Origin: an uncultured Oscillospiraceae bacterium
Lineage (GTDB): Bacteria; Bacillota; Clostridia; Oscillospirales; Ruminococcaceae
Direction of reading: 5' to 3'
Assembly: GCA_949299455.1 (NCBI GenBank)
Contig: CASGAN010000021.1
Location: forward strand, 2,886-66,885
Length of the DNA stretch: 64,000 nt
Below, piece after piece: positions 1-64,000 of the stretch. A program made the translations under genes and the position numbers. The stretch's first letter is position 1. Each line of letters begins with the position of its first letter. The notes under the pieces were generated by a model, which was not told where the DNA came from, ran no database searches, and saw only the letters and a list, made by a program, of their open reading frames with translations.

Positions 1-615
1 TTTCTCTGCTGCCATTTTCATAGAGTGCAGAATGCCTTCGAAGTGATAATCCGGATCCGGATTGACTTTCGGCAGCCAAACGGTTTCCTCGCTGAATACC
101 GGAACACCGTCCACAACTGCGGAAACTTTACGGTCCGATCCGCCTGCATCAAAGCCGATACGGCAGCCGTCCAAATGTTTGCCGATTGCTTTGGATTTCT
201 CGTTTGCGACCGGTTTGTCCGCAAGGTTCGGAACATTGACGACCTCGAATTCTTTCTCGTACACCTGTTTCATGAAGTCATAGTCAAATGCACGTGCACC
301 ATTCGGGCTGTATGTATCGTGCATATAGCGGTACACATTTTCGTCGCCGCAGATATACACGCGGAAGCCGCCTTTTGCCCACAGCAGGAATTTGACCAGT
401 CGGTCAACATAGTAGTTGTCCGCATCTGCCATTTCCGGTGTGCCGTGAATGAATGTATCATACACGGAAATCAAGCCGCCGCTTCTCTCCACTGCAACTG
501 CGATCGGTTTTTTCGCGGTTTTCAAAAACTCGCGGTTAAACACATGCAGCGGTGCGAACGTCGGATCAAGCTCCGGAACGTTTTTGATGTCAACATTGAC
601 GCCATAAATATTCAT
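1..615 (-). CDS. ASKHA/ROK-like sugar kinase, N-terminal 205 codons only (3' end lies beyond the window start)
   Basis: My own translation from ATG at 615-613 gives MNIYGVNVDIKNVPELDPTF...GCRIGFDAGGSDRKVSAVVDG, with a DxGGS phosphate-1-like motif. The frame is open to position 1. It is absent from the ORF track because there is no stop in the window. The + strand ORF 25..717 is its antisense shadow. Confidence 0.45.
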   Translation of the reverse strand, partial: MNIYGVNVDIKNVPELDPTFAPLHVFNREFLKTAKKPIAVAVERSGGLISVYDTFIHGTPEMADADNYYVDRLVKFLLWAKGGFRVYICGDENVYRYMHDTYSPNGARAFDYDFMKQVYEKEFEVVNVPNLADKPVANEKSKAIGKHLDGCRIGFDAGGSDRKVSAVVDGVPVFSEETVWLPKVNPDPDYHFEGILHSMKMAAEK

Positions 616-700
616 GGTAATCTTCTCCTTTTTCTAATGAAGTGTAACCAACATTACCTTAGTATAAGTATACAATGCGCAGGCTCAAAAAGCAAGTATT

Positions 701-1927
701 TTAGAAAGAATCCATGATAAAAATCGGTTTTTTGTAAAATACACCCGCAAACGGCGCAGAAGGGTTCAAGACCAAAACGCTTGGCAGGGAAACCGCATCC
801 GCCGTGTCATGCGAACCTGCAATCAAGCGCGAAAAATCGGAAATTCCCATCGTAATATCAGGCGTTTTTGCGGTGCGTTCCACCGCGCTTGCCTGTCCGT
901 CCTCAAACGAAACAAGCCACACGCCGTCGTTTTTTGCAATCTGCGGATCACTTACACCAATCGCAATTGTCCCGCTTCCGTGATACTGTGCACCCTTTAA
1001 CGCCTTTTGCACATTGACGACACGGTTCATGCCGGTGTGCGCCACGGTACGTTTGCACGGCACCATTGCCCATTCGGGAATCCGGCTGACAACATCCATG
1101 TGCGACGGCAGCCAGAATGAAATCTTTTTATAATACGTTTTATATGCGAGCGCATGATTCAAAAGCCCGTAAAAACCTTCCCAGTCGGAAAAATAAAACT
1201 GGCTGCACTTCATCTCAAACACATACGGCTCGATTTGTTCTTTTGTAAACGTCATGACACCTTTCGGCGTACCGTCCTTTGCAAAATAAACATAAGTATA
1301 GACGCAGTCCTTTGCGGGATCTCTGCCCTCTGCGTCAGGAAAATCATACGGTTTACGCACACACATCAGATTCATATTGCCGCAAAAATCGCGGTACACC
1401 GATGCGATTTCTTCATTCAGTGACGTGCCTTCCGCCAAAACGCATTTGCCCTCTACGGAGAAGTGTGTATATGCGCGCAGGTCAATCTCATAAAACACCC
1501 GCTCGCCGCAGATCTCATAGCCGAATTTCCGATAAAACGCCGTCGAAAACGGGTAAAGATACGAAAACACCACGCCGTCTTCATACATCTGCGGCAGATT
1601 GTGTTCAAAGCAGGCACGAATCACACCGTTTTTGCGGTACTGCGGAAGCGTTGACACGCCACCGATGCCGCACATCGGATATTCCTGCCCGTCAAACTGC
1701 ACGGTATATGGAATCGTGAACATGAATCCCATCATCGTTTTGTCGTCGTCTTCAAACGCCGCCCATTTTTCCTGCCAGTATTCCTGTCCGCGCGTTTTTG
1801 GATGTTCTTTTGCTTCTTTGACGATTTCTTCGTTTGTCTGTGTTGCTTTATTCGGAAACTCAAACGCAATCGACATCACTTCATAGCAGCGCTTCAGTTC
1901 TTCTTCTCTGATTTTTCTGACAATCAC
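701..1927 (-). CDS. GNAT N-acetyltransferase of the Eis type (GNAT + SCP2-like C-terminal domain)
   Basis: 408 aa with N-terminal MIVRKIREEELKRCYEVMSIAFEF and QYRKNGVIRACF, an acetyl-CoA-site-like motif. Length and architecture are typical of the Eis-like family. Confidence 0.6.
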   Translation of the reverse strand: MIVRKIREEELKRCYEVMSIAFEFPNKATQTNEEIVKEAKEHPKTRGQEYWQEKWAAFEDDDKTMMGFMFTIPYTVQFDGQEYPMCGIGGVSTLPQYRKNGVIRACFEHNLPQMYEDGVVFSYLYPFSTAFYRKFGYEICGERVFYEIDLRAYTHFSVEGKCVLAEGTSLNEEIASVYRDFCGNMNLMCVRKPYDFPDAEGRDPAKDCVYTYVYFAKDGTPKGVMTFTKEQIEPYVFEMKCSQFYFSDWEGFYGLLNHALAYKTYYKKISFWLPSHMDVVSRIPEWAMVPCKRTVAHTGMNRVVNVQKALKGAQYHGSGTIAIGVSDPQIAKNDGVWLVSFEDGQASAVERTAKTPDITMGISDFSRLIAGSHDTADAVSLPSVLVLNPSAPFAGVFYKKPIFIMDSF

Positions 1928-1948
1928 AAACGTCCCCTCCAGTTTGCG

Positions 1949-2965
1949 TTAATAGTTGTTTGCCTGCTCCTGCGAAAAACCGGTTTGCAGCAAATCAGCA
2001 TACTCAAACGCTTTTGCCGTACCGACAGACACGGCTTCAATCGCATTGTCGGCAACACGCGCCTTGATGCCCGTTTCCTGTGTCAAAAGCTCAGGAAGTC
2101 CGCGCAGAAGCGAACCGCCGCCTGTCATTGTGATACCGTTTTCATAAATATCGCTTGCAAGCTCCGGCGGCGTTTTGTCGAGTACACGTTTAACTGCCGC
2201 CACGATCATCTGCGCAAACGGCGAAACTGCATCGTAAATATCAAGCGACGACACTTCAATCTGCTGCGGATAAATTGTCAGAAGATTTCTGCCGCGTACT
2301 TTTGTTTTTTCGTCGCTGGATGGGTTCCACACGTTGCCGATCTGTTGTTTAATCTGCTGCGCCATTTTCTTTCCGATCGACAAATTGTATTTCGAGAGCA
2401 TCAGCTTGATGATTGCTTCATCGATATGGTTTCCTGCATAGCGAAGTGATTCCGAAAGAACCACGCCGCCCAGCGAGATCACAGCGATATCCGACGTGCC
2501 GCCGCCGATATCCACCACAAGTGAGCCGTTCGGCTGCATGACGTCGATTCCGGCACCGAGTGCCGCTGCAATTGGTTCTTCAATCAAGTAGATCGTGCGC
2601 ACACCTGCATGGACGATCGTCCGCACCACTGCACGGCGCTCCACCTCGGTCACCGAAGACGGCACACAGATCACAAACCGGTGCTTAACAAGGAAACTGC
2701 TGCACGCGCGGTGCAAAAATTCCTTAAGCATCAGCTCCGTCATCACATGATTGGAAATGACGCCGTTTTCAAGCGGAAACTCCGCACGGATATACTCCGG
2801 CGTTTTTCCCACCATCAACAGCGCTTCCTGTCCTGCGGCAATCAATGTGTCATCTTTCGTATTCACCGCAACGACAGCAGGCTCACGCAAAAGCTCGCCG
2901 ACACCGGGTTTGTATATGATGATCTTCGTTGTTCCAAGATCAATTCCAATATCCATTGCTCCCAT
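1949..2965 (-). CDS. mreB: rod shape-determining protein MreB/Mbl (actin-like ATPase)
   Basis: 338 aa with DIGIDLGTTKIIIY, VVDIGGGTSDIAV and MTGGGSLLRGL motifs. Confidence 0.9.
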   Translation of the reverse strand: MGAMDIGIDLGTTKIIIYKPGVGELLREPAVVAVNTKDDTLIAAGQEALLMVGKTPEYIRAEFPLENGVISNHVMTELMLKEFLHRACSSFLVKHRFVICVPSSVTEVERRAVVRTIVHAGVRTIYLIEEPIAAALGAGIDVMQPNGSLVVDIGGGTSDIAVISLGGVVLSESLRYAGNHIDEAIIKLMLSKYNLSIGKKMAQQIKQQIGNVWNPSSDEKTKVRGRNLLTIYPQQIEVSSLDIYDAVSPFAQMIVAAVKRVLDKTPPELASDIYENGITMTGGGSLLRGLPELLTQETGIKARVADNAIEAVSVGTAKAFEYADLLQTGFSQEQANNY

Positions 2966-2997
2966 ACGAGCACACCACCTTTTCTATGTTCAGTATA

Positions 2998-3702
2998 TCA
3001 CAATCCATTGTTTTCTGTAAATGTTGTTTTCGCCGCAACAATCACTGTCACCGACGATGCACCTGCACGAATCAGCACTTCAGCTGTTTCATACGCAGTC
3101 GCGCCGGTTGTGAACACATCGTCCACGAGCAAAATGCGCTGACCGCGAATCCATTCCGGATATTTTACAGCAAACGCACCGGTTAGATTCTTCATTCTCT
3201 CTTGTGCAGAAAGTGTGTGTTGCTTTTTGGTGCGGCGGACTTTTTTGAGCGCATCCGCAACGCACGGCACTGAAATTTGTTTTGAAAGCGCTTTTGCAAG
3301 CCATCCCGACTGTGAAAAGCCGCGGTCTTTTTTGTCCTTTTTATGCATCGGCACCGGTACAATCCGGTCAAACGGAAGCGTAAAGCCAAACAGTTTCGTC
3401 AGCCTGTCCGCCATCAGCTGTGCAAGCTTTTGCGCCGTCACACGGTCACCTGTAAATTTCATCGCGTGAACTGCCGTTTTGGCACCTTCTTCATAGCGAA
3501 ACACAGAAAACACCGGAATCATACAAGTGCATGCGCCGACCGGCTTTTGACAGCGATTGCAAATAACCGGAAGCAATGGCTGTTCTTTTTCACAGTGCGG
3601 ACAAAACACCTCATCTCCGGCAATTGGTTTTTCGCAGAACAAACACCGGTTCGGAAAGAAGATATGCCACAAATATTCGATTTTTGCGCACCGCCGCTTC
3701 AT
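2998..3702 (-). CDS. comF: ComF family protein (phosphoribosyltransferase fold with N-terminal Cys4 zinc finger)
   Basis: Carries CLFCEKP...CPHCEK and CNRC...C cysteine pairs and the PRTase motif ILLVDDVFTTGAT. Its ATG overlaps the recD2 stop (ATGA at 3699-3702). Confidence 0.8.
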   Translation of the reverse strand: MKRRCAKIEYLWHIFFPNRCLFCEKPIAGDEVFCPHCEKEQPLLPVICNRCQKPVGACTCMIPVFSVFRYEEGAKTAVHAMKFTGDRVTAQKLAQLMADRLTKLFGFTLPFDRIVPVPMHKKDKKDRGFSQSGWLAKALSKQISVPCVADALKKVRRTKKQHTLSAQERMKNLTGAFAVKYPEWIRGQRILLVDDVFTTGATAYETAEVLIRAGASSVTVIVAAKTTFTENNGL

Positions 3703-5909
3703 GTGAGCATCCGTCCTCTGAGCATTTTGGAAAGTCCGGTATACCGCCGCATTTTCTTGTCGTTTTGCACCATGAATGCAATGCGGCTCTGCTGTCCGAC
3801 CAGAATGAGAATCTTTTTCGCGCGGGTCACTGCCGTATAAAGCAAGTTTCGAAAATACAGCTTGTCATATCCGCCCATCACCGGCAGAATAATCGCATCA
3901 AACTCACTGCCCTGGCTCTTATGCACCGTAACGGCATAGGCAAGTTCCAGTTCCTTTGACATATCAAAGCTATAGTACGCAATCCTTGCGTCAAATTCGA
4001 CCGCCATCGTCCTCGAACCGCGGTCGATCATACGGATGATACCAATATCGCCGTTAAAAATGCCGGCGCCTGCTTCTTCGCCGCGTTTCCACGGAATATC
4101 ATAATTATTCCGGATCTGCATGACTTTATCCTGCTCACGGAACAGATACGTCGGGCTTTTCCATTCTGTTTTGCCCGGTGCGGCGGGATTTAACCGCTCC
4201 TGCAAATACTGATTGAGCACAATCACACCCAGATCACCCTTCCGCTGCGGACAGAGCACCTGAATATCCTCTGTCGGCGAAAAGCCGTAGGTGTTCGGCA
4301 GCCGTGTTGCACAAAGGTCGGCAATCAGCTGTGCCGCCTGTTTTCCGTCGTTTTGCGGCAGGAAGAAAAAGTCGTTGTCCTTCCGTCTGAGTTCCGGCAT
4401 TTCGCCGCTGACAATCGCGTGCGCATTTGTGACGATCAAACTCTGCGCCGCCTGACGGAAAATCTGTGTCAAGCTGACAGTCGGCACACAGTCGCTTTCA
4501 ATCAGATCGCGCAGAATGTTTCCAGCGCCCACGCTTGGAAGCTGATGATAGTCACCGACCAAAATAAGCTTTGCCGTCGGTTTCATGCCGCGCAGCAGGG
4601 CATCAAATAATAACGTATCCACCATCGATACCTCGTCCACGATGATGACATCGCCGTACAGCGGATTTTGTTCATTATGAGAAAACACAAGCTTGCCCGT
4701 CTGCGCATAGCCCGGCTCCACCTCGAGCAGACGGTGGATTGTTTTTGCCTCCTTGCCGCTCACTTCCGTCATGCGTTTTGCAGCTCGTCCGGTGGGTGCC
4801 GTCAGCAGCACCGTTTTTCCCTGCTGTTCAAACAGCTCGATCATACCGTTGACCGTCGTTGTTTTACCGGTACCCGGTCCGCCGGTCAAAATGAACACCG
4901 GATGCTCTGCCGCCTGTGCAATTGCTTTGCGCTGCAAGGATTCATAGTGAATCCCCTTTTCCGATTCAATGAGCGAAATCACTTCGTCAATCTGCGGCTG
5001 CGGCTCCCGATACGAGGAAAGCATCAGTGAAATCCGCGACACGATGTTCTGCTGCGCCATATAATATTCCGGCAAAAAAATGAGATCGGGCGTTCCCTCT
5101 TCCTCATAGAGTTCACCATCGGACACCGCTTGTTTGAGTACTTCTTCCACTGCTGACTCTGAAAGCTGCAAAAGCTTTGCGGCAGTTGGCAGCAGCAATC
5201 GGGACGGCAGTGCCGTATGTCCGTTTGCGGTGTTGTGCTTTAACACGAACTGAATGCCTGCTAAAATCCGGTCTTCGTTTTCGGGCGGCAGCTCGAACGC
5301 CGTTGCCATCGCGTCTGCTGTGGCAAACGAAATGCCGAACGAGGCACGCGACAGAATATACGGATTCTGCTTGATCAAATCCATCGCGTGATTGCCCCAT
5401 TCCTTATAAATGGCAACGCTCTGCATCGGTGTGACCTGATATTTTGACAAAAACATCATCAAGGTGCGTACACCGAACACCTGCGCAAATGCACCGGCCA
5501 ATTTCTGCGCCTTTGCCGCACTGATGCCCGGCACCTCCGCTAATCGCATCGGCGATTCCTCGATAATCTTTAACGTATCGTCACCGAAGCAGTTTACAAT
5601 ATTGCGTGCCGTCGCAGGGCCGATCCCCTTGACCACACCGCTCGACAGATAACGCCGGATCGCACTCGACGTCGCGGGAAGCCGACGCTCCACCATCTGC
5701 ACTTTAAACTGCTCACCATGCACCGGATGCGTGTCAAAATAGCCGGTCAGCTCGAGTTCCTCGCCCGGCTCCACGGAAACCATCGTTCCCACCGCACAGA
5801 TAAGCTCATTATCGACGCTTACATCGAGCACACAAAAGCCGGTATCTTCATTTTTATAGATAATCTCCTCCACACAGCCGGAGATTTTCACATATTCCTG
5901 TGTGCTCAT
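3699..5909 (-). CDS. recD2: ATP-dependent RecD-like DNA helicase (RecD2, SF1B)
   Basis: 736 aa with Walker A GGPGTGKTT, IIVDEVSMVD, VGDYHQLPSVGAGN and a C-terminal AYAVTVHKSQGSEF motif. Confidence 0.9.
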   Translation of the reverse strand: MSTQEYVKISGCVEEIIYKNEDTGFCVLDVSVDNELICAVGTMVSVEPGEELELTGYFDTHPVHGEQFKVQMVERRLPATSSAIRRYLSSGVVKGIGPATARNIVNCFGDDTLKIIEESPMRLAEVPGISAAKAQKLAGAFAQVFGVRTLMMFLSKYQVTPMQSVAIYKEWGNHAMDLIKQNPYILSRASFGISFATADAMATAFELPPENEDRILAGIQFVLKHNTANGHTALPSRLLLPTAAKLLQLSESAVEEVLKQAVSDGELYEEEGTPDLIFLPEYYMAQQNIVSRISLMLSSYREPQPQIDEVISLIESEKGIHYESLQRKAIAQAAEHPVFILTGGPGTGKTTTVNGMIELFEQQGKTVLLTAPTGRAAKRMTEVSGKEAKTIHRLLEVEPGYAQTGKLVFSHNEQNPLYGDVIIVDEVSMVDTLLFDALLRGMKPTAKLILVGDYHQLPSVGAGNILRDLIESDCVPTVSLTQIFRQAAQSLIVTNAHAIVSGEMPELRRKDNDFFFLPQNDGKQAAQLIADLCATRLPNTYGFSPTEDIQVLCPQRKGDLGVIVLNQYLQERLNPAAPGKTEWKSPTYLFREQDKVMQIRNNYDIPWKRGEEAGAGIFNGDIGIIRMIDRGSRTMAVEFDARIAYYSFDMSKELELAYAVTVHKSQGSEFDAIILPVMGGYDKLYFRNLLYTAVTRAKKILILVGQQSRIAFMVQNDKKMRRYTGLSKMLRGRMLT

Positions 5910-5923
5910 AGTGCTCCTTTCCG

Positions 5924-6217
5924 TTATGTATCCGGTGAAATGACGGTCACCGCCGCATGATCATCACAAAACCGCCTGAGAATCTCGCGTGTCTGTGCAC
6001 TGCATCCAAGGTCAATGACGACAATTTGCTTCGCACCTCGGTATAACAATCGACGAAGCATCCACTCCGCGCATGTCACCTCGCCCGACAGCGGGAGTAC
6101 ATGGACGCCGCGCGGGCACGCGCCGCCGCAGAGCTGCATCAGACAAAGCCGCGCCAGCAAAATGATTCCAAGCAGACTTGTCACGATCAAAAAGGCCATT
6201 GCAAGATATTCACCCAT
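5924..6217 (-). CDS. hypothetical small membrane-anchored protein
   Basis: The ORF-track ORF 5924..6226 begins at GTG. ATG at 6217 is preceded by GAGGTG with about 6 nt spacing. There is one N-terminal hydrophobic helix (YLAMAFLIVTSLLGIILLARL). No family was recognised. Confidence 0.4.
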   Translation of the reverse strand: MGEYLAMAFLIVTSLLGIILLARLCLMQLCGGACPRGVHVLPLSGEVTCAEWMLRRLLYRGAKQIVVIDLGCSAQTREILRRFCDDHAAVTVISPDT

Positions 6218-6263
6218 ATCAATCACCTCTCAGTGACAGTATATGGGTGAACGATTGGTTGTG

Positions 6264-7376
6264 TTACAGTTCGCCGCGGCTCTTTGCTTTTAAGAATGCA
6301 TTGATAAAGCCGTCGATGTCGCCATCCATCACCGCTTGAATGTTGCCGTTTTCAAAGCCGGTGCGATGGTCTTTTGCAAGGGTATACGGCATGAAAACAT
6401 AGGAGCGGATCTGGCTGCCCCATGCGATTTCTTTCTGCACGCCTTTGATATCCTCGATTTTGTCAAAATGCTCGCGCTCTTTGATCTGAATAAGCTTTGA
6501 TTTGAGCATTTTCATTGCGTTCGCTTTGTTTTGCAGCTGGCTGCGCTCGGTCTGGCAAGCGCAGACGATGCCGGTCGGAATATGCGTAATACGCACTGCC
6601 GACGACACCTTGTTGACGTTCTGACCACCTGCACCGCCGGAACGGTAGGTATCGACCTGCAAATCCTCCGGACGGATGTTGACTTCAATGCTGTCGTCGA
6701 TTTCCGGCATAACCTCAAGCGATGCAAACGATGTGTGACGGCGTCCCGACGAGTCAAACGGCGAAACACGCACCAGACGATGGACGCCGTTCTCACTCTT
6801 CAAAAAGCCGTATGCGTTCTCGCCCTCGACAATGAAGCTGACACTCTTGATGCCTGCTTCGTCGCCTGCAAGATAGTCAAGCGTTTTAACGTTGAAACCT
6901 TTGCGCTCTGCCCAGCGCTGATACATACGAAACAGCATGCTGACCCAGTCCTGTGCCTCTGTTCCGCCTGCACCTGCGTGGAATGTAAGGATCGCGTTGT
7001 TTGCATCATATTCCTCTGTTAATAAGGTACGAAGTTTTAACGTTTCAAGTGTTTCCTTAAACGCATCAAGCTCGGTGCGGAGTTCTTCCTCGACACTTTC
7101 GTCATCTTCCTCAATCGCCATCTCCACGAGCGTCACAAGATCCTCGTGCTGTGCGCACAGCTTCTCATACGATTCCACTGCACTTTTGAGCTGGCTTGTA
7201 TGGCGGAGCACCTTCTGCGACTCCTCCATGTTATCCCAAAAATCAGGCTGTGCCGCACGGCCTTCCAATTCTTCAATTTCCAGTTTCTTTTTATCAATTC
7301 CAAGTGCACTTTTTAACTCATCAAGCTGTGGTGCAAGGTTTGCAAGCTCGACTTTTGTTTCATCATAAAATAACAA
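6264..7376 (-). CDS. prfB: peptide chain release factor 2, encoded in a single uninterrupted frame
   Basis: 370 aa with the SPF tripeptide (RVSPFDSSGRRHTSF) and GGQ (SGGAGGQNVNKV). The N-terminus is colinear with E. coli RF2 across the usual frameshift site. Confidence 0.95.
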   Translation of the reverse strand: MLFYDETKVELANLAPQLDELKSALGIDKKKLEIEELEGRAAQPDFWDNMEESQKVLRHTSQLKSAVESYEKLCAQHEDLVTLVEMAIEEDDESVEEELRTELDAFKETLETLKLRTLLTEEYDANNAILTFHAGAGGTEAQDWVSMLFRMYQRWAERKGFNVKTLDYLAGDEAGIKSVSFIVEGENAYGFLKSENGVHRLVRVSPFDSSGRRHTSFASLEVMPEIDDSIEVNIRPEDLQVDTYRSGGAGGQNVNKVSSAVRITHIPTGIVCACQTERSQLQNKANAMKMLKSKLIQIKEREHFDKIEDIKGVQKEIAWGSQIRSYVFMPYTLAKDHRTGFENGNIQAVMDGDIDGFINAFLKAKSRGEL

Positions 7377-7490
7377 GAAAATCCACCCTTCTGCGGTACT
7401 TCCGCAACAAATCTATCATTCGGTTTTAAGACACGTATACATCTTTATATTATAATCGAACAAATGCCTATTGTAAAGGCTTTTCGCTTC

Positions 7491-7519
7491 TTGACAAGGG
7501 CCTGTTTTGCGTGTATCAT
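7491..7519 (+). promoter_or_regulatory. sigma-A type promoter for nadA (TTGACA-17-TATCAT)
   Basis: TTGACA at 7491-7496, a 17-nt spacer, then TATCAT at 7514-7519, 80 nt upstream of the nadA ATG. Confidence 0.55.
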
Positions 7520-7598
7520 AGATTCAAACAAGACATTGTGTCGGTTTTTATCGTTTTCCGCCTTTTCGCAGCGAAAAAAGCAAGGAGTGCTCTTTTTT

Positions 7599-8510
7599 AT
7601 GTTAAACGATCTGCAAAAACAAATTCTTACACTCAAAAAAGAAAAAAACGCAAAGATCTTTGCACACAGCTATCAATCCCCTGACATTTTGGAAATTGCC
7701 GATTTGACCGGCGATTCTTTCGCATTGAGTGCAAAAGCGCACGAATATGACTGTGACACCATCATTTTATGCGGCGTGCTCTTCATGGCAGAGACACTCA
7801 AGATGCTTTGTCCTGAAAAAAACGTGATTCTTCCTGTCGAACACGCAACCTGCGCAATGGCGGAGCAGATTTCACCGGAACGCGTCATTGCTTTTAAACA
7901 AGAGCACCCCGATTATGCTGTGGTTGCGTATATCAACACCTCCACGGAGTTAAAAGCGGTGAGCGATGTCTGCGTTACTTCATCGAGTGCAGTCAAAATT
8001 GTAAACGCACTGCCGCAGGACAAGATCCTGTTTATTCCTGACAAAAACCTCGGACGATTTGTCCGCAATGCACTCCCGCACAAACACATCGAAGTCTGGG
8101 AGGGATGCTGCCCTGTTCACGATGCTGTCACTGAAGAAGAAGTCCTCGCTGCAAAAGCCGCATATCCAAACGCAAAGCTTTTGATGCATCCGGAACTTCC
8201 GCCCGAGGTGATTCGGCACGCAGATGTTGCCGGTTCCACTGCGGATATTCTTCGGTATGCACACACACATTCTGACGACTGCATCATCGGCACGGAAAAA
8301 AGCGTCGCTGATTTTCTTTCCGTTTGTTATCCTGACCGTCATTTTTATGTGCTGTCCAAAAAGCTGTTCTGCCCGGATATGCGCATTACAAATTTGGGCG
8401 ATGTTTATCACGCACTAAAAGGTGACGGCGGAAAAGTCATCACATTGGACGAAACACTGCGCATCCGCGCGAAAAAGCCAATCGACGAAATGATTCGTCT
8501 TGGCGGATAA
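7599..8510 (+). CDS. nadA: quinolinate synthase NadA
   Basis: The ORF-track ORF 7464..8510 is trimmed to ATG 7599, which is preceded by AAGGAG at 7582-7587. The product MLNDLQKQILTLKKEKNAKIFAHSYQ...ILFIPDKNLG...MHPE is typical of NadA. Confidence 0.9.
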   Translation: MLNDLQKQILTLKKEKNAKIFAHSYQSPDILEIADLTGDSFALSAKAHEYDCDTIILCGVLFMAETLKMLCPEKNVILPVEHATCAMAEQISPERVIAFKQEHPDYAVVAYINTSTELKAVSDVCVTSSSAVKIVNALPQDKILFIPDKNLGRFVRNALPHKHIEVWEGCCPVHDAVTEEEVLAAKAAYPNAKLLMHPELPPEVIRHADVAGSTADILRYAHTHSDDCIIGTEKSVADFLSVCYPDRHFYVLSKKLFCPDMRITNLGDVYHALKGDGGKVITLDETLRIRAKKPIDEMIRLGG

Positions 8511-8518
8511 GGAGAATT

Positions 8519-9142
8519 ATGGACTCGTTTGCTCATGTATCAAAACCGGCACGCGCACAAAACGCACGTGTCAAACGAACAAAAGCAGCTTTATATGAAA
8601 GTCTTGCCTCGTTAATGCTCGAAAAAAACGTCAATGCCATTACTGTACGGGAACTGACCAGCCGCGCAAATATCAATCGCGCGACCTTCTATATTCACTA
8701 TAAAGACATTGACGATATGATCTGTCAGGTTCGCAAAGAAATTCTTGACGATTTTTCTGTTGTACTGAACACCCATCACACAGAGATCAGCGGCGAGCGT
8801 CCGCACTCCATGCTTTGTGATATGTTCCGTTTCTTGGAACGGCATGCCAGCATCTGCAAAGCGTTTTTGGGAACGCATGGTGATGCAGAATTTATCAGCC
8901 TGCTCCGCAACAAGCTCTTGGACAAATGTGTAACAGACTGGGCAAAGCTGTTCCCCTCTCACCCGATTGCATATGTGCCGGAATATTTTTCTGTGTTTGT
9001 TGTCACAGGATGCATCGGTCTGTTTGAACACTGGATCGATACCGGAATGCGCCAAACACCGGAAGAAATGGCATATATGGCAGATCAAATGTTCAGAAAC
9101 GGCATCCGCTTTCTGCAAATGCCGGCACCGCCCTCGTTTTAA
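8519..9142 (+). CDS. TetR/AcrR family transcriptional regulator
   Basis: 207 aa with the N-terminal HTH signature ITVRELTSRANINRATFYIHYKDIDD. Confidence 0.8.
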   Translation: MDSFAHVSKPARAQNARVKRTKAALYESLASLMLEKNVNAITVRELTSRANINRATFYIHYKDIDDMICQVRKEILDDFSVVLNTHHTEISGERPHSMLCDMFRFLERHASICKAFLGTHGDAEFISLLRNKLLDKCVTDWAKLFPSHPIAYVPEYFSVFVVTGCIGLFEHWIDTGMRQTPEEMAYMADQMFRNGIRFLQMPAPPSF

Positions 9143-9160
9143 CCTCACCAAGGTTTCTGC

Positions 9161-9200
9161 ACCATCTCCTGCTTAAAAAGCAGGAGATGGTTTATTTTTT
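9161..9200 (+). terminator. rho-independent terminator after the TetR gene
   Basis: A 13-bp stem, ACCATCTCCTGCT / AGCAGGAGATGGT, is followed by TTATTTTTT. Confidence 0.8.
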
Positions 9201-9229
9201 GCCATTTGTGGTCATACTAACAACCAAGG

Positions 9230-11155
9230 ATGGTGAAATCGATGTATCGTTATGAAATTATTGAAAACAGCAGCCGAAGCTATGATCTGCATTTATACTT
9301 TGACAAAACAGACGCGGAATTTGCACGGGAATTTTTGTCTCACAGCAAACATGATTCCAAACAGCGCAGAAACTTTTTTCTCTCGATTCAGGAAAAAGCA
9401 GCGGGACTTCCGATCAAATCCGTCAAAATTTTTGTGGCAGGTGTTTTGGTTGCAACCATGTCCATGCAGGCAGTTTCTGCCGCAGCCGCACAGGCTGATG
9501 GTTTTACTCCGCGCCTTTTGAATGAGCAGCAGCAGTTTTCCTCCTTGCAGACACGATTTCATATGACGTATCTATACGGCGGAACTGTGTCGCAGCAAAT
9601 CGAACAAATCAAGCAGGTCGGTTCCTTTCAAACCGTTTCGCCGAGCTATTTTGATCTGAACACGTCCGGCAGCCTTGTGACGGTCAACGTAGACCGCTCC
9701 TTTATCGATGCCATGCACAAAATGGGCATCAAGGTCGTGCCGATGCTCAGTAATCACTGGAATCGTACTGCCGGTGAAAAAGCGCTGTCAAATCCCGAAG
9801 CACTGGCGCAATCCGTTGCAGATGCAATTGTGAAAAACGACCTCGATGGTGTCAACGTAGACATTGAAAATGTTACACATCTTCATCGCAATGCTTACAC
9901 AGAATTTGTCCGACTTCTGCGTCAAAAACTCCCTGCTGACAAAGAAGTTTCTGTGGCAGTAGCCGCCAATCCAAACGGGTGGACAACCGGATGGCACGGA
10001 TCATATGACTATGCCGCACTCGCAAAATATGCAGACTATTTGATGATAATGGCATATGATGAAAGCTGGGAAGGCAGCAATGCCGGCCCGGTTGCAAGCT
10101 ATTCGTTCGTAAAACGATCCATCGAATATGCGCTTGAACACACCACAGCCGATAAAATTGTCGTGGGTGTGCCGTTTTACGGACGTATGTGGAGCAGTGA
10201 CGGCACATTTTCCGGCAACGGCTTAAGTCTTACAATGGTGGAAACACTCGTAAAGCAGTATAACGGTACCATCACCTACGACACCGCCGCGCGGTCGCCA
10301 AAGGCACAGTTTGCTGTAAACGCAGGAGATTCCCTGCTCTCTGTCGGCGGAAAAAAACTCACGCCCGGCTCTTACACTGTGTGGTTTGAGGACGAAACAT
10401 CCATTTATGAAAAAACACGACTGATTCATCAATATGATCTAAAAGGCATGGGCTCCTGGTCGCTGACACAGGCAACCGACGGGATTCGTTCAAAGCTTAC
10501 AGAATGGCTGACGCAAACAAATCTGCATCCGACACCGCAAGCACCTCTGCTCGGAACGGTAACCGCCTCCTCTCTCCGTGTGCGGAAAGAGGCCACCACC
10601 GACAGCGAAACAATCGCCTATTATCAAAAAGGTGACAACGTAACGGTGATCGGAACAAGCGGAAGTTTTTATCAAATCAAGATGGCAAACGGACAGATCG
10701 GCTATGTGAGTGCAGCCTATGTGACCATCTCGGAAAATCAGCCTGCTCCTGCCGAAAAAACAGGATATTCTACCGGCGACCGCGTGCGTGTCCGCGCCGC
10801 TGCTTCCACTTCTGCCTCGATTCTTACCCATGTAAACCGCGGCGACTCATTTACTGTCCAGGGTGAAGCGCAGAGCGGATGGTATGCTGTCACGCTCAAA
10901 GACGGCACAAAAGGCTATATTTCTGCAGACTATGTATCATTTACTGCGCCCAGCACGCCGACAACCAAAACGGGATATTCGACCGGTGACCGCGTGCGCA
11001 TCCGCGCCGCCGCTTCCACTTCTGCCTCGATTCTTACGCATGTAAACCGCGGTGACTCGTTTACAGTACACGGTGAAGCGCAGAACGGATGGTACGCCGT
11101 TACGCTCAAAGACGGCACAAAAGGTTATATTTCTGCGCAGTATGTGCGGATCTGA
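9230..11155 (+). CDS. membrane-anchored glycoside hydrolase family 18 protein with three C-terminal SH3b domains (YaaH/YdhD-like)
   Basis: 641 aa with the GH18 catalytic motif LDGVNVDIEN, one TM segment (IFVAGVLVATMSMQAV) and three SH3b-like repeats (GYVSAAYV, GYISADYV, GYISAQYV). The start could alternatively be ATG 9242. Confidence 0.8.
   Translation: MVKSMYRYEIIENSSRSYDLHLYFDKTDAEFAREFLSHSKHDSKQRRNFFLSIQEKAAGLPIKSVKIFVAGVLVATMSMQAVSAAAAQADGFTPRLLNEQQQFSSLQTRFHMTYLYGGTVSQQIEQIKQVGSFQTVSPSYFDLNTSGSLVTVNVDRSFIDAMHKMGIKVVPMLSNHWNRTAGEKALSNPEALAQSVADAIVKNDLDGVNVDIENVTHLHRNAYTEFVRLLRQKLPADKEVSVAVAANPNGWTTGWHGSYDYAALAKYADYLMIMAYDESWEGSNAGPVASYSFVKRSIEYALEHTTADKIVVGVPFYGRMWSSDGTFSGNGLSLTMVETLVKQYNGTITYDTAARSPKAQFAVNAGDSLLSVGGKKLTPGSYTVWFEDETSIYEKTRLIHQYDLKGMGSWSLTQATDGIRSKLTEWLTQTNLHPTPQAPLLGTVTASSLRVRKEATTDSETIAYYQKGDNVTVIGTSGSFYQIKMANGQIGYVSAAYVTISENQPAPAEKTGYSTGDRVRVRAAASTSASILTHVNRGDSFTVQGEAQSGWYAVTLKDGTKGYISADYVSFTAPSTPTTKTGYSTGDRVRIRAAASTSASILTHVNRGDSFTVHGEAQNGWYAVTLKDGTKGYISAQYVRI
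10757..11152 (+). repeat. tandem 210-bp near-identical repeat encoding the last two SH3b domains
   Basis: Unit 1 (10757-10966) and unit 2 (10967-11152) encode KTGYSTGDRVR[V/I]RAAASTSASILTHVNRGDSFTV[Q/H]GEAQ[S/N]GWYAVTLKDGTKGYISA. They differ at only a few nucleotides. Confidence 0.9.
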
Positions 11156-11208
11156 TTGAGTTACACGCAGGTTTTTTCTTTAAAACAAAATACAAAATCT
11201 CCACAAAT

Positions 11209-11257
11209 GCATCCAGCTGAATTGTGAAATTGAACAGTTTAGTTGGATGCTATTTTT
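11209..11257 (+). terminator. rho-independent terminator after the GH18 gene
   Basis: A 13-bp stem GCATCCAGCTGAA / TTTAGTTGGATGC (two G-U pairs) is followed by TATTTTTAT. Confidence 0.65.
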
Positions 11258-11330
11258 ATGATTGCACCTTAAATGATCTAAAATATTTTAAAATAATACC
11301 ACGATTTTAAAACAAGATATTGAAAATACA

Positions 11331-11359
11331 TTGACAGAATATTTTTTGTTATATATAAT
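11331..11359 (+). promoter_or_regulatory. consensus sigma-A promoter (TTGACA-17-TATAAT) heading the lipoprotein/ABC operon leader
   Basis: TTGACA at 11331-11336, an exact 17-nt spacer, then TATAAT at 11354-11359, in a very AT-rich 414-bp intergenic region. Confidence 0.7.
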
Positions 11360-11508
11360 AATGATAAAGATATACTTCTTTTTACAAATATTCAGTTGAA
11401 AAACAAGCAGAACATCCGAATCAAATATATCAGCACATATTTTTGATAATTACATTGATTTTATATGATGATGGTCTGTACCCTTCCACACATATGATCG
11501 CACACAAA

Positions 11509-11549
11509 AGAGGAAGCAGTCCACAATCCTGCTTTCTCTTTTTTATTTT
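11509..11549 (+). terminator. intrinsic terminator-like hairpin inside the 5' leader (candidate attenuator)
   Basis: An 11-bp stem AGAGGAAGCAG / CTGCTTTCTCT (one G-U) with a 9-nt loop is followed by TTTTTTATTTT. It lies 25 nt upstream of the ATG at 11575 and about 150 nt downstream of the promoter. Confidence 0.6.
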
Positions 11550-11574
11550 CAATCAATGATCGGAGGCGAGTTCT

Positions 11575-12807
11575 ATGAAAAAAGCAATTTCTCTGGTTCT
11601 GATTCTTTGCATCAGTACAATGTTGTTAAGCGCATGCAGCCCATCCATTCCCACAAGTGACCAATACGTCGAAGGATACGATCTGCAAAACATGTTTGGA
11701 AATGCGCCGGAATTTCGGATGTGCGCCTCAGACGACAGCTATTATTATTTAGCGCCGACCGGAACCATTTATCTTATCGACAAACAAACACTCAGTTGTG
11801 TACCATTTTGCAGCAAGCCAAACTGCAAACATGACAACGCACAGTGCACAGCGCGCACCCGCTCGCAAGGGCTCTGGATGTATCAGGACGCGCTTTATGT
11901 ATCAGAACCACGCGAAAACATGACAACAGAAACAAATGAGTTAGAATCCTACACACTTTATAAAATCTCATTGGATGGTTCCAGCAAAGATGAGGTTCGC
12001 CATGTTGGTATGAGTATAATGGGAGGATTTATCCATCGCGGATATTACTATACAAACGATTTTGACGGTGTAAGACGATATTCGCTGACGGATAAAGAAG
12101 AAAATGAACTGATTTTGAAAAGAACTGATGAACAAAATTATACAATTCGAAACGCGTATGGTAATTCCATTTATGTAAATACCACACGCTCAGAGGAACA
12201 GCCTGTCATAGAAGAATATCAATATCATATCAATGATCTTTCTGGTTCTCCTGTATCCATGGGACGAATTGAAGTAAAAAACGGTGAATCATACGGTCTT
12301 TTGACACAGTATATTGGTGATGCGGGGATTATCTGCTTAAAAACACTGACAGCCAACAATCAGAAAACGATTCAGAATCTTCAGTTTGTTTGGATGGACA
12401 AAAACGGAAACGAAAAGGAAACGATCGATTTACCCAAGACGGATATCAATTCTTCGGTGATGACCGGATTTATTAGGGCGGATGATTCCTACTTTTATCA
12501 GGCAATACTGCCGGGCGTAGTGAACGTAGAAAAAGAAGACTTTGAAAACAGCATCCTGCATATTTACGACCGAAAAACGAATCAGCTCATTGAAACATGC
12601 ACATTTTATGATGAATATGGTGATTTCTATTCCATTTTTACAGGCGATGAACGGTACCTGTTCATGGAATTTGAACAGCGATATCTTTACGGCGAAAACG
12701 GCGGGCACGTGGATGAGTCTGATCCTTACCGCACCCTGTGTGTTCTCGACAAACAGCAAATCGGAAAAGGCGCAGAGCTTCAGGAGCTTTTGCATGTGAC
12801 ACAGTGA
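11575..12807 (+). CDS. lipoprotein, paralogue 1 (Cys-rich motif; beta-propeller-like repeats suspected)
   Basis: Signal peptide plus lipobox MKKAISLVLILCISTMLLSAC, with GGAGG RBS at 11562-11566. It is a tandem paralogue of the next gene and carries the motif CVPFCSKPNCKHDNAQC. Confidence 0.75.
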   Translation: MKKAISLVLILCISTMLLSACSPSIPTSDQYVEGYDLQNMFGNAPEFRMCASDDSYYYLAPTGTIYLIDKQTLSCVPFCSKPNCKHDNAQCTARTRSQGLWMYQDALYVSEPRENMTTETNELESYTLYKISLDGSSKDEVRHVGMSIMGGFIHRGYYYTNDFDGVRRYSLTDKEENELILKRTDEQNYTIRNAYGNSIYVNTTRSEEQPVIEEYQYHINDLSGSPVSMGRIEVKNGESYGLLTQYIGDAGIICLKTLTANNQKTIQNLQFVWMDKNGNEKETIDLPKTDINSSVMTGFIRADDSYFYQAILPGVVNVEKEDFENSILHIYDRKTNQLIETCTFYDEYGDFYSIFTGDERYLFMEFEQRYLYGENGGHVDESDPYRTLCVLDKQQIGKGAELQELLHVTQ

Positions 12808-12845
12808 AAACAAGCACGGTACCAAACAACAAGGAGGCGAGTTCT

Positions 12846-14072
12846 ATGAAAAAAGCAATTTCTCTTTTCCTGATTCTCTGCATCAGTACAGTGTTATTAA
12901 GCGCATGCAGCCCGCCCATCCCTACGACCGATACATACGAAAAGGATTATGATGTACAAAATAGATTTGGCGATGGAGGAGAATTTCGGATGTGTGCCTC
13001 AGACGACAGCTATTATTATTTAGCGCCGACCGGAATAATCTACATCATTGACAAACAAACGCTCAACTGTGTACCGTTTTGCAGCAAACCGAACTGCAAG
13101 CACAATAACGCGCAGTGCACAGCACGCACCCGCTCGCAAGGACTCTGGATGTATCAAAATGCGCTCTATGTATCCGAGCCACGCGAAGACACGACAACAG
13201 AAACAAATGAGTTAGAATCGTACACACTTTATAAAATCTCATTGGATGGAACCGCCAAAGATGAAGTGCGACGTGTCGGAATGAATTTAATGGGGGGATT
13301 TATCCACCGCGGATATTACTATGCAAATGAATTTGACGGTGTAAGAAGATATTCTTTGACGGATAAAGAAGAAAATGAACTGATTTTTGAAATTGTTAAA
13401 TCAAATAGTAACTATTCCATCTGTTCTGCATACGGGAACCGTCTGTATATCAGTTACAACGACACTGAAATCATTGATGAAACATTTCAAGTGAACATTG
13501 GTGATTGGGATTCTCCCGCTTTAATTTGCGATATCACACGTTCTGACAGCACGGATAAAACGCGCATACAGTATGACTACATCAGTTCATACGGCGAAGA
13601 TCTTGTCATGATGAACGTGTCCACGCATACTGATTTTTCCAAACTATACAGCGCTTCTGTGTCGATCACAGACCGGGACGGAAAAAACGAACAGGTACTC
13701 GATTATATTCAATCTGATCTGGAAACAACGATGTTCGGCAGTGTTTCGATTGACGATCAATACTGCTATCAGCTGTATACCCCGCCGATCACCGGATCAA
13801 AAGAATCGTGGCAAAAATCCGCTTTGATCACTTATGACCGCGAATCGGAAGAAAAAGTCGAAGAAATCCCCATGTTTGAACAGTACGGAAATCCATGTGC
13901 ACTATATACAGGAGATGAACGGTATCTGTTTTTAGAATTTGAACCGGGAACATACTATGAAAACGGAGAATATATCACCGTTTCTGACACCTACCGTACA
14001 CTGTATATTCTCGACAAACAGCAAATCGGAAAAGGTGCCAAACTTCAGAAGCTTCTGCATTTAACAAAGTAA
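12846..14072 (+). CDS. lipoprotein, paralogue 2
   Basis: ORF 12738..14072 is trimmed to ATG 12846, which has the same RBS context as paralogue 1 (GGAGGCGAGTTCTATGAAAAAAGCAATTTCTCT). Lipobox LLSAC. The N-terminal ~180 aa and the C-terminal ~30 aa are nearly identical to paralogue 1, and the centre is divergent. Confidence 0.75.
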   Translation: MKKAISLFLILCISTVLLSACSPPIPTTDTYEKDYDVQNRFGDGGEFRMCASDDSYYYLAPTGIIYIIDKQTLNCVPFCSKPNCKHNNAQCTARTRSQGLWMYQNALYVSEPREDTTTETNELESYTLYKISLDGTAKDEVRRVGMNLMGGFIHRGYYYANEFDGVRRYSLTDKEENELIFEIVKSNSNYSICSAYGNRLYISYNDTEIIDETFQVNIGDWDSPALICDITRSDSTDKTRIQYDYISSYGEDLVMMNVSTHTDFSKLYSASVSITDRDGKNEQVLDYIQSDLETTMFGSVSIDDQYCYQLYTPPITGSKESWQKSALITYDRESEEKVEEIPMFEQYGNPCALYTGDERYLFLEFEPGTYYENGEYITVSDTYRTLYILDKQQIGKGAKLQKLLHLTK

Positions 14073-14105
14073 AACAAAAACACTGCATGAAAGCAGGTGA
14101 TGCAA

Positions 14106-16499
14106 ATGATCAGACTGTTCGGCTATGAAATGCAGAAACTTTTTTCAAAACGCTGGCTGTTTTTGCTGCTTGGAATTTTGCTTGCTGTCTGCGCTGTCAC
14201 ATTCGTTCAAACAGACGGCACAGACGAGCGTGCACAGCAGTATCAAACGCTCTATGAAAGCGAGCTCCGCACCTACAGCAATTTACCGATCGAAGATGCT
14301 GTGGCACAAATCGCAGATGCGCGTACGGAAATGGAACGGATGAACGAAGCGTTTTCTGCATATATCACCAGTGAAAACACGGGCGAATCTTTGTCCGATG
14401 AAGATGCCGCCTGGTTTTCAAAACTCAAGCAGCAATACGGAGATGACCCCTCTGCCCTCTTTTTACGGCAGGAGGTGTATGAGCAGCTTTCGCGCGATGC
14501 GCAGTATCTGACCGAATATCATGACTGGCTCAGCGAAATGGATACACGGGCACAACAAATGCTCTCGATCTCCGCATTCGCGAAAAAAGAAACCTTTTCG
14601 TATCGGAATATTCAAAAAACGCCTGCAGATTACGCGCATTTAAAGACGATTCCCCTGTCATTCGGTTCACAAACCGGCATTTTGCGTGTTTCAGATTTTC
14701 CCGTCGCAGATTTTGCAATTCTGATTGCCATTTTGCTGTTCGCATTTGCGCTGTTTGTGCAGGAACGGGAAAACGGCACACTGCTCCTCGTTCAGTCCTG
14801 CCGCAGCGGACGTGCTGCACTGGGCGCGGCAAAACTACTCGCTTTTTTACTCTGTGTGCTGTGCACGGCGGCAGTTCTTTACGGCGGCACACTGCTTTTA
14901 GGGCATTTTCTCTATGGGTACGGTGATCTTTCCCGGACAATCCAGTCGGTATCCGCCTTTAAAGAGAGCAATTTATCCCTGCATGTCGGCGAATATCTTT
15001 GGCTGTTTTTTGCGGCAAAACTGCTGGCGTCGATGCTTTGCGGAGTTATACTTGTTGTTTTGATTGCATGGATCAAAAATATTATGGTTGGATTTGCGGC
15101 AGCCGCCGCTATTATCGGCACAAGTTATGGTGCATACTGGCTGATTCCGTCACTCAGCACATGGAACCTATTGAAATTTGTAAATCCCATCGCTTTTTTG
15201 GATGGATATCGGCTGTTTTCACAGTATAATAACCTGAATGTATTTGGCTTTCCGGTCACCCGCACTGATCTGTGGCTGTGGCTTCTTTTGGGATTCTTTG
15301 CCGCAGGAAGTATTCTGATTGTTCTGGCGTTTTCGCGATCGAGTGCAAAAGCTTCCTTTAAAAATCCGTTTGAATGGATCTTTGAACGGCTTCGGCGAAT
15401 GATTCCACCCTCTGTCGGTGTTCGCTCGATCTTATATCATGAACACATAAAGCTCTATGCAATCGGCAAAATGGCTGTTGTTCTGCTGGCTTGCGTCTGG
15501 ATTGCGTCGCAGACAGTGGCCTCGATGTATGTGAGTGAACTGTCGCCGGAGGGGTTCTACTTAGCCGAGTTACAGCAAGTGGAAGGAAAGATTACACCGA
15601 AAGCCGAACAATATTTTGACACGCGCAAACAAGAACTGGATGCCGCACAGAAAACGGTCGACGATCTGACAGCCGCATTTGAACGCGGCGAACTGGGCGT
15701 GGCCGAATATCAAGCAAAGATGGTGCCGTTTGGAACACTTCCTGTCGAACAAAACACCTTTGACCGACTATATATGCAGTATTCCCGCGCCAAGGAGCTC
15801 GATGCAAGCGGAATTGCGGGCGGTATTGTAAACGAATTTTCGGCACAGTGGGTTTTTTCTCATCCGACCCGCGATCTGATGATCGGGATGTTTGCTTCCC
15901 TGTTCATCGTCGTGGGGACAGTATTGCTTTTCACACGGGAATATAAAAACAACATGCTGTTTTTACTGCGCACGACTGCGAGCGGAAAATCGAGGCTGTT
16001 TTTGATGAAAGTGCTCACTGCCTGCGGTTTTTCCGCGATTGTACTTTTGATTTTCAGTGTTCCGTTTTATATTTCCATGGCAAACGGATATTCATTCGCT
16101 GATATGCACATCTCACTGCAAAATATCGAACAATATATGCTGTCCGGTATCTCGTTAAACATTGATGCAGCGTTATTTATACGGCAGGCAGGTATGCTTG
16201 TCGGTGTGCTGTTCTTAACCGCATTCTGCATTTGGATTTCCACTGTCATCAAACGATTGTCGGTTTGTGTTGTCGTCAGCGCAGCTGTGGGCATTCTTCC
16301 GCTTGCACTGGAGCTGTCCGGCATCTCGGTCATACGGTATATAAGCAGCGCAAATGCATACACGCTGTTTTCATCTTGGAACAGCACAGGCGGTATCTTC
16401 GGCTCATTTGCAGGGTTGCTTCTGCTTTTGATGCTCACTGTTTTGTTCTTATTTGCCGCATACCGGCGATTCTGCGCAACAGAAGGGAGGATATTCTGA
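14106..16499 (+). CDS. large fused ABC-2-type permease (two modules, each a TM anchor, a big extracytoplasmic loop and a TM bundle)
   Basis: The ORF-track ORF starts at GTG 14097. ATG 14106 lies about 8 nt after AGCAGG. The N-terminus IRLFGYEMQKLFSKRWLFLLLGILL is typical of ABC-2 permeases. A second module begins near residue 450. The stop overlaps the ATPase start (ATGA at 16497-16501). Confidence 0.65.
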   Translation: MIRLFGYEMQKLFSKRWLFLLLGILLAVCAVTFVQTDGTDERAQQYQTLYESELRTYSNLPIEDAVAQIADARTEMERMNEAFSAYITSENTGESLSDEDAAWFSKLKQQYGDDPSALFLRQEVYEQLSRDAQYLTEYHDWLSEMDTRAQQMLSISAFAKKETFSYRNIQKTPADYAHLKTIPLSFGSQTGILRVSDFPVADFAILIAILLFAFALFVQERENGTLLLVQSCRSGRAALGAAKLLAFLLCVLCTAAVLYGGTLLLGHFLYGYGDLSRTIQSVSAFKESNLSLHVGEYLWLFFAAKLLASMLCGVILVVLIAWIKNIMVGFAAAAAIIGTSYGAYWLIPSLSTWNLLKFVNPIAFLDGYRLFSQYNNLNVFGFPVTRTDLWLWLLLGFFAAGSILIVLAFSRSSAKASFKNPFEWIFERLRRMIPPSVGVRSILYHEHIKLYAIGKMAVVLLACVWIASQTVASMYVSELSPEGFYLAELQQVEGKITPKAEQYFDTRKQELDAAQKTVDDLTAAFERGELGVAEYQAKMVPFGTLPVEQNTFDRLYMQYSRAKELDASGIAGGIVNEFSAQWVFSHPTRDLMIGMFASLFIVVGTVLLFTREYKNNMLFLLRTTASGKSRLFLMKVLTACGFSAIVLLIFSVPFYISMANGYSFADMHISLQNIEQYMLSGISLNIDAALFIRQAGMLVGVLFLTAFCIWISTVIKRLSVCVVVSAAVGILPLALELSGISVIRYISSANAYTLFSSWNSTGGIFGSFAGLLLLLMLTVLFLFAAYRRFCATEGRIF

Positions 16500-17398
16500 T
16501 GGAGCTTTCGATTCAATCGGTCACCAAAACATACAAACGCGGACAGACACGTGCGCTTGACGATTTTTCTGCCGTACTCACACCGGGCGTTTACGGTTTT
16601 TTAGGGCCAAACGATGCCGGAAAATCGACACTTATGAACATTATCACCGGCAATCTGCGCCCGGACAGCGGCAGTACCTTATGGGACGGAACCGACACGC
16701 GCAAGATGGGTGCCAACTTCCGCCACCTGATCGGATACATGCCGCAGCAGCAAGGACTTTATGACGATTTTACTGCAAAACGCTTTTTGTGGTATATGGC
16801 GGCGCTCAAAAAAATCCCCCGCAGACAAACCGCACAGCGCATCACCGAGCTGCTCGAAATGGTCGGACTCACAGACGATGCCTCGAAAAAGCTCGGCGCA
16901 TATTCCGGTGGTATGAAACAGCGTATTTTGATTGCACAAGCACTTTTGAATGATCCCTCCCTGCTGATTCTCGACGAACCGACCGCCGGACTTGACCCGA
17001 AAGAACGCATTCGCATCCGCAACTTTATCAGCAAAATCGCACAGGATAAAATCGTGCTGTTTGCGACTCATGTTGTGTCGGACGTCGAATATATTGCCAA
17101 AGAGATCATTCTGATCAAGCGCGGAAAACTTCTGCTCAAAGAAGAACCGGCGCAGATTCTGCGCCGGATGGAAACACTGGTATGTGAAGTTCATTTGCCA
17201 AAAGAGGATGTATCCGATTTTGTGAAAACACACAAAGTCAGCAACATCTTCGGTGACAAAGACGGTATGACCGTCCGTTTTTTAAACGATCCAAGCTGTC
17301 CGGTTTCTGATGCTATTTTTGCAAAACCGATGCTTGAGGATGTCTATTTGTCGTATTTTTCGGACGAAACGCAAACCGACGGATTCTCGTTTTCTTAA
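16499..17398 (+). CDS. ABC transporter ATP-binding protein
   Basis: Walker A GPNDAGKST, signature YSGGMKQR and Walker B LLILDEPTAGLD. The start was chosen at the ATG overlapping the permease stop. The upstream part of ORF 16232..17398 lies within the permease gene. Confidence 0.9.
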   Translation: MELSIQSVTKTYKRGQTRALDDFSAVLTPGVYGFLGPNDAGKSTLMNIITGNLRPDSGSTLWDGTDTRKMGANFRHLIGYMPQQQGLYDDFTAKRFLWYMAALKKIPRRQTAQRITELLEMVGLTDDASKKLGAYSGGMKQRILIAQALLNDPSLLILDEPTAGLDPKERIRIRNFISKIAQDKIVLFATHVVSDVEYIAKEIILIKRGKLLLKEEPAQILRRMETLVCEVHLPKEDVSDFVKTHKVSNIFGDKDGMTVRFLNDPSCPVSDAIFAKPMLEDVYLSYFSDETQTDGFSFS

Positions 17399-18486
17399 TG
17401 TACGCTACGTTGTTTTAAAAAGTTCGCCAATGCGACAAATTTCTCGTAATCAACACCGGGCGGACAGCTGTCACTGTTGGCCAAGATAAACCCGCGGTTC
17501 TTTCTGATTGACAAAAGCATATCTGCATATTCAAGCAGAGATGAAACCGAATCGTTTAGAATCTGTGTCGGCTCGATGCCGCCAATGAGGCTCACCTGTG
17601 CAGGCAGTGCTTCAAACGCCTCTGCCATCGTCACATTCCCGGTGGGTGCCGGAGAAATCGATTCAATCGCAGAAACACCCTGCGCCGCCATTGGCGACAG
17701 AAGATGTTTGATATGGCCGCACGCATGCTGGACATATGGCTTTCCTGCTTCATTTAACACCGTACACCACTGGGCGATTTCCGGGGCAATATATGTTTGA
17801 TACAGCGCTGGATTCACGTTCGTTGTAGAGCTGTCTTCCCAGCTGATGCATGCGCCCACATTGCTTTTCGCAGTGATTTGCACTGTTTCAAGATTCTTTT
17901 TCTGCATCACAGCAAGCAGTTCATCGAGCTGTTCCGGCTCATCCATCGTCAGATAAACAAGATTCTCTGTACCCACAAAATTTTCAAGCAGATACTGGTA
18001 GGCGGATTTCATATGTGTTCCCAAAATTGCAAGCTGCAATCCGCCTTCTCCTAACCGCTCCACCTGCTCGTTGGCTTCTTTGATCTTTTCGATCACCTGA
18101 AGATCTTCAAAATAAGCGATTGCAGCCGGAATCTGTGATGCATCCGCAATCGGATGCCTCGTCAGAAACCAGGTATTGGCCTGCGAAACATACGTATATT
18201 CCGAATATAAATTTCCCTTTGGCGTAGTGATTGTTTCATATCGCTTATTGCCCTCCGTCCGCACGGAAACAGTGCAGTGATTCGGCCGAATTTCATATGC
18301 ACACACACCACCGCGCAGCAGCGGGTCAGCGCCCATCTGCTGCAAATAGGAAAGCTCCCCTTTTTCCCGTACATCGTTGGGCAAAAAATCAAAATAATAC
18401 GCAAGAAACGGCGAAAACGGTACATGATCGACTTCTTGTCCTCGAATCGAGGCAAGAAGTCTTTGTTTTGGTGTCATCTCACACAT
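17395..18486 (-). CDS. uroporphyrinogen decarboxylase (URO-D/MtaA-like) family protein
   Basis: 363 aa. The N-terminus MTPKQRLLASIRGQEVDHVPFSP and overall length resemble URO-D-fold enzymes of Clostridia. This is a family-level call only. Confidence 0.55.
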   Translation of the reverse strand: MCEMTPKQRLLASIRGQEVDHVPFSPFLAYYFDFLPNDVREKGELSYLQQMGADPLLRGGVCAYEIRPNHCTVSVRTEGNKRYETITTPKGNLYSEYTYVSQANTWFLTRHPIADASQIPAAIAYFEDLQVIEKIKEANEQVERLGEGGLQLAILGTHMKSAYQYLLENFVGTENLVYLTMDEPEQLDELLAVMQKKNLETVQITAKSNVGACISWEDSSTTNVNPALYQTYIAPEIAQWCTVLNEAGKPYVQHACGHIKHLLSPMAAQGVSAIESISPAPTGNVTMAEAFEALPAQVSLIGGIEPTQILNDSVSSLLEYADMLLSIRKNRGFILANSDSCPPGVDYEKFVALANFLKQRSVH

Positions 18487-18499
18487 ATTGCCGCCTCCC

Positions 18500-20677
18500 T
18501 TACAGCAAGATTTCCAACCGATCCCCGCAATACGATATGGTTTTCTGGTATTCGTTGTTTAAGTAAAGCTCGATTGTCTTGTTGCTGTCAAACAGTGCAG
18601 GTTTTCCGCACGGCGATTCGATGGTCAGTCGGTGTTCTGCGTCGTTCCACGACATCGGAATCTGCATGTAATCTCCGTTCTCATAGCGATAGCTGTCGTT
18701 TTCATCCTGATAGTACATCACTTTTGCGTCTGCGCCGGAATACACATACAGTTTGAGGTGTGTTTCATCCTGCTGTGCGGTACATTGCGCCGGCTCTGCC
18801 ATCGGAACGATGCTGCCGCATTTTACAAACACAGGAATGTGCGCAATCGGCGCATCCACAGTCACTGCCTGCCCGCCTTCATATCGTTTTCCGGTATAAA
18901 AATCGAACCAATCTGCGCCGCTTGGCAGATAGACTTCTGCTGTTCGGCGGTTCGGTTCTGTCACAATGTGCACCAAAAGACTGCGGCCAAACAAATACGT
19001 ATCCGAAATATCTTTGACCCGCTCGTCTGTACCAAATTCCATGACAAGCGGACGCATCAGCGTGCTGTCATTTTTGTACACATCGAATGCAGAAGCATAA
19101 ATATATGGCATCAGCGCATACCGCAGACGGCTTGCCGCCAGCTGCGATTCATAATACTCGCTGCCCGGTTCACCGAAAAACCACATTTCACGCGGTGTAT
19201 CTGTACCGTGCGACCGGAACAGCGGGCTGAATGCGCCAAACCAGAACCAGCGGGTGTACAATTCGCGGTATTCCTCATTTTCATTGCCGCCTTCATACGG
19301 ATGCTCCATGAAAGCTGGATGAGACACGAAAAACGCACCGATATCTGTGGTGGAATACGGAATTCCCGACAGACTGAAGCTCAGCAACGAGGAAAGCTGA
19401 CGGCGGAACACCTCCCATGATGCACGAATATCTCCGGTCCATGTCGAAGCGCCGTATGCCTGCTGTCCGGCATAACCGCTTCGTGTGAGAATATACACGC
19501 GTTTCTCGTCCGTTTCGTTACGCTGGTGTTTATAAATATTGCGCGATGTTGCCATTGCATAGTGGTTGAGATAACGGCTATTTTTGCCCAAATAGCAGTC
19601 CGAACAATCCAAAAGCGCCAGAGAACTATCAATTTGAAAAGACGGTTCCGTGGAATCAAGCCACCATGCATCCACACCAAGCGAAAACAAATTGCGGTTC
19701 ATATAGTCCCACACGATATCGGAAGCTTTTGGATTCAGCGGATCATGGACTCTTCCCCAGTTCTCTTCTTCACGATTTGATTTTTCCAAAATACCGTCTG
19801 CTTGTTCGAGTGCTTTGCAGATGTTTGTCTGCGGCCCAAAGCTCGGCCATACCGAGATCATCAGCTTTGCATCCATCTTGTGGATTTCATCAATCATCGC
19901 TTTTGGATCAGGATATTTCTTTGTGTCCCATTCCACTGCATTCCATCCAAGATCGCCCCAATAGTTCCAGTCCTGCACAATGCAATCAAGCGGAATCTGA
20001 CGATTCCTGAATTCGTGCGCAATCGCAAGAACCTCTTCCTGTGTTTTATAATGTTCGCGGCTTTGGAAAAATCCGTATGCCCATTTCGGATACATCGGCG
20101 CTTTTCCGGTTAATGTGCGGTATCCTGCAACCTGCTCTGCAATCGATTCTCCCAAAATCACATAATATGTAAACGTATCGGCATCGTCTGCGAATACATG
20201 AATCTCATTCGGTGTTGTTTCGTCCGTATCATATGTGTCCTGACGCTCTGTCGTACACGGCTTGTCAATGCCGATGCTCATAAACGCGCAGGTGTCAAAC
20301 AGAACGGCATAGCCGCCTGTAGAAACAAAAAACGGCACTGCGGTCGTCATACCGTTGACCTGAAGCATCTGACAGACCGTGTTGCGGCGGTTCAGCGCTT
20401 TCTTTTGATGGATGCCAAGTCCATAGATGCCGTCTGCTTCACCGATCGCAAACCCTTGTGTATAAACAGAATCGCATTCACACAGCACCTCTTTTTGATT
20501 GATCAAAAAATGATAGCGTCCCTGCGCGTCGCAATGACAAGCATATTCCGCACTCGGTTCAAACGAAGCCGCAGGTTCTTTGACAAATAAACTTTCACGC
20601 GCCTGCGCCGTTTGATAAAACCGAGTGATTTTAAAAATATTCGGTGCAATTTGTTTCATTTCATGCTTCTGATTCAT
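18500..20677 (-). CDS. glycoside hydrolase family 31 (alpha-xylosidase/alpha-glucosidase-like)
   Basis: ORF 18500..20779 is trimmed to ATG 20677, preceded by GAAGGAGA. Motifs DWNYWG, AWWLDSTEP and TWTGD. Confidence 0.8.
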   Translation of the reverse strand: MNQKHEMKQIAPNIFKITRFYQTAQARESLFVKEPAASFEPSAEYACHCDAQGRYHFLINQKEVLCECDSVYTQGFAIGEADGIYGLGIHQKKALNRRNTVCQMLQVNGMTTAVPFFVSTGGYAVLFDTCAFMSIGIDKPCTTERQDTYDTDETTPNEIHVFADDADTFTYYVILGESIAEQVAGYRTLTGKAPMYPKWAYGFFQSREHYKTQEEVLAIAHEFRNRQIPLDCIVQDWNYWGDLGWNAVEWDTKKYPDPKAMIDEIHKMDAKLMISVWPSFGPQTNICKALEQADGILEKSNREEENWGRVHDPLNPKASDIVWDYMNRNLFSLGVDAWWLDSTEPSFQIDSSLALLDCSDCYLGKNSRYLNHYAMATSRNIYKHQRNETDEKRVYILTRSGYAGQQAYGASTWTGDIRASWEVFRRQLSSLLSFSLSGIPYSTTDIGAFFVSHPAFMEHPYEGGNENEEYRELYTRWFWFGAFSPLFRSHGTDTPREMWFFGEPGSEYYESQLAASRLRYALMPYIYASAFDVYKNDSTLMRPLVMEFGTDERVKDISDTYLFGRSLLVHIVTEPNRRTAEVYLPSGADWFDFYTGKRYEGGQAVTVDAPIAHIPVFVKCGSIVPMAEPAQCTAQQDETHLKLYVYSGADAKVMYYQDENDSYRYENGDYMQIPMSWNDAEHRLTIESPCGKPALFDSNKTIELYLNNEYQKTISYCGDRLEILL

Positions 20678-20777
20678 ATCAAATGTCTCCTTCTGTCGCC
20701 GTGTTTTTCTTTTATTGTATTTGCAAAATCGCAATCTGTATATTGAATTTATCATCAAGATATCGTAAAATATCACC

Positions 20778-21557
20778 ATGAAGATTCATAACTTTACGAT
20801 TCATCCAATCTATGTGGTCAAAGACTATCTGCGTCCGGAATGGAGCTGGATCTCCAATTCAAACGGATGGACAGGGTTTCATTTGTGGTATATGTTTCAA
20901 AACAGCGTGACAATCAAAACAGAAGAGGAGGAATATATTCTTTCAGAAGGCGATACGTTTTTGTTTGATCTCTCACAAAATCACCACTGCACCCATGATC
21001 CGCAAAAACCGGCTGCGATGTTCACCGCTTATTTTCACTGCGACGAAGAGCAAGAACTGCGCCAAATGCTTCATGACCATCGTTTTCCGAGAAAAAATCA
21101 TCCGTCACACTTGAGTATGAATTTACAGCTGTTTGAAGAGGCAGTGCGCAATAACCATACACAAGAGGAAACACTACCTTGGCTGGCGCCAATTTTTCAT
21201 CAGCTTCTCTCGTTTGACAAAAGCGAACAGCATCCGCACAGCGAAATCGAAAACATTTGCAGCGAAATGGACAGCTGCCCGCACCTTCATTATGATCTGG
21301 ACAGCTTGGCGCAGCGCGCAGGCTACTCGAAAAATCAATTCATCCGGCTGTTTAAACAAGCCACAGGGACAACACCCTATGCCTATTTGATTAACGCGCG
21401 AATTGCAAAAGCAAAACATCTGATGCTGTTTTCCGATTACACCATCACGCAGATCGCACAGCTTCTCGGATATAATGACCTCAACCACTTCTCTGCCCAG
21501 TTTTTAAAGAAAACCGGCTGTTACCCTACCGAATATGTAAAAGAACTTCAAAAATGA
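20778..21557 (+). CDS. AraC family transcriptional regulator (cupin-like N-terminal domain + AraC HTH), divergent from GH31
   Basis: The C-terminal region LAQRAGYSKNQFIRLFKQATGTTPYAYLINARIAKAKHLM...IAQLLGYNDLNHFSAQFLKKTG is a typical AraC-type HTH. Confidence 0.85.
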   Translation: MKIHNFTIHPIYVVKDYLRPEWSWISNSNGWTGFHLWYMFQNSVTIKTEEEEYILSEGDTFLFDLSQNHHCTHDPQKPAAMFTAYFHCDEEQELRQMLHDHRFPRKNHPSHLSMNLQLFEEAVRNNHTQEETLPWLAPIFHQLLSFDKSEQHPHSEIENICSEMDSCPHLHYDLDSLAQRAGYSKNQFIRLFKQATGTTPYAYLINARIAKAKHLMLFSDYTITQIAQLLGYNDLNHFSAQFLKKTGCYPTEYVKELQK

Positions 21558-21620
21558 ATGCAGGGCTGTGTTTTTCGCCATTCGACAAATCAAAATATCG
21601 CCTGACACGCAAAGTTTTGT

Positions 21621-21649
21621 TTGCTTTCAATGTAATGCTATGATATAAT
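21621..21649 (+). promoter_or_regulatory. sigma-A promoter for prfC (TTGCTT-17-TATAAT with TGn extension)
   Basis: TTGCTT at 21621-21626, a 17-nt spacer ending in TGA, then TATAAT at 21644-21649. Confidence 0.6.
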
Positions 21650-21680
21650 AATAACTTATGAGAGTTAAAAAAAGAAAGGA

Positions 21681-23279
21681 TTGAAACCGTTGGCTTCGAT
21701 TTCAGAAGAAATTAAAAGACGGCGAACATTTGCGATTATTTCGCACCCGGACGCAGGTAAAACAACGTTGACGGAAAAGTTTTTGTTATATGGCGGTGCG
21801 ATTCAGCTTGCAGGATCGGTAAAAGGCAAAAAAACAGCCAAACACGCCGTTTCCGACTGGATGGAAATTGAAAAGCAAAGAGGTATTTCGGTCACTTCTT
21901 CTGTACTTCAGTTTCAATATGAGGGATACTGCATCAATATTCTCGATACCCCAGGTCACCAGGACTTCTCGGAGGATACGTACCGCACATTGATGGCGGC
22001 AGACTCTGCTGTCATGGTCATCGACGCTTCCAAAGGCGTTGAGAACCAGACACGCAAGCTGTTTAAAGTCTGCACAATGCGCAATATCCCGATCTTTACG
22101 TTTATCAATAAAATGGACCGCGAATCCCGCAATCCATATGATCTGCTTGAAGAAATCGAGCAGGAACTCGGTATCGACACCTATCCCGTGAACTGGCCGA
22201 TCGGCTCGGGCCGTGATTTTAAAGGTGTGTTTGACCGTAAATCGCAGCAAATTGTTGCATTCACAGCAAACAACGGTCAGCGTGAAGTCGAGGCAACTGC
22301 ACTGACGCTTGATGCGCCGGACTTAAAAGACCGGCTCGGCGAAGAGCTTTATCAGACATTACAGGATGATGTGGAACTGATCGAAGGCGCTGGCGCTGAT
22401 TTTGACCAATCCCGCATTGATTCCGGAAAACTGACGCCTGTATTTTTCGGTTCGGCGCTGACCAACTTCGGCGTGGAACCGTTTTTGGAGGATTTTCTGC
22501 GCATGACAACGTCGCCGCTTCCGCGAAAAGCAGACATCGGCGAGATTGATCCGTTTTCCGAGGATTTCTCCGCGTTTGTCTTTAAAATTCAGGCAAACAT
22601 GAACAAGGCACACCGCGACCGTATCGCATTCATGCGTATTTGTTCCGGTAAATTTGAAAAAGGAATGGATGTGCTGCATGTACAGGGCGAAAAGAAAATG
22701 AAGCTTTCACAGCCGCAGCAAATGATGGCACAGGAACGCGAAATCGTCGACGAAGCATATGCCGGCGATATCATCGGTGTATTCGATCCGGGTATTTTTT
22801 CAATCGGTGATACCGTTTGCTCGCCGAGTGCAAAAATGCAGTTTGAAGGCATTCCAACCTTTGCGCCGGAGCATTTTGCGATTGTCGAACAGAAAGATAC
22901 GTTAAAACGCAAACAGTTTATCAAAGGTACTTCCCAGATTGCGCAGGAAGGTGCAATCCAGATTTTCCAAGAGCTTGACTCCGGCGGCATGGAACGCGTT
23001 ATCGTGGGCGTTGTCGGTGTACTTCAGTTCGAAGTGCTTGAATACCGCTTAAAAAACGAATATAACGTTGAAATTCGTCAGCAGGGTCTTCCCTACCAGT
23101 TCATCCGTTGGATTGCCAACAAAGATCTTGATCCAAAATCACTGAATCTCACGTCCGATACAAAACGGATTCAGGATTTAAAAGGCAACAATCTGCTGTT
23201 GTTTTCGAATTCATGGGGAATTCAGTGGGCACTTGATCACAATCCGACGCTTGAGCTTCAGGAATTCAGCAAAAACTGA
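21681..23279 (+). CDS. prfC: peptide chain release factor 3 (translational GTPase)
   Basis: RRTFAIISHPDAGKTTLTEK, DTPGHQDF and NKMD G-motifs. TTG start as given in the ORF track. Confidence 0.9.
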   Translation: MKPLASISEEIKRRRTFAIISHPDAGKTTLTEKFLLYGGAIQLAGSVKGKKTAKHAVSDWMEIEKQRGISVTSSVLQFQYEGYCINILDTPGHQDFSEDTYRTLMAADSAVMVIDASKGVENQTRKLFKVCTMRNIPIFTFINKMDRESRNPYDLLEEIEQELGIDTYPVNWPIGSGRDFKGVFDRKSQQIVAFTANNGQREVEATALTLDAPDLKDRLGEELYQTLQDDVELIEGAGADFDQSRIDSGKLTPVFFGSALTNFGVEPFLEDFLRMTTSPLPRKADIGEIDPFSEDFSAFVFKIQANMNKAHRDRIAFMRICSGKFEKGMDVLHVQGEKKMKLSQPQQMMAQEREIVDEAYAGDIIGVFDPGIFSIGDTVCSPSAKMQFEGIPTFAPEHFAIVEQKDTLKRKQFIKGTSQIAQEGAIQIFQELDSGGMERVIVGVVGVLQFEVLEYRLKNEYNVEIRQQGLPYQFIRWIANKDLDPKSLNLTSDTKRIQDLKGNNLLLFSNSWGIQWALDHNPTLELQEFSKN

Positions 23280-23302
23280 TCTATTATTTTACCAGACAAA
23301 AA

Positions 23303-23336
23303 GAAGTCTTTTCCGTATGGAAAAGACTTCTTTTTT
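23303..23336 (+). terminator. rho-independent terminator after prfC
   Basis: A 12-bp stem GAAGTCTTTTCC / GGAAAAGACTTC with loop GTAT is followed by TTTTTT. Confidence 0.85.
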
Positions 23337-23356
23337 GATTCTTCTTTAAAAATGAA

Positions 23357-23393
23357 AATAAAAAACCTGCGGTCGCGAATGGCTGACCGCAGG
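23357..23393 (-). terminator. rho-independent terminator downstream of tRNA-Arg
   Basis: A 9-bp stem CCTGCGGTC / GACCGCAGG. On the minus strand it is followed by TTTTTATTTT. Confidence 0.75.
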
Positions 23394-23395
23394 TT

Positions 23396-23472
23396 TGGTA
23401 CGCCCGATGCGATTCGAACGCACGACCTTCAGAGTCGGAGTCTGACACTCTATCCAGCTGAGCTACGGGCGC
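23396..23472 (-). tRNA. tRNA-Arg (anticodon CCG), CCA encoded
   Basis: The reverse complement GCGCCCGTAGCTCAGCTGGATAGAGTGTCAGACTCCGACTCTGAAGGTCGTGCGTTCGAATCGCATCGGGCGTACCA folds by hand into a cloverleaf. It has a 7-bp acceptor stem (G1-U72), a D arm, the anticodon stem UCAGA/UCUGA with loop CUCCGAC, and the T loop UUCGAAU. Confidence 0.95.
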
Positions 23473-23497
23473 ATATCCAAAGATTTGTAACATGAAT

Positions 23498-23526
23498 ATT
23501 ATATCAGTTTCCAACACAAAAAGCAA
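23498..23526 (-). promoter_or_regulatory. sigma-A promoter for tRNA-Arg (TTGCTT-17-TATAAT, TGn extended)
   Basis: Minus strand: TTGCTT (23526-23521), a 17-nt spacer ending in TGA, then TATAAT (23503-23498), about 25 nt upstream of the tRNA 5' end. Confidence 0.6.
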
Positions 23527-23558
23527 GTCTGAATTTCGAAAAAACAAAATTTATCATA

Positions 23559-23599
23559 CAAAAAAGCTTGTCATTCACAATGAATGACAAGCTTTTTTG
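23559..23599 (-). terminator. bidirectional rho-independent terminator after secF
   Basis: A 14-bp stem AAGCTTGTCATTCA / TGAATGACAAGCTT is flanked by an A-run and a T-run. Confidence 0.8.
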
Positions 23600-23625
23600 A
23601 TGAAAGCAAATGATACAATCAATAC

Positions 23626-24576
23626 TTACCGTACCGATTTTGCAAATGTTTTTTTCGGTGTACGTTTTGCTTTGTGATCCTGCCAGATTGTCCAAAGCGG
23701 GCAAGCGACAAAGATTGTTGAATATGTACCCGAAATCATACCGATCAAAAGCGGGAATGCAAAACTCAAAATCGATTCGACATGGCAAACAACTGCAACG
23801 ATACAAATCACTGCGATTGCTGCAATGGTTGTCAATGTGGTGTTGATTGTTCTCGAAAGCGTTTCGCCGATACTGCGGTTTACGAGTACTGTACGGCTTA
23901 AATCGCTGTACAGACGCTGATTTTCACGCATTCTGTCGTAGATGATGATCGTATCGTTGATGGAATAACCGAGAATGGTCAAAATAACTGCAACGAAATT
24001 GAAGTCGAGCGGAAAGCGGAAGATGACAAACACACCAAACGCAACAATTGCGTCGTGCAATAATGCCATCAGCGCCATCACGCCTGCCGACCAACCGCTG
24101 ATTCTCTTAAAGCGGAATGCGACATAAATAACGATCAGTACTGCTGCCAGTGCAATTGCCACAAGGCTCTTTGCAAAGAATTCCATACCGATAATCGGGT
24201 CAACGGTCGAGTTCGAAAGCAGTTTTACATCATTATCTGCAAACTTCTTGGTGATCTCATCCGTCAGTTTGCCCTGTGCATCTGCGGAGATGTCCTCTTT
24301 TTCATTCAATACGATTTCAAAGCTGTCGAGATTGTTGACACCTTTTTTGGTGTTGACAGAAACGCTTTTTTGAAGTGTAGTCTCTGCTGTCTCTTTTACT
24401 GCTGCTTCATCAATTGTTCCTGTGTATGTATACGTTACAAGTGTACCGCCGGAGAACTGAATGTTGAGCAGTACGCCGAAGACCAGTGCACATGCAATAA
24501 TCAATCCCATCAGAATTGCGGAAGCAGTCAATGTATATTTTTTGATTCCGAGGAAGTCAAAGCTTTTCAAATTCAT
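23626..24576 (-). CDS. secF: protein translocase subunit SecF
   Basis: 316 aa, multi-TM, immediately downstream of and overlapping secD. Carries the typical SecF C-terminal TM bundle. Confidence 0.9.
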   Translation of the reverse strand: MNLKSFDFLGIKKYTLTASAILMGLIIACALVFGVLLNIQFSGGTLVTYTYTGTIDEAAVKETAETTLQKSVSVNTKKGVNNLDSFEIVLNEKEDISADAQGKLTDEITKKFADNDVKLLSNSTVDPIIGMEFFAKSLVAIALAAVLIVIYVAFRFKRISGWSAGVMALMALLHDAIVAFGVFVIFRFPLDFNFVAVILTILGYSINDTIIIYDRMRENQRLYSDLSRTVLVNRSIGETLSRTINTTLTTIAAIAVICIVAVVCHVESILSFAFPLLIGMISGTYSTIFVACPLWTIWQDHKAKRTPKKTFAKSVR

Positions 24577-25979
24577 TTCGCAAGTCCTCCTCCATAAAGT
24601 GCAGGTTTTCTAAACCATTTGAAACGCGAAAGCGATTTGGTCATCAAACGGGTTGCCAATACGCCGAACACAAAGTTCAGCACAACGCCGACAAGAAGTG
24701 TATAACCGAACGAGAACACAGAACCCTCTGTTGCAAAGCCAAAGAAGCCAAACACCGGTGAAAGAATCTGCGCAAAGAAGTTATCGGACGAACCAAATGC
24801 ACCCATCAAAATAACTGCAACGATAACGTTTGTGATGTTGCCGTCAAAAATTGCTGTGAAGCCGCGTTCAAAACCGGCATTGACTGCACCATCGATCGAT
24901 TTGCCGTTGCGAAGCTCTTCTTTGATGCGCTCTGCGGTGATCACGTTTGCGTCAACGCCCATACCGATTGCAAGGATGATACCTGCAATACCTGGAATGG
25001 TCATCGTGAAGCTGTTGATACCCGGAATGAAGCCGGAAATTGCAGCGATCATACCGCCAACCTGACCGAGCAGTGCGATGCTGATGATAACGCCCTGTAC
25101 ACGGTACATCACGATCATGAACACACAGATCAGCACGAATGCGATCGCACCTGCCAGTGTCATTGCGGACAATGCGCCCTGACCGAGTGTCGGTGTAATG
25201 GTACTGTATGTTTCGGTTTCCAGTTTGAACGGAAGATTGCCGGCATTGATTTTGTTTGCAAGGCTTTCTACATCTTCCCTTGTAAAGCTGCCGCCGCTTG
25301 TGATGATTGCTTTGCCATCGGTAATAGCAGCGTTGACCGTCGCATTCGACACCATTGTGTTATCCATCCAGATCGAGATGGTATTGCTTGTGCCGACCAT
25401 GCTGCCGGTTGCATCTGCAAAAATCTTTGCAGCTTCATCGTCAAGCTCGAGGCTTACGAAATATTCATTGCTTCCGCCGTCTGTAACCGGTCCGTAAAGC
25501 GCTTCTGCTTTATTGACATGACCGCCTTCGAACAACACCTCGCCGGTCGGTACGCCTTCTTCATCAGTTTCTGCACCTTTACGGAATGTGAGCAATGCGG
25601 TCTCACCGAGCTCTGCGATTGCAGCTTCCGGATCAAACGACTCCTCGCCCTCTTTCCACGGGAAGCGAACGATGATGCGGTCTTTCTGAACGTCAGTGTA
25701 CACTTCATAGTCTGTGATGTTGAGCGACACCATACGCTGTTTTAATGTTTCGGTAGCAGCATTCATCTGCTCTTCGGTTGCGTCTATGCCTTCTGATGGC
25801 GTAAACGTGACATCGACGCCGCCGCGAATGTCAATACCCCAACGGATATCACCTGCACCTTTTACATAGGTCGTTGTTTTATCGCCGTATGTTGTGTGCA
25901 AGCCGGTGAAAGCCAGCGTGGTAAAGACAAAGATGAAAGCAGCAACGATAAAAAATATTGGTTTTCCAATACGTTTCAT
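24573..25979 (-). CDS. secD: protein translocase subunit SecD
   Basis: 468 aa with an N-terminal TM, a large periplasmic-type domain and a C-terminal 5-TM bundle (GIAGIILAIGMGVDANVI). Confidence 0.9.
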   Translation of the reverse strand: MKRIGKPIFFIVAAFIFVFTTLAFTGLHTTYGDKTTTYVKGAGDIRWGIDIRGGVDVTFTPSEGIDATEEQMNAATETLKQRMVSLNITDYEVYTDVQKDRIIVRFPWKEGEESFDPEAAIAELGETALLTFRKGAETDEEGVPTGEVLFEGGHVNKAEALYGPVTDGGSNEYFVSLELDDEAAKIFADATGSMVGTSNTISIWMDNTMVSNATVNAAITDGKAIITSGGSFTREDVESLANKINAGNLPFKLETETYSTITPTLGQGALSAMTLAGAIAFVLICVFMIVMYRVQGVIISIALLGQVGGMIAAISGFIPGINSFTMTIPGIAGIILAIGMGVDANVITAERIKEELRNGKSIDGAVNAGFERGFTAIFDGNITNVIVAVILMGAFGSSDNFFAQILSPVFGFFGFATEGSVFSFGYTLLVGVVLNFVFGVLATRLMTKSLSRFKWFRKPALYGGGLAK

Positions 25980-26063
25980 GGGACTGAATCTCCTTTGTAC
26001 TGTTGTTGATGCGGGACCCCGGATTTTTCATACTAAGAATCCCGAATCACACTCACGTCGTTT

Positions 26064-26092
26064 ATTATACGACAGTATTATCCAAAAGTCAA
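26064..26092 (-). promoter_or_regulatory. sigma-A promoter for secDF (TTGACT-17-TATAAT)
   Basis: Minus strand: TTGACT (26092-26087), a 17-nt spacer, then TATAAT (26069-26064). Confidence 0.6.
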
Positions 26093-26098
26093 CAGAGT

Positions 26099-27529
26099 TT
26101 ACACGCTCAGTTCAGCATTTTCACCTAAAATTTCGCGATTCGCTTCTTCAATTGGACGAACACATGTATTCAAGAAAATGGTAACCTGCTCTGCACTGCG
26201 TCCGGTGAAGTTCTCCGGCACGAGAATCGAATCAATTTCATCATGCGACAGCATAAATGCCGGATCTGCACAGACGCGGTCAATCAGATCGTTTTCGCCG
26301 CCCTCTTCTTTGACCACTTTGCCTGCTGCAATCGAGTGCATACGCAGACGCTCGTGCAGTTCCTGGCGGTCGCCGCCTTTTTTGACTGCTTCCATCATAA
26401 TGTTCTCCGTTGCCATGAACGGAAGCTCTTTGAGCACGCGCTGACGGACCACTTTCGGATACACAACAAGACCGTCGCAGACATTCAAAAGGATATTGAG
26501 AATCGAATCAACTGCTAAGAATGCCTCTGCAACCGAAATACGTTTGTTTGCACTGTCGTCGAGTGTACGCTCAAACCACTGGGTACCTGCGGTAAACGCC
26601 GGGTTCAAGCTGTCGATCATGACGTAACGCGCCAGTGCGGTCACACGCTCGCAGCGCATCGGATTGCGTTTATACGGCATTGCCGAAGAACCGATCTGAT
26701 TTTTCTCAAACGGCTCTTCCATCTCTTTGAAGTTCTGCAAAATACGCATATCGTTCGAGAATTTGCTTGCGGACTGCGCGATACCGCTCAGCACAGCGAG
26801 CACCTGCGAATCCATTTTTCTCGAATAGGTCTGGCCGGAAACCGGAACCACCGAAGAGAATCCCATTTCCTCCGCGATCATCTGCTCGAGTTCGTCGATT
26901 TTTTTGCTGTCGCCGTCAAACAGATCAAGGAAGCTTGCCTGTGTACCGGTGGTGCCTTTGGAACCAAGCAGTTTGAGTGTCGAAACACGGTAGTCAAGGT
27001 CCTCAAGATCCATGAGCAGTTCGTTGATCCAAAGGGTTGCACGTTTGCCAACGGTGGTCAGCTGTGCCGGCTGCAAATGCGTGTATGCGAGTGCCGGCAT
27101 CGATTTGTATTCGTCTGCGAACTTCGCAAGCAGATGAATGACGTTGATGAGCTTTCTGCGGACAACCTGCAGCGCTTCTTTCATAATAATAACGTCAGTA
27201 TTGTCACCGACATAGCAGGAAGTTGCACCCAGATGGATGATTCCTTTTGCGTTCGGGCACTGCACACCGTATGCATATACATGAGACATAACGTCGTGAC
27301 GGACCTGTTTTTCACGTGCCTGTGCCACATCGTAGTTGATGTCGTCCAAATGGGACTCAAGTTCTTCGACCTGCTCCTGTGTAACCGGCAGACCGAGTTT
27401 CATCTCTGCACGGGCAAGCGCCACCCACAGCCGGCGCCATGTTTTGAATTTTTTATCTGCGGAAAACAGATACTGCATTTCATCGCTGGCGTATCGGGTG
27501 CTGAATGGACTTTCATAAGCGTTTTTCAT
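26099..27529 (-). CDS. purB: adenylosuccinate lyase
   Basis: ORF 26099..27550 is trimmed to ATG 27529, preceded by GGAGG. Product begins MKNAYESPFSTRYAS and carries the fumarate-lyase signature GSSAMPYKRNP. Confidence 0.9.
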   Translation of the reverse strand: MKNAYESPFSTRYASDEMQYLFSADKKFKTWRRLWVALARAEMKLGLPVTQEQVEELESHLDDINYDVAQAREKQVRHDVMSHVYAYGVQCPNAKGIIHLGATSCYVGDNTDVIIMKEALQVVRRKLINVIHLLAKFADEYKSMPALAYTHLQPAQLTTVGKRATLWINELLMDLEDLDYRVSTLKLLGSKGTTGTQASFLDLFDGDSKKIDELEQMIAEEMGFSSVVPVSGQTYSRKMDSQVLAVLSGIAQSASKFSNDMRILQNFKEMEEPFEKNQIGSSAMPYKRNPMRCERVTALARYVMIDSLNPAFTAGTQWFERTLDDSANKRISVAEAFLAVDSILNILLNVCDGLVVYPKVVRQRVLKELPFMATENIMMEAVKKGGDRQELHERLRMHSIAAGKVVKEEGGENDLIDRVCADPAFMLSHDEIDSILVPENFTGRSAEQVTIFLNTCVRPIEEANREILGENAELSV

Positions 27530-27613
27530 GAATAAAACCTCCTGCAACATCTCAATTCTTATATATTACCATATTATACGGACTTCGACAAGGGATTACG
27601 ATTTGTTTTCTTG

Positions 27614-28501
27614 TCATTTCAAAAAATTCGACACTTCTTCTGCAGTCGGAATCGACGGCGCAGCGCCTTTTTGGCTGACAGCCAGCGCCGATGCAGCCGA
27701 CGCCGTCCGCAGTGCAGCCGAAAGTGTTTCACCCGACGCAATCGCATGAAGAAAATAGCCGGTAAACGTATCGCCGGCACCTGTGGTATCCACCACATCT
27801 ACCGGAAAGATCGGATGGCTCGCCTTTTGTTTGCGGTCATACGCACATGCGCCGTTTGTTCCGAGTGTGAGCACCACGCGGCAGTCCGGATAGCGCGTAC
27901 AGATTCCTGCAATGATCGCATCCGGCGTATCGGTGCGTGCAATCGCGGCGCCTTCAATCTCATTGACAAAAAACCAGTCGACATACGAAAGCGGATACTG
28001 CATAACCGAGGCATTAAACGGTGACGGATTGAACACAACCGTCATTCCGCGTGTGTGTGCCTGTTCCATTAAATAGCCGATCTCATTGATCTCATTCTGC
28101 AGAAGAAGCCAATCCCCTTCTCCAAACTGCGAAAGCACCGCGTCGATCTGCTCGCGTGCAGCGCATTGATTCGCTCCGCCAAACAAAATGATACAGTTTT
28201 GCCCGGTACGCTCCTCCACTTGGATAATCGCGCGTCCTGTCGGTGTATTAACGGTCTGCACAAATTCTGTGTGGACACCGGACTCAGTGAGCAGTTCCTT
28301 TAAAAACGCACCGTCCTCACCTATCATGCCTGCATGATACACCTCGGCACCTGCACGAGCAAGTGCAATCGATTGATTGAGTCCCTTTCCGCCGGAAAAC
28401 CGCTCATAAGAAATCGGTTTGATCGTTTCTCCCGGTTTGACAAAATGAGAAACCGTATAGACATCATCAATATTCATCGAACCAAAATTCAAAATCTTCA
28501 T
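27614..28501 (-). CDS. rbsK: ribokinase (PfkB family)
   Basis: ORF 27614..28618 is trimmed to ATG 28501, preceded by AAGGAGG. Product begins MKILNFGSMNIDDVY, with GGKGLNQS and the C-terminal DTTGAGDTFTG motif. Confidence 0.85.
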   Translation of the reverse strand: MKILNFGSMNIDDVYTVSHFVKPGETIKPISYERFSGGKGLNQSIALARAGAEVYHAGMIGEDGAFLKELLTESGVHTEFVQTVNTPTGRAIIQVEERTGQNCIILFGGANQCAAREQIDAVLSQFGEGDWLLLQNEINEIGYLMEQAHTRGMTVVFNPSPFNASVMQYPLSYVDWFFVNEIEGAAIARTDTPDAIIAGICTRYPDCRVVLTLGTNGACAYDRKQKASHPIFPVDVVDTTGAGDTFTGYFLHAIASGETLSAALRTASAASALAVSQKGAAPSIPTAEEVSNFLK

Positions 28502-28571
28502 GTCATTCGCCTCCTTTTTCGACAAGAAAAACCACCGCAGACGCAGTGGTTTTCTCTTTATCCTATTCAGT

Positions 28572-28703
28572 TTATTCAATTTCCTGCGTCGAAATATAAT
28601 TTTCTCCGCATTGGTCATACAGAAAATCGATCAGAATTTTCACCAAAACTGCAATTGCAGCAGTGACTGTAAGCACACCGGCCAATTTGGCAAGAAACTT
28701 CAT
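28572..28703 (-). CDS. 43-aa single-pass hydrophobic peptide (not in the ORF track, below its size cutoff)
   Basis: ATG 28703 lies 8 nt after AAGGAG. My own translation gives MKFLAKLAGVLTVTAAIAVLVKILIDFLYDQCGENYISTQEIE, with stop TAA at 28574-28572. Confidence 0.45.
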   Translation of the reverse strand: MKFLAKLAGVLTVTAAIAVLVKILIDFLYDQCGENYISTQEIE

Positions 28704-28824
28704 CGAAAAACACTCCTTTTCCTTTGTTCCGATTTCTATATTTATATATTAGCAAAAAGACCGAAACAATGCAAGCAAAACGGCGTATTTTTCTTCAAAT
28801 TCGCCAGTGTATTTCATGGCGAAA

Positions 28825-29349
28825 TTAACCGAAAATATGTTTTGCACGACCCTTGTGTTCCAAAACAGCCATCAGCGGAAGTCCCAAGCCATAGCAAACA
28901 ACTGCTTCGCCCACCAAAACCAAGAATGCATTCACAAAAAACGTTTCCCAGGTAAGCGTGCCGACAAAAAAGACGCAAATTTCAAATCCGACAATGACAG
29001 CGTTTAACAGCACCGGAGGAAGCGGCGCCAACGTATAACGCACAACACGGTTTTTACATTTTCCGATCCGCCATGTAATCAATGCCGCAATCAGTGTTGC
29101 TGCTGTGCCGAACACAGCATCCAGCGCACCAACGGGATTGACACCCAGCATAAACCCAACCAGATTGGCAAGTGCACAGCCAACCGAAAGACCCGGAACT
29201 GCTGATGCGGTAAAGACCGGAAGAATCGTCAGTGCTTCGCTCACACGATATTGAACTGCACCAAACGACATAAAGAATGTGGCGAATGTGATTGCAGCAT
29301 ACAAGCCTGCGATCATCGCCGCGCGAGTGATGGTTTTTGTGTTTTTCAT
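28825..29349 (-). CDS. queT: queuosine precursor transporter QueT
   Basis: 174 aa, multi-TM. The N-terminus TRAAMIAGLYAAITFATFFMSFGAVQYRVSEALTILP is typical of the QueT family. A preQ1 riboswitch lies upstream. Confidence 0.8.
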   Translation of the reverse strand: MKNTKTITRAAMIAGLYAAITFATFFMSFGAVQYRVSEALTILPVFTASAVPGLSVGCALANLVGFMLGVNPVGALDAVFGTAATLIAALITWRIGKCKNRVVRYTLAPLPPVLLNAVIVGFEICVFFVGTLTWETFFVNAFLVLVGEAVVCYGLGLPLMAVLEHKGRAKHIFG

Positions 29350-29357
29350 TTGTAAAG

Positions 29358-29402
29358 ATCCTCTCGTAGTTTTATTTTAAGTCAGGTTCTTGCGACTGAC
29401 TG
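29358..29402 (-). promoter_or_regulatory. preQ1-I riboswitch (type 2-like) overlapping the queT Shine-Dalgarno
   Basis: The minus strand reads GUCAG-UCGCAAGAAC-CUGAC-UUAAAAUAAAACUACGAGAGGA. This is a 5-bp P1, a 10-nt loop differing at 2 positions from the Thermoanaerobacter aptamer loop UCGCAGUAAC, and an A-rich tail running into GAGAGGA, 9 nt before the ATG. Confidence 0.7.
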
Positions 29403-29546
29403 CAGAAAAACTGCGAGAAACAGTATAGCACAAGTACGCGCTCGTTTCTATCCGCATTCTGCACAAAAATATACCCTGCGGCATGATATGCAAAGTTCTA
29501 TTCACTGCTGCAAAACTTACTTCATGCAGTTTGCTTATACTGCAAG

Positions 29547-29581
29547 CAAAAAAGACGCCGCAAGTTTTGCGGCGTCTTTTT
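29547..29581 (-). terminator. native rho-independent terminator of the GGGtGRT gene, now separated from the gene by the island
   Basis: An 8-bp GC-rich stem GACGCCGC / GCGGCGTC is flanked by an A-run and a T-run, 12 nt outside the left 99-bp repeat. Confidence 0.75.
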
Positions 29582-29593
29582 ATGATCGTTTGT

Positions 29594-29692
29594 TTTCAAA
29601 GAAACAATTATTTCAGTGCTTCTTCGACAGCAACTGCACAAGCAACGGTTGCACCAACCATCGGGTTATTGCCCATGCCCATGAGGCCCATC
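29594..29692. repeat. left 99-bp direct repeat (attL-like)
   Basis: Base-for-base identical to 37428-37526 by manual comparison. Confidence 0.95.
29608..29690 (-). pseudogene. displaced 3'-terminal fragment of the GGGtGRT gene (27 codons + stop) inside the left repeat
   Basis: The minus strand reads ATGGGCCTCATGGGCATGGGCAATAAC...GAAGAAGCACTGAAATAA, which translates to MGLMGMGNNPMVGATVACAVAVEEALK*. Its codon usage matches the gene body. Confidence 0.7.
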
Positions 29693-29802
29693 AATGCCAG
29701 TACTTACGGGGGTTGCGCTTGTGCTACGCTAAAAAGCTAAACACATCATTCTATTTATTTTATAAGCAAAATGCCGGTGTATATACTCTTTACAAGCCGG
29801 AT

Positions 29803-30423
29803 TTAATTGTTTTCTTCAGTAAGTTTCACCAACTTATAAAAGCTGGTGCGTTTGGTTTGCGTTTGTTCCATTGCAGTTTTAGCGGTGATAGTCCCCGCTT
29901 TCCAAGAAGAATAGATTTCTTTCCAATTGTTAGGGAATTGCAAAGCGGGACGTCCTAATATTTTGCCCTTTGCCTTTGCCGCTTTTATTCCTTCTGCTTG
30001 CCGCTTGCGTATAATTTCGCGTTCCTGCTCTGCAATAGTTCCCAAGACTTCAATCAGAACGTTATTCACCATTTCAAAAACCCATTTTTGACCTTCTGGT
30101 AGTTCCATCATAGTGGTCGGTAAATCAATCACTTTTAAGCGGATTTGGTTATCTTTGAAAAACTGCAACTCATTCTTAATGTCTGATTTGTTTCGGCTTA
30201 AACGGTCAAGGGATTTAATCACAAGAGTATCGCCGCGCCGCAACATGGCATTTTTAAGTGCTTGATATCCTATCCTTTCCAAGTCCTTGCCACTTTCTTT
30301 ATCGGTGATAATATCCCTCTCTTGTGCGCCTAGCGCCTTAAATGCGGCAATCTGACGGTCAAGATTCTGTTCCTTACTTGAAACTCTCGCATAATAATAG
30401 GTTCTGCTTTCCAATCTATTCAC
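29803..30423 (-). CDS. small serine recombinase (resolvase/invertase family) with C-terminal HTH
   Basis: 206 aa with YYARVSSKEQNLDRQ (catalytic Ser motif), LVIKSLDRLSRN and a C-terminal HTH-like TAKTAMEQTQTKRTSFYKL. Confidence 0.85.
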   Translation of the reverse strand: MNRLESRTYYYARVSSKEQNLDRQIAAFKALGAQERDIITDKESGKDLERIGYQALKNAMLRRGDTLVIKSLDRLSRNKSDIKNELQFFKDNQIRLKVIDLPTTMMELPEGQKWVFEMVNNVLIEVLGTIAEQEREIIRKRQAEGIKAAKAKGKILGRPALQFPNNWKEIYSSWKAGTITAKTAMEQTQTKRTSFYKLVKLTEENN

Positions 30424-30456
30424 CTCCTTTCTGACTTGTTTTTATTATTCCACAAC

Positions 30457-30517
30457 TATTCGTAAAAGTCAATATATTTACGAATATATTTGTAAATTAA
30501 AATCTATATTTTACGAA
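30457..30517. promoter_or_regulatory. res/hix-like recombinase binding sites upstream of the serine recombinase gene
   Basis: A perfect 10-bp inverted repeat TATTCGTAAA-N10-TTTACGAATA (30457-30486) is followed by an imperfect one, TTTGTAAA-N13-TTTACGAA (30489-30517). A further half-site-like TTTAACGAAC lies at about 30559. Confidence 0.5.
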
Positions 30518-30957
30518 CAAATAAACAGAATTGTTTTTATATATCCGCAAAGGTGTACTTTAACGAACGCTTTAATAAAATAACAACTTTTAACATCTTC
30601 AAGTAACTTCTAAAGATTTCTGTTCGTCTTCCTGCAACTATCAACGACTATGCAAGAAAAAATAACAACTAATAAATAAAAGCAGTCACCAAACACTTTG
30701 AAAATGCCGGCGGTTTTTCATATGAAAAATTTTTCTTATTATAAGAAATCGCAAAATGATGCGCAGCCATATGCCGATAAACCCAGTAACCATGCGGGTT
30801 TGCGGGCTTTTTCTGAACGTCTAAATTCTTTCATTTTTCAGGGGCAGAATCTTGCATAGTATATACGCTATAATATAGTCACAGCAAAGGGAAAGGCGCC
30901 TTCCTTAAGCGGTACAAAATAAAGGGTAGCGACCAACCGCCGAAAGGAGCAATCTCT

Positions 30958-31407
30958 ATGAAAAACACAAATAATTATACTGTTGATTTTATGAATAAAA
31001 CTATTATTGTATCGAAGACATTTTACAAGAAAGCAATAAGCAGTATCAACAATACCGAATATACCGAATTGAAAGTCTTGATTACCGATTATCCTAAATA
31101 TAAAATCAAATTGCGGGAAATCAAGAGAAAGGAAGGAAAAAAAACAAATCGTAATTTAACGTATAGCAATATGAAGAAGTATATTACTGAAAGTGTCACT
31201 GATGCAAAAGCAGATCTTGCCGAATTTGAAAAGGTACAAAAGACTTCCTGTGTGTTTCCTTCGCCTTATGTCTATGTTAAGGACTGGTTTACTAAGAAAT
31301 ATCCCGAATACGGAAAGTGGCTTGAACAGTTATCAAAAGAGAAAGAGCAAAAGACAAAAGAAACTGAGGAACAGACCGTTTCTATTGAATCACTCACCAA
31401 AAATTAA
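30958..31407 (+). CDS. hypothetical basic protein, island paralogue A
   Basis: 149 aa with RBS AAAGGAG. Colinear blocks shared with the next ORF include NLTYSNMKKYI/GLTYEKMKKFI, EFEKV/QFEKV and VKDWF..YPEY/VKRWF..FPNY. Confidence 0.6.
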   Translation: MKNTNNYTVDFMNKTIIVSKTFYKKAISSINNTEYTELKVLITDYPKYKIKLREIKRKEGKKTNRNLTYSNMKKYITESVTDAKADLAEFEKVQKTSCVFPSPYVYVKDWFTKKYPEYGKWLEQLSKEKEQKTKETEEQTVSIESLTKN

Positions 31408-31430
31408 GAAATGGAAGGAAGTGTTAAATA

Positions 31431-31889
31431 ATGAAAAACGGATATAAGATTAATTTTGTGAGCGGGACTATTATCCTGACGAAAGCGTTTTGTACGCAAG
31501 CAAGTGAAAAAGGAAGCGAAGCATATAACACGCTTATGGGATTAAAAAATGAATTACCGCATATGCGCTTTATTACAAGAAACGCAGCAAGGAAAACACG
31601 CGGACTAACTTATGAGAAAATGAAGAAATTTATCGCGTGCCAAAATGATTCTGACGTTCTCTTGATTCAGTTCGAAAAAGTAAAGGAATTGGCAAAAGGG
31701 CAAGGCGGTAACGCCTATCAAAATGTAAAGAGATGGTTTATGCAAACCTTCCCCAATTACAAAGATATTCCTTCTTTTGACGAAGTGGGTAACCTAACAA
31801 GTGATTTTGGAAGGAAACCGCAAACAAGGATATTCCCTATAGAGCAAACTGTACCAGCAGAAAAGCGGGAAGAACAGAAAACCGCATGA
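31431..31889 (+). CDS. hypothetical basic protein, island paralogue B
   Basis: 152 aa and a paralogue of 30958..31407. No family was recognised. Confidence 0.6.
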   Translation: MKNGYKINFVSGTIILTKAFCTQASEKGSEAYNTLMGLKNELPHMRFITRNAARKTRGLTYEKMKKFIACQNDSDVLLIQFEKVKELAKGQGGNAYQNVKRWFMQTFPNYKDIPSFDEVGNLTSDFGRKPQTRIFPIEQTVPAEKREEQKTA

Positions 31890-31895
31890 ATGAGA

Positions 31896-31944
31896 AACGA
31901 CGAAAGAGAGAAAAGCACAAATGGCTTTTCTCTCTTTCGTCGTT
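31896..31944. terminator. bidirectional terminator between convergent island genes
   Basis: A perfect 21-bp stem AACGACGAAAGAGAGAAAAGC / GCTTTTCTCTCTTTCGTCGTT with a 7-nt loop. Confidence 0.8.
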
Positions 31945-32276
31945 TATTTCCATTTCACAGTCATACCGTGCTTCTTAAATACTCTGTCCATTTCTTTTTC
32001 AAAGACATCTTTAATCATCTTTTCTGTGGTCTTTGCTACAGTACTTTTGACATCATAGTTAATATTGATTTGCGCGTTTTCAAGTTCCCTTAACTTAAAT
32101 GCTATTTCTTCATTGACAATTTGACGGATCATTTGTCTTAAATTAGTGTCGGCATATTCGTTTATCACTTTATTTGCAATATCAAACATTTCTTGTCGGT
32201 GTTCTTCTGCGTGACCACCGTGTATATCTTCATTCCGCATACGAAGTATGGCATTTACAAAGGTATCGTTGTTCAT
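31944..32276 (-). CDS. hypothetical 110-aa helical protein
   Basis: ORF with AGGTGAAAAATG-type RBS (GAGGTGAA upstream). No recognisable motif. Confidence 0.5.
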   Translation of the reverse strand: MNNDTFVNAILRMRNEDIHGGHAEEHRQEMFDIANKVINEYADTNLRQMIRQIVNEEIAFKLRELENAQININYDVKSTVAKTTEKMIKDVFEKEMDRVFKKHGMTVKWK

Positions 32277-32579
32277 TTTTCACCTCATATAGTATTCTGC
32301 TTGGAAGCAGAAAGAGAATTTATTATTTTTACTACTTAGAAGTAAGATAATGAACAACTTCTTATATTAAAAGCAATCATAATAAAAAGGGAGCGGGTAA
32401 GGTGGGGGAGGTTTTGGTATATGAAAAATATCGGTTTTATATTTTTTAAAATTCCCCACGCACATTGTCAGACCGAAATGCTTTTTGCTTTTCCAAATTT
32501 TAATTTTTGTAGTATATATCATATAAATTTTGGCACAATCAAAGCAATGCCAAAATTTAGAGAGTATTTATATAGATTA

Positions 32580-33803
32580 TTATAAATTGGCATCGTGTTC
32601 TGTGATAATGCGATACCTCTTATTATCTATTCTTATTTCTGTCACCTGATAGTGATTTTTTGTTAAGCGCTGTTCAAGTGAAGGCCATCCAATGACTCTA
32701 CCCTTATTATCCTTAACTTTTAGTTTTAAACATAGTTCTTTTCTCTCTTCAACAGATAAAGGTCTATCTAAATATTCGTCTGGCACGATTATTTCTGTAT
32801 CATAGTCCAGTACATATAACTTCTTTAAATCGTCCCGATACCGTCCGCGTACTTGCATACGCGTATCTTCTGTTCTGTCATGAACAAACATATAATCAAC
32901 TTGTCCCCGAATATTGATTCCTGTTTCGCAACTAGCGTTAATGAGAAGTACGTCAATATCTGGTGGCAGTTTCTCTTTCTCTATAATATAGCGCCGTACA
33001 TTATCCTGTTCATCAGTCATTTTATGATCTTTACTCTGTGTGCTCCAAATAGCGCTACATTTGCTAATGCCCTTTTCTTTTATCTTTTCCCATAGTTGTT
33101 TCATTTGAGTAATACTTTTGACATAAACAATTACTTTATCACCTTCTTGAATGGTGTCAACAATATAATTTATATCATTGTATTTGATAGTTTCGAAAGT
33201 TTCATACTGGCGCACATCCGGGTCAACCGGAATATAGTGGACTTTATCCTGGAAAAAATATTTTTCAGTAATAGCGGGTGTTGCAGATAACCCAACTATT
33301 TTGACATTAGAGTGATCTATTAACTCTCCCAATCTCTGAACTGCCTTTAAAGTATATTGCCCATCACTACTGTCTTCATTTTTATATGAAGTCATGCGAA
33401 TTCCCTGATGGATTTCATCACAAATAATCGCTTCAAACTGATAACCGAAATTTGGGATTTTATTCGTTAAAGCTCCAAATTTGGCATAGGTGATTACAAT
33501 GATTTTATCTTCATCATAAAAGTCATATTCGCCAATAACGCGTTGCGGCCGATTTCCTTGTTTTACAAAATTTTCCCACTCATGACTATATGCCGTGGTA
33601 TTTGGATTCTTCAAAATTTGATCGCGCCCGTTTGTAGTATCAATCACATAAAGATATTTGCTGTTTCTGCTTGCTATTTTCGTAAGGCGTCCCAATGCAA
33701 AGGTTGTTTTACCACTACCGCAAGGTGCTTTTATTACGTTAAATATTCCACTTTTAATGTCACTGATATCTACTGCTTCTGAAAGCCACTTTGTACCCTT
33801 CAT
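32580..33803 (-). CDS. compact SF2 (DExH-type) helicase
   Basis: 407 aa with motif I APCGSGKTT at residues ~26-34, motif II IICDEIH, motif III GLSATP and motif VI QVRGRYRD. There is no extra N-terminal domain, and a ~70-aa C-terminal tail. Confidence 0.8.
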   Translation of the reverse strand: MKGTKWLSEAVDISDIKSGIFNVIKAPCGSGKTTFALGRLTKIASRNSKYLYVIDTTNGRDQILKNPNTTAYSHEWENFVKQGNRPQRVIGEYDFYDEDKIIVITYAKFGALTNKIPNFGYQFEAIICDEIHQGIRMTSYKNEDSSDGQYTLKAVQRLGELIDHSNVKIVGLSATPAITEKYFFQDKVHYIPVDPDVRQYETFETIKYNDINYIVDTIQEGDKVIVYVKSITQMKQLWEKIKEKGISKCSAIWSTQSKDHKMTDEQDNVRRYIIEKEKLPPDIDVLLINASCETGINIRGQVDYMFVHDRTEDTRMQVRGRYRDDLKKLYVLDYDTEIIVPDEYLDRPLSVEERKELCLKLKVKDNKGRVIGWPSLEQRLTKNHYQVTEIRIDNKRYRIITEHDANL

Positions 33804-33850
33804 TAAATTTTCAGTCCTTTCTAAATTTTAATTGTCATTAAAAATAAAAT

Positions 33851-33875
33851 GAAGCAGTACATTTTGCACTGCTTC
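33851..33875 (-). terminator. terminator-like hairpin within the helicase 5' leader
   Basis: On the minus strand, GAAGCAGT-N9-ACTGCTTC is followed by ATTTTATTTTT. It lies between the TTGAAA-17-TATAAT promoter (33937-33909) and the ATG at 33803. Confidence 0.5.
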
Positions 33876-33908
33876 TTGAAACAACTATCCATTGTTTCTC
33901 TCTTGTTT

Positions 33909-33937
33909 TTCTGTATACATTATACAATAAATTCGGC
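33909..33937 (-). promoter_or_regulatory. sigma-A promoter for the helicase gene (TTGAAA-17-TATAAT)
   Basis: Minus strand: TTGAAA (33937-33932), a 17-nt spacer, then TATAAT (33914-33909). Confidence 0.55.
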
Positions 33938-34009
33938 GCATTTTCAAATTTTAACTGTATAATAATTACAAAAATAGCGGGTGCCTTCTACAGCAACAGG
34001 ATACAATTG

Positions 34010-34046
34010 GGCACAAAAAAGAAGAAAAGCCTCCCACAAGGGAGGC
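34010..34046 (-). terminator. rho-independent terminator after the zinc-ribbon gene
   Basis: On the minus strand, GCCTCCC-TTGT-GGGAGGC is followed by TTTTCTTCTTTTTT. Confidence 0.8.
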
Positions 34047-34066
34047 AGTAATAATAAATTATTGTA

Positions 34067-34468
34067 TCAATCTGCATCAATAAAGTCTACGCGTTGCAAT
34101 TCCATAACTGTTTTCATAACTCCCTGACGAGTGTGAACGCTGTATTTTTTACCTTTTGAGGGATCAATAATACCACTGCATTTACCCCCATAATACATTG
34201 CACTCATTTTATATTGAATTTCAACAGACGTTGGACCGTTAAAAAATACTTCTGCTATTTGTCCAACTAAACCTTCCCAAACAAGTTTTCCATTTGCCCA
34301 CATGAAAGCTTTCTGTTTGCCGCCAAAAGCTCCTCTTTGTAACGCTGTCATTTTGATTTGACATACTCCATCAGGTTTTAGCGCTTGAATTGGGTATGCA
34401 CAATTCGGGCAGACCGCTGCTTTATCAGATACTTCTTTCCCGCATTCTGGGCATTTGATCATTGCCAT
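34067..34468 (-). CDS. zinc-ribbon domain protein with a C-terminal ~100-aa beta-rich domain
   Basis: 133 aa with an N-terminal CPECGKEVSDKAAVCPNC (Cys4 ribbon). Its start overlaps the stop of the upstream membrane gene (TAATG), with AAGGAGG 8 nt upstream. Confidence 0.7.
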   Translation of the reverse strand: MAMIKCPECGKEVSDKAAVCPNCAYPIQALKPDGVCQIKMTALQRGAFGGKQKAFMWANGKLVWEGLVGQIAEVFFNGPTSVEIQYKMSAMYYGGKCSGIIDPSKGKKYSVHTRQGVMKTVMELQRVDFIDAD

Positions 34469-34788
34469 TAGATATTTCCTCCTTTATTTTCTGTGTTTTT
34501 CGCAATCTGTCCCAAGACCATATAATGTAGCCCCCAAAAATAAAATGGAACGCCTACGAGGCCAACTAAAACACCTAAATAAGTCAATACGACAAGAATG
34601 TTAACAAAACCATACTCAACATGAGCAGACAGGACATAAGGGGCAGCCTCGATTCCCCAACCCAAAATGGCGATCAAAAGAATCGAAAGAAAAATAGCAA
34701 GATCAATCCATAAAACTTTTATTAGATTGCCTCCAAGTCGATAAAATTTTTCACCCTTTTCGAGTACAAGCTCAGGTACATAGTTCAT
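34468..34788 (-). CDS. small integral membrane protein (2-3 TM helices)
   Basis: 106 aa with hydrophobic stretches VLWIDLAIFLSILLIAILGWGI and FVNILVVLTYLGVLVGLVGVPFYFWGL. RBS GAGGAGAG. Confidence 0.6.
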   Translation of the reverse strand: MNYVPELVLEKGEKFYRLGGNLIKVLWIDLAIFLSILLIAILGWGIEAAPYVLSAHVEYGFVNILVVLTYLGVLVGLVGVPFYFWGLHYMVLGQIAKNTENKGGNI

Positions 34789-34881
34789 TACAAATCTCTC
34801 CTCAATTTTTTAATTAACGTGTGCAAAATACTTTTATAGTAGACTAATACATATTTCCCCACGTCACTATTATAATATCAT

Positions 34882-34956
34882 GTTGCAAACAAAAATGCAA
34901 CTATAATAGTTTGCTTTTCGTGTTCTATATAAATGTATATAAAGCAACTATACTAT
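34882..34956. promoter_or_regulatory. operator-like repeats in the divergent island control region
   Basis: An inverted repeat GTTGCA-N8-TGCAAC (34882-34901), nested GCAAAC...GTTTGC, and a direct repeat GCAACTATA at 34897 and 34944. Confidence 0.45.
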
Positions 34957-34975
34957 AAACAGAGGTGATTGCTTT

Positions 34976-35167
34976 ATGAAAGAGAAGTTCGTGATAAAAC
35001 CCAAAACAACACGTTCTGTCACTATGACAATACGTATAGATAGGGAATTGAGCGATAAACTTGATGAGTTGGCGTTAAAAAGCAACCGTTCCCGTAATGA
35101 GTTAATCAATCTGTCATTGCGTTATGCTTTTGAGAATTTGGAGTTTATTGAAGAAGAAAATATTTAA
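34976..35167 (+). CDS. ribbon-helix-helix (CopG/Arc-type) DNA-binding protein
   Basis: 63 aa. VTMTIRIDRELSDKLDELALKSNRSRNELINLSLRYAF fits the beta-strand/helix/helix RHH pattern. Confidence 0.7.
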   Translation: MKEKFVIKPKTTRSVTMTIRIDRELSDKLDELALKSNRSRNELINLSLRYAFENLEFIEEENI

Positions 35168-35247
35168 GACAGTGGGTTTCATATTACTTGTTTTTTGTCC
35201 ATTATACTTTTATACTTAAAGTGTGAATCGAATAAAAAGGTGAGATT

Positions 35248-36264
35248 ATGGCAAGCAGACAGGAACGATTATTGCGTTTGAGGGAAATGTTCCTACAAGA
35301 AACAGACGAAAACCACTACATGACAATAGAAGAAATCGCCCGAAGGCTACAAGCAGATAGGCGCACCATAGAACTGGATATTGACGCACTAATACAATCG
35401 GGTATGGATATTGAAAAGAAACCCCGCCCGAAGTTGTCTTATGCTGTATTATCGCGCGATTTTACATTAGAGGAAATTAAGTTGTTGGTTGACTGTGTAC
35501 AAGTGTCAAAGTTCCTTTCCGAAAAGAAAACACAGGAATTATCAAAGAAACTGTGCAACCTTCGCAGTAAACACGAAGCGGTGCAATTAAGCGGGCAAGT
35601 TCGCCGTAACCATATTAAAAGCGGAAACGAAGGAATTTATCTTCATATTGATATGGTACATAGAGCGATTGCAGAAAAACTGTTTTTGACCTTTCAATAT
35701 ACGGAATATCTACCTACAAAAGAAAAGCGGGCGCAGCATAACGGTAAAATTTATATTGTACTTCCAGGCATGCTGATTTATGCAGAAGAAAATTATTATC
35801 TGCTTGCTGAAGAAATAGAATTTAATAGGCGTTCTATTAAGCATTTTCGACTTGATCGAATGGAAAAGGTTGATACTCTGAATTGCTATAATGGAACAAA
35901 ATCTAAATATTACAGTGCTCCCCATATTCAAGATATAGAGAATTACACAAATCAAAATTTTTCCATGTACGGCGGGGAGGTGGAGCGGGTAACAATTCAG
36001 TTCCCCAATTATTTAGCAGGGGTGGTCTTTGACCGTTTCGGTATGGGCGTACATATTGTGCAAACAGACAAAGAACATTTTCAAATAACGGAACCAATAG
36101 CAGTAAGTCCACAATTTTTTGGATGGGTGTTCGGCTTAGGAAAAGAAGTGAAAATCATAGGACCGAAGCACGTTGCTAAGGAAATGAAAGTCTTACTGAA
36201 AGATACCTATTCCGTTTATACTCTTCATCGCAACCGCAAGAAAAAAGCAGAAAGTTCTCAATAG
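35248..36264 (+). CDS. HTH-WYL-WCX transcriptional regulator (BrxR/CapW/PafBC-like architecture)
   Basis: 338 aa with an N-terminal wHTH (MTIEEIARRLQADRRTIELDIDAL) and a WYL core (NYYLLAEE...IKHFRLDRMEKV). It is colinear with the second WYL protein at 59241..60230. Confidence 0.75.
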   Translation: MASRQERLLRLREMFLQETDENHYMTIEEIARRLQADRRTIELDIDALIQSGMDIEKKPRPKLSYAVLSRDFTLEEIKLLVDCVQVSKFLSEKKTQELSKKLCNLRSKHEAVQLSGQVRRNHIKSGNEGIYLHIDMVHRAIAEKLFLTFQYTEYLPTKEKRAQHNGKIYIVLPGMLIYAEENYYLLAEEIEFNRRSIKHFRLDRMEKVDTLNCYNGTKSKYYSAPHIQDIENYTNQNFSMYGGEVERVTIQFPNYLAGVVFDRFGMGVHIVQTDKEHFQITEPIAVSPQFFGWVFGLGKEVKIIGPKHVAKEMKVLLKDTYSVYTLHRNRKKKAESSQ

Positions 36265-36349
36265 TTCTTAGAGAGAAACGGAAAGTTATCAAAAGTTATT
36301 TATTACTTCTTCCAAGTTGCCGCAAGTTCTTAAAAGATGTTAAAAAGAG

Positions 36350-36390
36350 AGGGCAAACCGATTGTTTTCGGTTTGCCCTTTACTTTTTGA
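36350..36390. terminator. bidirectional terminator between the WYL gene and the integrase gene
   Basis: An 11-bp stem AGGGCAAACCG / CGGTTTGCCCT is followed by TTACTTTTTG. Confidence 0.8.
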
Positions 36391-36395
36391 TTTAA

Positions 36396-37328
36396 TTACC
36401 GCATTTTAATTCCTTCCCGCTTAAATTCGCGTAAAATATTAAATTCTTCCACTTCCTTTTGAATATCACTTACGAGTAAATTAAGGTAATTTTGCGTAAT
36501 CGCAAGACTACTATGCCCTAATATTTTTTGAAGTGTTACGACGTTACCACCTATTAAAATCCATTTCTTTGCAAAAGTATGACGGTAACGGTGCATACCT
36601 GTCTTTTCAACGCCTCTGTTTTTGTTATACTCGTAAAAAGAATGATATACCGTTGACCTCACTAATTGCTTTCCGAACACATTGCAGAATAAATAATCTT
36701 CTGCATCTCCTTTACGATATTTTAAATATTCTTGCAGTATTTTTTTGATATCCGTATTTAAGGGGATAATGAGCGGCTTCCTGTTTTTTGTGACGTTGAT
36801 ATAGACAACTCCCGCGTCAAAATCTACATCTTTTATTTTGATATTGATAAGGCTGTGTTGTCGTACGCCAGTGGATAAAAGGAAATTTGTCATTACCCAT
36901 ACTTTGTACTCTGTAAAACTGCAATGTCGCAAATTCGGCTTTTTTAGAAGCACTTGCAATTCTCTGTCGGTGTATGTTTCTATTGGCTGTTTATCTACCT
37001 TTGGAATTTTAATTTTGAAAGTGGGGATATATTCTTTACGCATAAAGAAATACATCAAAGTTTTAAAGTCTCGCGCATAGGTGTATAAACTCATGTCGTT
37101 TAAGGCTGGATTCTCGCGTAACTGGACAATAAAATCGTCGATCATATTTTGGTCGATATCCTGTATCAACGTATTTTCTCCGATATATTTCAGAATCTGT
37201 TTTGTCGAATCGCTGTAATGCCGAAGTGTACCATTTCTTAAATTGCGTGCCTTACAATCTAAAATATATTCCTCGCACCCTTCCCCAAAAGTCCTGTCAT
37301 GTTCCACTGCCAATCTGATTTTTCCCAT
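36396..37328 (-). CDS. tyrosine-type site-specific integrase
   Basis: ORF 36396..37376 is trimmed to ATG 37328, because the upstream part overlaps a terminator hairpin. Contains a SAM-like N-domain, catalytic-region motifs GVRQHSL, HRYRHTFA and LGHSSLAITQNYL, and a candidate catalytic Tyr. Confidence 0.85.
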   Translation of the reverse strand: MGKIRLAVEHDRTFGEGCEEYILDCKARNLRNGTLRHYSDSTKQILKYIGENTLIQDIDQNMIDDFIVQLRENPALNDMSLYTYARDFKTLMYFFMRKEYIPTFKIKIPKVDKQPIETYTDRELQVLLKKPNLRHCSFTEYKVWVMTNFLLSTGVRQHSLINIKIKDVDFDAGVVYINVTKNRKPLIIPLNTDIKKILQEYLKYRKGDAEDYLFCNVFGKQLVRSTVYHSFYEYNKNRGVEKTGMHRYRHTFAKKWILIGGNVVTLQKILGHSSLAITQNYLNLLVSDIQKEVEEFNILREFKREGIKMR

Positions 37329-37356
37329 TTGATTTTCCTTTCCCCGGCATAAAAAA

Positions 37357-37400
37357 GTTGGACACGTCATTCGCATTTTGCTTAAAATGACGTGTCCAAC
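37357..37400 (-). terminator. island-borne replacement terminator just inside the right repeat
   Basis: A perfect 14-bp stem GTTGGACACGTCAT / ATGACGTGTCCAAC. On the minus strand it is followed by TTTTTT. It lies between the host gene stop and the integrase start. Confidence 0.75.
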
Positions 37401-37427
37401 GAATTTTTTAGAAAATCAATAGGTTCG

Positions 37428-37526
37428 TTTCAAAGAAACAATTATTTCAGTGCTTCTTCGACAGCAACTGCACAAGCAACGGTTGCACCAACCATCGGGT
37501 TATTGCCCATGCCCATGAGGCCCATC
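37428..37526. repeat. right 99-bp direct repeat (attR-like)
   Basis: Identical to 29594-29692. Confidence 0.95.
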
Positions 37527-38445
37527 CCATCATCTCAACGTGAGCCGGAACAGAGGACGAACCTGCGAACTGTGCGTCACCGTGCATACGACCCATGGAG
37601 TCGGTCAAGCCGTAAGAAGCCGGGCCTGCTGCCACGTTGTCCGGGTGCAGTGTACGGCCTGTGCCGCCGCCCGATGCAACAGAGAAGTATTTTTTGCCGT
37701 TTTCCATTGCCCATTTTTTGTAGGTGCCTGCAACCAGGTGCTGGAAGCGGGTCGGGTTGGTGGAGTTACCGGTGATGGAAACGTCAACTTTCTCTTTTTT
37801 CATGACTGCAACGCCTTCGAGCACGTCGTTTGCGCCGTAGCATTTAACAGCAGCTTTTTCGCCGTTCGAGAACGGAACTTCGCGGACAACGGTCAGTTCG
37901 CCGGTGCTGAAATCAAAGCTTGTCTCAACATAGGTGAAGCCGTTGATTCTCGAAATGATGTAAGCTGCGTCTTTGCCCAAACCGTTCAGGATGACACGGA
38001 GCGGAGTTTTACGAGCTTTGTTTGCAGTTCTTGCGATACCGATTGCGCCCTCAGCAGCAGCGAACGACTCGTGGCCTGCGAGGAAGCAGAAGCAGTCGGT
38101 CTCTTCGCGCAGCAGCATTGCGCCCAAGTTGCCGTGGCCCTGGCCAACGTTGCGCTGTTCAGCAACGGAGCCCGGAACACAGAATGCCTGCAGGCCGATG
38201 CCGATTGCCTCAGCAGCGTCAGCAGCTTTGTTTGCGCCTTTTTTCAGAGCAACAGCGGTGCCCAGTGTGTATGCCCAAACCGCATTTTCAAATGCGATCG
38301 GCTGAACACCTTTGACGATTTCTTCTACATTGATGCCTTTTTCCAGGCAGAAGTCTCTTGCTTCTTCGAGAGTAGCAAAGCCATACTCAGCGAGGCATTT
38401 CTCGATTTTCGGCATTCTTCTCTCTTTACCTTCAAATTGTGCCAT
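37447..38445 (-). CDS. GGGtGRT family protein (function unknown), with the C-terminal ~25 residues apparently out of frame
   Basis: 332 aa containing the name-giving SGGGTGRTLHPDN motif. After ...AHVEMMG the annotated frame gives a Trp-rich tail, WASWAWAITRWLVQ. The alternative frame gives MGLMGMGNNPMVGATVACAVAVEEALK with gene-like codon usage. Confidence 0.75.
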   Translation of the reverse strand: MAQFEGKERRMPKIEKCLAEYGFATLEEARDFCLEKGINVEEIVKGVQPIAFENAVWAYTLGTAVALKKGANKAADAAEAIGIGLQAFCVPGSVAEQRNVGQGHGNLGAMLLREETDCFCFLAGHESFAAAEGAIGIARTANKARKTPLRVILNGLGKDAAYIISRINGFTYVETSFDFSTGELTVVREVPFSNGEKAAVKCYGANDVLEGVAVMKKEKVDVSITGNSTNPTRFQHLVAGTYKKWAMENGKKYFSVASGGGTGRTLHPDNVAAGPASYGLTDSMGRMHGDAQFAGSSSVPAHVEMMGWASWAWAITRWLVQPLLVQLLSKKH

Positions 38446-38479
38446 GTGATAAAACCTCCTTGACTTACGTCTCTTTGTC

Positions 38480-39181
38480 TTATTCTTCGCGCGGATCGAT
38501 GAACTTCACTGCGCCATCAGCTTCGCTGAAGCGGCCGTAAGTACCGATGTTTTTCTCAAAAGCAGTTTTCGGGTCAACGCCGTGACGGATGTCTTCGAGC
38601 ATTTTGCCGAGTCTTACAAACTGATAGCCGATTGCTTCGCCGTTTGCGTCGATTGCAACTTTCAGGATATAGCCCTCAGCCATTTCCATGTAGCGAACGC
38701 CTTTTTTCTGAGTCGAGAAGATGGTGCCAACCTGCGAACGCAGACCTTTGCCCAAGTCCTCAAGACCAGCGCCGATCGGCAGACCGTCTTCAGAGAAAGC
38801 AGTCTGGGTTCTGCCGTAAACGAGCTGGAGGAAGATCTCTCTCATTGCAACGTTGATTGCGTCGCAGACGAGGTCGGTGTTGAGTGCTTCGAGGATGGTT
38901 TTGCCCGGGAGAATCTCGCCAGCCATAGCAGCCGAGTGGGTCATGCCGGAACATCCGAGTGTCTCAACGAGAGCCTCTTCGATGATGCCGTTTTTAACGT
39001 TCAAGGTCAGTTTGCAGGTGCCCTGCTGCGGTGCACACCAACCCACACCGTGGGACAGACCGGAAATATCGGTGATTTCGTAAGCTTTTACCCAGCGGCC
39101 TTCCTCCGGGATCGGGGCAGGACCGTGTTTGGGACCTTTTGTGAGAGTACACATTCTCTCAACTTCATGAGAATAGTTCAT
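38480..39181 (-). CDS. NifU/IscU N-terminal-domain-like Fe-S scaffold-type protein, partner of the GGGtGRT gene
   Basis: 233 aa with WCAPQQGTCKL...VETLGCSGMTHSAAMAGE, an IscU-like cysteine pattern. It lies immediately upstream in the same operon. Confidence 0.6.
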   Translation of the reverse strand: MNYSHEVERMCTLTKGPKHGPAPIPEEGRWVKAYEITDISGLSHGVGWCAPQQGTCKLTLNVKNGIIEEALVETLGCSGMTHSAAMAGEILPGKTILEALNTDLVCDAINVAMREIFLQLVYGRTQTAFSEDGLPIGAGLEDLGKGLRSQVGTIFSTQKKGVRYMEMAEGYILKVAIDANGEAIGYQFVRLGKMLEDIRHGVDPKTAFEKNIGTYGRFSEADGAVKFIDPREE

Positions 39182-39296
39182 ATTGCTGCTCCTTTCATTT
39201 GAACCATGTGGTCAAAATTGCATTTTTCACATCCGAAAAGCTGGATGTGCGCCGTATTTTGGTTAAATAAAAAATTCGGCGCAAATACACAGTTAT

Positions 39297-39325
39297 ATTA
39301 TAATCAATTTTGTCCATAAAAGCAA
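39297..39325 (-). promoter_or_regulatory. sigma-A promoter for the NifU-like/GGGtGRT operon (TTGCTT-17-TATAAT)
   Basis: Minus strand: TTGCTT (39325-39320), a 17-nt spacer, then TATAAT (39302-39297). The ~108-nt leader contains two hairpins. Confidence 0.55.
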
Positions 39326-39437
39326 GAGACAGGTGCAGCGGAATCATCATTTTTTGGCAGAAGATCGTTTTTTATCTGTCCGGCAAGGAAAAAAACGCGT
39401 TTATTTTCGTGAAAACTGAATATTAACAAAAAATGCC

Positions 39438-39466
39438 TTGCATCTTTTCTTGTGAAAAGATATAAT
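39438..39466 (+). promoter_or_regulatory. sigma-A promoter for secA (TTGCAT-17-TATAAT)
   Basis: TTGCAT at 39438-39443, a 17-nt spacer, then TATAAT at 39461-39466. Confidence 0.6.
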
Positions 39467-39502
39467 GAATAAGAATTGCGTAAACTGCTATGAGGTGAAG
39501 AT

Positions 39503-42259
39503 ATGTCATTTTTAGAAAAGATCTTCGGTTCCTACAGCAAAAAAGAACTTGCTCGCATCGAACCGATTAAGCAAAAGGTTTTGGATTTGGAAGAAACGTA
39601 TGCGGCAATGAGCACAAAAGAGCTCCAGTCGCAGACCGCAGTGCTCAAAGAGCGCTTGGCAGACGGCGAAACACTCGACGATATTCTGCCGGATGCGTTC
39701 GCTGTGTGTCGTGAGGCTGCATGGCGTACAATCGGCAAAAAGCCGTACCCAGTGCAGGTGATCGGCGGTATCGTGCTGCATCAGGGCCGTATCGCAGAAA
39801 TGAAAACCGGTGAAGGCAAAACGATCGTGGCAACCATGCCGGCGTACTTGAACGCGCTTGCAGGAAAAGGTGTCCACATCGTCACCGTCAACGAATACCT
39901 GGCACAGTATCAGTCCGAATGGATGGGTAAAATCTATAAATTCTTAGGTTTGAGTGTCGGACTGATCGTCCATGACATGACCACAGAGGAAAAACGCGCT
40001 GCATATGCTGCAGATATCACCTATGGCACAAACAACGAGATCGGCTTCGACTATCTGCGTGACAACATGGTGACTTATAAAGAGCGAATGGTACAGCGCG
40101 GATTCAACTATGCAATCGTCGACGAGGTGGACTCCATCTTGATCGATGAGGCGCGTACACCGCTCATTATTTCGGGTCCGGGCGAAAAATCGACCGAGCT
40201 TTACACCTTTGCAGACCGTTTTGCAAGAGGTCTGCGCGTGCATAAAGTGGTCGAAGAGGATACCAAACAGTTAAATGACGACGTCGATGCAGATTATATC
40301 GTGGACGAAAAAGCACGCACGGTATCGCTCACGCCGGAAGGTGTCAAGAAGGCAGAGGCATTTTTCCATGTGGAAAACCTTGCCGATCCGGAGAACCTGA
40401 CACTTCAGCATCACATCAACCAGGCAATCCGTGCATACGGCATCATGAAACGCGACGTCGACTACGTCGTAAAAGACGGTGAGATCATCATCGTTGACGA
40501 GTTCACCGGTCGTTTGATGATAGGACGCCGCTACAGCGAGGGACTGCATCAAGCAATCGAGGCAAAAGAAGGCGTGCAGGTCGCAAGAGAATCCCGTACA
40601 CTCGCAACCATTACGTTCCAGAACTACTTCCGGCTGTATGACAAGCTCTCCGGTATGACCGGTACGGCAATGACGGAGGAGCCGGAGTTTAACGAGATTT
40701 ATAATCTTGACATCATCGCCGTTCCGACAAATAAACCGATGATCCGAAAAGACTACGACGACGTGGTTTATAAAACAGAACGGGCAAAATTCAACGCTGT
40801 AATCGATCAGGTCATTGAGTGCCATGAAAAAGGCCAGCCGGTTCTGGTCGGTACCGTTTCGATCGACAAATCGGAACTGTTATCCGCAATGCTCAAACGC
40901 CGCGGCATCAAACACAACGTATTGAACGCAAAGCAGCATGCACGCGAGGCAGAGATCGTCGCACAGGCAGGCAAAAAAGGTGCTGTCACGATTGCAACCA
41001 ACATGGCAGGCCGTGGTACGGATATCCTGCTCGGCGGCAACGCAGAGTTTTTAGCTGTCGCACAGATGCGCAAAAAAGGATATACTGAGGAGCAGATTTC
41101 ACAGGCAACAAGCTACAGTGAAACAGACGATAAAGAAGTCATCCGTCTGCGGGAAGAGTATCATGCACTTGAGGATGAATTTGCAAAACAGATTGAACCG
41201 GAAGCAGAAGCTGTCCGTGAGGCAGGCGGCTTGTTCATTATCGGTACCGAACGTCATGAATCCCGCCGAATCGACAATCAGCTGCGCGGCCGTGCGGGCC
41301 GTCAGGGTGACCCGGGTGCCAGCCGGTTCTTCATCTCGCTCGAAGACGATCTGATGCGTCTGTTCGGCGGCGAACGGATTCAGGCAATGATGGATCGTTT
41401 GAATGTGGAAGAAGATCAGCCGATCGAAACCGGTCTGCTCACCCGTTCGATTGAGTCAGCACAGCGCAAGGTCGAGGACCGTAACTTCTCGATTCGTAAA
41501 CGCGTGCTCCAGTACGACGATGTGATGAATACACAGCGCGGCATCATTTACGGCCAGCGCCAGAAAGTGCTGAACAACGATAACCTGAAAGAGATCATTG
41601 AAGGCATGATCGACGAAGCAATCCGCAGTGATGTGGACATGTATTTAGCAGACGGCGATGTGCATGATGACTGGAATCTTGCTGGACTGCGCGATCATTA
41701 TCTCGGCTATCTGACCGGACCGGACGATTTGCAGTACAGTGTACAGGAACGTGCCGACATGGACAAAGACGATATCGCTTCGATGCTCGTGGAGCGTGCA
41801 ATGAAGCTGTATGAAGCGCGCGAAAAGGAATTCGGCGAGCAGATGATGCGTGAACTTGAACGTGTCGTCCTGCTCCGTACCGTTGACAGCAAATGGATCG
41901 AGCATATCGATGCGATGGACGAACTGAAACGCGGTATGGGACTTCGTTCGTATGGCCAGAAAGACCCGGTCATCGAATACCGTAACGAAGGATTTGACAT
42001 GTTTGACAACCTGATCGCCTCCATTCGCGAAGATACCGTCCGGCTCCTGCTGACCATCCGGATTCGTCAGCAGGAGCCGGTGAAACGCGAGCAGGTTGCA
42101 AATCCGACAACCGCATCCCACGGCGATCAGGACAAAGGTGTCAAACGTCAGCCGGTTCGAAAAACAAAAGTAGGCGATAACGATCCGTGTCCGTGCGGCA
42201 GCGGCAAAAAGTATAAAAAATGCTGCAAGCTGAAAGAAACCGCTTCGACAAATTCATAA
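39503..42259 (+). CDS. secA: preprotein translocase ATPase SecA
   Basis: 918 aa with MKTGEGKT and [19 protein letters not shown] motifs and a C-terminal zinc motif [13 protein letters not shown]. Confidence 0.95.
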
Positions 42260-42276
42260 GATAAGCAAAATTAAAA

Positions 42277-42307
42277 AGAAGCCTGTAAAAACAGGCTTCT
42301 TTTTTTG
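42277..42307. terminator. bidirectional rho-independent terminator after secA
   Basis: A 10-bp stem AGAAGCCTGT / ACAGGCTTCT with loop AAAA is followed by TTTTTTT. Confidence 0.85.
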
Positions 42308-42321
42308 ATTCATAAAAGTTA

Positions 42322-42837
42322 TCATGCATTTTCTATTCGGCGGACACCCGAGGGGGAAAAAACGATCAACGGTTTATTCATCTTTTTTGCATAGGCAATC
42401 GTGTTTTTCGTACCGCCCGGCTTTCCGTCATACACCGCAATCATATGATCCGCATGATCAACAATATACTGATTCCGATGCTGCATTGCGCGGTTTGTTT
42501 TTGCAATTTGCACATAGGTGATTCGCTGGGATGCCTCTAAAATGCGATGATATCGCAGCTGATCCTCCTGCCGCCAGTGCTGCGCCTGTTCCACATAGGG
42601 CACAGCGATTTCCAGATAAATATCCGGATACGCAGCCAAAAACGACAAAATAATCTCTGCTGCAAACGTATCTACACCCTGCGCACCGCCGCAGATAAAA
42701 TGACGCGTTCCATGCGCAAGCAAGTTCGCAATCTCTTCCCGCAGTGCATTTTTTAACGAAATACAATCCGGATGTGTTTCCTCTCGTTTATAAGGAAGTT
42801 TCGAAAAACGATAGCCGGTAAACCCGCAAACGCTCAT
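42322..42837 (-). CDS. SLOG-superfamily DUF1273 protein (YpsA-like)
   Basis: ORF 42322..42891 is trimmed to ATG 42837. Colinear with B. subtilis YpsA blocks: FTGYR, ICGGAQGVDTFAAE, YPDIYLEIAVPYVEQAQHW and MIAVYDGKPGGTKNT. Confidence 0.7.
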   Translation of the reverse strand: MSVCGFTGYRFSKLPYKREETHPDCISLKNALREEIANLLAHGTRHFICGGAQGVDTFAAEIILSFLAAYPDIYLEIAVPYVEQAQHWRQEDQLRYHRILEASQRITYVQIAKTNRAMQHRNQYIVDHADHMIAVYDGKPGGTKNTIAYAKKMNKPLIVFSPSGVRRIENA

Positions 42838-42859
42838 AATACAACGTCCTTTTGCTGTT

Positions 42860-43789
42860 TCAGAATTTCTTTTTCCAAAAGATAAATCCAACTACGCCGA
42901 CGATCGTCATGGACAATATGAGAGAAAACCACGTATATGGTACAAACCAACTTAAATCTCCTGTATTCATACCGTAAAAGCTGAAAATCATATTCGGAAT
43001 TTCCAAAAGAATCGTCACGATCGTCAGCGTTTTCATCACCTGGTTTAAGTTATTGGAAATGATCGAAGAAAACGCATCCATCGTTTCTTTCAAAATCCGC
43101 GAATAGGTGCTCGACATATCGACCGCCTGCTTAAACTCAATCAGCACATCTTCCAAAAGATCCTGGTCTTCCTCATACAGCTTGATAACACGACCACGGA
43201 AGATCTTTTCGAGTGTGATTTCGTTCGCCTTGAGCGAAGCCGAAAAGTAAATAAGCGATTTTTGCAGACCCATCATCTGGACGAGCTGTTTATTCTGCAT
43301 GGAATGATGCAGCTCGGTTTCCATCTGCGCTGTCATTTTATTGATGTGTTTGAGTCGAATCAAAAAGCTCTGTGCCACACGCAGAAGCAATGTCAGCAAA
43401 AACCGTGTTTTCATTGCTGTCTGCAAATTCCGGATAAAGCCGTTTGCAATATCGGTGACAGCAGATGTTTCGTTTAAGCAAACGGTGACAACATAATCAG
43501 GCGTTACGATGATACCCACCGGCATTGTTGTATAAACAAGCGTGTTTTCGCCTTCCGTCACAGCAATCGGTGTATCAATGATAATCAGTGTCTGCTCATC
43601 TTCCACTTCAACACGCGACGATTCCTCTTCGTCGAGCGCAGCGCTGACAAAACTCGGGTCCAAATGAAGTTCTTCTGTCAAAAATCGGATTTCTTCAGTG
43701 GTCGGACTGACAACATTCACCCAACATCCCGCTGAAACCGTATCCACGCGCTTTAAACTATTTTCAATCGTTTTGTAAAAGCAAAGCAT
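42860..43789 (-). CDS. corA: magnesium/cobalt transporter CorA
   Basis: ORF trimmed to ATG 43789. Contains the C-terminal YGMN motif (FSFYGMNTGDL) followed by the final TM. Confidence 0.85.
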   Translation of the reverse strand: MLCFYKTIENSLKRVDTVSAGCWVNVVSPTTEEIRFLTEELHLDPSFVSAALDEEESSRVEVEDEQTLIIIDTPIAVTEGENTLVYTTMPVGIIVTPDYVVTVCLNETSAVTDIANGFIRNLQTAMKTRFLLTLLLRVAQSFLIRLKHINKMTAQMETELHHSMQNKQLVQMMGLQKSLIYFSASLKANEITLEKIFRGRVIKLYEEDQDLLEDVLIEFKQAVDMSSTYSRILKETMDAFSSIISNNLNQVMKTLTIVTILLEIPNMIFSFYGMNTGDLSWFVPYTWFSLILSMTIVGVVGFIFWKKKF

Positions 43790-43879
43790 GATGACACCCC
43801 TTTCATCACACACAAAACCGGCAGCCTTCACATTCTGTTGGGAAGACTGCCGGTTTCACGCGCAGTTTTCTATCACGAA

Positions 43880-44950
43880 TTAACGTTTAAAAATTTTGAA
43901 CAGCTCGCCGAACTCGTCCATATCGTTCGACTCTGTCGGTACATTTGTGCTTTCCAAGATATTCGCTGCCATTGTGCTTGCATCCGGCTCCGGTTTGTCA
44001 AATCCGGTTGCAATGACAGTGATCTGCATTTCATCCTCAAAGGTATCGTTGAACGCAACACCCCAGAAAATGCGTGCATCCGGATCGGCTGCATCCGAAA
44101 TCATCGAGGTTGCAAATGATGCATCATCCAAATCGATATCCGGCGATGCGGTAATGTTGATGACCAAGCCGCGTGCACCGTCGATTGATGTTTCCAACAG
44201 CGGACTCGAAATTGCAGCAAGTGCTGCCTGTTCCGCTTTATCTTTACCCGATGCGCGGCCGACACCCATGTGTGCCAAACCTGCATCACGCATAACCTCG
44301 CACAAATCTGCGAAGTCCAGGTTGATTGCTCCGGAAGTCTGGATCAGTTCTGCAATACTCTGCACGCCCTGCATCAACACTTCATCGGCTGCTTTAAATG
44401 CATTGATCAGTGTCAGTTTCTGCTCCGAAATGAGTTTTAAGCGCTCGTTCGGAATGACAACCAGCGAGTCCACATGACGGCGGAGCTCTTCGATGCCCTG
44501 CTCTGCGCATTCACTGCGGCGTTTTCCCTCAAATGCAAACGGTTTCGTGACGACACCGACGGTAAGGATGTCCATTTCACGTGCGATCTCTGCAATGACC
44601 GGTGCTGCACCTGTACCGGTGCCGCCGCCCATGCCGGCAGTGATGAAGACCATCTGCGAGCCTTTCAGAATGGATGCAATCTCCTCACGGCTCTCCTCAG
44701 CAGCCATTGTGCCCTGCTCCGGACGTCCGCCGGCGCCGCGGCCTTTGGTAAGCTTTGAACCGATCTGAATTTTATATGCTGCTTTGGAATTGCGCAGCAC
44801 CTGCTGGTCGGTGTTGACTGCCACAAAGTCAACGCTCTGCATACCGGACATAATCATCCGGTCCACAGCGTTTCCGCCGCCGCCGCCAACGCCAATGACT
44901 TTAATATTTACAATTGTATCATTCTCTGTATTATCCACAGTAAACTGCAT
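43880..44950 (-). CDS. ftsZ: cell division GTPase FtsZ
   Basis: ORF trimmed to ATG 44950, preceded by GGGAGGAA. Motifs [11 protein letters not shown] and the tubulin signature [13 protein letters not shown]. Confidence 0.95.
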
Positions 44951-45088
44951 GTCTTGTTTCCTCCCATAATATGAATCCGCCGAATACCAAACCGGCAGCA
45001 CGCATATCATTCATATTGTTGCTTACCTTTTATTTTAAACGGAATTGCCCGGTACGTCAATATCTTTTCGCAATTTCTCATGATCTAT

Positions 45089-46393
45089 TTATGTCGTTTC
45101 GCCGCTTGATTCCTCGCTTTCAGAGGAATTTTCTGAATCAGGTGCACTGCTTTCCACAGTGCTCTGTTCGGGCTCCTCCGTTTGAGAAGGTTCCCCCGGA
45201 TAAGAAAGCGCACCAACCGGACGCATATAATAGGTACCGTTCATCAATGTGTCATCAATCACAACGATTTCCTCCGGCTCAAGCTGTTCTTCAAGCAGCT
45301 TCTTCACACAGCTTATCTCATATGCAAGTCCCTGTGTACTGCCGAATTTCAGCTCCGCCTGATTGTTCCAGAACAATCGAATCGTTGTAATATCCGAAAC
45401 GTCAATATGCGTCACACCTGTCAGCTCTGCTTCTTTCATTGCGGCTATCACATCAAACAGTACGGAAATCTTATTTTCGCTTGTCGCCTCCACAAGATCG
45501 CCTGCCCGCACATCTGATAAATCGCATCCATAAACTAGCGGTACCTGTGAAGCACTTGGTGCCGTATCGGACACAGCAGAAATGCGTCCGCCTGACGACA
45601 TCGAATAATACTGGTTTTGATACACGCAAACCATATCAATTTGCGACGGCGTCATTTTGATCGTAATACCTGACGGCAGTTTTCTTGAAATCTCGACGGC
45701 ATCATAATTCAAAAACACCGAAAGAATCTTCTTTTCGGCAGCCTGCGTATTGATCTGCCACAAATTATCCCCCATCGAGATGCCGCTCGCATTCAAAATC
45801 GCTTGTTTTTCTGAATCTTCGCACCCTGTAATCTGAACGGTCTCCAGTTTAAAAAATACAGTCGTGGAGAGCACAAACAAAATGCTCACAAGCAAAATGC
45901 CGAAAAAGATGTAATAAAGCAGAAAGCTTCTCTTTTTACGATGGCGCTTTCTCCGCTTGCCAGGCGGCGGATTGTTTGTTCGTTTGACGCGTGTCTGCGC
46001 CTGTTTTTCCGGTGCTGATGGTTTCGTTTTCCGCACTGTTTTTTTGTTCTGCTTCGTCTGCTCGCGCTTTTGCGCAGTTTTTTTCTGCAAATCAGCTTGT
46101 TCGCGCTTCTGTGCAGCCGCCTGACGTTTTGCAGACGTGTTTCTTTGCTGTTTCTTTGTCGGTTTCTTCGCCTTTTTTGACGTTCCTTTTTTGGTGGATG
46201 TCCGTTTATTTTCCGGCGTTTTCTGCTGAGCGGCAGGCGTTGTCGGTATTGGAATATCAAACGAGGTTGTCCGACGTGCAGATGCGCCGCTTTGGCGCAT
46301 GAACGGAAGCAGCTCAATCCGATCATTTTCTCTGTTTTGACTCGGCTGATTTTCTTTTTTCGCCGGATTTTCGGTTCTTCTCTCGATTCTCAT
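45089..46393 (-). CDS. ftsQ: FtsQ/DivIB-type cell division protein with a long Lys/Arg/Gln-rich N-terminal extension
   Basis: 434 aa. About 170 low-complexity basic residues are followed by one TM (LLYYIFFGILLVSILFVL) and a POTRA-like domain (VQITGCEDS...). Confidence 0.7.
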   Translation of the reverse strand: MRIERRTENPAKKENQPSQNRENDRIELLPFMRQSGASARRTTSFDIPIPTTPAAQQKTPENKRTSTKKGTSKKAKKPTKKQQRNTSAKRQAAAQKREQADLQKKTAQKREQTKQNKKTVRKTKPSAPEKQAQTRVKRTNNPPPGKRRKRHRKKRSFLLYYIFFGILLVSILFVLSTTVFFKLETVQITGCEDSEKQAILNASGISMGDNLWQINTQAAEKKILSVFLNYDAVEISRKLPSGITIKMTPSQIDMVCVYQNQYYSMSSGGRISAVSDTAPSASQVPLVYGCDLSDVRAGDLVEATSENKISVLFDVIAAMKEAELTGVTHIDVSDITTIRLFWNNQAELKFGSTQGLAYEISCVKKLLEEQLEPEEIVVIDDTLMNGTYYMRPVGALSYPGEPSQTEEPEQSTVESSAPDSENSSESEESSGETT

Positions 46394-47685
46394 GCCCGCG
46401 GCACCTCCTTATCCAATGTGATTGTTTCCCGATCAATCTGTGCGCCCAGTGTCCGAAACGCATGCTCAATCGATTCATACCCACGGTCAATATGCAGCAC
46501 ATCGGAAATTCTTGTTTTTCCCTCTGCCGCCAGACCTGCAACGACAAGCGCTGCACCGCCGCGCAGATCAGTTGCGCGCACATTTGCACCGTACAGCTTT
46601 TTGACACCGCGCACTACGGCAACTTTTCCTTCGATTTTGATATCGGCGCCCATTCTGCAAAGCTCGCCTGCGTGCTTATACCGGTTTTCAAAGATGGTTT
46701 CCACGAATACGCTTGTTCCGCTTGCAACCGTTAAAAACGCCATAACAGGCGCTTGCGCATCCGTCGGAAAACCGGGATACGGCAGTGTGCGGATATTTCG
46801 CACTGCATGAAGCATGCCCGGACCTTCCAGCGTAATCGCGTCATGATACACGCGCATTTTACAGCCCGCCTGCTCAAATACAGGCAGCACGCTTTCCAAA
46901 TCAGACGGAACCACGCGATGCACCGTAATTTTTCCGCCGGTTGCAGCCGCTGCCGAAAGATATGTTGCGGTGACAATCCGGTCGGGCATCACGGTATACT
47001 CCGTTGCGTGCAGTGACGAAACGCCTTCGATATACACCGTGCTTTTTCCTGCATCCCGGATCTTTGCACCGCGGGAAATCAAATAATTTGCAAGATCCAC
47101 GATTTCCGGCTCTTGTGCCGCGTTGTGAATCTCTGTGATTCCCTTTGCGGTGACCGCTGCCAGCATGATATTTTCCGTTGCGCCCACGCTTGGGAATGCC
47201 AGCATAATTTTTGCACCGTGCAGTCCGTTTTCCACCCGACAATCCAATATTCCATGTGTTTCGTCCACCAAAACACCAAGCTGCTGAAGCGCTGAAATAT
47301 GTAAATCAATCGGACGCGGCCCCAATTCACAGCCGCCGGGAAACGAAAGCCGCACATGCGCACGGCGCGACACCATTGCACCTAAAAACACGATGGATGA
47401 CCGCATTTCGTGCATCAATTCTTCGGGAATTTCACTTTGCGTCATGGTGTCGCTGTTGATGGTGACGCTATTTCCCTCTCGATGAACCGTACATCCAAGC
47501 ACTTTTAAAATTTCGATCGCCGCATCGACGTCTGTCAAACGCGGACAGTTGTGCAGCACCGTTTCGCCGCCGGAGAGCAAACTGCCGGCCAAAATCGGCA
47601 ACGCACTGTTCTTTGCGCCGTGCACATCGATTTCACCGAATAGCCGGCGCGGCCCATCAATCACGATCCGCTCCATTCTGTTCAC
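46390..47685 (-). CDS. murA: UDP-N-acetylglucosamine 1-carboxyvinyltransferase
   Basis: 431 aa with IDVHGAKNSALPILAGSLL and FPGGCELGPRPIDLH (active-site Cys). Confidence 0.9.
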   Translation of the reverse strand: MNRMERIVIDGPRRLFGEIDVHGAKNSALPILAGSLLSGGETVLHNCPRLTDVDAAIEILKVLGCTVHREGNSVTINSDTMTQSEIPEELMHEMRSSIVFLGAMVSRRAHVRLSFPGGCELGPRPIDLHISALQQLGVLVDETHGILDCRVENGLHGAKIMLAFPSVGATENIMLAAVTAKGITEIHNAAQEPEIVDLANYLISRGAKIRDAGKSTVYIEGVSSLHATEYTVMPDRIVTATYLSAAAATGGKITVHRVVPSDLESVLPVFEQAGCKMRVYHDAITLEGPGMLHAVRNIRTLPYPGFPTDAQAPVMAFLTVASGTSVFVETIFENRYKHAGELCRMGADIKIEGKVAVVRGVKKLYGANVRATDLRGGAALVVAGLAAEGKTRISDVLHIDRGYESIEHAFRTLGAQIDRETITLDKEVPRA

Positions 47686-47739
47686 CCTTTCCCCTGTTGC
47701 TCTACAATGTCATTGTATGCAATCGGGGAAAAATGGGTG

Positions 47740-48879
47740 TCAAGCGCGTTTTTTCTCCTTATATACCGAAATCATTTCACGGCAGATGCGCTCTGCGGTA
47801 TCTGTAATGGCAAGTGCGCCTGCATTCTGTGCGATTTCATTAAGCCGCACACGATCGGTATACAGCTCTTCCACGATGGACAGCACTTTTTCTTTCGAGT
47901 AGTCTTTTTCTTCAAGCAAAATGGCTGCATTCTGTTTTGCAAGCACATTTGCATTGTGGAACTGATGATTTGCTGTGACGTTTGGCGAAGGCACCAGAAT
48001 CGATGCCTTTGCTGTCGCTTCAATCTCACTGATCGTGATGGCGCCGGCACGGCAAATCACAAGATCGGCCGCCGCCATACAGGTATCCATATTATCGATA
48101 TACTCAGACACGCGGATACTCTTGTTGTCTTTCAAATTGATGCCGCGCTCCTTGATCCATGCAGGGAATTTTTCTTTTCCCAATCGGCCATACCCGTGAA
48201 TATGGCTGACAAGGCCTGCACGATAGTTCCATTCCATCAGATCAACGGCAATTTTATTGATCGTATCGGCGCCAAGACTTCCGCCGAACGACAGAATGCA
48301 CATCCGGTCATCAAGTCCAAGTTCGCGGCGTGCCTCGGCTTTTGATTTTGTGAGCACACTTTCGCGAACCGGATTGCCCACCACCATATAGTTCGCGTGC
48401 GGATCGAGATGCGTTTTCGCTTCTCCCACTGCTAAAAATACGCGGTCGACCTGCTTTGCAAGCAGGCGATTCGTCACACCCGGAAACGCGTTTTGCTCAT
48501 GGATGCCGCATGCAATACCGGCTTTTGCAGCCGCTAATACAACCGGTCCGCTCACATATCCGCCGGTGCCGATGACGATATCCGGCTTAAAATCGCGGAT
48601 AATCTCTTTTGCACGTTTTTTGGATGTAACCGCCTCAACAGCTGCCTGCGCATTGTGCGCAATCGCAGAAGGTGAGAAGCTCCGCCAAAAACCCTTCACT
48701 TTAATGGGTGCAAACGGAATTTTCGCCTCTTTTACAAGACGCGCTTCCATGCCGGTCGGTGTACCGGCATACAAAAGCTCGGTGTTTGGATCGATTGACA
48801 AAAAACATTGGGCAATCGCAATCGCCGGATTGATATGTCCGCCGGTTCCGCCGCCTGTAATTAACACGCGCATACTCAT
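47740..48879 (-). CDS. murG: undecaprenyldiphospho-muramoylpentapeptide beta-N-acetylglucosaminyltransferase
   Basis: MRVLITGGGTGGHINPAIAIA and the typical MurG C-terminal domain. Confidence 0.9.
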   Translation of the reverse strand: MSMRVLITGGGTGGHINPAIAIAQCFLSIDPNTELLYAGTPTGMEARLVKEAKIPFAPIKVKGFWRSFSPSAIAHNAQAAVEAVTSKKRAKEIIRDFKPDIVIGTGGYVSGPVVLAAAKAGIACGIHEQNAFPGVTNRLLAKQVDRVFLAVGEAKTHLDPHANYMVVGNPVRESVLTKSKAEARRELGLDDRMCILSFGGSLGADTINKIAVDLMEWNYRAGLVSHIHGYGRLGKEKFPAWIKERGINLKDNKSIRVSEYIDNMDTCMAAADLVICRAGAITISEIEATAKASILVPSPNVTANHQFHNANVLAKQNAAILLEEKDYSKEKVLSIVEELYTDRVRLNEIAQNAGALAITDTAERICREMISVYKEKKRA

Positions 48880-48894
48880 TCTCCTTTTTATGTG

Positions 48895-50079
48895 CTATGG
48901 CTTTTCGATCTTCGCAAAGCGCGAAATACTCAGCAAAATTCCCATTTCACCAAGCTGCATCATAATCGCCGTACCGCCATAGCTGAAAAACGGAAGACTG
49001 ATGCCTGTATTCGGAACAAAATTTGTAACAACTGCGATATTGAAAAATGCCTGCAGACAAATCTGCACGATGATCCCCACACCCAACATAAAGCCGAATT
49101 TATCGGTCGCTTTAGAAGCAATAGAAAATCCGCGCACAGCCAACAGCACAAACAATGTGATGACCAGCAGTGCACCGATCAAGCCAAGCTCTTCGCAGAT
49201 GACAGCAAAGATAAAGTCGTTGTAGGCCTCGGGAAGCCACAGATATTTTTGACGGGAAGCGCCAATGCCGCGGCCAAACAGTCCGCCCGAACCGATTGCC
49301 ACAAGCGACTGCACCGTCTGCCACGTTTTATCGTTGACATCGGCGAAGGGATTGAGCCAGAACTGCAGACGATCGACAATATAATTGACGCCTTTTAACA
49401 TGACTACGCCTGCCACACCTAGTCCGGCAACACCGCCGATCACCAGAAAATACCGAAGCTTTGTACCGCCGATATACATCATGATGCATCCGATGCCGAA
49501 AATAAGGATCGTTCCGGAAAGATGCGGTTCAAGCATCATCAGTCCGGCAATCGTAATCAGACAGATCATGTACGGCGCAACACCGTATTTAAACGTACCC
49601 ATCTTCTTTTGATAGTGAGAAATCAAATGGGCAAACAGCACAATCACGCCGAATTTCATGATCTCAGACGGCTGAAAGTTCACCGGGCCGATATAAATCC
49701 AGCGCCGGGCATAGTTTAGTTCCTTGCCGATTCCCGGAATTAGCACCAGAATCAATAGCAAAAATGCAACACCGAAAATAATAAACGCAAACCGCTGATA
49801 GACATGATAGTCAATATACGAAATAAAAATCATTGCCGCAATACCAGCCAGTACAAACAAGATATGCTGACTGATAAAGTGCAGGCTGTTTCCCGTCTTT
49901 TCAAGTGCCGCCGGATAGCTTGCCGAGAACACCATGATAATGCCATACGCGAGCAAAACGAGAACGATAATCAAAAACGCCGTATCCATTCGCGGAATTT
50001 TCTTTTTGGCGCCATGAACGCCGCGCTTTGTCTTTGATTTTGGTGCTGCGTCTTTTGTATTCGCTGCCGTCATGCGCAT
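48895..50079 (-). CDS. ftsW: FtsW/SpoVE (SEDS family) protein
   Basis: 394 aa, about 10 TM, with GISLPFFSYGGTA at the C-terminus. Confidence 0.85.
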   Translation of the reverse strand: MRMTAANTKDAAPKSKTKRGVHGAKKKIPRMDTAFLIIVLVLLAYGIIMVFSASYPAALEKTGNSLHFISQHILFVLAGIAAMIFISYIDYHVYQRFAFIIFGVAFLLLILVLIPGIGKELNYARRWIYIGPVNFQPSEIMKFGVIVLFAHLISHYQKKMGTFKYGVAPYMICLITIAGLMMLEPHLSGTILIFGIGCIMMYIGGTKLRYFLVIGGVAGLGVAGVVMLKGVNYIVDRLQFWLNPFADVNDKTWQTVQSLVAIGSGGLFGRGIGASRQKYLWLPEAYNDFIFAVICEELGLIGALLVITLFVLLAVRGFSIASKATDKFGFMLGVGIIVQICLQAFFNIAVVTNFVPNTGISLPFFSYGGTAIMMQLGEMGILLSISRFAKIEKP

Positions 50080-50125
50080 TCCCCCTGTCTGCTTTTGTTT
50101 CTATCCTGCCTTAAAATGAGGCACT

Positions 50126-51127
50126 TTATACGAATGCAAAAAATCCGATCACGCACATGACAAACGTCACTGCGGAGAAAAGAAGCACAATTTTATTTTC
50201 GCTGAATCCACTCATTTCAAAGTGATGATGAATCGGACTCATTTTAAAAATGCGCTTGCCTGTTGTTTTAAAGCTGATAACCTGCAAAATAACCGACAGC
50301 GACTCACAGCAATACACGAATCCGGCAAAGAACAAGATGAATTCCATATTCATGCCGAAGCCCAGCGCCACGACCATGCCGCCCAAAAACAGCGAGCCGG
50401 TATCACCCATGAACACCTTTGCAGGATGTGCGTTGAACACCAAAAATCCCACACAGCCGGCTGCCAATGCAGTGGACAGAATACTCATTCCTGCCTGACC
50501 GGTAAACGCCGACACGATCATGAAGAAAATCGCTGCCACAAATGTAACACTGCTGCACAAGCCGTCGATGCCGTCGGTCAGGTTGACCGAATTGACAATA
50601 CCGATAATCAAAATGCCCAAAACCGGATAATAGAACAGCCCCAAGTCCCATTGACCCAAGAACGGAACGTTGATGATGGTGGAGCGGTCTCCTGCTGCAT
50701 ACAGTGCTGCAAGATAAAGCGCTGTCACAAGTACCTGACCGACAATTTTCTGCCACGCGGTCAAGCCGAGATTTCGTTTCTTAACGACTTTGATGTAGTC
50801 ATCAAGAAATCCAACCAAACCGAACAGCAGTGCCATCACCAGACCGCCAAACAGCTGCATCAGTTCGAGCGTTCCTTTAAATGCGTGATTGTCTGCCGCC
50901 AGCAGGAAATATCCTGCGATAACTGCTGCCACAATGCCCACAATAAACATGATACCGCCTATTGTCGGCGTTCCCTGTTTGCTCTTGTGCCACGAAGGGC
51001 CTTCTTCCAAAATGCTTTGACCGAATTTCAGCCGCCGGAGCACCGGAATCAAAAGAATGCCGCACAGCACCGTAATGCCGAACGCAACAACTGCTGTTAA
51101 AATGATTGAAAAACTCATTTTTCCCAC
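50126..51127 (-). CDS. mraY: phospho-N-acetylmuramoyl-pentapeptide-transferase
   Basis: 333 aa with KQGTPTIGG, NLTDGIDGL and MGDTGSLFLGG motifs. Confidence 0.95.
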   Translation of the reverse strand: MGKMSFSIILTAVVAFGITVLCGILLIPVLRRLKFGQSILEEGPSWHKSKQGTPTIGGIMFIVGIVAAVIAGYFLLAADNHAFKGTLELMQLFGGLVMALLFGLVGFLDDYIKVVKKRNLGLTAWQKIVGQVLVTALYLAALYAAGDRSTIINVPFLGQWDLGLFYYPVLGILIIGIVNSVNLTDGIDGLCSSVTFVAAIFFMIVSAFTGQAGMSILSTALAAGCVGFLVFNAHPAKVFMGDTGSLFLGGMVVALGFGMNMEFILFFAGFVYCCESLSVILQVISFKTTGKRIFKMSPIHHHFEMSGFSENKIVLLFSAVTFVMCVIGFFAFV

Positions 51128-52479
51128 TCCTCACTCACACGGCTGATGACTTCTTCCAGATGCATGCCGCGGCTTGCTTTATAAATGACAACATCACCCG
51201 GCACAAGCGTTTTTGCTAAAAACGCTGCTGCCTTTTGATTGTCTTCAAAATAATATGCCTGCTTCATTCCGACCATAGCCGCACCGCGTTTCATATTGCG
51301 CGCATGCTCACCGATGCAGACAAATCCGTCAATACGCGAACGTCCGACTTCTTTTCCGATTTCAAGGTGTGCTTCCTCGGAGCAAGCACCAAGCTCCAGC
51401 ATATCGCCGAACACACACCAGCGTCTGCCTTCACACTCTGTGTGCAGCAGCACATCCATTGCCGCATGCATAGATGCCGGACTCGCGTTGTAACAATCGG
51501 TAATCACGGTAACGCCGTTTTCAACGGAAATGTTTTGGCGCATTGCCGCATTCTGATACCGGCGGATGCCGCGGACAATATCCTCAGGCTTCATATTCGC
51601 AACCAATCCGACACAGAAACCCGCCAGCGCATTATACACATTGTGTCTGCCGACTGCCGGAACCATTGCTTCAATGCTTTGACCGTAATACCGGATGGTA
51701 AACTGCGTTGTTCCGTTGATAATGCGGATATTCGAAGCAGTCACCTCTGCCTGCTGATCGTCAATGCCGTAATACATGATCGGCTGCTGTGTCAGTTGGT
51801 TTACGGTTTTCAAAAGCGGATCATCCATATTCAAAATGAGCGGTGCATCCGGTGCCATGGAATCGGTGATTTCCATTTTTGCTTTTAAAATATTTTCCTG
51901 ACTGCCGAGTGTTTCCATATGGGAAACGCCGATGTTTGTGATAACACCCACATTCGGACAGCACACATGCGTCAGCGCGCTGATCTCGCCGAAATTGCTC
52001 ATTCCCATCTCAAACACGCCGTTTTTGTGCGTATGAGAAAGGCGGAACACGGTAAGCGGCATGCCGATTTCATTATTCAAGTTGCCTTCTGTTTTGAGCG
52101 TTTCCCCATCTTCACTCAAAATGGCATAAATCATTTCTTTGGTCGATGTTTTTCCGACACTGCCCGTCACACCTACGGTGAACACGCTGAACAAACCACG
52201 GTAGTACCGTGCAAGATCGAGCAGTGCTTTGCGTGTATCCGGCACCAGAATCACGCCCGTGTGACCGGAAATCTCCCGGCTGGTAATCACGCCGACCGCA
52301 CCGCTTTCATATGCCTGTTCAATGAAATCGTGTCCGTCAAAATTTTCACCACGAATCGCAACAAACAAACACCCGGGTTTGATCGCCCTGGTATCGATAC
52401 AAATTTCGTTGATCTTTGCATCTGAATCGCAGTGTGATCCCACTGCACCTGCGATTTGCGATAGTGTCATTGTTTCCAT
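51115..52479 (-). CDS. murF: UDP-N-acetylmuramoyl-tripeptide--D-alanyl-D-alanine ligase
   Basis: 454 aa with GVTGSVGKTSTKEM, Mur ligase middle and C-terminal domains. Confidence 0.9.
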   Translation of the reverse strand: METMTLSQIAGAVGSHCDSDAKINEICIDTRAIKPGCLFVAIRGENFDGHDFIEQAYESGAVGVITSREISGHTGVILVPDTRKALLDLARYYRGLFSVFTVGVTGSVGKTSTKEMIYAILSEDGETLKTEGNLNNEIGMPLTVFRLSHTHKNGVFEMGMSNFGEISALTHVCCPNVGVITNIGVSHMETLGSQENILKAKMEITDSMAPDAPLILNMDDPLLKTVNQLTQQPIMYYGIDDQQAEVTASNIRIINGTTQFTIRYYGQSIEAMVPAVGRHNVYNALAGFCVGLVANMKPEDIVRGIRRYQNAAMRQNISVENGVTVITDCYNASPASMHAAMDVLLHTECEGRRWCVFGDMLELGACSEEAHLEIGKEVGRSRIDGFVCIGEHARNMKRGAAMVGMKQAYYFEDNQKAAAFLAKTLVPGDVVIYKASRGMHLEEVISRVSEEWEK

Positions 52480-52500
52480 GATTGCTTCTCCTTTATCTTT

Positions 52501-53946
52501 TCAGCAATGCTGATTTTCTTCCATCACACGCAGCAAATGACGAATCAGCTTTCGTTCATCAAAGCAAAATCGTTTTCCTGCAATATCCTGTGCTTTTTCA
52601 TGTCCTTTCCCCGCGATCACCACGGTATCGCCGGGTTTCGCCCGGCAAAGCGCATATCGAATCGCTGCCGCACGGTCGCGCAGTGCAAGATAACACACAT
52701 CCGGGCGCATCCCCTGAATAATTTCACGCATGATATGCCCCGGCGGCTCATGACGCGGATTATCAGACGTAATCACCACAAAATCCGCATCGCACGCGGC
52801 TTCTCCCATCAGCGGACGCTTCGTTTTGTCACGCTCTCCGCCGCATCCGAACACCAAAATCAGCTGTTTTTGTGTCACAGTCCGTGCGGCGGCAACCACA
52901 TTGCGAATGCCGTCGGGCGTGTGCGCATAATCGCACAGCACCGTGATGCCAAGCCGGTTTTTGATCTGTTCGCATCTTCCGGGAATCGTATCAACCGTTT
53001 GAAGAAGCGCTGCTGCCTGTTCAAACGAAATCCCTGCCGTAGTGCAGACGAGCACGGCACACAGTGCGTTTTCGGCAGAAAAATCCCCGATGATGCCAAA
53101 GTGCAGTTCGTGTTCGGTCTGCGCATTGTCCATCACGCGAAATGTCACGCCGCGGCTGTCATTTTGACACGAAACAATGCGGTAATCCGCAGGTGATTCG
53201 GTGCGCGAAACGGTTTTGACCGGAATGGTCAGTGATTCGGCAAGCTCTTTTCCATACGGATCATCAACGCAGATCACCGCCTGCTCCGCCATCGAAAACA
53301 GCTTTTTCTTTGCACAGAAGTATTGTACCATATTTTCGTGATAATCGAAATGGTCTTGGGTCAAATTTGTAAAAACTGCCACAGAAAATTGCAATCCAAA
53401 CAGCCTTTTTTGGTCGAGCGCATGAGAAGACGCTTCCATCACAACATGCGTCACGCCATCTTCTCTCATTTCGCTTAAAATCCGATAAAAATCGACCGGC
53501 TGCGGTGTTGTCAGTGACAGCGCCGCCTCTTTTGTTCCCCACCGCGCACCGGTTGTCGCAAACAGTCCCGCCGATACACCGCTTTTGCGCAAAATTTCAT
53601 AGACTGTCGTTGCAACCGATGTTTTTCCGTTCGTTCCTGTGACTGCAAACAGCCGAATGGATTGCTGCGGATTTCCATAAAACGCTGCACAGAGCAGTGC
53701 ATACGCTTCGTGTGTATCGTTTACGATAATTTCATCCGGTACGCCGCAGGTTGTTTCACATACCACCGCCGCACCGCGTGACGACGCTTCACGCGCAAAC
53801 AGATGTCCGTCTGTCTTTGCGCCGCGCAGACAGAGAAACAGCGAATGTTCGCCGGCAGACTGTGCCTGTGCGGTGATCGAATCAATTTCGCGGTCGAAAT
53901 CGGGAATCGGAAGATTTGCCAAAGAAAACAGTGTAGATAGACGCAT
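52501..53946 (-). CDS. murE: UDP-N-acetylmuramoyl-L-alanyl-D-glutamate--2,6-diaminopimelate ligase
   Basis: 481 aa with AVTGTNGKTS and the DNPR motif (TSDNPRHE), which indicates meso-DAP specificity. Confidence 0.9.
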   Translation of the reverse strand: MRLSTLFSLANLPIPDFDREIDSITAQAQSAGEHSLFLCLRGAKTDGHLFAREASSRGAAVVCETTCGVPDEIIVNDTHEAYALLCAAFYGNPQQSIRLFAVTGTNGKTSVATTVYEILRKSGVSAGLFATTGARWGTKEAALSLTTPQPVDFYRILSEMREDGVTHVVMEASSHALDQKRLFGLQFSVAVFTNLTQDHFDYHENMVQYFCAKKKLFSMAEQAVICVDDPYGKELAESLTIPVKTVSRTESPADYRIVSCQNDSRGVTFRVMDNAQTEHELHFGIIGDFSAENALCAVLVCTTAGISFEQAAALLQTVDTIPGRCEQIKNRLGITVLCDYAHTPDGIRNVVAAARTVTQKQLILVFGCGGERDKTKRPLMGEAACDADFVVITSDNPRHEPPGHIMREIIQGMRPDVCYLALRDRAAAIRYALCRAKPGDTVVIAGKGHEKAQDIAGKRFCFDERKLIRHLLRVMEENQHC

Positions 53947-54008
53947 TATCGGACGCCTCCCTTATCATCAATCAGCGTATTTTCCGTTATACGTCCTTTT
54001 TCTTTTTA

Positions 54009-56246
54009 TCAATCAAGCGTTTCGCCGATCACTGTAAGCTCCACGACCGTTCCAACCGGCACGCTTGTGCCAGGCGAAACACTTTGCTGCTGCACCTTTC
54101 CGGCCGATGTCATGGACACACCGCCCGTCACCGTTACATTCAAGTTTAGCTGCTTGAGCCGCTGTTTCGCTTCTGCCGCGGACAGCTGCCGTACATCCGG
54201 CACAGCAACCATCTGCTGTTCGGAATCATCTGTATATAAAATAACTTTTCCGTCCTTTGGAATTTTTTCACCGCTCGACGGCATTTGTCTAACGACCTTA
54301 TCACCGTCGCCTTTCACCACAACACCGCCGGTAATGCCGGAAGCGATCAGTTTATTTTTTGCTGCTGCAATATCTTTGCCGTACAAAAGCGGAACCGTGG
54401 TTTCCATCGATGCCAGTTCCTCTTCGCTGTATTCCGGCGAATAGCCGAGATACGGCAGTGTGTTTGCCATGATTGCTGCAACTGCCGGTGCAGCAATGGT
54501 TCCGCCGTAAATCGCGCCGTTTTGCGGATAGTCTGCCATGACCATCACGGCAATCTGCGGGTCGTCAGCCGGTGCAACCGCCACATAAGAAGCAATGTAG
54601 GTGTTCGCTTCATCGCCCGGATTGAGGCGCTGCGATGTACCCGATTTTGCTGCAATCCGATAGCCTTTGACCGATCCGTTTGTACCGCCGTTCGCGTTGA
54701 CGACTTCTTCCATGACACTGCGCAGTGTTGCAGATGTTTCTTCGGAAATGACCTGCCGTTTGATCGTCGGTTCATGCGAGGAAATGACATTGTTGTTTGA
54801 ATCGAGAAAATCCTGCACCACATACGGCTGCACCAGATATCCGCCGTTTGTCACAGCACAGACCGCTGTAATCAGCTGAAGCGGCGTCACAGTCTGCGAC
54901 TGGCCGAACGAAGACGATGCAAGCGAAACATCGGACATATCCGAACCATAATATGTACCAACCTGCTCACCCGGCAAGTCGATTCCTGTTTTTTCGGTGA
55001 ATCCAAATGCTTTGTAATATTCAAAAAAGCGCTCCGGCCCAAGAGATAAGCCGATATTGATAAATGCCGGATTACACGAATGCACCATTGCAGAGGTGAA
55101 ATCGAGTGTGCCGTGGCCGGAACGATTGTTGCACCGCATCCGCTCGCCGCCGATAACCACATAGCCCGAGCAGGAATAGGTTGAATTTGTAAATGCAACT
55201 TTTTCTTCAATTGCAGATGCGCCCACAACCGTTTTAAACGTTGAGCCCGGCTGATAGGTATGCGAAATGCACATGTTGCTCCACTGTTTTTGCTGTGCAG
55301 CTGATTTCGCTTCCTTTTTGGCTTCCTCATCGGTGATTTCTTCCACCGCGGCAGCCAGCTGCTCATCTTGAATGGTAAACGGATCGTTTAGATTGAATGT
55401 AGGGTAATTCGCCATTGCAAGAATTGCGCCGGTGTTGCAGTCCATTACAATTGCGCAGGCACCGTTTTTCGGATTGTGCTGTTTTACCACGTCGTAAAGC
55501 GTCGTTTCCACAAAGCTTTGAATATTCTCATCGAGCGTCAGACGCAGGCTTTGTCCGTCCACCGGATCATACCGCTGTTCAAAGTTCTGCGGCATATCTT
55601 CGCTTTGCGCATTTTTAAGCGACACGGTGTATCCGGGGGTTCCTTTTAAAATGTCGTCATATTTGCTTTCGAGCCCATACAATCCCTGCGAATCACTGCC
55701 GGTAAAGCCAATCAGCGAAGCCGCCAGCTGATTGTTCGGATAATACCGCTTTGTGTTCTCTGCAAGATGGATTTCACTGGTGTATCCCTGTTCCACTGCA
55801 AATGCGCGGATCTGATCTGCCGTTTCTTTGGAAACTTTTTTTCCTACGAGCTGATACTGACTGTTTGTTTTTTTGATTTTTTCCATCAGTGCTGCTTCAT
55901 CAGTATCCAAAATTGAAGACAGCGTTTTGGCAATCAGCTCCTGCTTTTCTTTGAGCTTCTGCTCATCTTTTATGCCGCTTGCAATATCTTTTGGTGAAAT
56001 GCTGACATCCCAAACCGTTGAACTCTGTGCCAGAATCTCCATGTTCCGGTCATAGATCGTTCCGCGGGAAGCGGGGATCGTTTCCGACCGCAGCTGCTGA
56101 TTGTTCGCATAGTCAGTGTAAAAGTCACTTTGCAGTGCGCTGATCCGAAACAAGTTTCCGACAAGTGCAAGTACTAAAACGACCGCAACAATCATAATAT
56201 GACGATTTAGTCGCTTTTTCATCCGAACAGTGGCTCCCTTTGCCAT
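54009..56246 (-). CDS. class B penicillin-binding protein (FtsI/SpoVD-like) with two C-terminal PASTA domains
   Basis: 745 aa with an N-terminal TM, STFK (QPGSTFKT), SCN and KSGT motifs, and two PASTA-like repeats at the C-terminus. Confidence 0.9.
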   Translation of the reverse strand: MAKGATVRMKKRLNRHIMIVAVVLVLALVGNLFRISALQSDFYTDYANNQQLRSETIPASRGTIYDRNMEILAQSSTVWDVSISPKDIASGIKDEQKLKEKQELIAKTLSSILDTDEAALMEKIKKTNSQYQLVGKKVSKETADQIRAFAVEQGYTSEIHLAENTKRYYPNNQLAASLIGFTGSDSQGLYGLESKYDDILKGTPGYTVSLKNAQSEDMPQNFEQRYDPVDGQSLRLTLDENIQSFVETTLYDVVKQHNPKNGACAIVMDCNTGAILAMANYPTFNLNDPFTIQDEQLAAAVEEITDEEAKKEAKSAAQQKQWSNMCISHTYQPGSTFKTVVGASAIEEKVAFTNSTYSCSGYVVIGGERMRCNNRSGHGTLDFTSAMVHSCNPAFINIGLSLGPERFFEYYKAFGFTEKTGIDLPGEQVGTYYGSDMSDVSLASSSFGQSQTVTPLQLITAVCAVTNGGYLVQPYVVQDFLDSNNNVISSHEPTIKRQVISEETSATLRSVMEEVVNANGGTNGSVKGYRIAAKSGTSQRLNPGDEANTYIASYVAVAPADDPQIAVMVMADYPQNGAIYGGTIAAPAVAAIMANTLPYLGYSPEYSEEELASMETTVPLLYGKDIAAAKNKLIASGITGGVVVKGDGDKVVRQMPSSGEKIPKDGKVILYTDDSEQQMVAVPDVRQLSAAEAKQRLKQLNLNVTVTGGVSMTSAGKVQQQSVSPGTSVPVGTVVELTVIGETLD

Positions 56247-56344
56247 AGTGCTCCTCCTTAAATAAATGGCACAAGGGGCAGCGCAATTTCTGCACTTCCC
56301 CCCTGCATCTTCATCTTATTCATAAATAAAACCGGTTAGACCTT

Positions 56345-56803
56345 TTAGGAAAACAAGCCGGAGAAAAAGCTGCAAACTTTCTCCCACACACCCGGTTCTT
56401 TCACAACATTCGATGCGTTCTCCGTTTCAAACGTAATATACCGCATCTGATAACTCTCAACCTTCTGCATGCCAAGTTCATTGGTTGCTGCCTGTTCTAT
56501 GTTGGCAATGGACAAGGTATCCTCAAGCGTTTTGGTAAGCGACGATACTTCCCCTTTTACCGCCGACAATTCCGTAAGCACGCGGTTATACTCACTTAAC
56601 AGCTCCGTCTGCTTAACCTGTGAGTATAACAGCAGCGACAGCATCGATACAACCGCCACCATCATGACAACTGCTTTCGGAATGCTGAACGCTTCCGCAC
56701 TCTTGACGGATGCACGCGTTTTCACCTCGCGGATCTGCGGTCTTTTCTCCTCTTCCTTTTGTGCTAACCGCTTATAATCATAAGCGAGGCTTCCTCTATT
56801 CAT
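56345..56803 (-). CDS. ftsL: FtsL-like cell division protein (single TM + coiled coil)
   Basis: 152 aa with TM VVMMVAVVSMLSLLLYS. It sits between rsmH and the PBP gene. Confidence 0.6.
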   Translation of the reverse strand: MNRGSLAYDYKRLAQKEEEKRPQIREVKTRASVKSAEAFSIPKAVVMMVAVVSMLSLLLYSQVKQTELLSEYNRVLTELSAVKGEVSSLTKTLEDTLSIANIEQAATNELGMQKVESYQMRYITFETENASNVVKEPGVWEKVCSFFSGLFS

Positions 56804-57752
56804 CAGCGTGATCGTCCTTTCCGCATTTTTCTATAATCCGAAGCTTTGCGCTCGTACTTCTTCTGTTTTCTTTGAGTTCTTCCGGCGAAGCAGTAATCGG
56901 CTTGCGGTTTACAAGCTTTGCCTGCGGTTTTCTGTGGCAAACACACACCGGAAAATCAGGCGGGCAGATGCACCCTTTGCACCAGGACAAATACCGATGC
57001 TTGACCATACGATCCTCGAGCGAATGGAACGTGAGAATAACCAGTCGTCCGCCCGGTGCAAGCAGTGAAAATGCCTCATCAAGCCCCTGTGACAAGCTCT
57101 GCATTTCGTCGTTGACTGCAATGCGAATCGCCTGAAACGTCTGCTTACATGGATTTTTCTCACGCCGCCTTGCAGCGGGAACGGCTGCTTTGACCAGTTG
57201 TGCCAGTTCAAGTGTCGTCTGGATCGGTGCGCTTGTCCGTTTTTTTACAATCGACTGTGCGATTTTATACGCAAACGGTTCTTCGCCGTATTCTCTTAAA
57301 ATTCGTGCAATTTCGTCTGCACTCCATGTATTCACCACATCATATGCGCTCATTCCCTGCTGACTCATCCGCATATCAAGCGGCGCATCGTGCAGATAGC
57401 TGAATCCGCGCGACGCTTCATCGAGCTGATGAGAAGAAACGCCCAGATCAAGCAGCACGCCATCCACCTGAGAAATGCCGCGCGCATACAGTGCCTCTTT
57501 CATATTGCGGAAATTGTCCTGCACAACTTCTGCCTGTTTATATGGTGACAGCCGCTCTGTTGCTGTTTGAACCGCATCCGGGTCCTGATCGAATGCAATC
57601 AATCTGCCGGTGGTGAGCCGGCGCGCGATCTCTGATGAATGACCCGCACCGCCGGCTGTGCCATCCACATAGATGCCGTCCGGACGAATCGCCAATCCCT
57701 CGATGCATTCGTCGCGCATCACAGAATAATGTGAAAATTCCATTGTTCTCAT
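56796..57752 (-). CDS. rsmH: 16S rRNA (cytosine1402-N4)-methyltransferase
   Basis: HYSVMRDECIEGL, VDGTAGGAGHS and LLDLGVSSHQLD motifs. Confidence 0.95.
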   Translation of the reverse strand: MRTMEFSHYSVMRDECIEGLAIRPDGIYVDGTAGGAGHSSEIARRLTTGRLIAFDQDPDAVQTATERLSPYKQAEVVQDNFRNMKEALYARGISQVDGVLLDLGVSSHQLDEASRGFSYLHDAPLDMRMSQQGMSAYDVVNTWSADEIARILREYGEEPFAYKIAQSIVKKRTSAPIQTTLELAQLVKAAVPAARRREKNPCKQTFQAIRIAVNDEMQSLSQGLDEAFSLLAPGGRLVILTFHSLEDRMVKHRYLSWCKGCICPPDFPVCVCHRKPQAKLVNRKPITASPEELKENRRSTSAKLRIIEKCGKDDHADE

Positions 57753-57758
57753 CCTCGT

Positions 57759-58181
57759 TTAAAATCCAAGCTCATTCATGACATCGGCAATCGTTTCCGA
57801 ATCAAGCGCTGAGCAAAGCGCTTCCCATTTGTCTTTATTCCAAATCTCACAGTGCGTCGAAGCACCGATGACCACAACATCTTTTTCAAGATTTGCATAT
57901 GTCCTCAGCTGTGCAGGAATCACAACGCGTCCCTGTGCATCCGGCTCCGCTTCACTTGCACAGCCGCTCAGCATACGGATGATATTTCCCGCCTTCACAA
58001 TCGGCAGTGCATGCAGTTTTTCCTCCACACGCGCCCATTCTTCGAGCGAATAGACATTCAAACACGGATCGGTGAGCGAACGGGTAATCACAAAGCGGGT
58101 TCCAAGATCGGCGCGAAGTTTTGCCGGAAAATTGAGTCTGCCTTTTGCATCCGTCGTGCATTTATAGCTTCCGATCAGCAT
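57759..58181 (-). CDS. mraZ: division/cell wall cluster transcriptional regulator MraZ
   Basis: ORF trimmed to ATG 58181 (MLIGSYKCTTDAKGRLNFPAKLR). Contains two SpoVT/AbrB-like halves (DAKGRLNFP and DAQGRVVIP). Confidence 0.9.
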   Translation of the reverse strand: MLIGSYKCTTDAKGRLNFPAKLRADLGTRFVITRSLTDPCLNVYSLEEWARVEEKLHALPIVKAGNIIRMLSGCASEAEPDAQGRVVIPAQLRTYANLEKDVVVIGASTHCEIWNKDKWEALCSALDSETIADVMNELGF

Positions 58182-58215
58182 CGCTCCACCGCCCTTCGCT
58201 TTGATGGGATTTTTC

Positions 58216-58239
58216 ACCCTTTTAAACCGCTGTTCACCA
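58216..58239 (-). promoter_or_regulatory. MraZ-box-like direct repeats with 10-bp periodicity
   Basis: Minus-strand GTGGT, GCGGT and GGGT motifs are centred at 58236-40, 58226-30 and 58216-19, exactly 10 bp apart, between the -10 element and the mraZ start. Confidence 0.5.
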
Positions 58240-58249
58240 CTTGTTTTCC

Positions 58250-58278
58250 ATTATAGCGATAATCACAAGAAAAAGCAA
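58250..58278 (-). promoter_or_regulatory. sigma-A promoter of the dcw cluster (TTGCTT-17-TATAAT)
   Basis: Minus strand: TTGCTT (58278-58273), a 17-nt spacer, then TATAAT (58255-58250). Confidence 0.6.
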
Positions 58279-58359
58279 GGCTTCATGCGGAATTTTCATA
58301 TTTTTTCGCAGGGAAATTTTTCTTTTTTCACTCATTTTCATCTGCTTTCTGCGCATACA

Positions 58360-58388
58360 TTGACACATTTTGCTGTATTCGATATAAT
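58360..58388 (+). promoter_or_regulatory. sigma-A promoter (TTGACA-17-TATAAT) for the DUF1266-like gene
   Basis: TTGACA at 58360-58365, a 17-nt spacer, then TATAAT at 58383-58388. Confidence 0.6.
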
Positions 58389-58436
58389 TGACATCAAGGA
58401 AAACTTGTATGATTGCCAAAGTGAGGTTGTTTTTTC

Positions 58437-59192
58437 ATGGGACTCTTTTTCCGCAAAGCACCAAAAACGCCATCCGATGCGCTCTCTCCGAAAGAAGCGC
58501 AAAAAATCAGCCGAATTCTGTTTTCAAAATCGCCCGAACCCGATCTGCAAAAACGTGTATTACTGTCGCTTGCAGCGCCGATGCGCGCCAAAAGCCAGAA
58601 TGCCGCTGACTGTCTTCCTTCCTTTTCCGAAAAGGAAAAAGCCAAACTGCGCACAATGTTTTGCGCGCAGTTTGGCGAATTGACAAAAGAAACACTGACG
58701 GAACAGATTGAAAATGCACTTTCTTTTAAAACAGCAGAACATTACGATACATTGTTCGGCTTTGCTGCCGCAGGCGATGAAGCTTCGATTGAAATATATT
58801 TGACACGAAAGCTCTCCGCTGATGAGCGCTGTTTTTCAAAATCGCACCTGCTGTGTGCATACTGCAAACGGCTTGAATCGATTGGTTTTTTGCCAAACGT
58901 TTCCGCCTGTGCATACGATCTTTGCCGGGCTGCAAACTTTGCTGTCATCGGATTCGGTATCGATCTGTTTTCAAAAGAAGAAATGTATGCGTTTCTCTCT
59001 AAAACAGCAGATTGCATCAAAAACCGATATGCTTCTTATCAAGAGTACTTGTCAGGCTACCTGCTCGGCCGCGGCTGTCACATCTGGTTGTCCGGTGAAT
59101 TTATGGCACTGCTTTCGGACTACGATCAAAATATCTGCCGCGTTCTTCTTTCCGATCCAAAAAGCCCGTATGTACAGTTTCCGCTTCAATAA
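58437..59192 (+). CDS. DUF1266-like protein
   Basis: 251 aa. AYDLCRAANFAVIGFGIDLFSKEEMYAFL...YASYQEYLSGYLLGR resembles the DUF1266 signature. Confidence 0.5.
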   Translation: MGLFFRKAPKTPSDALSPKEAQKISRILFSKSPEPDLQKRVLLSLAAPMRAKSQNAADCLPSFSEKEKAKLRTMFCAQFGELTKETLTEQIENALSFKTAEHYDTLFGFAAAGDEASIEIYLTRKLSADERCFSKSHLLCAYCKRLESIGFLPNVSACAYDLCRAANFAVIGFGIDLFSKEEMYAFLSKTADCIKNRYASYQEYLSGYLLGRGCHIWLSGEFMALLSDYDQNICRVLLSDPKSPYVQFPLQ

Positions 59193-59200
59193 AAAACAAA

Positions 59201-59228
59201 ACACCCTGCTGTTCAAACAGCAGGGTGT
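59201..59228. terminator. bidirectional terminator between the DUF1266-like and WYL genes
   Basis: An 11-bp stem ACACCCTGCTG / CAGCAGGGTGT is flanked by an A-run and a T-run. Confidence 0.8.
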
Positions 59229-59240
59229 TTTTCTTCACCT

Positions 59241-60230
59241 TTATGACAGATCCCATTTTTTCGCGCGCTGTGCGATTTGTTCTTTCACATGCGCAGGCGC
59301 CAACACACGAACATCGCCATCCAGTCCAAAAATCCATCCGTAAAACTGAGGACTTACCTGAACATGTACCGTGATTTTAAAATGATCCGCATCCACACGT
59401 TCCGGTTTAATCGATTCCCCGAACCGATCCACTGCAACACCAATCAGTCGATTCGGCATTTGAATCGTCACATACTCATGCGTGCCGCTGAACATACCGA
59501 ATACTTCCTTTGTGTAAGCCGGTGCGTCGAATGCGCGCCCGCCTGCTTCAAGCAATACAGGTTCTTCCAGCACAGTGGTGCTGACCATTTTATCAATCCG
59601 AAAATGCTTACGCTGAGGATCGTCTTTTTCGCATCCCACAAGGTAATAATGATCTCTGTCCCAAATCAGCTCAATCGGCGAAATCTGATACACTTTTCCA
59701 TTATGCCGAAGATGTTTTTGTGGAATACACGGCCCTGTGTCAGGCAAAAACCATTCATAATATTGGAAAGAAAGCTGTTTCGCGTTTTGAAGTGCGGTAT
59801 GAATCGAATCAATCGTATAATAGATTTCTTCGTTGAGTCCTTTTTTCGCGTGATAGATCCGGACATTCCGCTGAAGCTGTTTTGCCTCATGAATGCTGCA
59901 AAGCGACTGAATTTTTTTAATCAGCAGTTCTGATTTTCTGGCGCTCAGCACTTTGGATGACTGCACAACATCAACAAGAAGTTTTAATTCAGGCAGTTCA
60001 AACAGACGCGACGCCATATAATATTTTCCGTGATTCGAAATAATATCTGCCCCATACAGCCGCAGCGTTTCAATATCGTCATAGATACTTTTCCGTTCTG
60101 CTGAAATTCCATGCTGATTCAGCAGAGAAATCATCTGTGCCATGGTAAGCGGATGCAATTCATCCGAATGAATGAACAGAATACGATATAAAATCAAAAG
60201 CTTGAGTTTTTGAAAGTAGGATCGAGCCAT
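59241..60230 (-). CDS. HTH-WYL-WCX transcriptional regulator, chromosomal paralogue of the island WYL protein
   Basis: 329 aa with HYYLVGCEKDDPQRKHFRIDKMV (WYL core), colinear with 35248..36264. Confidence 0.75.
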   Translation of the reverse strand: MARSYFQKLKLLILYRILFIHSDELHPLTMAQMISLLNQHGISAERKSIYDDIETLRLYGADIISNHGKYYMASRLFELPELKLLVDVVQSSKVLSARKSELLIKKIQSLCSIHEAKQLQRNVRIYHAKKGLNEEIYYTIDSIHTALQNAKQLSFQYYEWFLPDTGPCIPQKHLRHNGKVYQISPIELIWDRDHYYLVGCEKDDPQRKHFRIDKMVSTTVLEEPVLLEAGGRAFDAPAYTKEVFGMFSGTHEYVTIQMPNRLIGVAVDRFGESIKPERVDADHFKITVHVQVSPQFYGWIFGLDGDVRVLAPAHVKEQIAQRAKKWDLS

Positions 60231-60370
60231 ATTTCCTCCTGTCCCATAAACCTATTTGGTTTTACATCCTATAGAAATTATACCACATCGTCAAAAAAAG
60301 GTAAATGGATATTCCGCATTTTTTGTAAAACTTTGTCGGAAAAAAGGAAGAACTTTCTTGCTGTTTTTGC

Positions 60371-60399
60371 TTGACAAATGCAATTAAATCATCTACAAT
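60371..60399 (+). promoter_or_regulatory. sigma-A promoter (TTGACA-17-TACAAT) of the radical-SAM repair operon
   Basis: TTGACA at 60371-60376, a 17-nt spacer, then TACAAT at 60394-60399. Confidence 0.6.
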
Positions 60400-60406
60400 A
60401 TGATTT

Positions 60407-60420
60407 AGAACGAACGTTCT
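60407..60420. promoter_or_regulatory. LexA/DinR SOS box (GAAC-N4-GTTC)
   Basis: AGAACGAACGTTCT lies 8 nt downstream of the -10 hexamer and 26 nt upstream of the ATG at 60446. It matches the Firmicute Cheo-box core. Confidence 0.65.
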
Positions 60421-60445
60421 TTCTTTTTGAGGATGGTGATGTTTC

Positions 60446-61747
60446 ATGGATGTATTCGAAAAACTCACAATTTTGACGGACGCCGCAAAATATGACGTTG
60501 CCTGTACTTCAAGCGGTGTTGACCGCGGCGGCGCTGCCGGCGGCATCGGAAATGCGGCTGCGTGCGGGATTTGTCACAGCTTTTCTGCGGACGGCAGATG
60601 CATCTCTTTGCTGAAAGTGCTGTTTACAAACGCCTGCATCTACGACTGCAAATACTGTTTAAACCGCCGCTCAAACGATGTTCGCCGCGCAGCATTCACA
60701 CCGCAAGAACTCGCACAGCTGACCATCGAGTTTTACCGCAGAAACTATATCGAAGGGCTGTTTTTAAGCTCCGGTGTGTTTAAAAATCCGGACTATACCT
60801 GTGAACAGCTCATCAAAACGCTTTCCCTGCTTCGAAACGAATACAACTTTCGCGGATATATTCATGTCAAGGCCATCCCGGGCGCGGATGCACGGCTGAT
60901 TGAACAGCTCGGACTGCTCGCGGACCGTATGAGCATCAATATTGAACTGCCCACCAGCGAGGGACTTAAACAGCTCGCTCCCGATAAAACGAAACAGTCC
61001 ATTCTAAAACCGATGGGACTGATTCACAGCCGCATTCAGGAAAATGCGTACGATATCGTGCAGTACCGGCACGCGCCGAAATTCGCCCCTGCCGGTCACA
61101 GCACCCAGATGATCGTCGGTGCAACCAAGGACTCCGATCTGCACATTTTAAGGCTCACACAGGCGCTGTACCGAAAATATACGCTCAAACGCGTCTTTTT
61201 CTCCGCATATATCCCGATGCAGGAACATGCGCTTCTGCCCTCTCTCGACACAAAACCGCCGCTTTTGCGGGAGCATCGGCTCTATCAGGCAGACTGGCTG
61301 CTCCGGTTTTACGGCTTTGATGCAGAGGAAATCCTCGATGATGCGCATCCTGATTTCAATCCCGTTCTCGACCCAAAATGCAACTGGGCAGTCAATCACC
61401 TCGATCAATTCCCGGTAGAAGTCAACCGTGCGCCATACGAAATGCTGCTGCGTGTGCCGGGCATCGGCGTCAAAAGTGCCAAACGCATTCTGATTGCACG
61501 AAAAAGCGGTTCTCTCGATTTTCCTGATTTAAAACGCATCGGCGTTGTGTTAAAACGCGCACAATTTTTCCTCACCTGCCGCGGCAAAAGTATGCCGCAG
61601 CTTAAATTCTCTCCGGAAACAGTTGTCCGCACGCTTTCCGGACAATCATTCCCACAGGGAATTTCGGACGTTACACAGCTTTCCCTGTTTGCATCCGATT
61701 CACCTACAAAGGAGGATATGCAGAAATGTTTAAGCGGTCAGCTTTGA
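60446..61747 (+). CDS. putative DNA modification/repair radical SAM protein (TIGR03916-type)
   Basis: 433 aa. The N-terminus MDVFEKLTILTDAAKYDVACTSSG and the CIYDCKYC cluster motif are typical of this family. Confidence 0.75.
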   Translation: MDVFEKLTILTDAAKYDVACTSSGVDRGGAAGGIGNAAACGICHSFSADGRCISLLKVLFTNACIYDCKYCLNRRSNDVRRAAFTPQELAQLTIEFYRRNYIEGLFLSSGVFKNPDYTCEQLIKTLSLLRNEYNFRGYIHVKAIPGADARLIEQLGLLADRMSINIELPTSEGLKQLAPDKTKQSILKPMGLIHSRIQENAYDIVQYRHAPKFAPAGHSTQMIVGATKDSDLHILRLTQALYRKYTLKRVFFSAYIPMQEHALLPSLDTKPPLLREHRLYQADWLLRFYGFDAEEILDDAHPDFNPVLDPKCNWAVNHLDQFPVEVNRAPYEMLLRVPGIGVKSAKRILIARKSGSLDFPDLKRIGVVLKRAQFFLTCRGKSMPQLKFSPETVVRTLSGQSFPQGISDVTQLSLFASDSPTKEDMQKCLSGQL

Positions 61748-62535
61748 TGTATCAATACGACAAAACATTGGGCGGGTTCCTCTGCTGTGTGTATTCCTGT
61801 TATCAATATTCGGAAATTCCGTCCGGTTTTTGCGGCGACACAGAAGAACCCACATTGTTTGAACGAAAGGAAATCCTCACAGAACAAAAGAAATCACGCG
61901 CCACACGGCGCACGATTGAACATCGTCTCGGAAAAGCCGGATACACGCTGCTTGCAAACGCTTTCTTATATGGCGGCGAAGAAAAAGAAATGCATTTGCT
62001 GCGGTTTTTACTCTTTGCATTAAAAACCGGTCCGTCGGCGCTGCGTATGCGGGGACACCCGCTCGTTTCCCGCGTGTATGACATGGAACGCGCTGTGTTA
62101 AATGAAGCGCACCTTTTTTTAGGATTCATCCGGTTTTCCGATCACGGCGGCGCACTCTCTGCTGTGATTGAACCGAAACATTTTGTCCTGCCGAAAATCC
62201 GCGCGCATTTCTGCGATCGGTTTCCGAATGAAACCTTTTTGATTTTCGACAAAACACATCAGGCCGCACTGCTCCACCGGCCAAACAGCGCCGTAATTGT
62301 GCCGCTGGAATCGTTCACGCCTGCCGCTTCCGATGATACAGAACTACTGTTTTGCTCGCTCTGGAAGCGATACCATCAAACCATCGCCATTTTAGAGCGA
62401 AAAAACGAACGCTGTCAAAACACGCATCTGCCCAAACGATTCCGCGGACAGATGACGGAATTTTCCGTTCAGTCCACAGAGCCTGCACCCGCGTCTCTGC
62501 CTGATTTAAACGAAGCAAGGAGGTGTCTTGGTTGA
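61747..62535 (+). CDS. DUF4130/TIGR03915-type putative DNA repair protein
   Basis: ORF trimmed to the ATG overlapping the upstream stop (TGATG at 61745-61749). Product begins MYQYDKTLGGFLCCVY. This is the conserved partner of the radical SAM gene. Confidence 0.7.
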   Translation: MYQYDKTLGGFLCCVYSCYQYSEIPSGFCGDTEEPTLFERKEILTEQKKSRATRRTIEHRLGKAGYTLLANAFLYGGEEKEMHLLRFLLFALKTGPSALRMRGHPLVSRVYDMERAVLNEAHLFLGFIRFSDHGGALSAVIEPKHFVLPKIRAHFCDRFPNETFLIFDKTHQAALLHRPNSAVIVPLESFTPAASDDTELLFCSLWKRYHQTIAILERKNERCQNTHLPKRFRGQMTEFSVQSTEPAPASLPDLNEARRCLG

Positions 62536-62744
62536 CTTTATCCCATCCGCAGGTATATGCATCACAGATTTTCTCACTCGCAAGAACGCTTCATCTGCGA
62601 TTGTCTCATCAAAAAATCAGCGCGCACGATGCACGCATTCTCCTCCACGAACTCAAAGAAGCGTGCAGCCAATTAGAACACTCACTCGCGGTTGAAACCG
62701 AACATTTCTCTCAGAACGATAAAAACGACCACACTTCTGTTTGA
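62532..62744 (+). CDS. hypothetical 70-aa helical protein (TTG start), possible third operon member
   Basis: A strong AAGGAGG at 62515-62521 lies 10 nt before the in-frame TTG at 62532. The ORF ends at the terminator hairpin. No family was recognised. Confidence 0.3.
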   Translation: MTLSHPQVYASQIFSLARTLHLRLSHQKISAHDARILLHELKEACSQLEHSLAVETEHFSQNDKNDHTSV

Positions 62745-62757
62745 AGTGTGGTCGTTT
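62722..62757. terminator. bidirectional rho-independent terminator
   Basis: A 16-bp stem AAAACGACCACACTTC / GAAGTGTGGTCGTTTT with loop TGTT. Confidence 0.85.
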
Positions 62758-62777
62758 TGCTTTTCTTTTTGCTTTGA

Positions 62778-64000: not shown

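Follow-up and report, generated by a model that had tools for sequence, protein, structure and literature searches.

What is the AT-rich segment that separates the GGGtGRT gene of this uncultured Oscillospiraceae bacterium from its own terminator, and how did it enter the chromosome? In the window, the 64-kb stretch of DNA analyzed here, the segment lies between two direct repeats, 29594-29692 and 37428-37526, which are identical at 99 of 99 positions by direct comparison, cannot be extended by one base at either edge and have no third copy in the 64 kb. An exact match of this length in 64 kb was judged to be far beyond chance. The 7,735-bp interior (29693-37427) has a GC content of 35.9%, compared with 46.2% in the 10 kb to its left and 49.2% in the 10 kb to its right. 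These values bear out a sequence-only reading of the locus, which had noticed perfect 99-bp repeats around an AT-rich interior and proposed a windowed GC comparison. In its native frame, the repeat consists of 1 nt, 27 codons (MGLMGMGNNPMVGATVACAVAVEEALK), TAA and 14 nt. The attR copy (37428-37526, minus strand) is contiguous with the gene, while the attL copy (29594-29692, minus strand) lies distal to it and is followed by the host's own downstream DNA.

Island-free strains of the same species prove that this segment is a 7.7-kb mobile island integrated just after GGGtGRT via its own recombinase. At least five same-species contigs (L098, L082, L087, L089 and L090), 98-99.7% identical to the window flanks, have a single copy of the repeat and run straight from GGGtGRT to QueT. 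L098 aligns to the window with 99.70% identity across the gene flank and 99.43% across the QueT flank, the two alignments sharing 100 nt at its one repeat copy, and the other four have the same empty-site structure. In L098, L082 and others, the gene runs directly into the terminator at 29547-29581, the arrangement that the sequence-only reading had suggested looking for. In another sample, the island is found on a separate contig (L081) with 0 mismatches over 7,796 nt apart from a 31-nt difference, and L113, from a lineage that is 2% diverged, has this island too, at 98.5% identity. The island is integrated, and it is present or absent among near-identical strains. The proposal that the repeats represent the attL and attR sites of an integrated element is upheld by the precise empty sites and by the island alone on L081. 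As expected of a tyrosine-recombinase island, the locus combines target-derived repeats (99/99 here, 109 nt in the canonical form), a precise empty site and an internal integrase beside an att site. The repeat length of 99 is also a common k-mer size, and the sequence-only reading had itself raised the concern that assembly created the repeats, in which case the island would be an artefact too. Independent contigs refute this, leaving it a negligible probability: all four junction types were assembled independently, namely the empty site (L098 and others), island left arm to repeat (L081, L102 and L103), repeat to host (L083) and gene to repeat to island (L113 and L001).

The edges of the island in the window differ from these other copies at two points. 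On the gene side, 5 extra bases at 37527-37531 (CCATC on the plus strand, a tandem GATGG/GATGG on the gene strand, which is the minus strand) place the last 25 codons of GGGtGRT (37447-38445, minus strand) out of frame, and the ORF reads HVEMMG followed by WASWAWAITRWLVQPLLVQLLSKKH and a stop. The Pfam model (PF14057, 327 positions) is matched over 1-305 in the window (593.7 bits) versus 1-327 in the intact gene of L098 (640.9 bits) and likewise 1-327 in intact relatives; the family assignment is certain and the window copy is frameshifted rather than full length. The earlier description of the repeat as the gene's last 27 codons, stop and 14 nt stands for the native frame but not for the window, where the gene body is out of frame with those codons. 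The 5 bases are absent from 16 of 16 GTDB relatives among the matches listed and from all same-species contigs, and the frameshifted product forms a one-member cluster from a single contig. On the far side, at 29692/29693, the window lacks 31 nt (TTTAGTTTAAAAGAAGGTTTTACGTTGAGAT on the gene strand) that precede the distal repeat copy in three other island copies, each from another sample (L081, L102 and L103). Ten of these (ACGTTGAGAT) extend the homology to 109 nt, and the 21-nt island part occurs nowhere in the 64-kb window. Judged from these copies, the natural repeat is 109 nt; the 99 bp reported earlier is its length in the window only. With 99-nt repeats the island measures 7,735 bp in the window; in canonical form it has 7,756 bp and an att repeat of 109 nt.

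Both changes adjoin the first base of the 99-mer, the point at which contigs would be joined in a K=99 assembly graph, and we therefore regard an assembly-join artefact as about as likely as a real secondary mutation. If the changes are real, GGGtGRT would be functionally truncated in this strain and its repeat shortened from 109 to 99 nt, with GATGGGATGGGCC and GGCATTGATGGGCC as the junctions at issue. The sequence was deposited as such (NCBI, ENA; 67,134-bp contig), and the remaining island and left flank are 100% identical to the independent contigs L081 and L083, which argues that the window contig is not generally error-prone. Moreover, assembly threads only repeats shorter than k, which would favor a shortened-repeat variant among long assembled contigs. 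Against real mutation, the changes are found in one contig alone, three other samples have the canonical attL edge, and the affected C-terminus is highly conserved in 16 of 16 relatives among the matches listed. The shared base also lies 99 nt from the homology end, where edges leaving a 109-nt repeat start in a K=99 or k=100 de Bruijn graph. Weighing these points, we place genuine mutation slightly short of an even chance.

The island encodes a recombinase near each end, in keeping with the tyrosine integrase by the right repeat and small serine recombinase by the left that had been recognized from the sequence. The first is a Xer-like tyrosine integrase of 310 aa (36396-37328, minus strand; PF00589, 7e-32, 111 bits) that starts 100 nt from attR. 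Its NCBIfam matches are XerA/XerC/XerD-like, its PDB matches are the XerC-like 4a8e and XerA 5hxy, and the R..K..HxxR..H..Y catalytic residues are visible by inspection. A longer ORF start at 37376 falls inside a hairpin, and the 310-aa product is the recorded one. The second is of the Sin/gamma-delta resolvase type (29803-30423, minus strand; PF00239, 2e-29, 103 bits). It covers positions 2-144 of the 145 in the family model and carries the motif YARVSSKEQ by inspection, as a resolvase/invertase should. It matches Sin/Tn552 bin3 (5e-28) and gamma-delta resolvase (3e-17) in the PDB and Phrog_125 DNA invertase among PHROGs, and is 90% identical to its counterpart in the L104 island. Related integrases (57-91% aa) are encoded directly after GGGtGRT in at least seven other species, 190-290 nt downstream of the gene: L104 (91% aa), L107 (89%), L027 (78%) and L031, L052, L062 and L077 (57-60%). 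The site is occupied in 5 of 80 species representatives, and gene-end repeats also flank the islands of L104 (95 nt), L077 (93 nt) and L027. Read from these neighborhoods, the integrase family targets the GGGtGRT end in gut Oscillospiraceae/Clostridia.

Comparison of host lineages indicates where in the repeat the strands are exchanged. The window, L113 and L001 represent three host lineages, and in each the gene-proximal copy has the host sequence as far as TTTGAAA (37428-37434; TTTCAAA on the plus strand), with the change from host to island sequence at TTTGAAA/CGAACC. Over 1,724 nt ending in GTTGGTTTTTTGAAA, L113 and the empty site L095 share 99.65% identity, after which L113 changes to CGAACCTATTG; the window follows the host type of L098 as far as TTGTTTCTTTGAAA and continues with the same CGAACC. 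The gene-proximal copy in L113 has the host AAC, TGC and UTR, not the island AAT, TGT and UTR. In the lineage of L027, the DNA after attL is the host UTR of its relatives, and attR becomes island-type at the 3' edge of identity. Because host-specific differences extend to it in three lineages, TTTGAAA, 8-14 nt beyond the stop codon, is the most likely place of strand exchange, a position deduced from sequence polymorphism in the three lineages rather than from cleavage mapping. Exchange at TTTGAAA would make the attR copy the host's own gene end and the attL copy an island-borne GGGtGRT end. The sequence-only reading had implied that the island restores the 3' end of the gene; the host-type gene-proximal copies speak against this, pointing instead to insertion just past the stop codon with the island's own gene-end copy on the distal side. 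In L104 and L077, repeat identity ends at the stop codon and not 14 nt beyond, and members of the family may thus vary in where exactly exchange takes place.

The classical alternative is replacement of the 3' end, with exchange at the gene-proximal repeat edge (around ATGATGGGC), an island-borne gene-side copy that restores the ORF and a distal copy that is a displaced host fragment. Integrases that target tRNA genes or gene 3' ends usually leave the order intact gene, int, displaced fragment, which favors this model, as does the shared 5' boundary of the island-borne block in four islands. The two copies in L104, and likewise in L077, differ almost solely at synonymous sites, and both junction anomalies of the window sit exactly at the gene-proximal edge. 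However, at all discriminating sites as far as TTTGAAA, the gene-proximal copies of L113, the window and L001 agree with their host lineage, even though the adjoining island DNA is identical or 98.5% identical, and homologous exchange inside the block cannot bring host UTR beside the island right arm. The gene-proximal copy of L077 also matches the sister species L076 at 89 of 93 positions, compared with 83 of 93 for the distal copy. We consider replacement of the 3' end improbable and favor exchange at TTTGAAA.

The island's gene-end copy deserves separate mention. Four islands keep this 100-nt copy in frame; its differences are mostly synonymous and its 5' boundary (ACGTNGARATGATGGG) is conserved. 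With exchange at the 3' edge the copy would have no obvious role. Retention of an in-frame copy with synonymous differences is the pattern predicted by the classical 'restore the 3' end' model and counts against exchange at the 3' edge.

Two hairpins bear on transcription across the junctions. The intrinsic terminator of GGGtGRT (29547-29581, minus strand), which directly follows the gene in empty sites, is now separated from it by the island; the surrounding 29535-29595 folds with a dG of -24.1. The island has a hairpin and T-run of its own between attR and int (37357-37400, minus strand), and 37340-37415 folds with a dG of -28.1. Each forms a hairpin with a U-run on the minus-strand transcript (z = -5.6 versus shuffles in both cases), as the sequence-only reading had described. 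Nine islands retain this hairpin upstream of their int genes, and 6 of its 15 base pairs show compensatory changes, which fits its suggested role as a replacement terminator or insulator. A perfect 22-bp inverted repeat between convergent genes (31895-31945; dG -36.2, z -9.4) resembles a bidirectional terminator.

Beside the resolvase gene, a 530-bp intergenic region (30424-30957), AT-rich and containing short repeats in direct and inverted orientation, is a candidate res site or origin. It is followed by a paralogous pair on the plus strand, p149 (30958-31407) and p152 (31431-31889; the pair spans 30958-31889). The pair has 35 unnamed homologues, no Pfam, PHROG or NCBIfam family and no detectable relatives of known function, and its AF2 model (pLDDT 68) has no fold match. 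A 110-aa protein (31944-32276, minus strand) has only sub-threshold matches and a weak homologue in the L108 island. The minimal SF2 helicase of 407 aa (32580-33803, minus strand; ResIII/DEAD) has an AF2 model with pLDDT 89 and generic fold matches only (DEAD-box/Lhr/NS3), and a weak match to the plasmid-replication family CyRepA1 (34 bits versus a cutoff of 200). The helicase family numbers 398 proteins and lies beside various integrases in the four islands whose neighbors were examined; the p149/p152 pair recurs together with it in L104 and L110. Next is an overlapping pair (34067-34788, minus strand). One gene (34468-34788) encodes 106 aa whose hydrophobic sequence suggests a membrane protein; the other (34067-34468; Zn_Ribbon_1) encodes a zinc-ribbon protein of 133 aa. 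L104 has different genes in this slot and the pair has no PADLOC match; both genes are probable variable cargo. On the plus strand (34976-36264), an RHH/CopG protein (34976-35167; RHH_1) precedes a regulator (35248-36264) with the HTH, WYL, WCX order of the HTH-WYL-WCX class: HTH_11 (16-60) and WYL (134-208) score above gathering, and WCX (246-319) scores 23.2 bits, just below its gathering score of 23.9. The regulator matches PADLOC WYL models at 7e-21 and is 74% identical in L104.

None of the ten island proteins matched a relaxase, coupling protein or type IV secretion gene in Pfam, NCBIfam or PHROGs, and we reject an ICE on this absence of conjugation genes; for an IME, no relaxase was detected in Pfam or NCBIfam. 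A prophage is rejected as well, with no PHROG structural or packaging match and a best phage DNA match of only 85 nt at 76.5% identity. The earlier statement that the island is no recognizable prophage or ICE is supported by these protein and DNA searches. PADLOC-DB 2.0 yielded no defence system, only generic WYL and weak Cas3-like helicase matches. The integrase and regulators alone would suit a PICI/P4-like satellite; Pfam and PHROGs gave no primase or packaging genes, and the helicase is a generic SF2 protein. The island may still be a phage satellite or an integrative mobilizable element that moves by hijacking a helper, either a phage or a conjugative element. In favor of this are its small size, the terminal position of int, the regulator pair and helicase, the lack of its own transfer genes and its spread to the same site in different species. 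Yet no relaxase, primase, packaging or capsid-redirecting gene was recognized in Pfam, PHROG or NCBIfam, IMG/VR holds no close relatives and a single distant helicase match, the DNA has no similarity to known phages, and plasmid similarity is confined to the resolvase gene. We find such hijacking rather unlikely.

We consider it highly probable that the locus is an integrated site-specific genomic island with a Xer-like integrase acting at the GGGtGRT end, exchange in TTTGAAA and a host-owned attR. The circular form would carry a copy of about 109 nt comprising the final 30 codons of the gene, its stop and the next 14 nt, from the 3' UTR, and strand exchange would take place in the last 7 shared bases, TTTGAAA. 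Once the island is integrated, the gene would keep its own 3' end (attR), lose its terminator and run into the conserved island hairpin, which would also shield int; the island-borne gene-end copy would come to lie on the far side (attL), beside the Sin-type serine resolvase. Helicase, paralogue pair and resolvase may maintain a plasmid-like excised circle. The replication and cargo roles are guesses; the helicase is generic and p149/p152 have no detectable relatives of known function. The inferred crossover sequence is intact in both repeat copies, and the island is possibly still excisable. Exact-pattern scans of JGI metagenomes, and one such scan of IMG/VR, gave no match to a circular (attP) junction; the repeat is collapsed in the available assemblies, and no excisionase was found for the island.

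More speculatively, and less likely than not, the island could belong to an undescribed family of small elements in gut Clostridia with a backbone of Xer-like Int, terminator hairpin, RHH and WYL regulators, minimal SF2 helicase, paired 150-aa proteins and Sin-like resolvase. Such elements would replicate as plasmid-like circles and shuttle anti-phage cargo into the GGGtGRT hot spot, with the 100-nt gene-end copy on the non-restoring side. If so, this copy would have a second use, for example as a recombinase-binding arm or in homology-assisted capture, or would be continually refreshed by homologous excision.

Tyrosine-recombinase islands, IMEs and ICEs occupy the 3' ends of conserved protein genes, as in the streptococcal elements at fda, rpsI, rpmG and guaA. 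The island resembles these in having int beside one att site, direct repeats from the target gene end, presence/absence polymorphism, atypical composition and a site specificity common to the whole integrase family. It differs from them in its lack of relaxase and conjugation genes and in an exchange placed past the stop codon, with the island's gene-end copy on the non-restoring side. The titles and abstract openings of the literature naming the gene make no mention of GGGtGRT (PF14057) as an integration site; within that scope, the kind of element is ordinary and its target site is new to description. The integrase is closest to Xer recombinases (XerA, XerC/D and XerH) in its best HMM and PDB matches and shares their architecture of core-binding and catalytic domains with no arm-binding N-terminal domain. 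Unlike these, it scores far under equivalog cutoffs (XerA, 142.6 versus 220 bits) and is island-encoded and island-specific, not a chromosome dimer resolvase. The serine recombinase has the size and domains of the Sin, gamma-delta and Tn3 resolvases of plasmids and transposons, and its gene shows nucleotide-level similarity to recombinase genes of Priestia and Bacillus plasmids; in contrast to those systems, there is no DDE transposase partner and the res site is a candidate only. Finally, the locus recalls defence islands at hot spots, as sister islands at GGGtGRT carry HEPN AbiU2 and AAA_21 (L077) or a Ser/Thr kinase (L104), and a WYL regulator is present in the window island. Unlike defence islands, the window island matches no PADLOC system, and its helicase and p149/p152 travel with several unrelated integrases, which suggests that they are backbone rather than defence cargo.

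The sequence-only reading had taken two 99-bp direct repeats as attL and attR of an integrated, AT-rich element at the 3' end of the GGGtGRT gene. The copies (attL, 29594-29692; attR, 37428-37526) match at 99/99 positions and cannot be extended by a single base on either side, and there is no third copy in the window. The 7,735-bp interior has a computed GC content of 35.9%, against 46.2% and 49.2% in the adjoining 10 kb to the left and right. Many contigs of the same species were retrieved by exact-protein look-up of the flanking QueT and NifU-like genes. One of these, L098, is 99.70% identical to the window across the gene flank (44086-37428) and 99.43% identical across the QueT flank (29693-23390), and because the two flank alignments meet in a 100-nt overlap at one repeat copy, it represents a precise empty site. 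The same structure is found in four further contigs (L082, L087, L089, L090), all from other sequencing runs, which upholds the assignment of attL and attR. The island also occurs as a separate 7,827-bp contig (L081) with 0 mismatches relative to the window, and a contig from the same sample (L083) carries the repeat and left flank at 100% identity. Together, the empty sites and these two contigs rule out the repeats as an assembly artefact and show that the element is present or absent among near-identical strains.

Position 25 of the repeat (window 29668 and 37502) is a synonymous AAT/AAC polymorphism. It is T in both window copies, L081 and L083; among six empty-site contigs it is C in 4/6 (L082, L085, L087, L098) and T in L089 and L090. 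The empty sites with T may be left over from homologous excision, or the difference may be a simple SNP. Exact-pattern scans gave no match to the repeat in JGI metagenomes or IMG/VR; the right arm of the island, scanned for in JGI metagenomes, had none either.

The island interior encodes ten proteins. As had been read from the sequence, a tyrosine integrase (36396-37328, minus strand) adjoins the right repeat and a small serine recombinase adjoins the left. The integrase is of a Xer-like type with no arm-binding domain, and the serine recombinase is nearest to the Sin and gamma-delta resolvases. Between them are an RHH protein, an HTH-WYL-WCX regulator, a hydrophobic protein of 106 aa whose gene overlaps that of a 133-aa zinc-ribbon protein, a 407-aa SF2 helicase, a 110-aa protein, and two paralogous proteins of ~150 aa (p149 and p152). 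The predicted structure of the helicase (pLDDT 89) has matches to generic SF2 cores only, and the protein has a weak, sub-threshold match to a plasmid replication protein family. The low-confidence predicted structure of p152 gave no recognizable match for the fold of the paralogues. The absence of capsid, terminase, portal, relaxase and T4SS genes agrees with the earlier view that this is not an obvious prophage or ICE; no primase or known defense system was found among the island proteins either. On the DNA level the island has no similarity to known phages, and its similarity to plasmids is confined to the resolvase gene. In IMG/VR, neither the helicase nor the integrase had a match when used as a single query, and no close relatives were found; a helicase profile recovered one distant locus there (L112).

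The helicase, paralogue pair and WCX-type regulator also occur beside unrelated integrases (L108, L110), so we consider them backbone rather than cargo. Helicase homologs (~43% aa identity) lie in other small islands beside unrelated 400-aa integrases (L108, L109, L110), and one of the clusters concerned has 542 member sequences, which suggests that helicase-bearing integrative elements are a widespread class in gut metagenomes. In our working model, the integrase would integrate and excise the island, the RHH and WYL proteins would control it, the helicase, paralogues and resolvase would maintain the excised circle, the small genes would be cargo, and transfer would rely on a helper. A candidate res site or origin is the AT-rich gap of 530 bp found upstream of the gene for the serine recombinase (30424-30957); it contains an imperfect dyad of 19 nt and a pair of 23-nt direct repeats spaced 95 nt apart. 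No Rfam family or tRNA was detected when 27-40 kb was scanned. Diverged direct repeats elsewhere in the window (10757-11145, 11562-13132, 12718-14074; 82-89% identical, 92-300 nt) are unrelated to the island.

Insertion of the island parts GGGtGRT from its own terminator (29547-29581). It had been proposed that the island supplies a replacement, and the conservation of its hairpin favors this idea: a hairpin and T-run lie between attR and the integrase gene in 9/9 islands examined, and an alignment of eight distinct sequences has compensatory changes at 6/15 stem pairs. On the minus-strand transcript, the host and island structures each fold into a hairpin followed by a U-run (dG -24.1 and -28.1, respectively; each z = -5.6). 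The first ATG of the long integrase ORF falls within the overlap with the island hairpin, and the recorded product is 310 aa, starting at 37328. Between the convergent p152 and 110-aa genes lies a perfect inverted repeat (31895-31945; 22 bp, 7-nt loop; dG -36, z -9.4) that exceeds both folded att-proximal hairpins in strength.

Occurrence of one island in three host lineages provides a natural experiment that locates strand exchange without wet work. The arrangement first expected was the classical one, also implied by the sequence-only reading, wherein exchange occurs at the gene-proximal repeat edge and the island restores the gene end. This would fit an island-borne block that starts at one and the same codon (ACGTNGARATGATGGG) in four islands, and repeat copies whose differences are mostly synonymous. 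However, comparison of host lineages places the switch from host to island at the 3' edge. L113 carries the same island in another lineage (98.5% identical to the window's), and L095 is an empty site of that lineage. The two are 99.65% identical over 1,724 nt, up to ...AAATAAGTTGGTTTTTTGAAA, after which L113 runs on as CGAACCTATTG... and L095 as TCAATGAATA. Similarly, the window is host-type, like L098, up to ...AAATAATTGTTTCTTTGAAA and then continues with CGAACCTATTG, the same as L113. L001, from a third lineage, has the same pattern. The gene-proximal block of L113 has the AAC, TGC and UTR variants of its host, not the AAT, TGT and UTR of the island, and homologous exchange within the block cannot bring host UTR beside the island right arm. 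For the L027 lineage, attL is followed by the host UTR known from relatives, and attR becomes island-type where identity ends on the 3' side. Agreement with a sister species is also higher for the gene-proximal block of L077 (89/93 positions) than for its distal block (83/93). Codon usage of the two L104 repeat copies, compared with the host gene, favored neither copy. Since host-type variants reach the switch in window, L113 and L001 alike, these alignments make it probable that the gene-proximal copy is host DNA, that exchange occurs in the last shared heptamer, TTTGAAA, 8-14 nt past the GGGtGRT stop codon, and that it is the distal copy of the gene end that belongs to the island. Restoration of the gene by the island is thus not borne out. 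Exchange at TTTGAAA would not account for the conserved, in-frame gene-end copy borne by the island.

The window copy has two anomalies at its junctions. In every relative, attR reads ...CAC GTT GAG ATG ATG GGC CTC ATG GGC... to ...GAA GCA CTG AAA TAA; in the window it has five additional bases, a tandem GATGG (plus strand, 37527-37531), and the last 25 GGGtGRT codons are therefore out of frame, with Pfam coverage (PF14057) of 1-305 compared with 1-327 in the intact protein. In addition, attL lacks 31 nt that are present in L081, L102 and L103, from three samples (GGCATT[TTTAGTTTAAAAGAAGGTTTTACGTTGAGAT]GATGGG). The repeat length of 99 bp thus holds for the window, while the natural homology is 109 nt. 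Both anomalies adjoin the first base of the 99-mer, so that GGCATT is followed directly by GATGGGCC where the 31 nt are lost and GATGG by GATGGGCC where the five are gained. At 99 nt from the inferred crossover, we do not read them as recombinase scars; that the lesions mark an integrase cleavage site at the 5' repeat edge was dropped in light of the 3'-edge switch between L113 and L095. A 5-bp target-site duplication, from a shortened circle inserted at GATGG, fits formally but needs an enzyme for which the island has no gene.

When a de Bruijn graph is built with K=99 (or k=100), both edges out of a 109-nt repeat start with its last 99 nt. The anomalies fall exactly at such joins, and the frameshifted GGGtGRT protein forms a cluster by itself, seen on one contig, making an assembler join artefact slightly the better bet; the true junctions would then read ...GGTTTTACGTTGAGATGATGGGCC and ...CACGTTGAGATGATGGGCC. 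Real mutation is nearly as credible, as elsewhere the contig is base-perfect against independent contigs. By cluster listing, the frameshifted protein and the 326-aa and 310-aa integrase forms are known only from the window's own 67-kb contig, and exact-protein look-ups with all three found no contigs. The window has no other 99-nt repeats that might reveal assembler joins. L086, a Logan contig that starts exactly at the first base of the repeat, was considered but not counted in favor of the 5-nt variant, since a branch at a wobble site 30 nt downstream accounts for its start equally well. Whether mutation or artefact, both ends retain an intact copy of the inferred crossover heptamer, and excision may therefore be possible. 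The perfect 99-bp repeat and apparent frameshift may be by-products of threading a 109-nt repeat, and at such edges a read check is warranted ahead of any pseudogene call. The repeat of the occupied L027 genome has 54 N within its gene-proximal copy (7177-7230), so this repeat breaks assemblies; a 61-nt 'insertion' in L027 attR was rejected as a duplication, the stretch being a run of N.

The surroundings of the site are also variable. A ~5-kb block of secA, the NifU-like gene and GGGtGRT with its terminator (37428-42259) is inverted between lineages relative to its neighbors, with breakpoints at about 29468-29548 and 42259-42347, where no inverted repeats were found. The window and L098 have GGGtGRT pointing toward QueT and secA toward YpsA/CorA. 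Between these neighbors the block has the opposite orientation in L092 and L093 (~84-89% nt identity to the window, by segment), and GGGtGRT likewise lies toward YpsA/CorA/FtsZ in L094-L101 (94%) and L001. Past the 3' end of secA, the 94% lineage (L095, L096, L099, L100) has different small genes, including those for a 331-aa protein, a metallophosphatase and a short YpsA-like protein, and a ~1.4-kb stretch without called genes, and so forms a second variable spot.

In L104/L105, L107 and L113, hosts with differing gene neighborhoods, GGGtGRT is directly followed by an integrase that shares at least 88% identity with that of the window. Among species-representative genomes with GGGtGRT, 5/80 have an integrase homolog 190-290 nt downstream, with 78% aa identity in L027 and 57-60% in L031, L052, L062 and L077. 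Flanking repeats of the last ~30 GGGtGRT codons, 89-97% identical over aligned stretches, are present in L104, L077 and L027. The L104 island is a mosaic relative to the window's (identities: integrase 91%, serine recombinase 90%, WYL 74%, helicase 47%, paralogue pair 33-47%), and additionally encodes a Ser/Thr kinase. The L077 island (Ca. Fimenecus, 2741-8034) has only the integrase in common with the window's, and its cargo is a HEPN AbiU2 and an AAA_21 ATPase. DNA past the distal repeat of L077 does not match what lies downstream in sister species L076 and L073, suggesting a tandem second element or a rearrangement. In L001 (4990-5185), a genome ~90% identical on the nucleotide level, an intact GGGtGRT precedes 173 nt identical to the island right arm (the hairpin and first 24 integrase codons), with unrelated genes thereafter; the arrangement resembles either the remnant of a decayed island or a chimeric contig.

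The end of the abundant, uncharacterized GGGtGRT gene is thus a recurrent integration site, or hot spot, for small islands in gut Oscillospiraceae/Clostridia, some of which carry abortive-infection genes. Integration at GGGtGRT is not a subject of the literature naming the gene, going by titles and abstract openings, and to that extent the gene end has not been described before as a target. The element that uses it is, with good support, an integrative island of known kind.

Follow-up and report, generated by a model that had tools for sequence, protein, structure and literature searches.

A small integrative element of gut Clostridia with a helicase-centred backbone, exchangeable regulators and candidate envelope cargo

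The DNA examined here, from an uncultured Oscillospiraceae bacterium, is the inner part of a site-specific integrative element, 7.8 kb long, of gut Clostridia (positions refer to the window, which is the whole analysed stretch of 64,000 nucleotides). Its genes are read as three separately inherited modules, with a probability of about 0.5: a backbone module for DNA processing, probably replication, a swappable regulator module, and swappable envelope cargo. The original prediction had grouped six of these genes as a candidate regulator-controlled defence module, with service of the helicase to the island as the competing reading, and it is the latter that is better supported. The open reading frames, motifs, gene overlap, ribosome-binding site and terminator on which that prediction was built are all present, and Pfam bears out its domain assignments (RHH_1, HTH_11/WYL/WCX, Zn_Ribbon_1 and ResIII/DEAD).

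The island extends from 29585 to 37526, is low in GC (34-37%, vs about 48% in the flanks) and has 108-nt direct repeats at both ends. Its outermost genes encode a tyrosine integrase on one side and a small serine recombinase on the opposite side. The mobile-island context proposed originally is correct. The features that frame the element are:

29585-29692: left direct repeat, attL-like, 96% identical to 37419-37526 at a spacing of 7834
36348-36381: bidirectional terminator-like hairpin in the gap between the WYL and integrase genes
36396-37376 (-): Xer-like tyrosine integrase, 326 aa (Pfam Phage_integrase, 7e-32)
37419-37526: attR-like right-hand copy of the repeat, overlapping the host gene's 3' end
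37447-38445 (-): host GGGtGRT-family gene

The left repeat is a duplicated 3' end of this host gene: its reverse complement codes for ...MGLMGMGNNPMVGATVACAVAVEEALK followed by a stop, which matches the C-terminus of the GGGtGRT homologue in locus L068. The same target gene also flanks the TM116 island of L068/L069. The integrase matches the NCBIfam XerA-like family at 2e-41, under the cut-off. No excised circle was detected, with terminal overlap in 0 of the whole-contig loci.

The backbone would comprise the helicase, the palindrome at its stop codon, a spacer, the 110-aa protein (p110), two paralogues designated p150, and the serine recombinase:

29803-30423 (-): small serine recombinase of resolvase/invertase type, 206 aa (Pfam Resolvase, 2e-29)
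30458-30485: res-like dyad, ATTCGTAAA-N10-TTTACGAAT, 35 nt upstream of the recombinase start
30958-31889 (+): two paralogous p150 genes of an unnamed family, 149 and 152 aa
31897-31943: 20-bp perfect bidirectional terminator-like hairpin in the p152/p110 gap
31944-32276 (-): p110, a 110-aa helical protein, backbone partner of the helicase
32277-32579 (-): conserved non-coding spacer, helicase to p110
32538-32596 (-): family-wide palindromic element TGCCAA...TCTATATAA...TTGGCA, overlapping the helicase stop codon
32580-33803 (-): compact SF2 helicase, 407 aa (Pfam ResIII, 9.6e-15; DEAD, 7e-8)
33875-33851 (-): terminator-like hairpin between the helicase promoter and start codon
33851-33947 (-): conserved helicase leader with promoter-like site
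33947-33919 (-): the promoter-like site, TTGAAA-17-TATAAT

The helicase has the motifs APCGSGKTT, CDEIH, SATP and QVRGRYR and, as predicted, no additional N-terminal domain; to this is now added a conserved C-terminal domain of ~75 residues (~335-407), helix-helix-strand-strand in an AF2 model of mean pLDDT 88.6. It stands at the core of the element family and belongs to the conserved backbone; homologues 390-450 aa long number about 400 (388 clusters at E<1e-30). The family's most consistent named relative is the helicase domain of CyRepA1, which matches the island protein at 1.7e-8 and is the commonest NCBIfam match for 17/30 family members (best 1.1e-9), every one of these matches lying far under the 200-bit cut-off of the CyRepA1 family; in an hhalign comparison with Slr7037 the probability is only 22%. 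CyRepA1 (Slr7037) is a cyanobacterial plasmid replication protein needed for the persistence of pSYSA as an autonomous replicon (PMC9978351). Unlike the island helicase, it has a primase domain. PHROG matches of the helicase are annotated 'DNA helicase' and 'replication', and Foldseek returns only generic two-RecA SF2 cores (TM about 0.5).

A newly found, covarying palindrome of ~55 nt, TGCCAAAA…CTATAWAAG…TTTTGGCA, starts at the helicase stop across the family (from -7 to +7 nt of it in about 24 loci). Covariation over its 16-bp stem is 0.375 vs 0.177 in shuffled alignments, a value that 0 of 500 shuffles reach and that slid controls (0.08-0.14) do not approach; 75.9% of cells are paired vs 62.7% after shuffling. 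Within the island, covariance model R1 scores the palindrome at 33.6 bits (E 6e-5). Copies inside one element have a common inner-stem sequence, some elements have additional copies downstream of the integrase, p110 or serine recombinase gene, and many copies are followed by a T-run. Extra copies and T-runs imply that the palindrome may mark a module boundary or act as a bidirectional terminator specific to the family, instead of serving as an origin. The spacer holds a further palindrome, TTTTGGCA-N12-TGCCAAAA, and is 82% identical to that of the nearest relative (L007, Massiliimalia massiliensis, helicase 75% identical), with indels of lengths not divisible by three and a compensatory change in the extra palindrome.

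Homologues of p110 follow the helicase gene in L007 (61%), L067 (67%), L003, L010, L011 and L045; no family match to p110 was found in Pfam, PADLOC, PHROG or NCBIfam. The p150 paralogues are 35% identical to one another and have 0 sequence matches in Pfam, PHROG, NCBIfam and PDB; in many loci a homologue stands immediately 5' of the helicase. The serine recombinase is a backbone gene of the element and matches the DNA invertase family phrog_125 at 1e-47; the dyad upstream of it, with a third half-site, TTTACGAA, about 30 nt beyond, is a putative res-like site.

Which genes belong together was assessed in 42 loci of other genomes, fetched through helicase homologues, of which 39 have an intact helicase ORF. 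(Retrieval through the helicase makes its presence in every locus circular, so that only the identity of the neighbours is informative.) The sole recurrent neighbours are the tyrosine integrase (26 of 39 loci), the serine recombinase (21, within about 1-3 kb of the helicase), p150 (15-20) and p110 (6). Regulators and cargo are sparse: WYL in 6, the zinc-ribbon N-terminus in 3, RHH in 1 and TM106 in 0. The co-occurrence test, which the original prediction had itself named as able to refute it, thus fails for a single RHH, WYL, TM, zinc-ribbon, helicase and 110-aa module, which is not upheld. A census of 149 ORFs at most 2.2 kb from helicases finds Resolvase (15), Phage_integrase (14) and XRE (5) domains, without any further gene for replication, a relaxase or transfer. 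Contexts are almost always islands of 6-9 kb, not prophages, ICEs or large defence islands.

The regulators and cargo that fail to follow the helicase occupy the other half of the island:

34029-34046 (-): terminator-like hairpin GCCTCCC-N4-GGGAGGC with T-run, 3' of ZnR133, closing the cargo slot
34067-34468 (-): ZnR133, zinc ribbon (CPEC...CPNC) plus beta-sandwich, 133 aa (Pfam Zn_Ribbon_1, 3e-7)
34468-34788 (-): TM106, small membrane protein with 2-3 hydrophobic segments, 106 aa
34789-34975: divergent control region, with operator-like palindrome GTTGCA-N8-TGCAAC at 34882-34901
34976-35167 (+): RHH regulator, 63 aa (Pfam RHH_1, 1e-6)
35248-36264 (+): HTH_11-WYL-WCX regulator, 338 aa (Pfam; PADLOC WYL models, 7e-21)

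TM106 and ZnR133 are coupled as originally described (TAATG overlap at 34468, AAGGAGG 8 nt upstream), and the pair is indeed closed by its own terminator, which L007 and L067 keep at the same place after other cargo genes. The helicase leader is likewise nearly identical in L007 and L001 despite different cargo upstream. Upstream of the helicase lies a hot spot for cargo: relatives fill this slot with lipoproteins, membrane proteins or signal-peptide proteins, and distant relatives with AbiH or SIR2. The exported lipoproteins among this cargo cannot serve as effectors of a helicase that acts in the cytoplasm. L007 retains leader, spacer, p110 and serine recombinase, and has XRE and lipoprotein genes in place of RHH, WYL, TM106 and ZnR133. 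L067, a related element found separately through TM106, retains RHH, a TM107 protein, helicase, p110 and serine recombinase; a lipoprotein replaces ZnR133, and other regulators replace WYL. The integrases of the island, L007, L067 and L003 are mutually different.

ZnR133 is swappable cargo: its roughly 26 full-length homologues mostly stand alone in unrelated neighbourhoods, one filling the corresponding slot in an L003-type element (L061). Its AF2 model is all-beta (pLDDT 79), and Foldseek finds no significant match (E at least 0.04). TM106 has only 4 clusters among 5.8 billion proteins. Its homologues occur in three contexts with a different downstream gene in each (in L067 and L068-70 a lipoprotein or multi-TM protein, never a zinc-ribbon protein), and an RHH homologue is nearby in 3/3 of them (adjoining, at 38% identity in L067 and 40% in L068); TM106 cargo travels together with the RHH gene. 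In L067 the intergenic region of RHH and TM107 shares about 65-70% identity with the control region and keeps the operator-like palindrome with a compensatory outer change (CTTGCA...TGCAAG). The WYL gene is a swappable regulator module: a homologue immediately precedes p150-p150-helicase in L036, another (40% identical) adjoins the integrase in L021, and its position is taken by unrelated 144-aa and 75-aa genes in L067 and by the XRE gene in L007. Regulators of the HTH-WYL-WCX type are known to control defence loci (PMC13622015).

An unlikely alternative is that the helicase forms, together with p110 and/or p150, a cassette against phages or plasmids that is tied to the small serine recombinase and moves among different integrative elements, whose integrases and regulators would be the hosts' backbone; the palindrome would be the cassette's terminator or recombination boundary. 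In Bacillota, small serine recombinases have been reported to mark anti-phage genes, known and new (PMC13552941), so linkage of helicase and recombinase, while integrase type varies, also fits a defence cassette; the co-transcription that serves as a criterion in that work is not seen here, since no gene lies between the downstream side of the recombinase and attL. A p150 gene directly 5' of the helicase recalls two-gene helicase systems, and AbiH or SIR2_2 adjoin distant helicase members, but no nuclease or other effector domain is found in helicase, p110 or p150. PADLOC calls no defence system, its matches being two CRISPR-associated WYL models and generic helicase cores; those to Cas3 and HamB are weak, confined to motifs I/II and at most 27.6 bits. 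Among bona fide plasmids, pRGI00100 alone encodes a distant homologue (24% identical); its helicase gene is split and it brings a Rep_3 initiator of its own, which fits a cassette and speaks against the replication reading. A conserved palindrome locked to the stop codon of helicases 27-75% identical is unexpected for a defence gene, and the 6-9-kb contexts devoid of other replication or transfer genes also speak against a cassette.

Minimal satellites such as PICMI/PICI consist of an integrase, a regulator, a replication-type gene and a few small ORFs, and the elements of this family are like them in size (6-9 kb) and layout. It is nonetheless improbable that the island is a minimal phage satellite or otherwise helper-dependent element, in which helicase and palindrome would serve helper-induced replication, WYL/RHH would sense infection and envelope cargo would interfere with helper or competitors. 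The island does recur in a second sample, where it makes up a contig of 7827 bp by itself, with 100% identity over 7719 bp and the break at the att repeat, and one ORF of the neighbour census has a phage capsid domain. Against this, Pfam and PHROG find no packaging, capsid-remodelling or terminase-small-subunit gene in the island, IMG/VR has essentially no members of the helicase family (2 weak N-terminal matches) and GenBank phages hardly any (one 31% match), phage and plasmid collections hold no near-identical DNA, and there is no known helper.

That all six genes are one WYL/RHH-controlled defence or abortive-infection system, with the helicase sensing foreign DNA and the TM/zinc-ribbon pair as membrane effector, is very improbable: defence systems often have membrane effectors and helicases, the WYL regulator is of a type that governs defence loci, the genes lie side by side, within a mobile island, around a divergent promoter region, and the variable gene 5' of the helicase (TM, SIR2, AbiH) superficially resembles effector swapping, but the set recurs nowhere except in the identical island L053, matches no PADLOC system (nor could the original prediction assign it to a named system), includes a slot filled elsewhere with secreted proteins, is divided between the TM/ZnR pair and the helicase by a terminator, promoter and leader that relatives keep with other cargo, and is reduced in many helicase loci to p150 alone upstream.

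The preferred reading, of three modules with separate inheritance, makes the backbone the element's own DNA-processing and most likely replication or maintenance unit. The tyrosine integrase would first excise the element; the C-terminal domain of the helicase would bind the adjacent AT-centred palindrome, which the helicase would open; host enzymes would next copy the circle, and the resolvase-type recombinase would resolve multimers at the dyad upstream of its own gene. In the regulator module, whose place in related elements goes to an XRE repressor or to different small regulators, RHH is the probable repressor of the divergent TM106 promoter, acting at the conserved TTGCA-N8-TGCAA palindrome, and WYL probably links expression to a ligand or a DNA-damage-type signal. 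The cargo slot lies between regulator and helicase, closed by the conserved terminator. Of all these genes, only TM106 and ZnR133 are plausible candidates for cargo with a superinfection-exclusion or similar role, most plausibly with an exclusion or immunity function at the level of the envelope.

The island at 29585-37526 is best read as a modular integrative element, in which a helicase-centred backbone, probably serving replication or maintenance, is combined with a swappable regulator module and a slot for envelope cargo; the probability of this reading is put at about 0.5. Its principal features are the following.

29585-29692 and 37419-37526: direct repeats of 108 nt, bounding the island
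One island end: tyrosine integrase, 326 aa
Opposite end from the integrase: serine recombinase, 206 aa, resolvase/invertase type
30958-31889: two paralogous ~150-aa genes (p149 and p152, the p150 family)
32580-33803 (-): SF2 helicase, 407 aa

The island is a site-specific integrative element: its repeats copy the 3' end of a GGGtGRT-family gene of the host, recombinases lie at its edges, its GC content is atypical (34-37%, against ~48% outside), and it recurs on a separate contig elsewhere. (This stand-alone contig of 7827 bp, L053, comes from an unrelated metagenome and is the same island, 100% identical over 7719 bp; it stops within the att repeat, which would fit a heterogeneous population.) A circular junction or terminal overlap was looked for in the fetched whole contigs and none was seen, so that these contigs provide no evidence of circular forms. 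Whole-island megablast against plasmid and phage collections gave zero matches, and an Rfam scan gave nothing but miRNA-like matches to a perfect hairpin at 31.9 kb.

Some details of the boundaries deserve separate mention. At the serine-recombinase side of the otherwise identical island, L053 has a 30-nt insertion (its positions 7720-7749, at window position 29693) that extends the copied host-gene end (…GTTGAGATGATGG…). At attR, the 3' end of the GGGtGRT gene (37447-37530) has an extra ATGGG at the repeat boundary, as judged against a homologue in another genome (L068) and against the repeat's own frame (...MGLMGMGNNPMVGATVACAVAVEEALK-stop); the last ~25 codons of the host gene are therefore out of frame; integration may have caused this, or the assembly may be at fault. 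Upstream of the serine recombinase gene, 35 nt from its start, there is a perfect 9-bp inverted repeat, ATTCGTAAA-N10-TTTACGAAT (30458-30485), and ~30 nt beyond it a third half-site, TTTACGAA; from its sequence, the repeat looks like a res or crossover site.

The original prediction was that six genes at 31944-36264 may form one defence or exclusion module. Its description of the genes was checked against the ORF list, domain scans and raw sequence, and is accurate: the helicase has motifs I, II, III and VI as quoted (Pfam ResIII 9.6e-15, DEAD 7e-8), a CPxC...CPxC zinc ribbon lies at the N-terminus of the 133-aa protein (ZnR133), the 106-aa protein (TM106) has 2-3 hydrophobic segments, the TM106 and ZnR133 genes overlap in TAATG with AAGGAGG 8 nt upstream, beyond this pair lies a terminator-like hairpin (34046-34029), the 63-aa protein (RHH63) is a ribbon-helix-helix protein, and the 338-aa protein (WYL338) has the architecture HTH_11-WYL-WCX. 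Profile searches with all island proteins (Pfam, PHROG, NCBIfam, PADLOC) point to no named system. The p149/p152 pair, the 110-aa protein (p110) and TM106 match no family in these collections, TM106 and ZnR133 have no function match in PADLOC, Pfam or PHROG, and PADLOC gives, for all 10 island proteins, only generic helicase-core matches and WYL models. Foldseek searches (PDB, BFVD) with the helicase model return generic two-RecA SF2 cores alone and are therefore not discriminating; the predicted model of ZnR133 (pLDDT 79), a zinc ribbon plus beta-sandwich, retrieves nothing significant (beta-sandwich matches at E of at least 0.04).

The helicase belongs to a family of ~400 homologues of 390-450 aa (388 clusters at 50% identity with E<1e-30) from gut Clostridia, many of them on 5-9-kb contigs. 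Loci around 42 homologues were fetched, the island proteins were sought in them by tblastn and by clustering of all ORFs, and neighbours were counted in the 39 loci with an intact helicase ORF.

Genes near the helicase (loci with the gene, out of 39)
Tyrosine integrase: 26
Small serine recombinase: 21
p150 family, often directly upstream on the same strand: 15-20
110-aa protein: 6
WYL protein: 6
Zinc-ribbon N-terminus: 3
RHH: 1
106-aa membrane protein: 0

(The ubiquity of the helicase among these loci carries no weight, since they were ascertained through it.) The pattern of co-occurrence implies that the six genes are not one co-inherited unit. Helicase and p110 group with the serine recombinase and p150, RHH groups with TM106, and ZnR133 and WYL are each swappable. 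The 149 ORFs that lie up to 2.2 kb from the helicases include Resolvase (15), Phage_integrase (14) and XRE HTH (5) genes, and no replication initiator, primase, relaxase or transfer gene. The integrases of the window element and of the elements L007, L067 and L003 are different proteins. Outside this set of loci, tblastn of the helicase against plasmids and phages yields distant matches alone (24-31% identity) and an IMG/VR scan only two weak N-terminal matches. N-terminal extensions of a few longer family members contain no Pfam domain; that these are fused p150 was ruled out. A description of the element family is absent from the literature searched and, with the plasmid and phage megablast also considered, the family and its palindrome (see below) appear to be undescribed.

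The p150 proteins share the motifs K-x-Y-x-G-L-T-Y-x-x-M-E-x-Y-I and Y-P-x-V-K-x-W-F. Their genes, frequently tandem paralogues and usually immediately upstream of the helicase, are also found in L005, L009, L014, L016, L022, L025, L028, L030, L031, L036, L038 and L039; the p150 profile finds nothing credible among PDB sequences (E of at least 0.1).

Exchange of modules is seen most directly in the relatives of the island. The closest, in Massiliimalia massiliensis (L007), has a helicase 75% identical to that of the window and the order integrase, XRE (divergent), 339-aa lipoprotein, helicase, p110, serine recombinase. Conservation of the DNA sequence extends to the slot-closing terminator, to the promoter and leader of the helicase gene, and to the 300-nt spacer between helicase and p110; the regulator and the gene upstream of the helicase have no relation to those in the window. 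A second element, L067, has the order integrase, three small genes including an RHH63 homologue (divergent), a 107-aa TM protein (70% identical to TM106), 346-aa lipoprotein, helicase, p110 (67% identical), serine recombinase. At 7057-9077 of L067, a 345-aa zinc-ribbon and nucleoside-deoxyribosyltransferase-like ORF starts 35 nt after the serine recombinase, and the next gene encodes an Rce1-like (CPBP/Abi) membrane protease; these genes occupy a second cargo position, located at the element's recombinase end. Beside the GGGtGRT gene in L068-L070 there is a 116-aa TM protein, a 298-aa multi-TM protein, an RHH63 homologue and a lipoprotein, and no helicase. This island (~5100-11000 in L068), which also lacks an integrase, has the same target as the window element, and it contains in addition an HTH_17 gene and a 547-aa Cys-rich repeat surface protein (the lipoprotein there is of 346 aa); it may be a decayed element or a different element at the same site.

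Within the clade closest to the window, every lineage has an envelope protein of its own in the slot upstream of the helicase: lipoproteins, a zinc-ribbon-TM-ectodomain protein, signal-peptide proteins, or a zinc-ribbon 7-TM protein together with an 8-TM protein. In the most distant clade (27-30% identity) the slot is occupied by an AbiH or SIR2_2 protein, and in many other loci by p150. The slot ends in a conserved terminator, and the helicase gene is preceded by a promoter of its own. A cytoplasmic helicase cannot have secreted lipoproteins as its effectors; a cargo hot spot therefore fits these data better than a helicase with variable effectors.

The window occupants of the slot are themselves of unequal distribution. 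ZnR133, which is deduced to be cytoplasmic from its lack of a signal peptide or TM segment, has ~26 full-length homologues, mostly alone in unrelated neighbourhoods with no WYL, TM106 or helicase gene close by. In an L003-type element that has no TM106 gene, one homologue fills the same slot; another (L054) has a Lipoprotein_Ltp gene and Rce1-like (CPBP/Abi) genes in its vicinity. TM106 is rare (4 clusters in a collection of 5.8 billion proteins), and its homologue loci have no WYL gene nearby. TM106 and ZnR133 could plausibly act in exclusion or immunity, to judge from their position and from the analogy with superinfection-exclusion genes (Ltp-type lipoproteins, Sie membrane proteins), which are likewise small membrane or lipoprotein genes adjoining an element regulator and having their own promoter. 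The two proteins differ from Sie, Ltp and the PADLOC models in having no sequence or fold match to them.

The RHH/TM106 intergenic region is conserved with L067 and contains a TTGCA-N8-TGCAA palindrome that overlaps the -35 element of the TM106 promoter and differs from its L067 counterpart by a compensatory change in the outer part; the arrangement would fit repression of TM106 by the RHH protein. A type II toxin-antitoxin pair was considered and rejected: there is no bicistron, and RHH (+) and TM106 (-) diverge across 187 bp. (The RHH homologue of L068 and the TM116 operon are transcribed towards each other.) A 19-nt direct repeat, TGTGCAAAATACTTTTATA / TGTCCATTATACTTTTATA, is found in the TM106 leader (34820-34838) and in the RHH-WYL gap (35196-35214), and may be a shared operator. 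WYL338 (Pfam HTH_11 3e-6, WYL 5e-6, WCX 9e-5; PADLOC WYL 7e-21; nothing at E of 1 or below among PDB sequences) shares with BrxR/CapW-type regulators the HTH-WYL-WCX architecture and a position on a mobile island near a divergent promoter, and differs from those loci in that no recognised defence system lies downstream of it or divergent from it. Neither does the island behave as a WYL-regulated anti-phage locus, in that regulator and putative effectors do not co-occur across genomes (WYL in 6/39). In related elements the WYL gene either immediately precedes p150-p150-helicase (L036) or neighbours the integrase (L021, 40% identical), and other elements have XRE or other regulators in its place. 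WYL338 thus looks like one of several interchangeable element-level regulators, and not a specific marker of defence.

The 3' end of the helicase gene carries a palindrome of ~55 nt, whose consensus, ACTGCCAAAATTGTATG-TTCTATATAAGA-CATACAATTTTGGCAG, runs into a T-rich tract (also written TGCCAAAA...CTATAWAAG...TTTTGGCA; outer arm TGCCA, centre CTATATAA). It is present at the helicase 3' ends of L003, L005, L009-L039 and L067, and in ~24 loci it begins at most 7 nt from the helicase stop. Its 16-bp stem has 75.9% of cells paired (62.7% in shuffles) and double changes in 14 of the 16 pairs, with a covariation score of 0.375 against 0.177 for shuffled alignments (0/500 as high; slid controls 0.08-0.14). 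The sequence of outer arms and centre is conserved across very divergent elements, and the inner stem is common to the copies of one element. Copies occur in tandem after the helicase in L009, L010 and L016, and extra copies follow the integrase, p110 or serine recombinase in L003, L011, L021 and L027. The window has one copy (32538-32596 (-), over the helicase stop codon; E 6e-5 with the palindrome covariance model) and, adjacent to it, a palindrome TTTTGGCA-N12-TGCCAAAA with a compensatory change in L007. By analogy with UL9/OriS, the palindrome may be a cis-acting site of the helicase, an origin with inverted boxes around an A+T centre; alternatively, it may be a family-specific bidirectional terminator or a module or recombination boundary. 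An intrinsic terminator would have a short, G+C-rich stem, a loop of 3-8 nt and a T-run after it. Terminator-like are the T-rich end of the consensus and the T-run at many copies; not terminator-like are the length (16-22 bp) and A+T-richness of the stems, the ~18-nt unpaired centre of the consensus, and the sequence conservation of outer arms and centre between very divergent elements. The terminator scan did not call the window copy.

Expression of the helicase gene may also be controlled in its leader. A terminator-like hairpin with T-run (33851-33875 (-)) lies between a promoter-like site (33947-33919) and the start (33803), a second small hairpin, GAAACAA...TTGTTTC, precedes it, and the leader as a whole is almost unchanged in L007 and L001; the hairpins suggest attenuation-type control. 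The 14-mer TTAAAATTTGGAAA (at most 1 mismatch) occurs at 32490-32503, 33818-33831 and 33941-33954, all (-), bracketing the helicase gene, with one copy over its -35 element and another over its ribosome-binding site. These copies are clustered, though the 14-mer is not enriched window-wide (4 found against 1.8 expected; 13/100 shuffles equal).

The helicase is compact: motif I begins at residue 22 with no N-terminal domain before it, and the C-terminal 75 residues form a conserved helix-helix-strand-strand unit. Its profile makes only weak generic SF2 matches to PDB sequences. Among named proteins, the family is most consistently related to CyRepA1 (Slr7037), through the SF2 helicase domain of that protein; CyRepA1 is required for the autonomous replication of the Synechocystis plasmid pSYSA (PMC9978351). 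The NCBIfam CyRepA1 model, NF042913, is matched by 17/30 family members (best 1.1e-9), always far below its curated cut-off of 200 bits; the window protein scores 33.9 bits over residues 203-373, that is, the second RecA lobe and beyond, and hhalign against Slr7037 gives a probability of only 22%. CyRepA1 differs in its size (958 aa), in an N-terminal primase-type DUF3854 (residues 145-271) that is absent from the window helicase, and in belonging to a cyanobacterial plasmid rather than to an integrative element of Clostridia. CyRepA1 itself matches Pfam Herpes_ori_bp (PF02399); one of 30 family members does so at E 0.022, short of the gathering score, and PDB profile matches to UL9 are at E ~0.1. 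In the herpesvirus UL9/OriS system, an SF2 helicase with a C-terminal DNA-binding-type domain is paired with a ~45-bp palindrome having inverted outer boxes and an A+T centre; the likeness of the present helicase and palindrome to this pair, in domain order and in site architecture, is one of analogy only. In SaPI islands, an integrase-bounded island has divergent regulators, a helicase-type initiator with its cognate site just 3', and accessory cargo. The layout of the present island, including the palindrome just 3' of the helicase gene, would by analogy be the same as in such SaPI/PICI-type islands; the differences are that the SaPI Rep is not a compact SF2 helicase, and that primase, packaging and interference genes are absent here.

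A more specific version of the modular reading is tentative, though possible: helicase, stop-codon palindrome, p110, p150 and serine recombinase would define an undescribed family of minimal (6-9 kb) integrative elements, widespread in gut Clostridia, with an SF2 helicase initiator. Through its C-terminal DNA-binding domain, the helicase would act on a hairpin-forming origin as UL9 does on OriS, and the repeated palindromes would double as module boundaries at which regulators, integrases and envelope or defence cargo are exchanged. A circular plasmid with a distant split homologue, pRGI00100, was considered as a helicase-only replicon and rejected because it has its own Rep_3 initiator. Against a replication role stand this Rep_3, the lack of circular contigs, the link of serine recombinases to defence, and the ascertainment of the loci through the helicase.

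A 2026 paper shows small serine recombinases to be markers of anti-phage genes in Bacillota (PMC13552941), so that the linkage of helicase and recombinase could reflect a defence cassette. The island resembles the RADS of that study in having a ~200-aa resolvase/invertase-type recombinase tightly linked to variable accessory genes on Bacillota mobile DNA. RADS are recognised by a co-transcribed same-strand ORF starting within 100 bp downstream of the recombinase (PMC13552941). The window recombinase is instead the last gene before attL (it ends at 29803, attL from 29692), with no ORF between; in L067 there is such an ORF (345 aa, ZnR/NDT-like, 35 nt downstream). Helicase, WYL and zinc-ribbon proteins are absent from the main text of PMC13552941, and for Cas3, Hachiman HamB, type IV DinG and PbeA, PADLOC finds neither a full-length helicase match nor partner models (best Cas3 27.6 bits; HamB 14.6 bits over 36 residues). 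A defence cassette of helicase and serine recombinase is considered unlikely. A helper-dependent satellite is more doubtful still: the 10 island proteins include, by Pfam and PHROG, no packaging or hijacking genes (small terminase, capsid-size redirection, AlpA/Fis-type set) of the kind found in PICI, cfPICI, P4-like, PLE and PICMI satellites. That all six genes make up a single defence system, as originally proposed, fails on co-occurrence across helicase, zinc-ribbon and TM106 loci and is highly improbable.

If the modular reading is true, screens of gene neighbourhoods should not take the helicase family for a defence gene merely for standing beside WYL, serine recombinase and membrane genes; it would mark a common, unnamed class of small integrative elements of gut Clostridia. 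A defined slot in which lipoproteins, membrane proteins, AbiH and SIR2 proteins are exchanged is a practical place to look for new exclusion and defence genes. The stop-codon palindrome and the helicase constitute a testable pairing of enzyme and cis-acting site, and may represent a new type of bacterial origin for an SF2 helicase.
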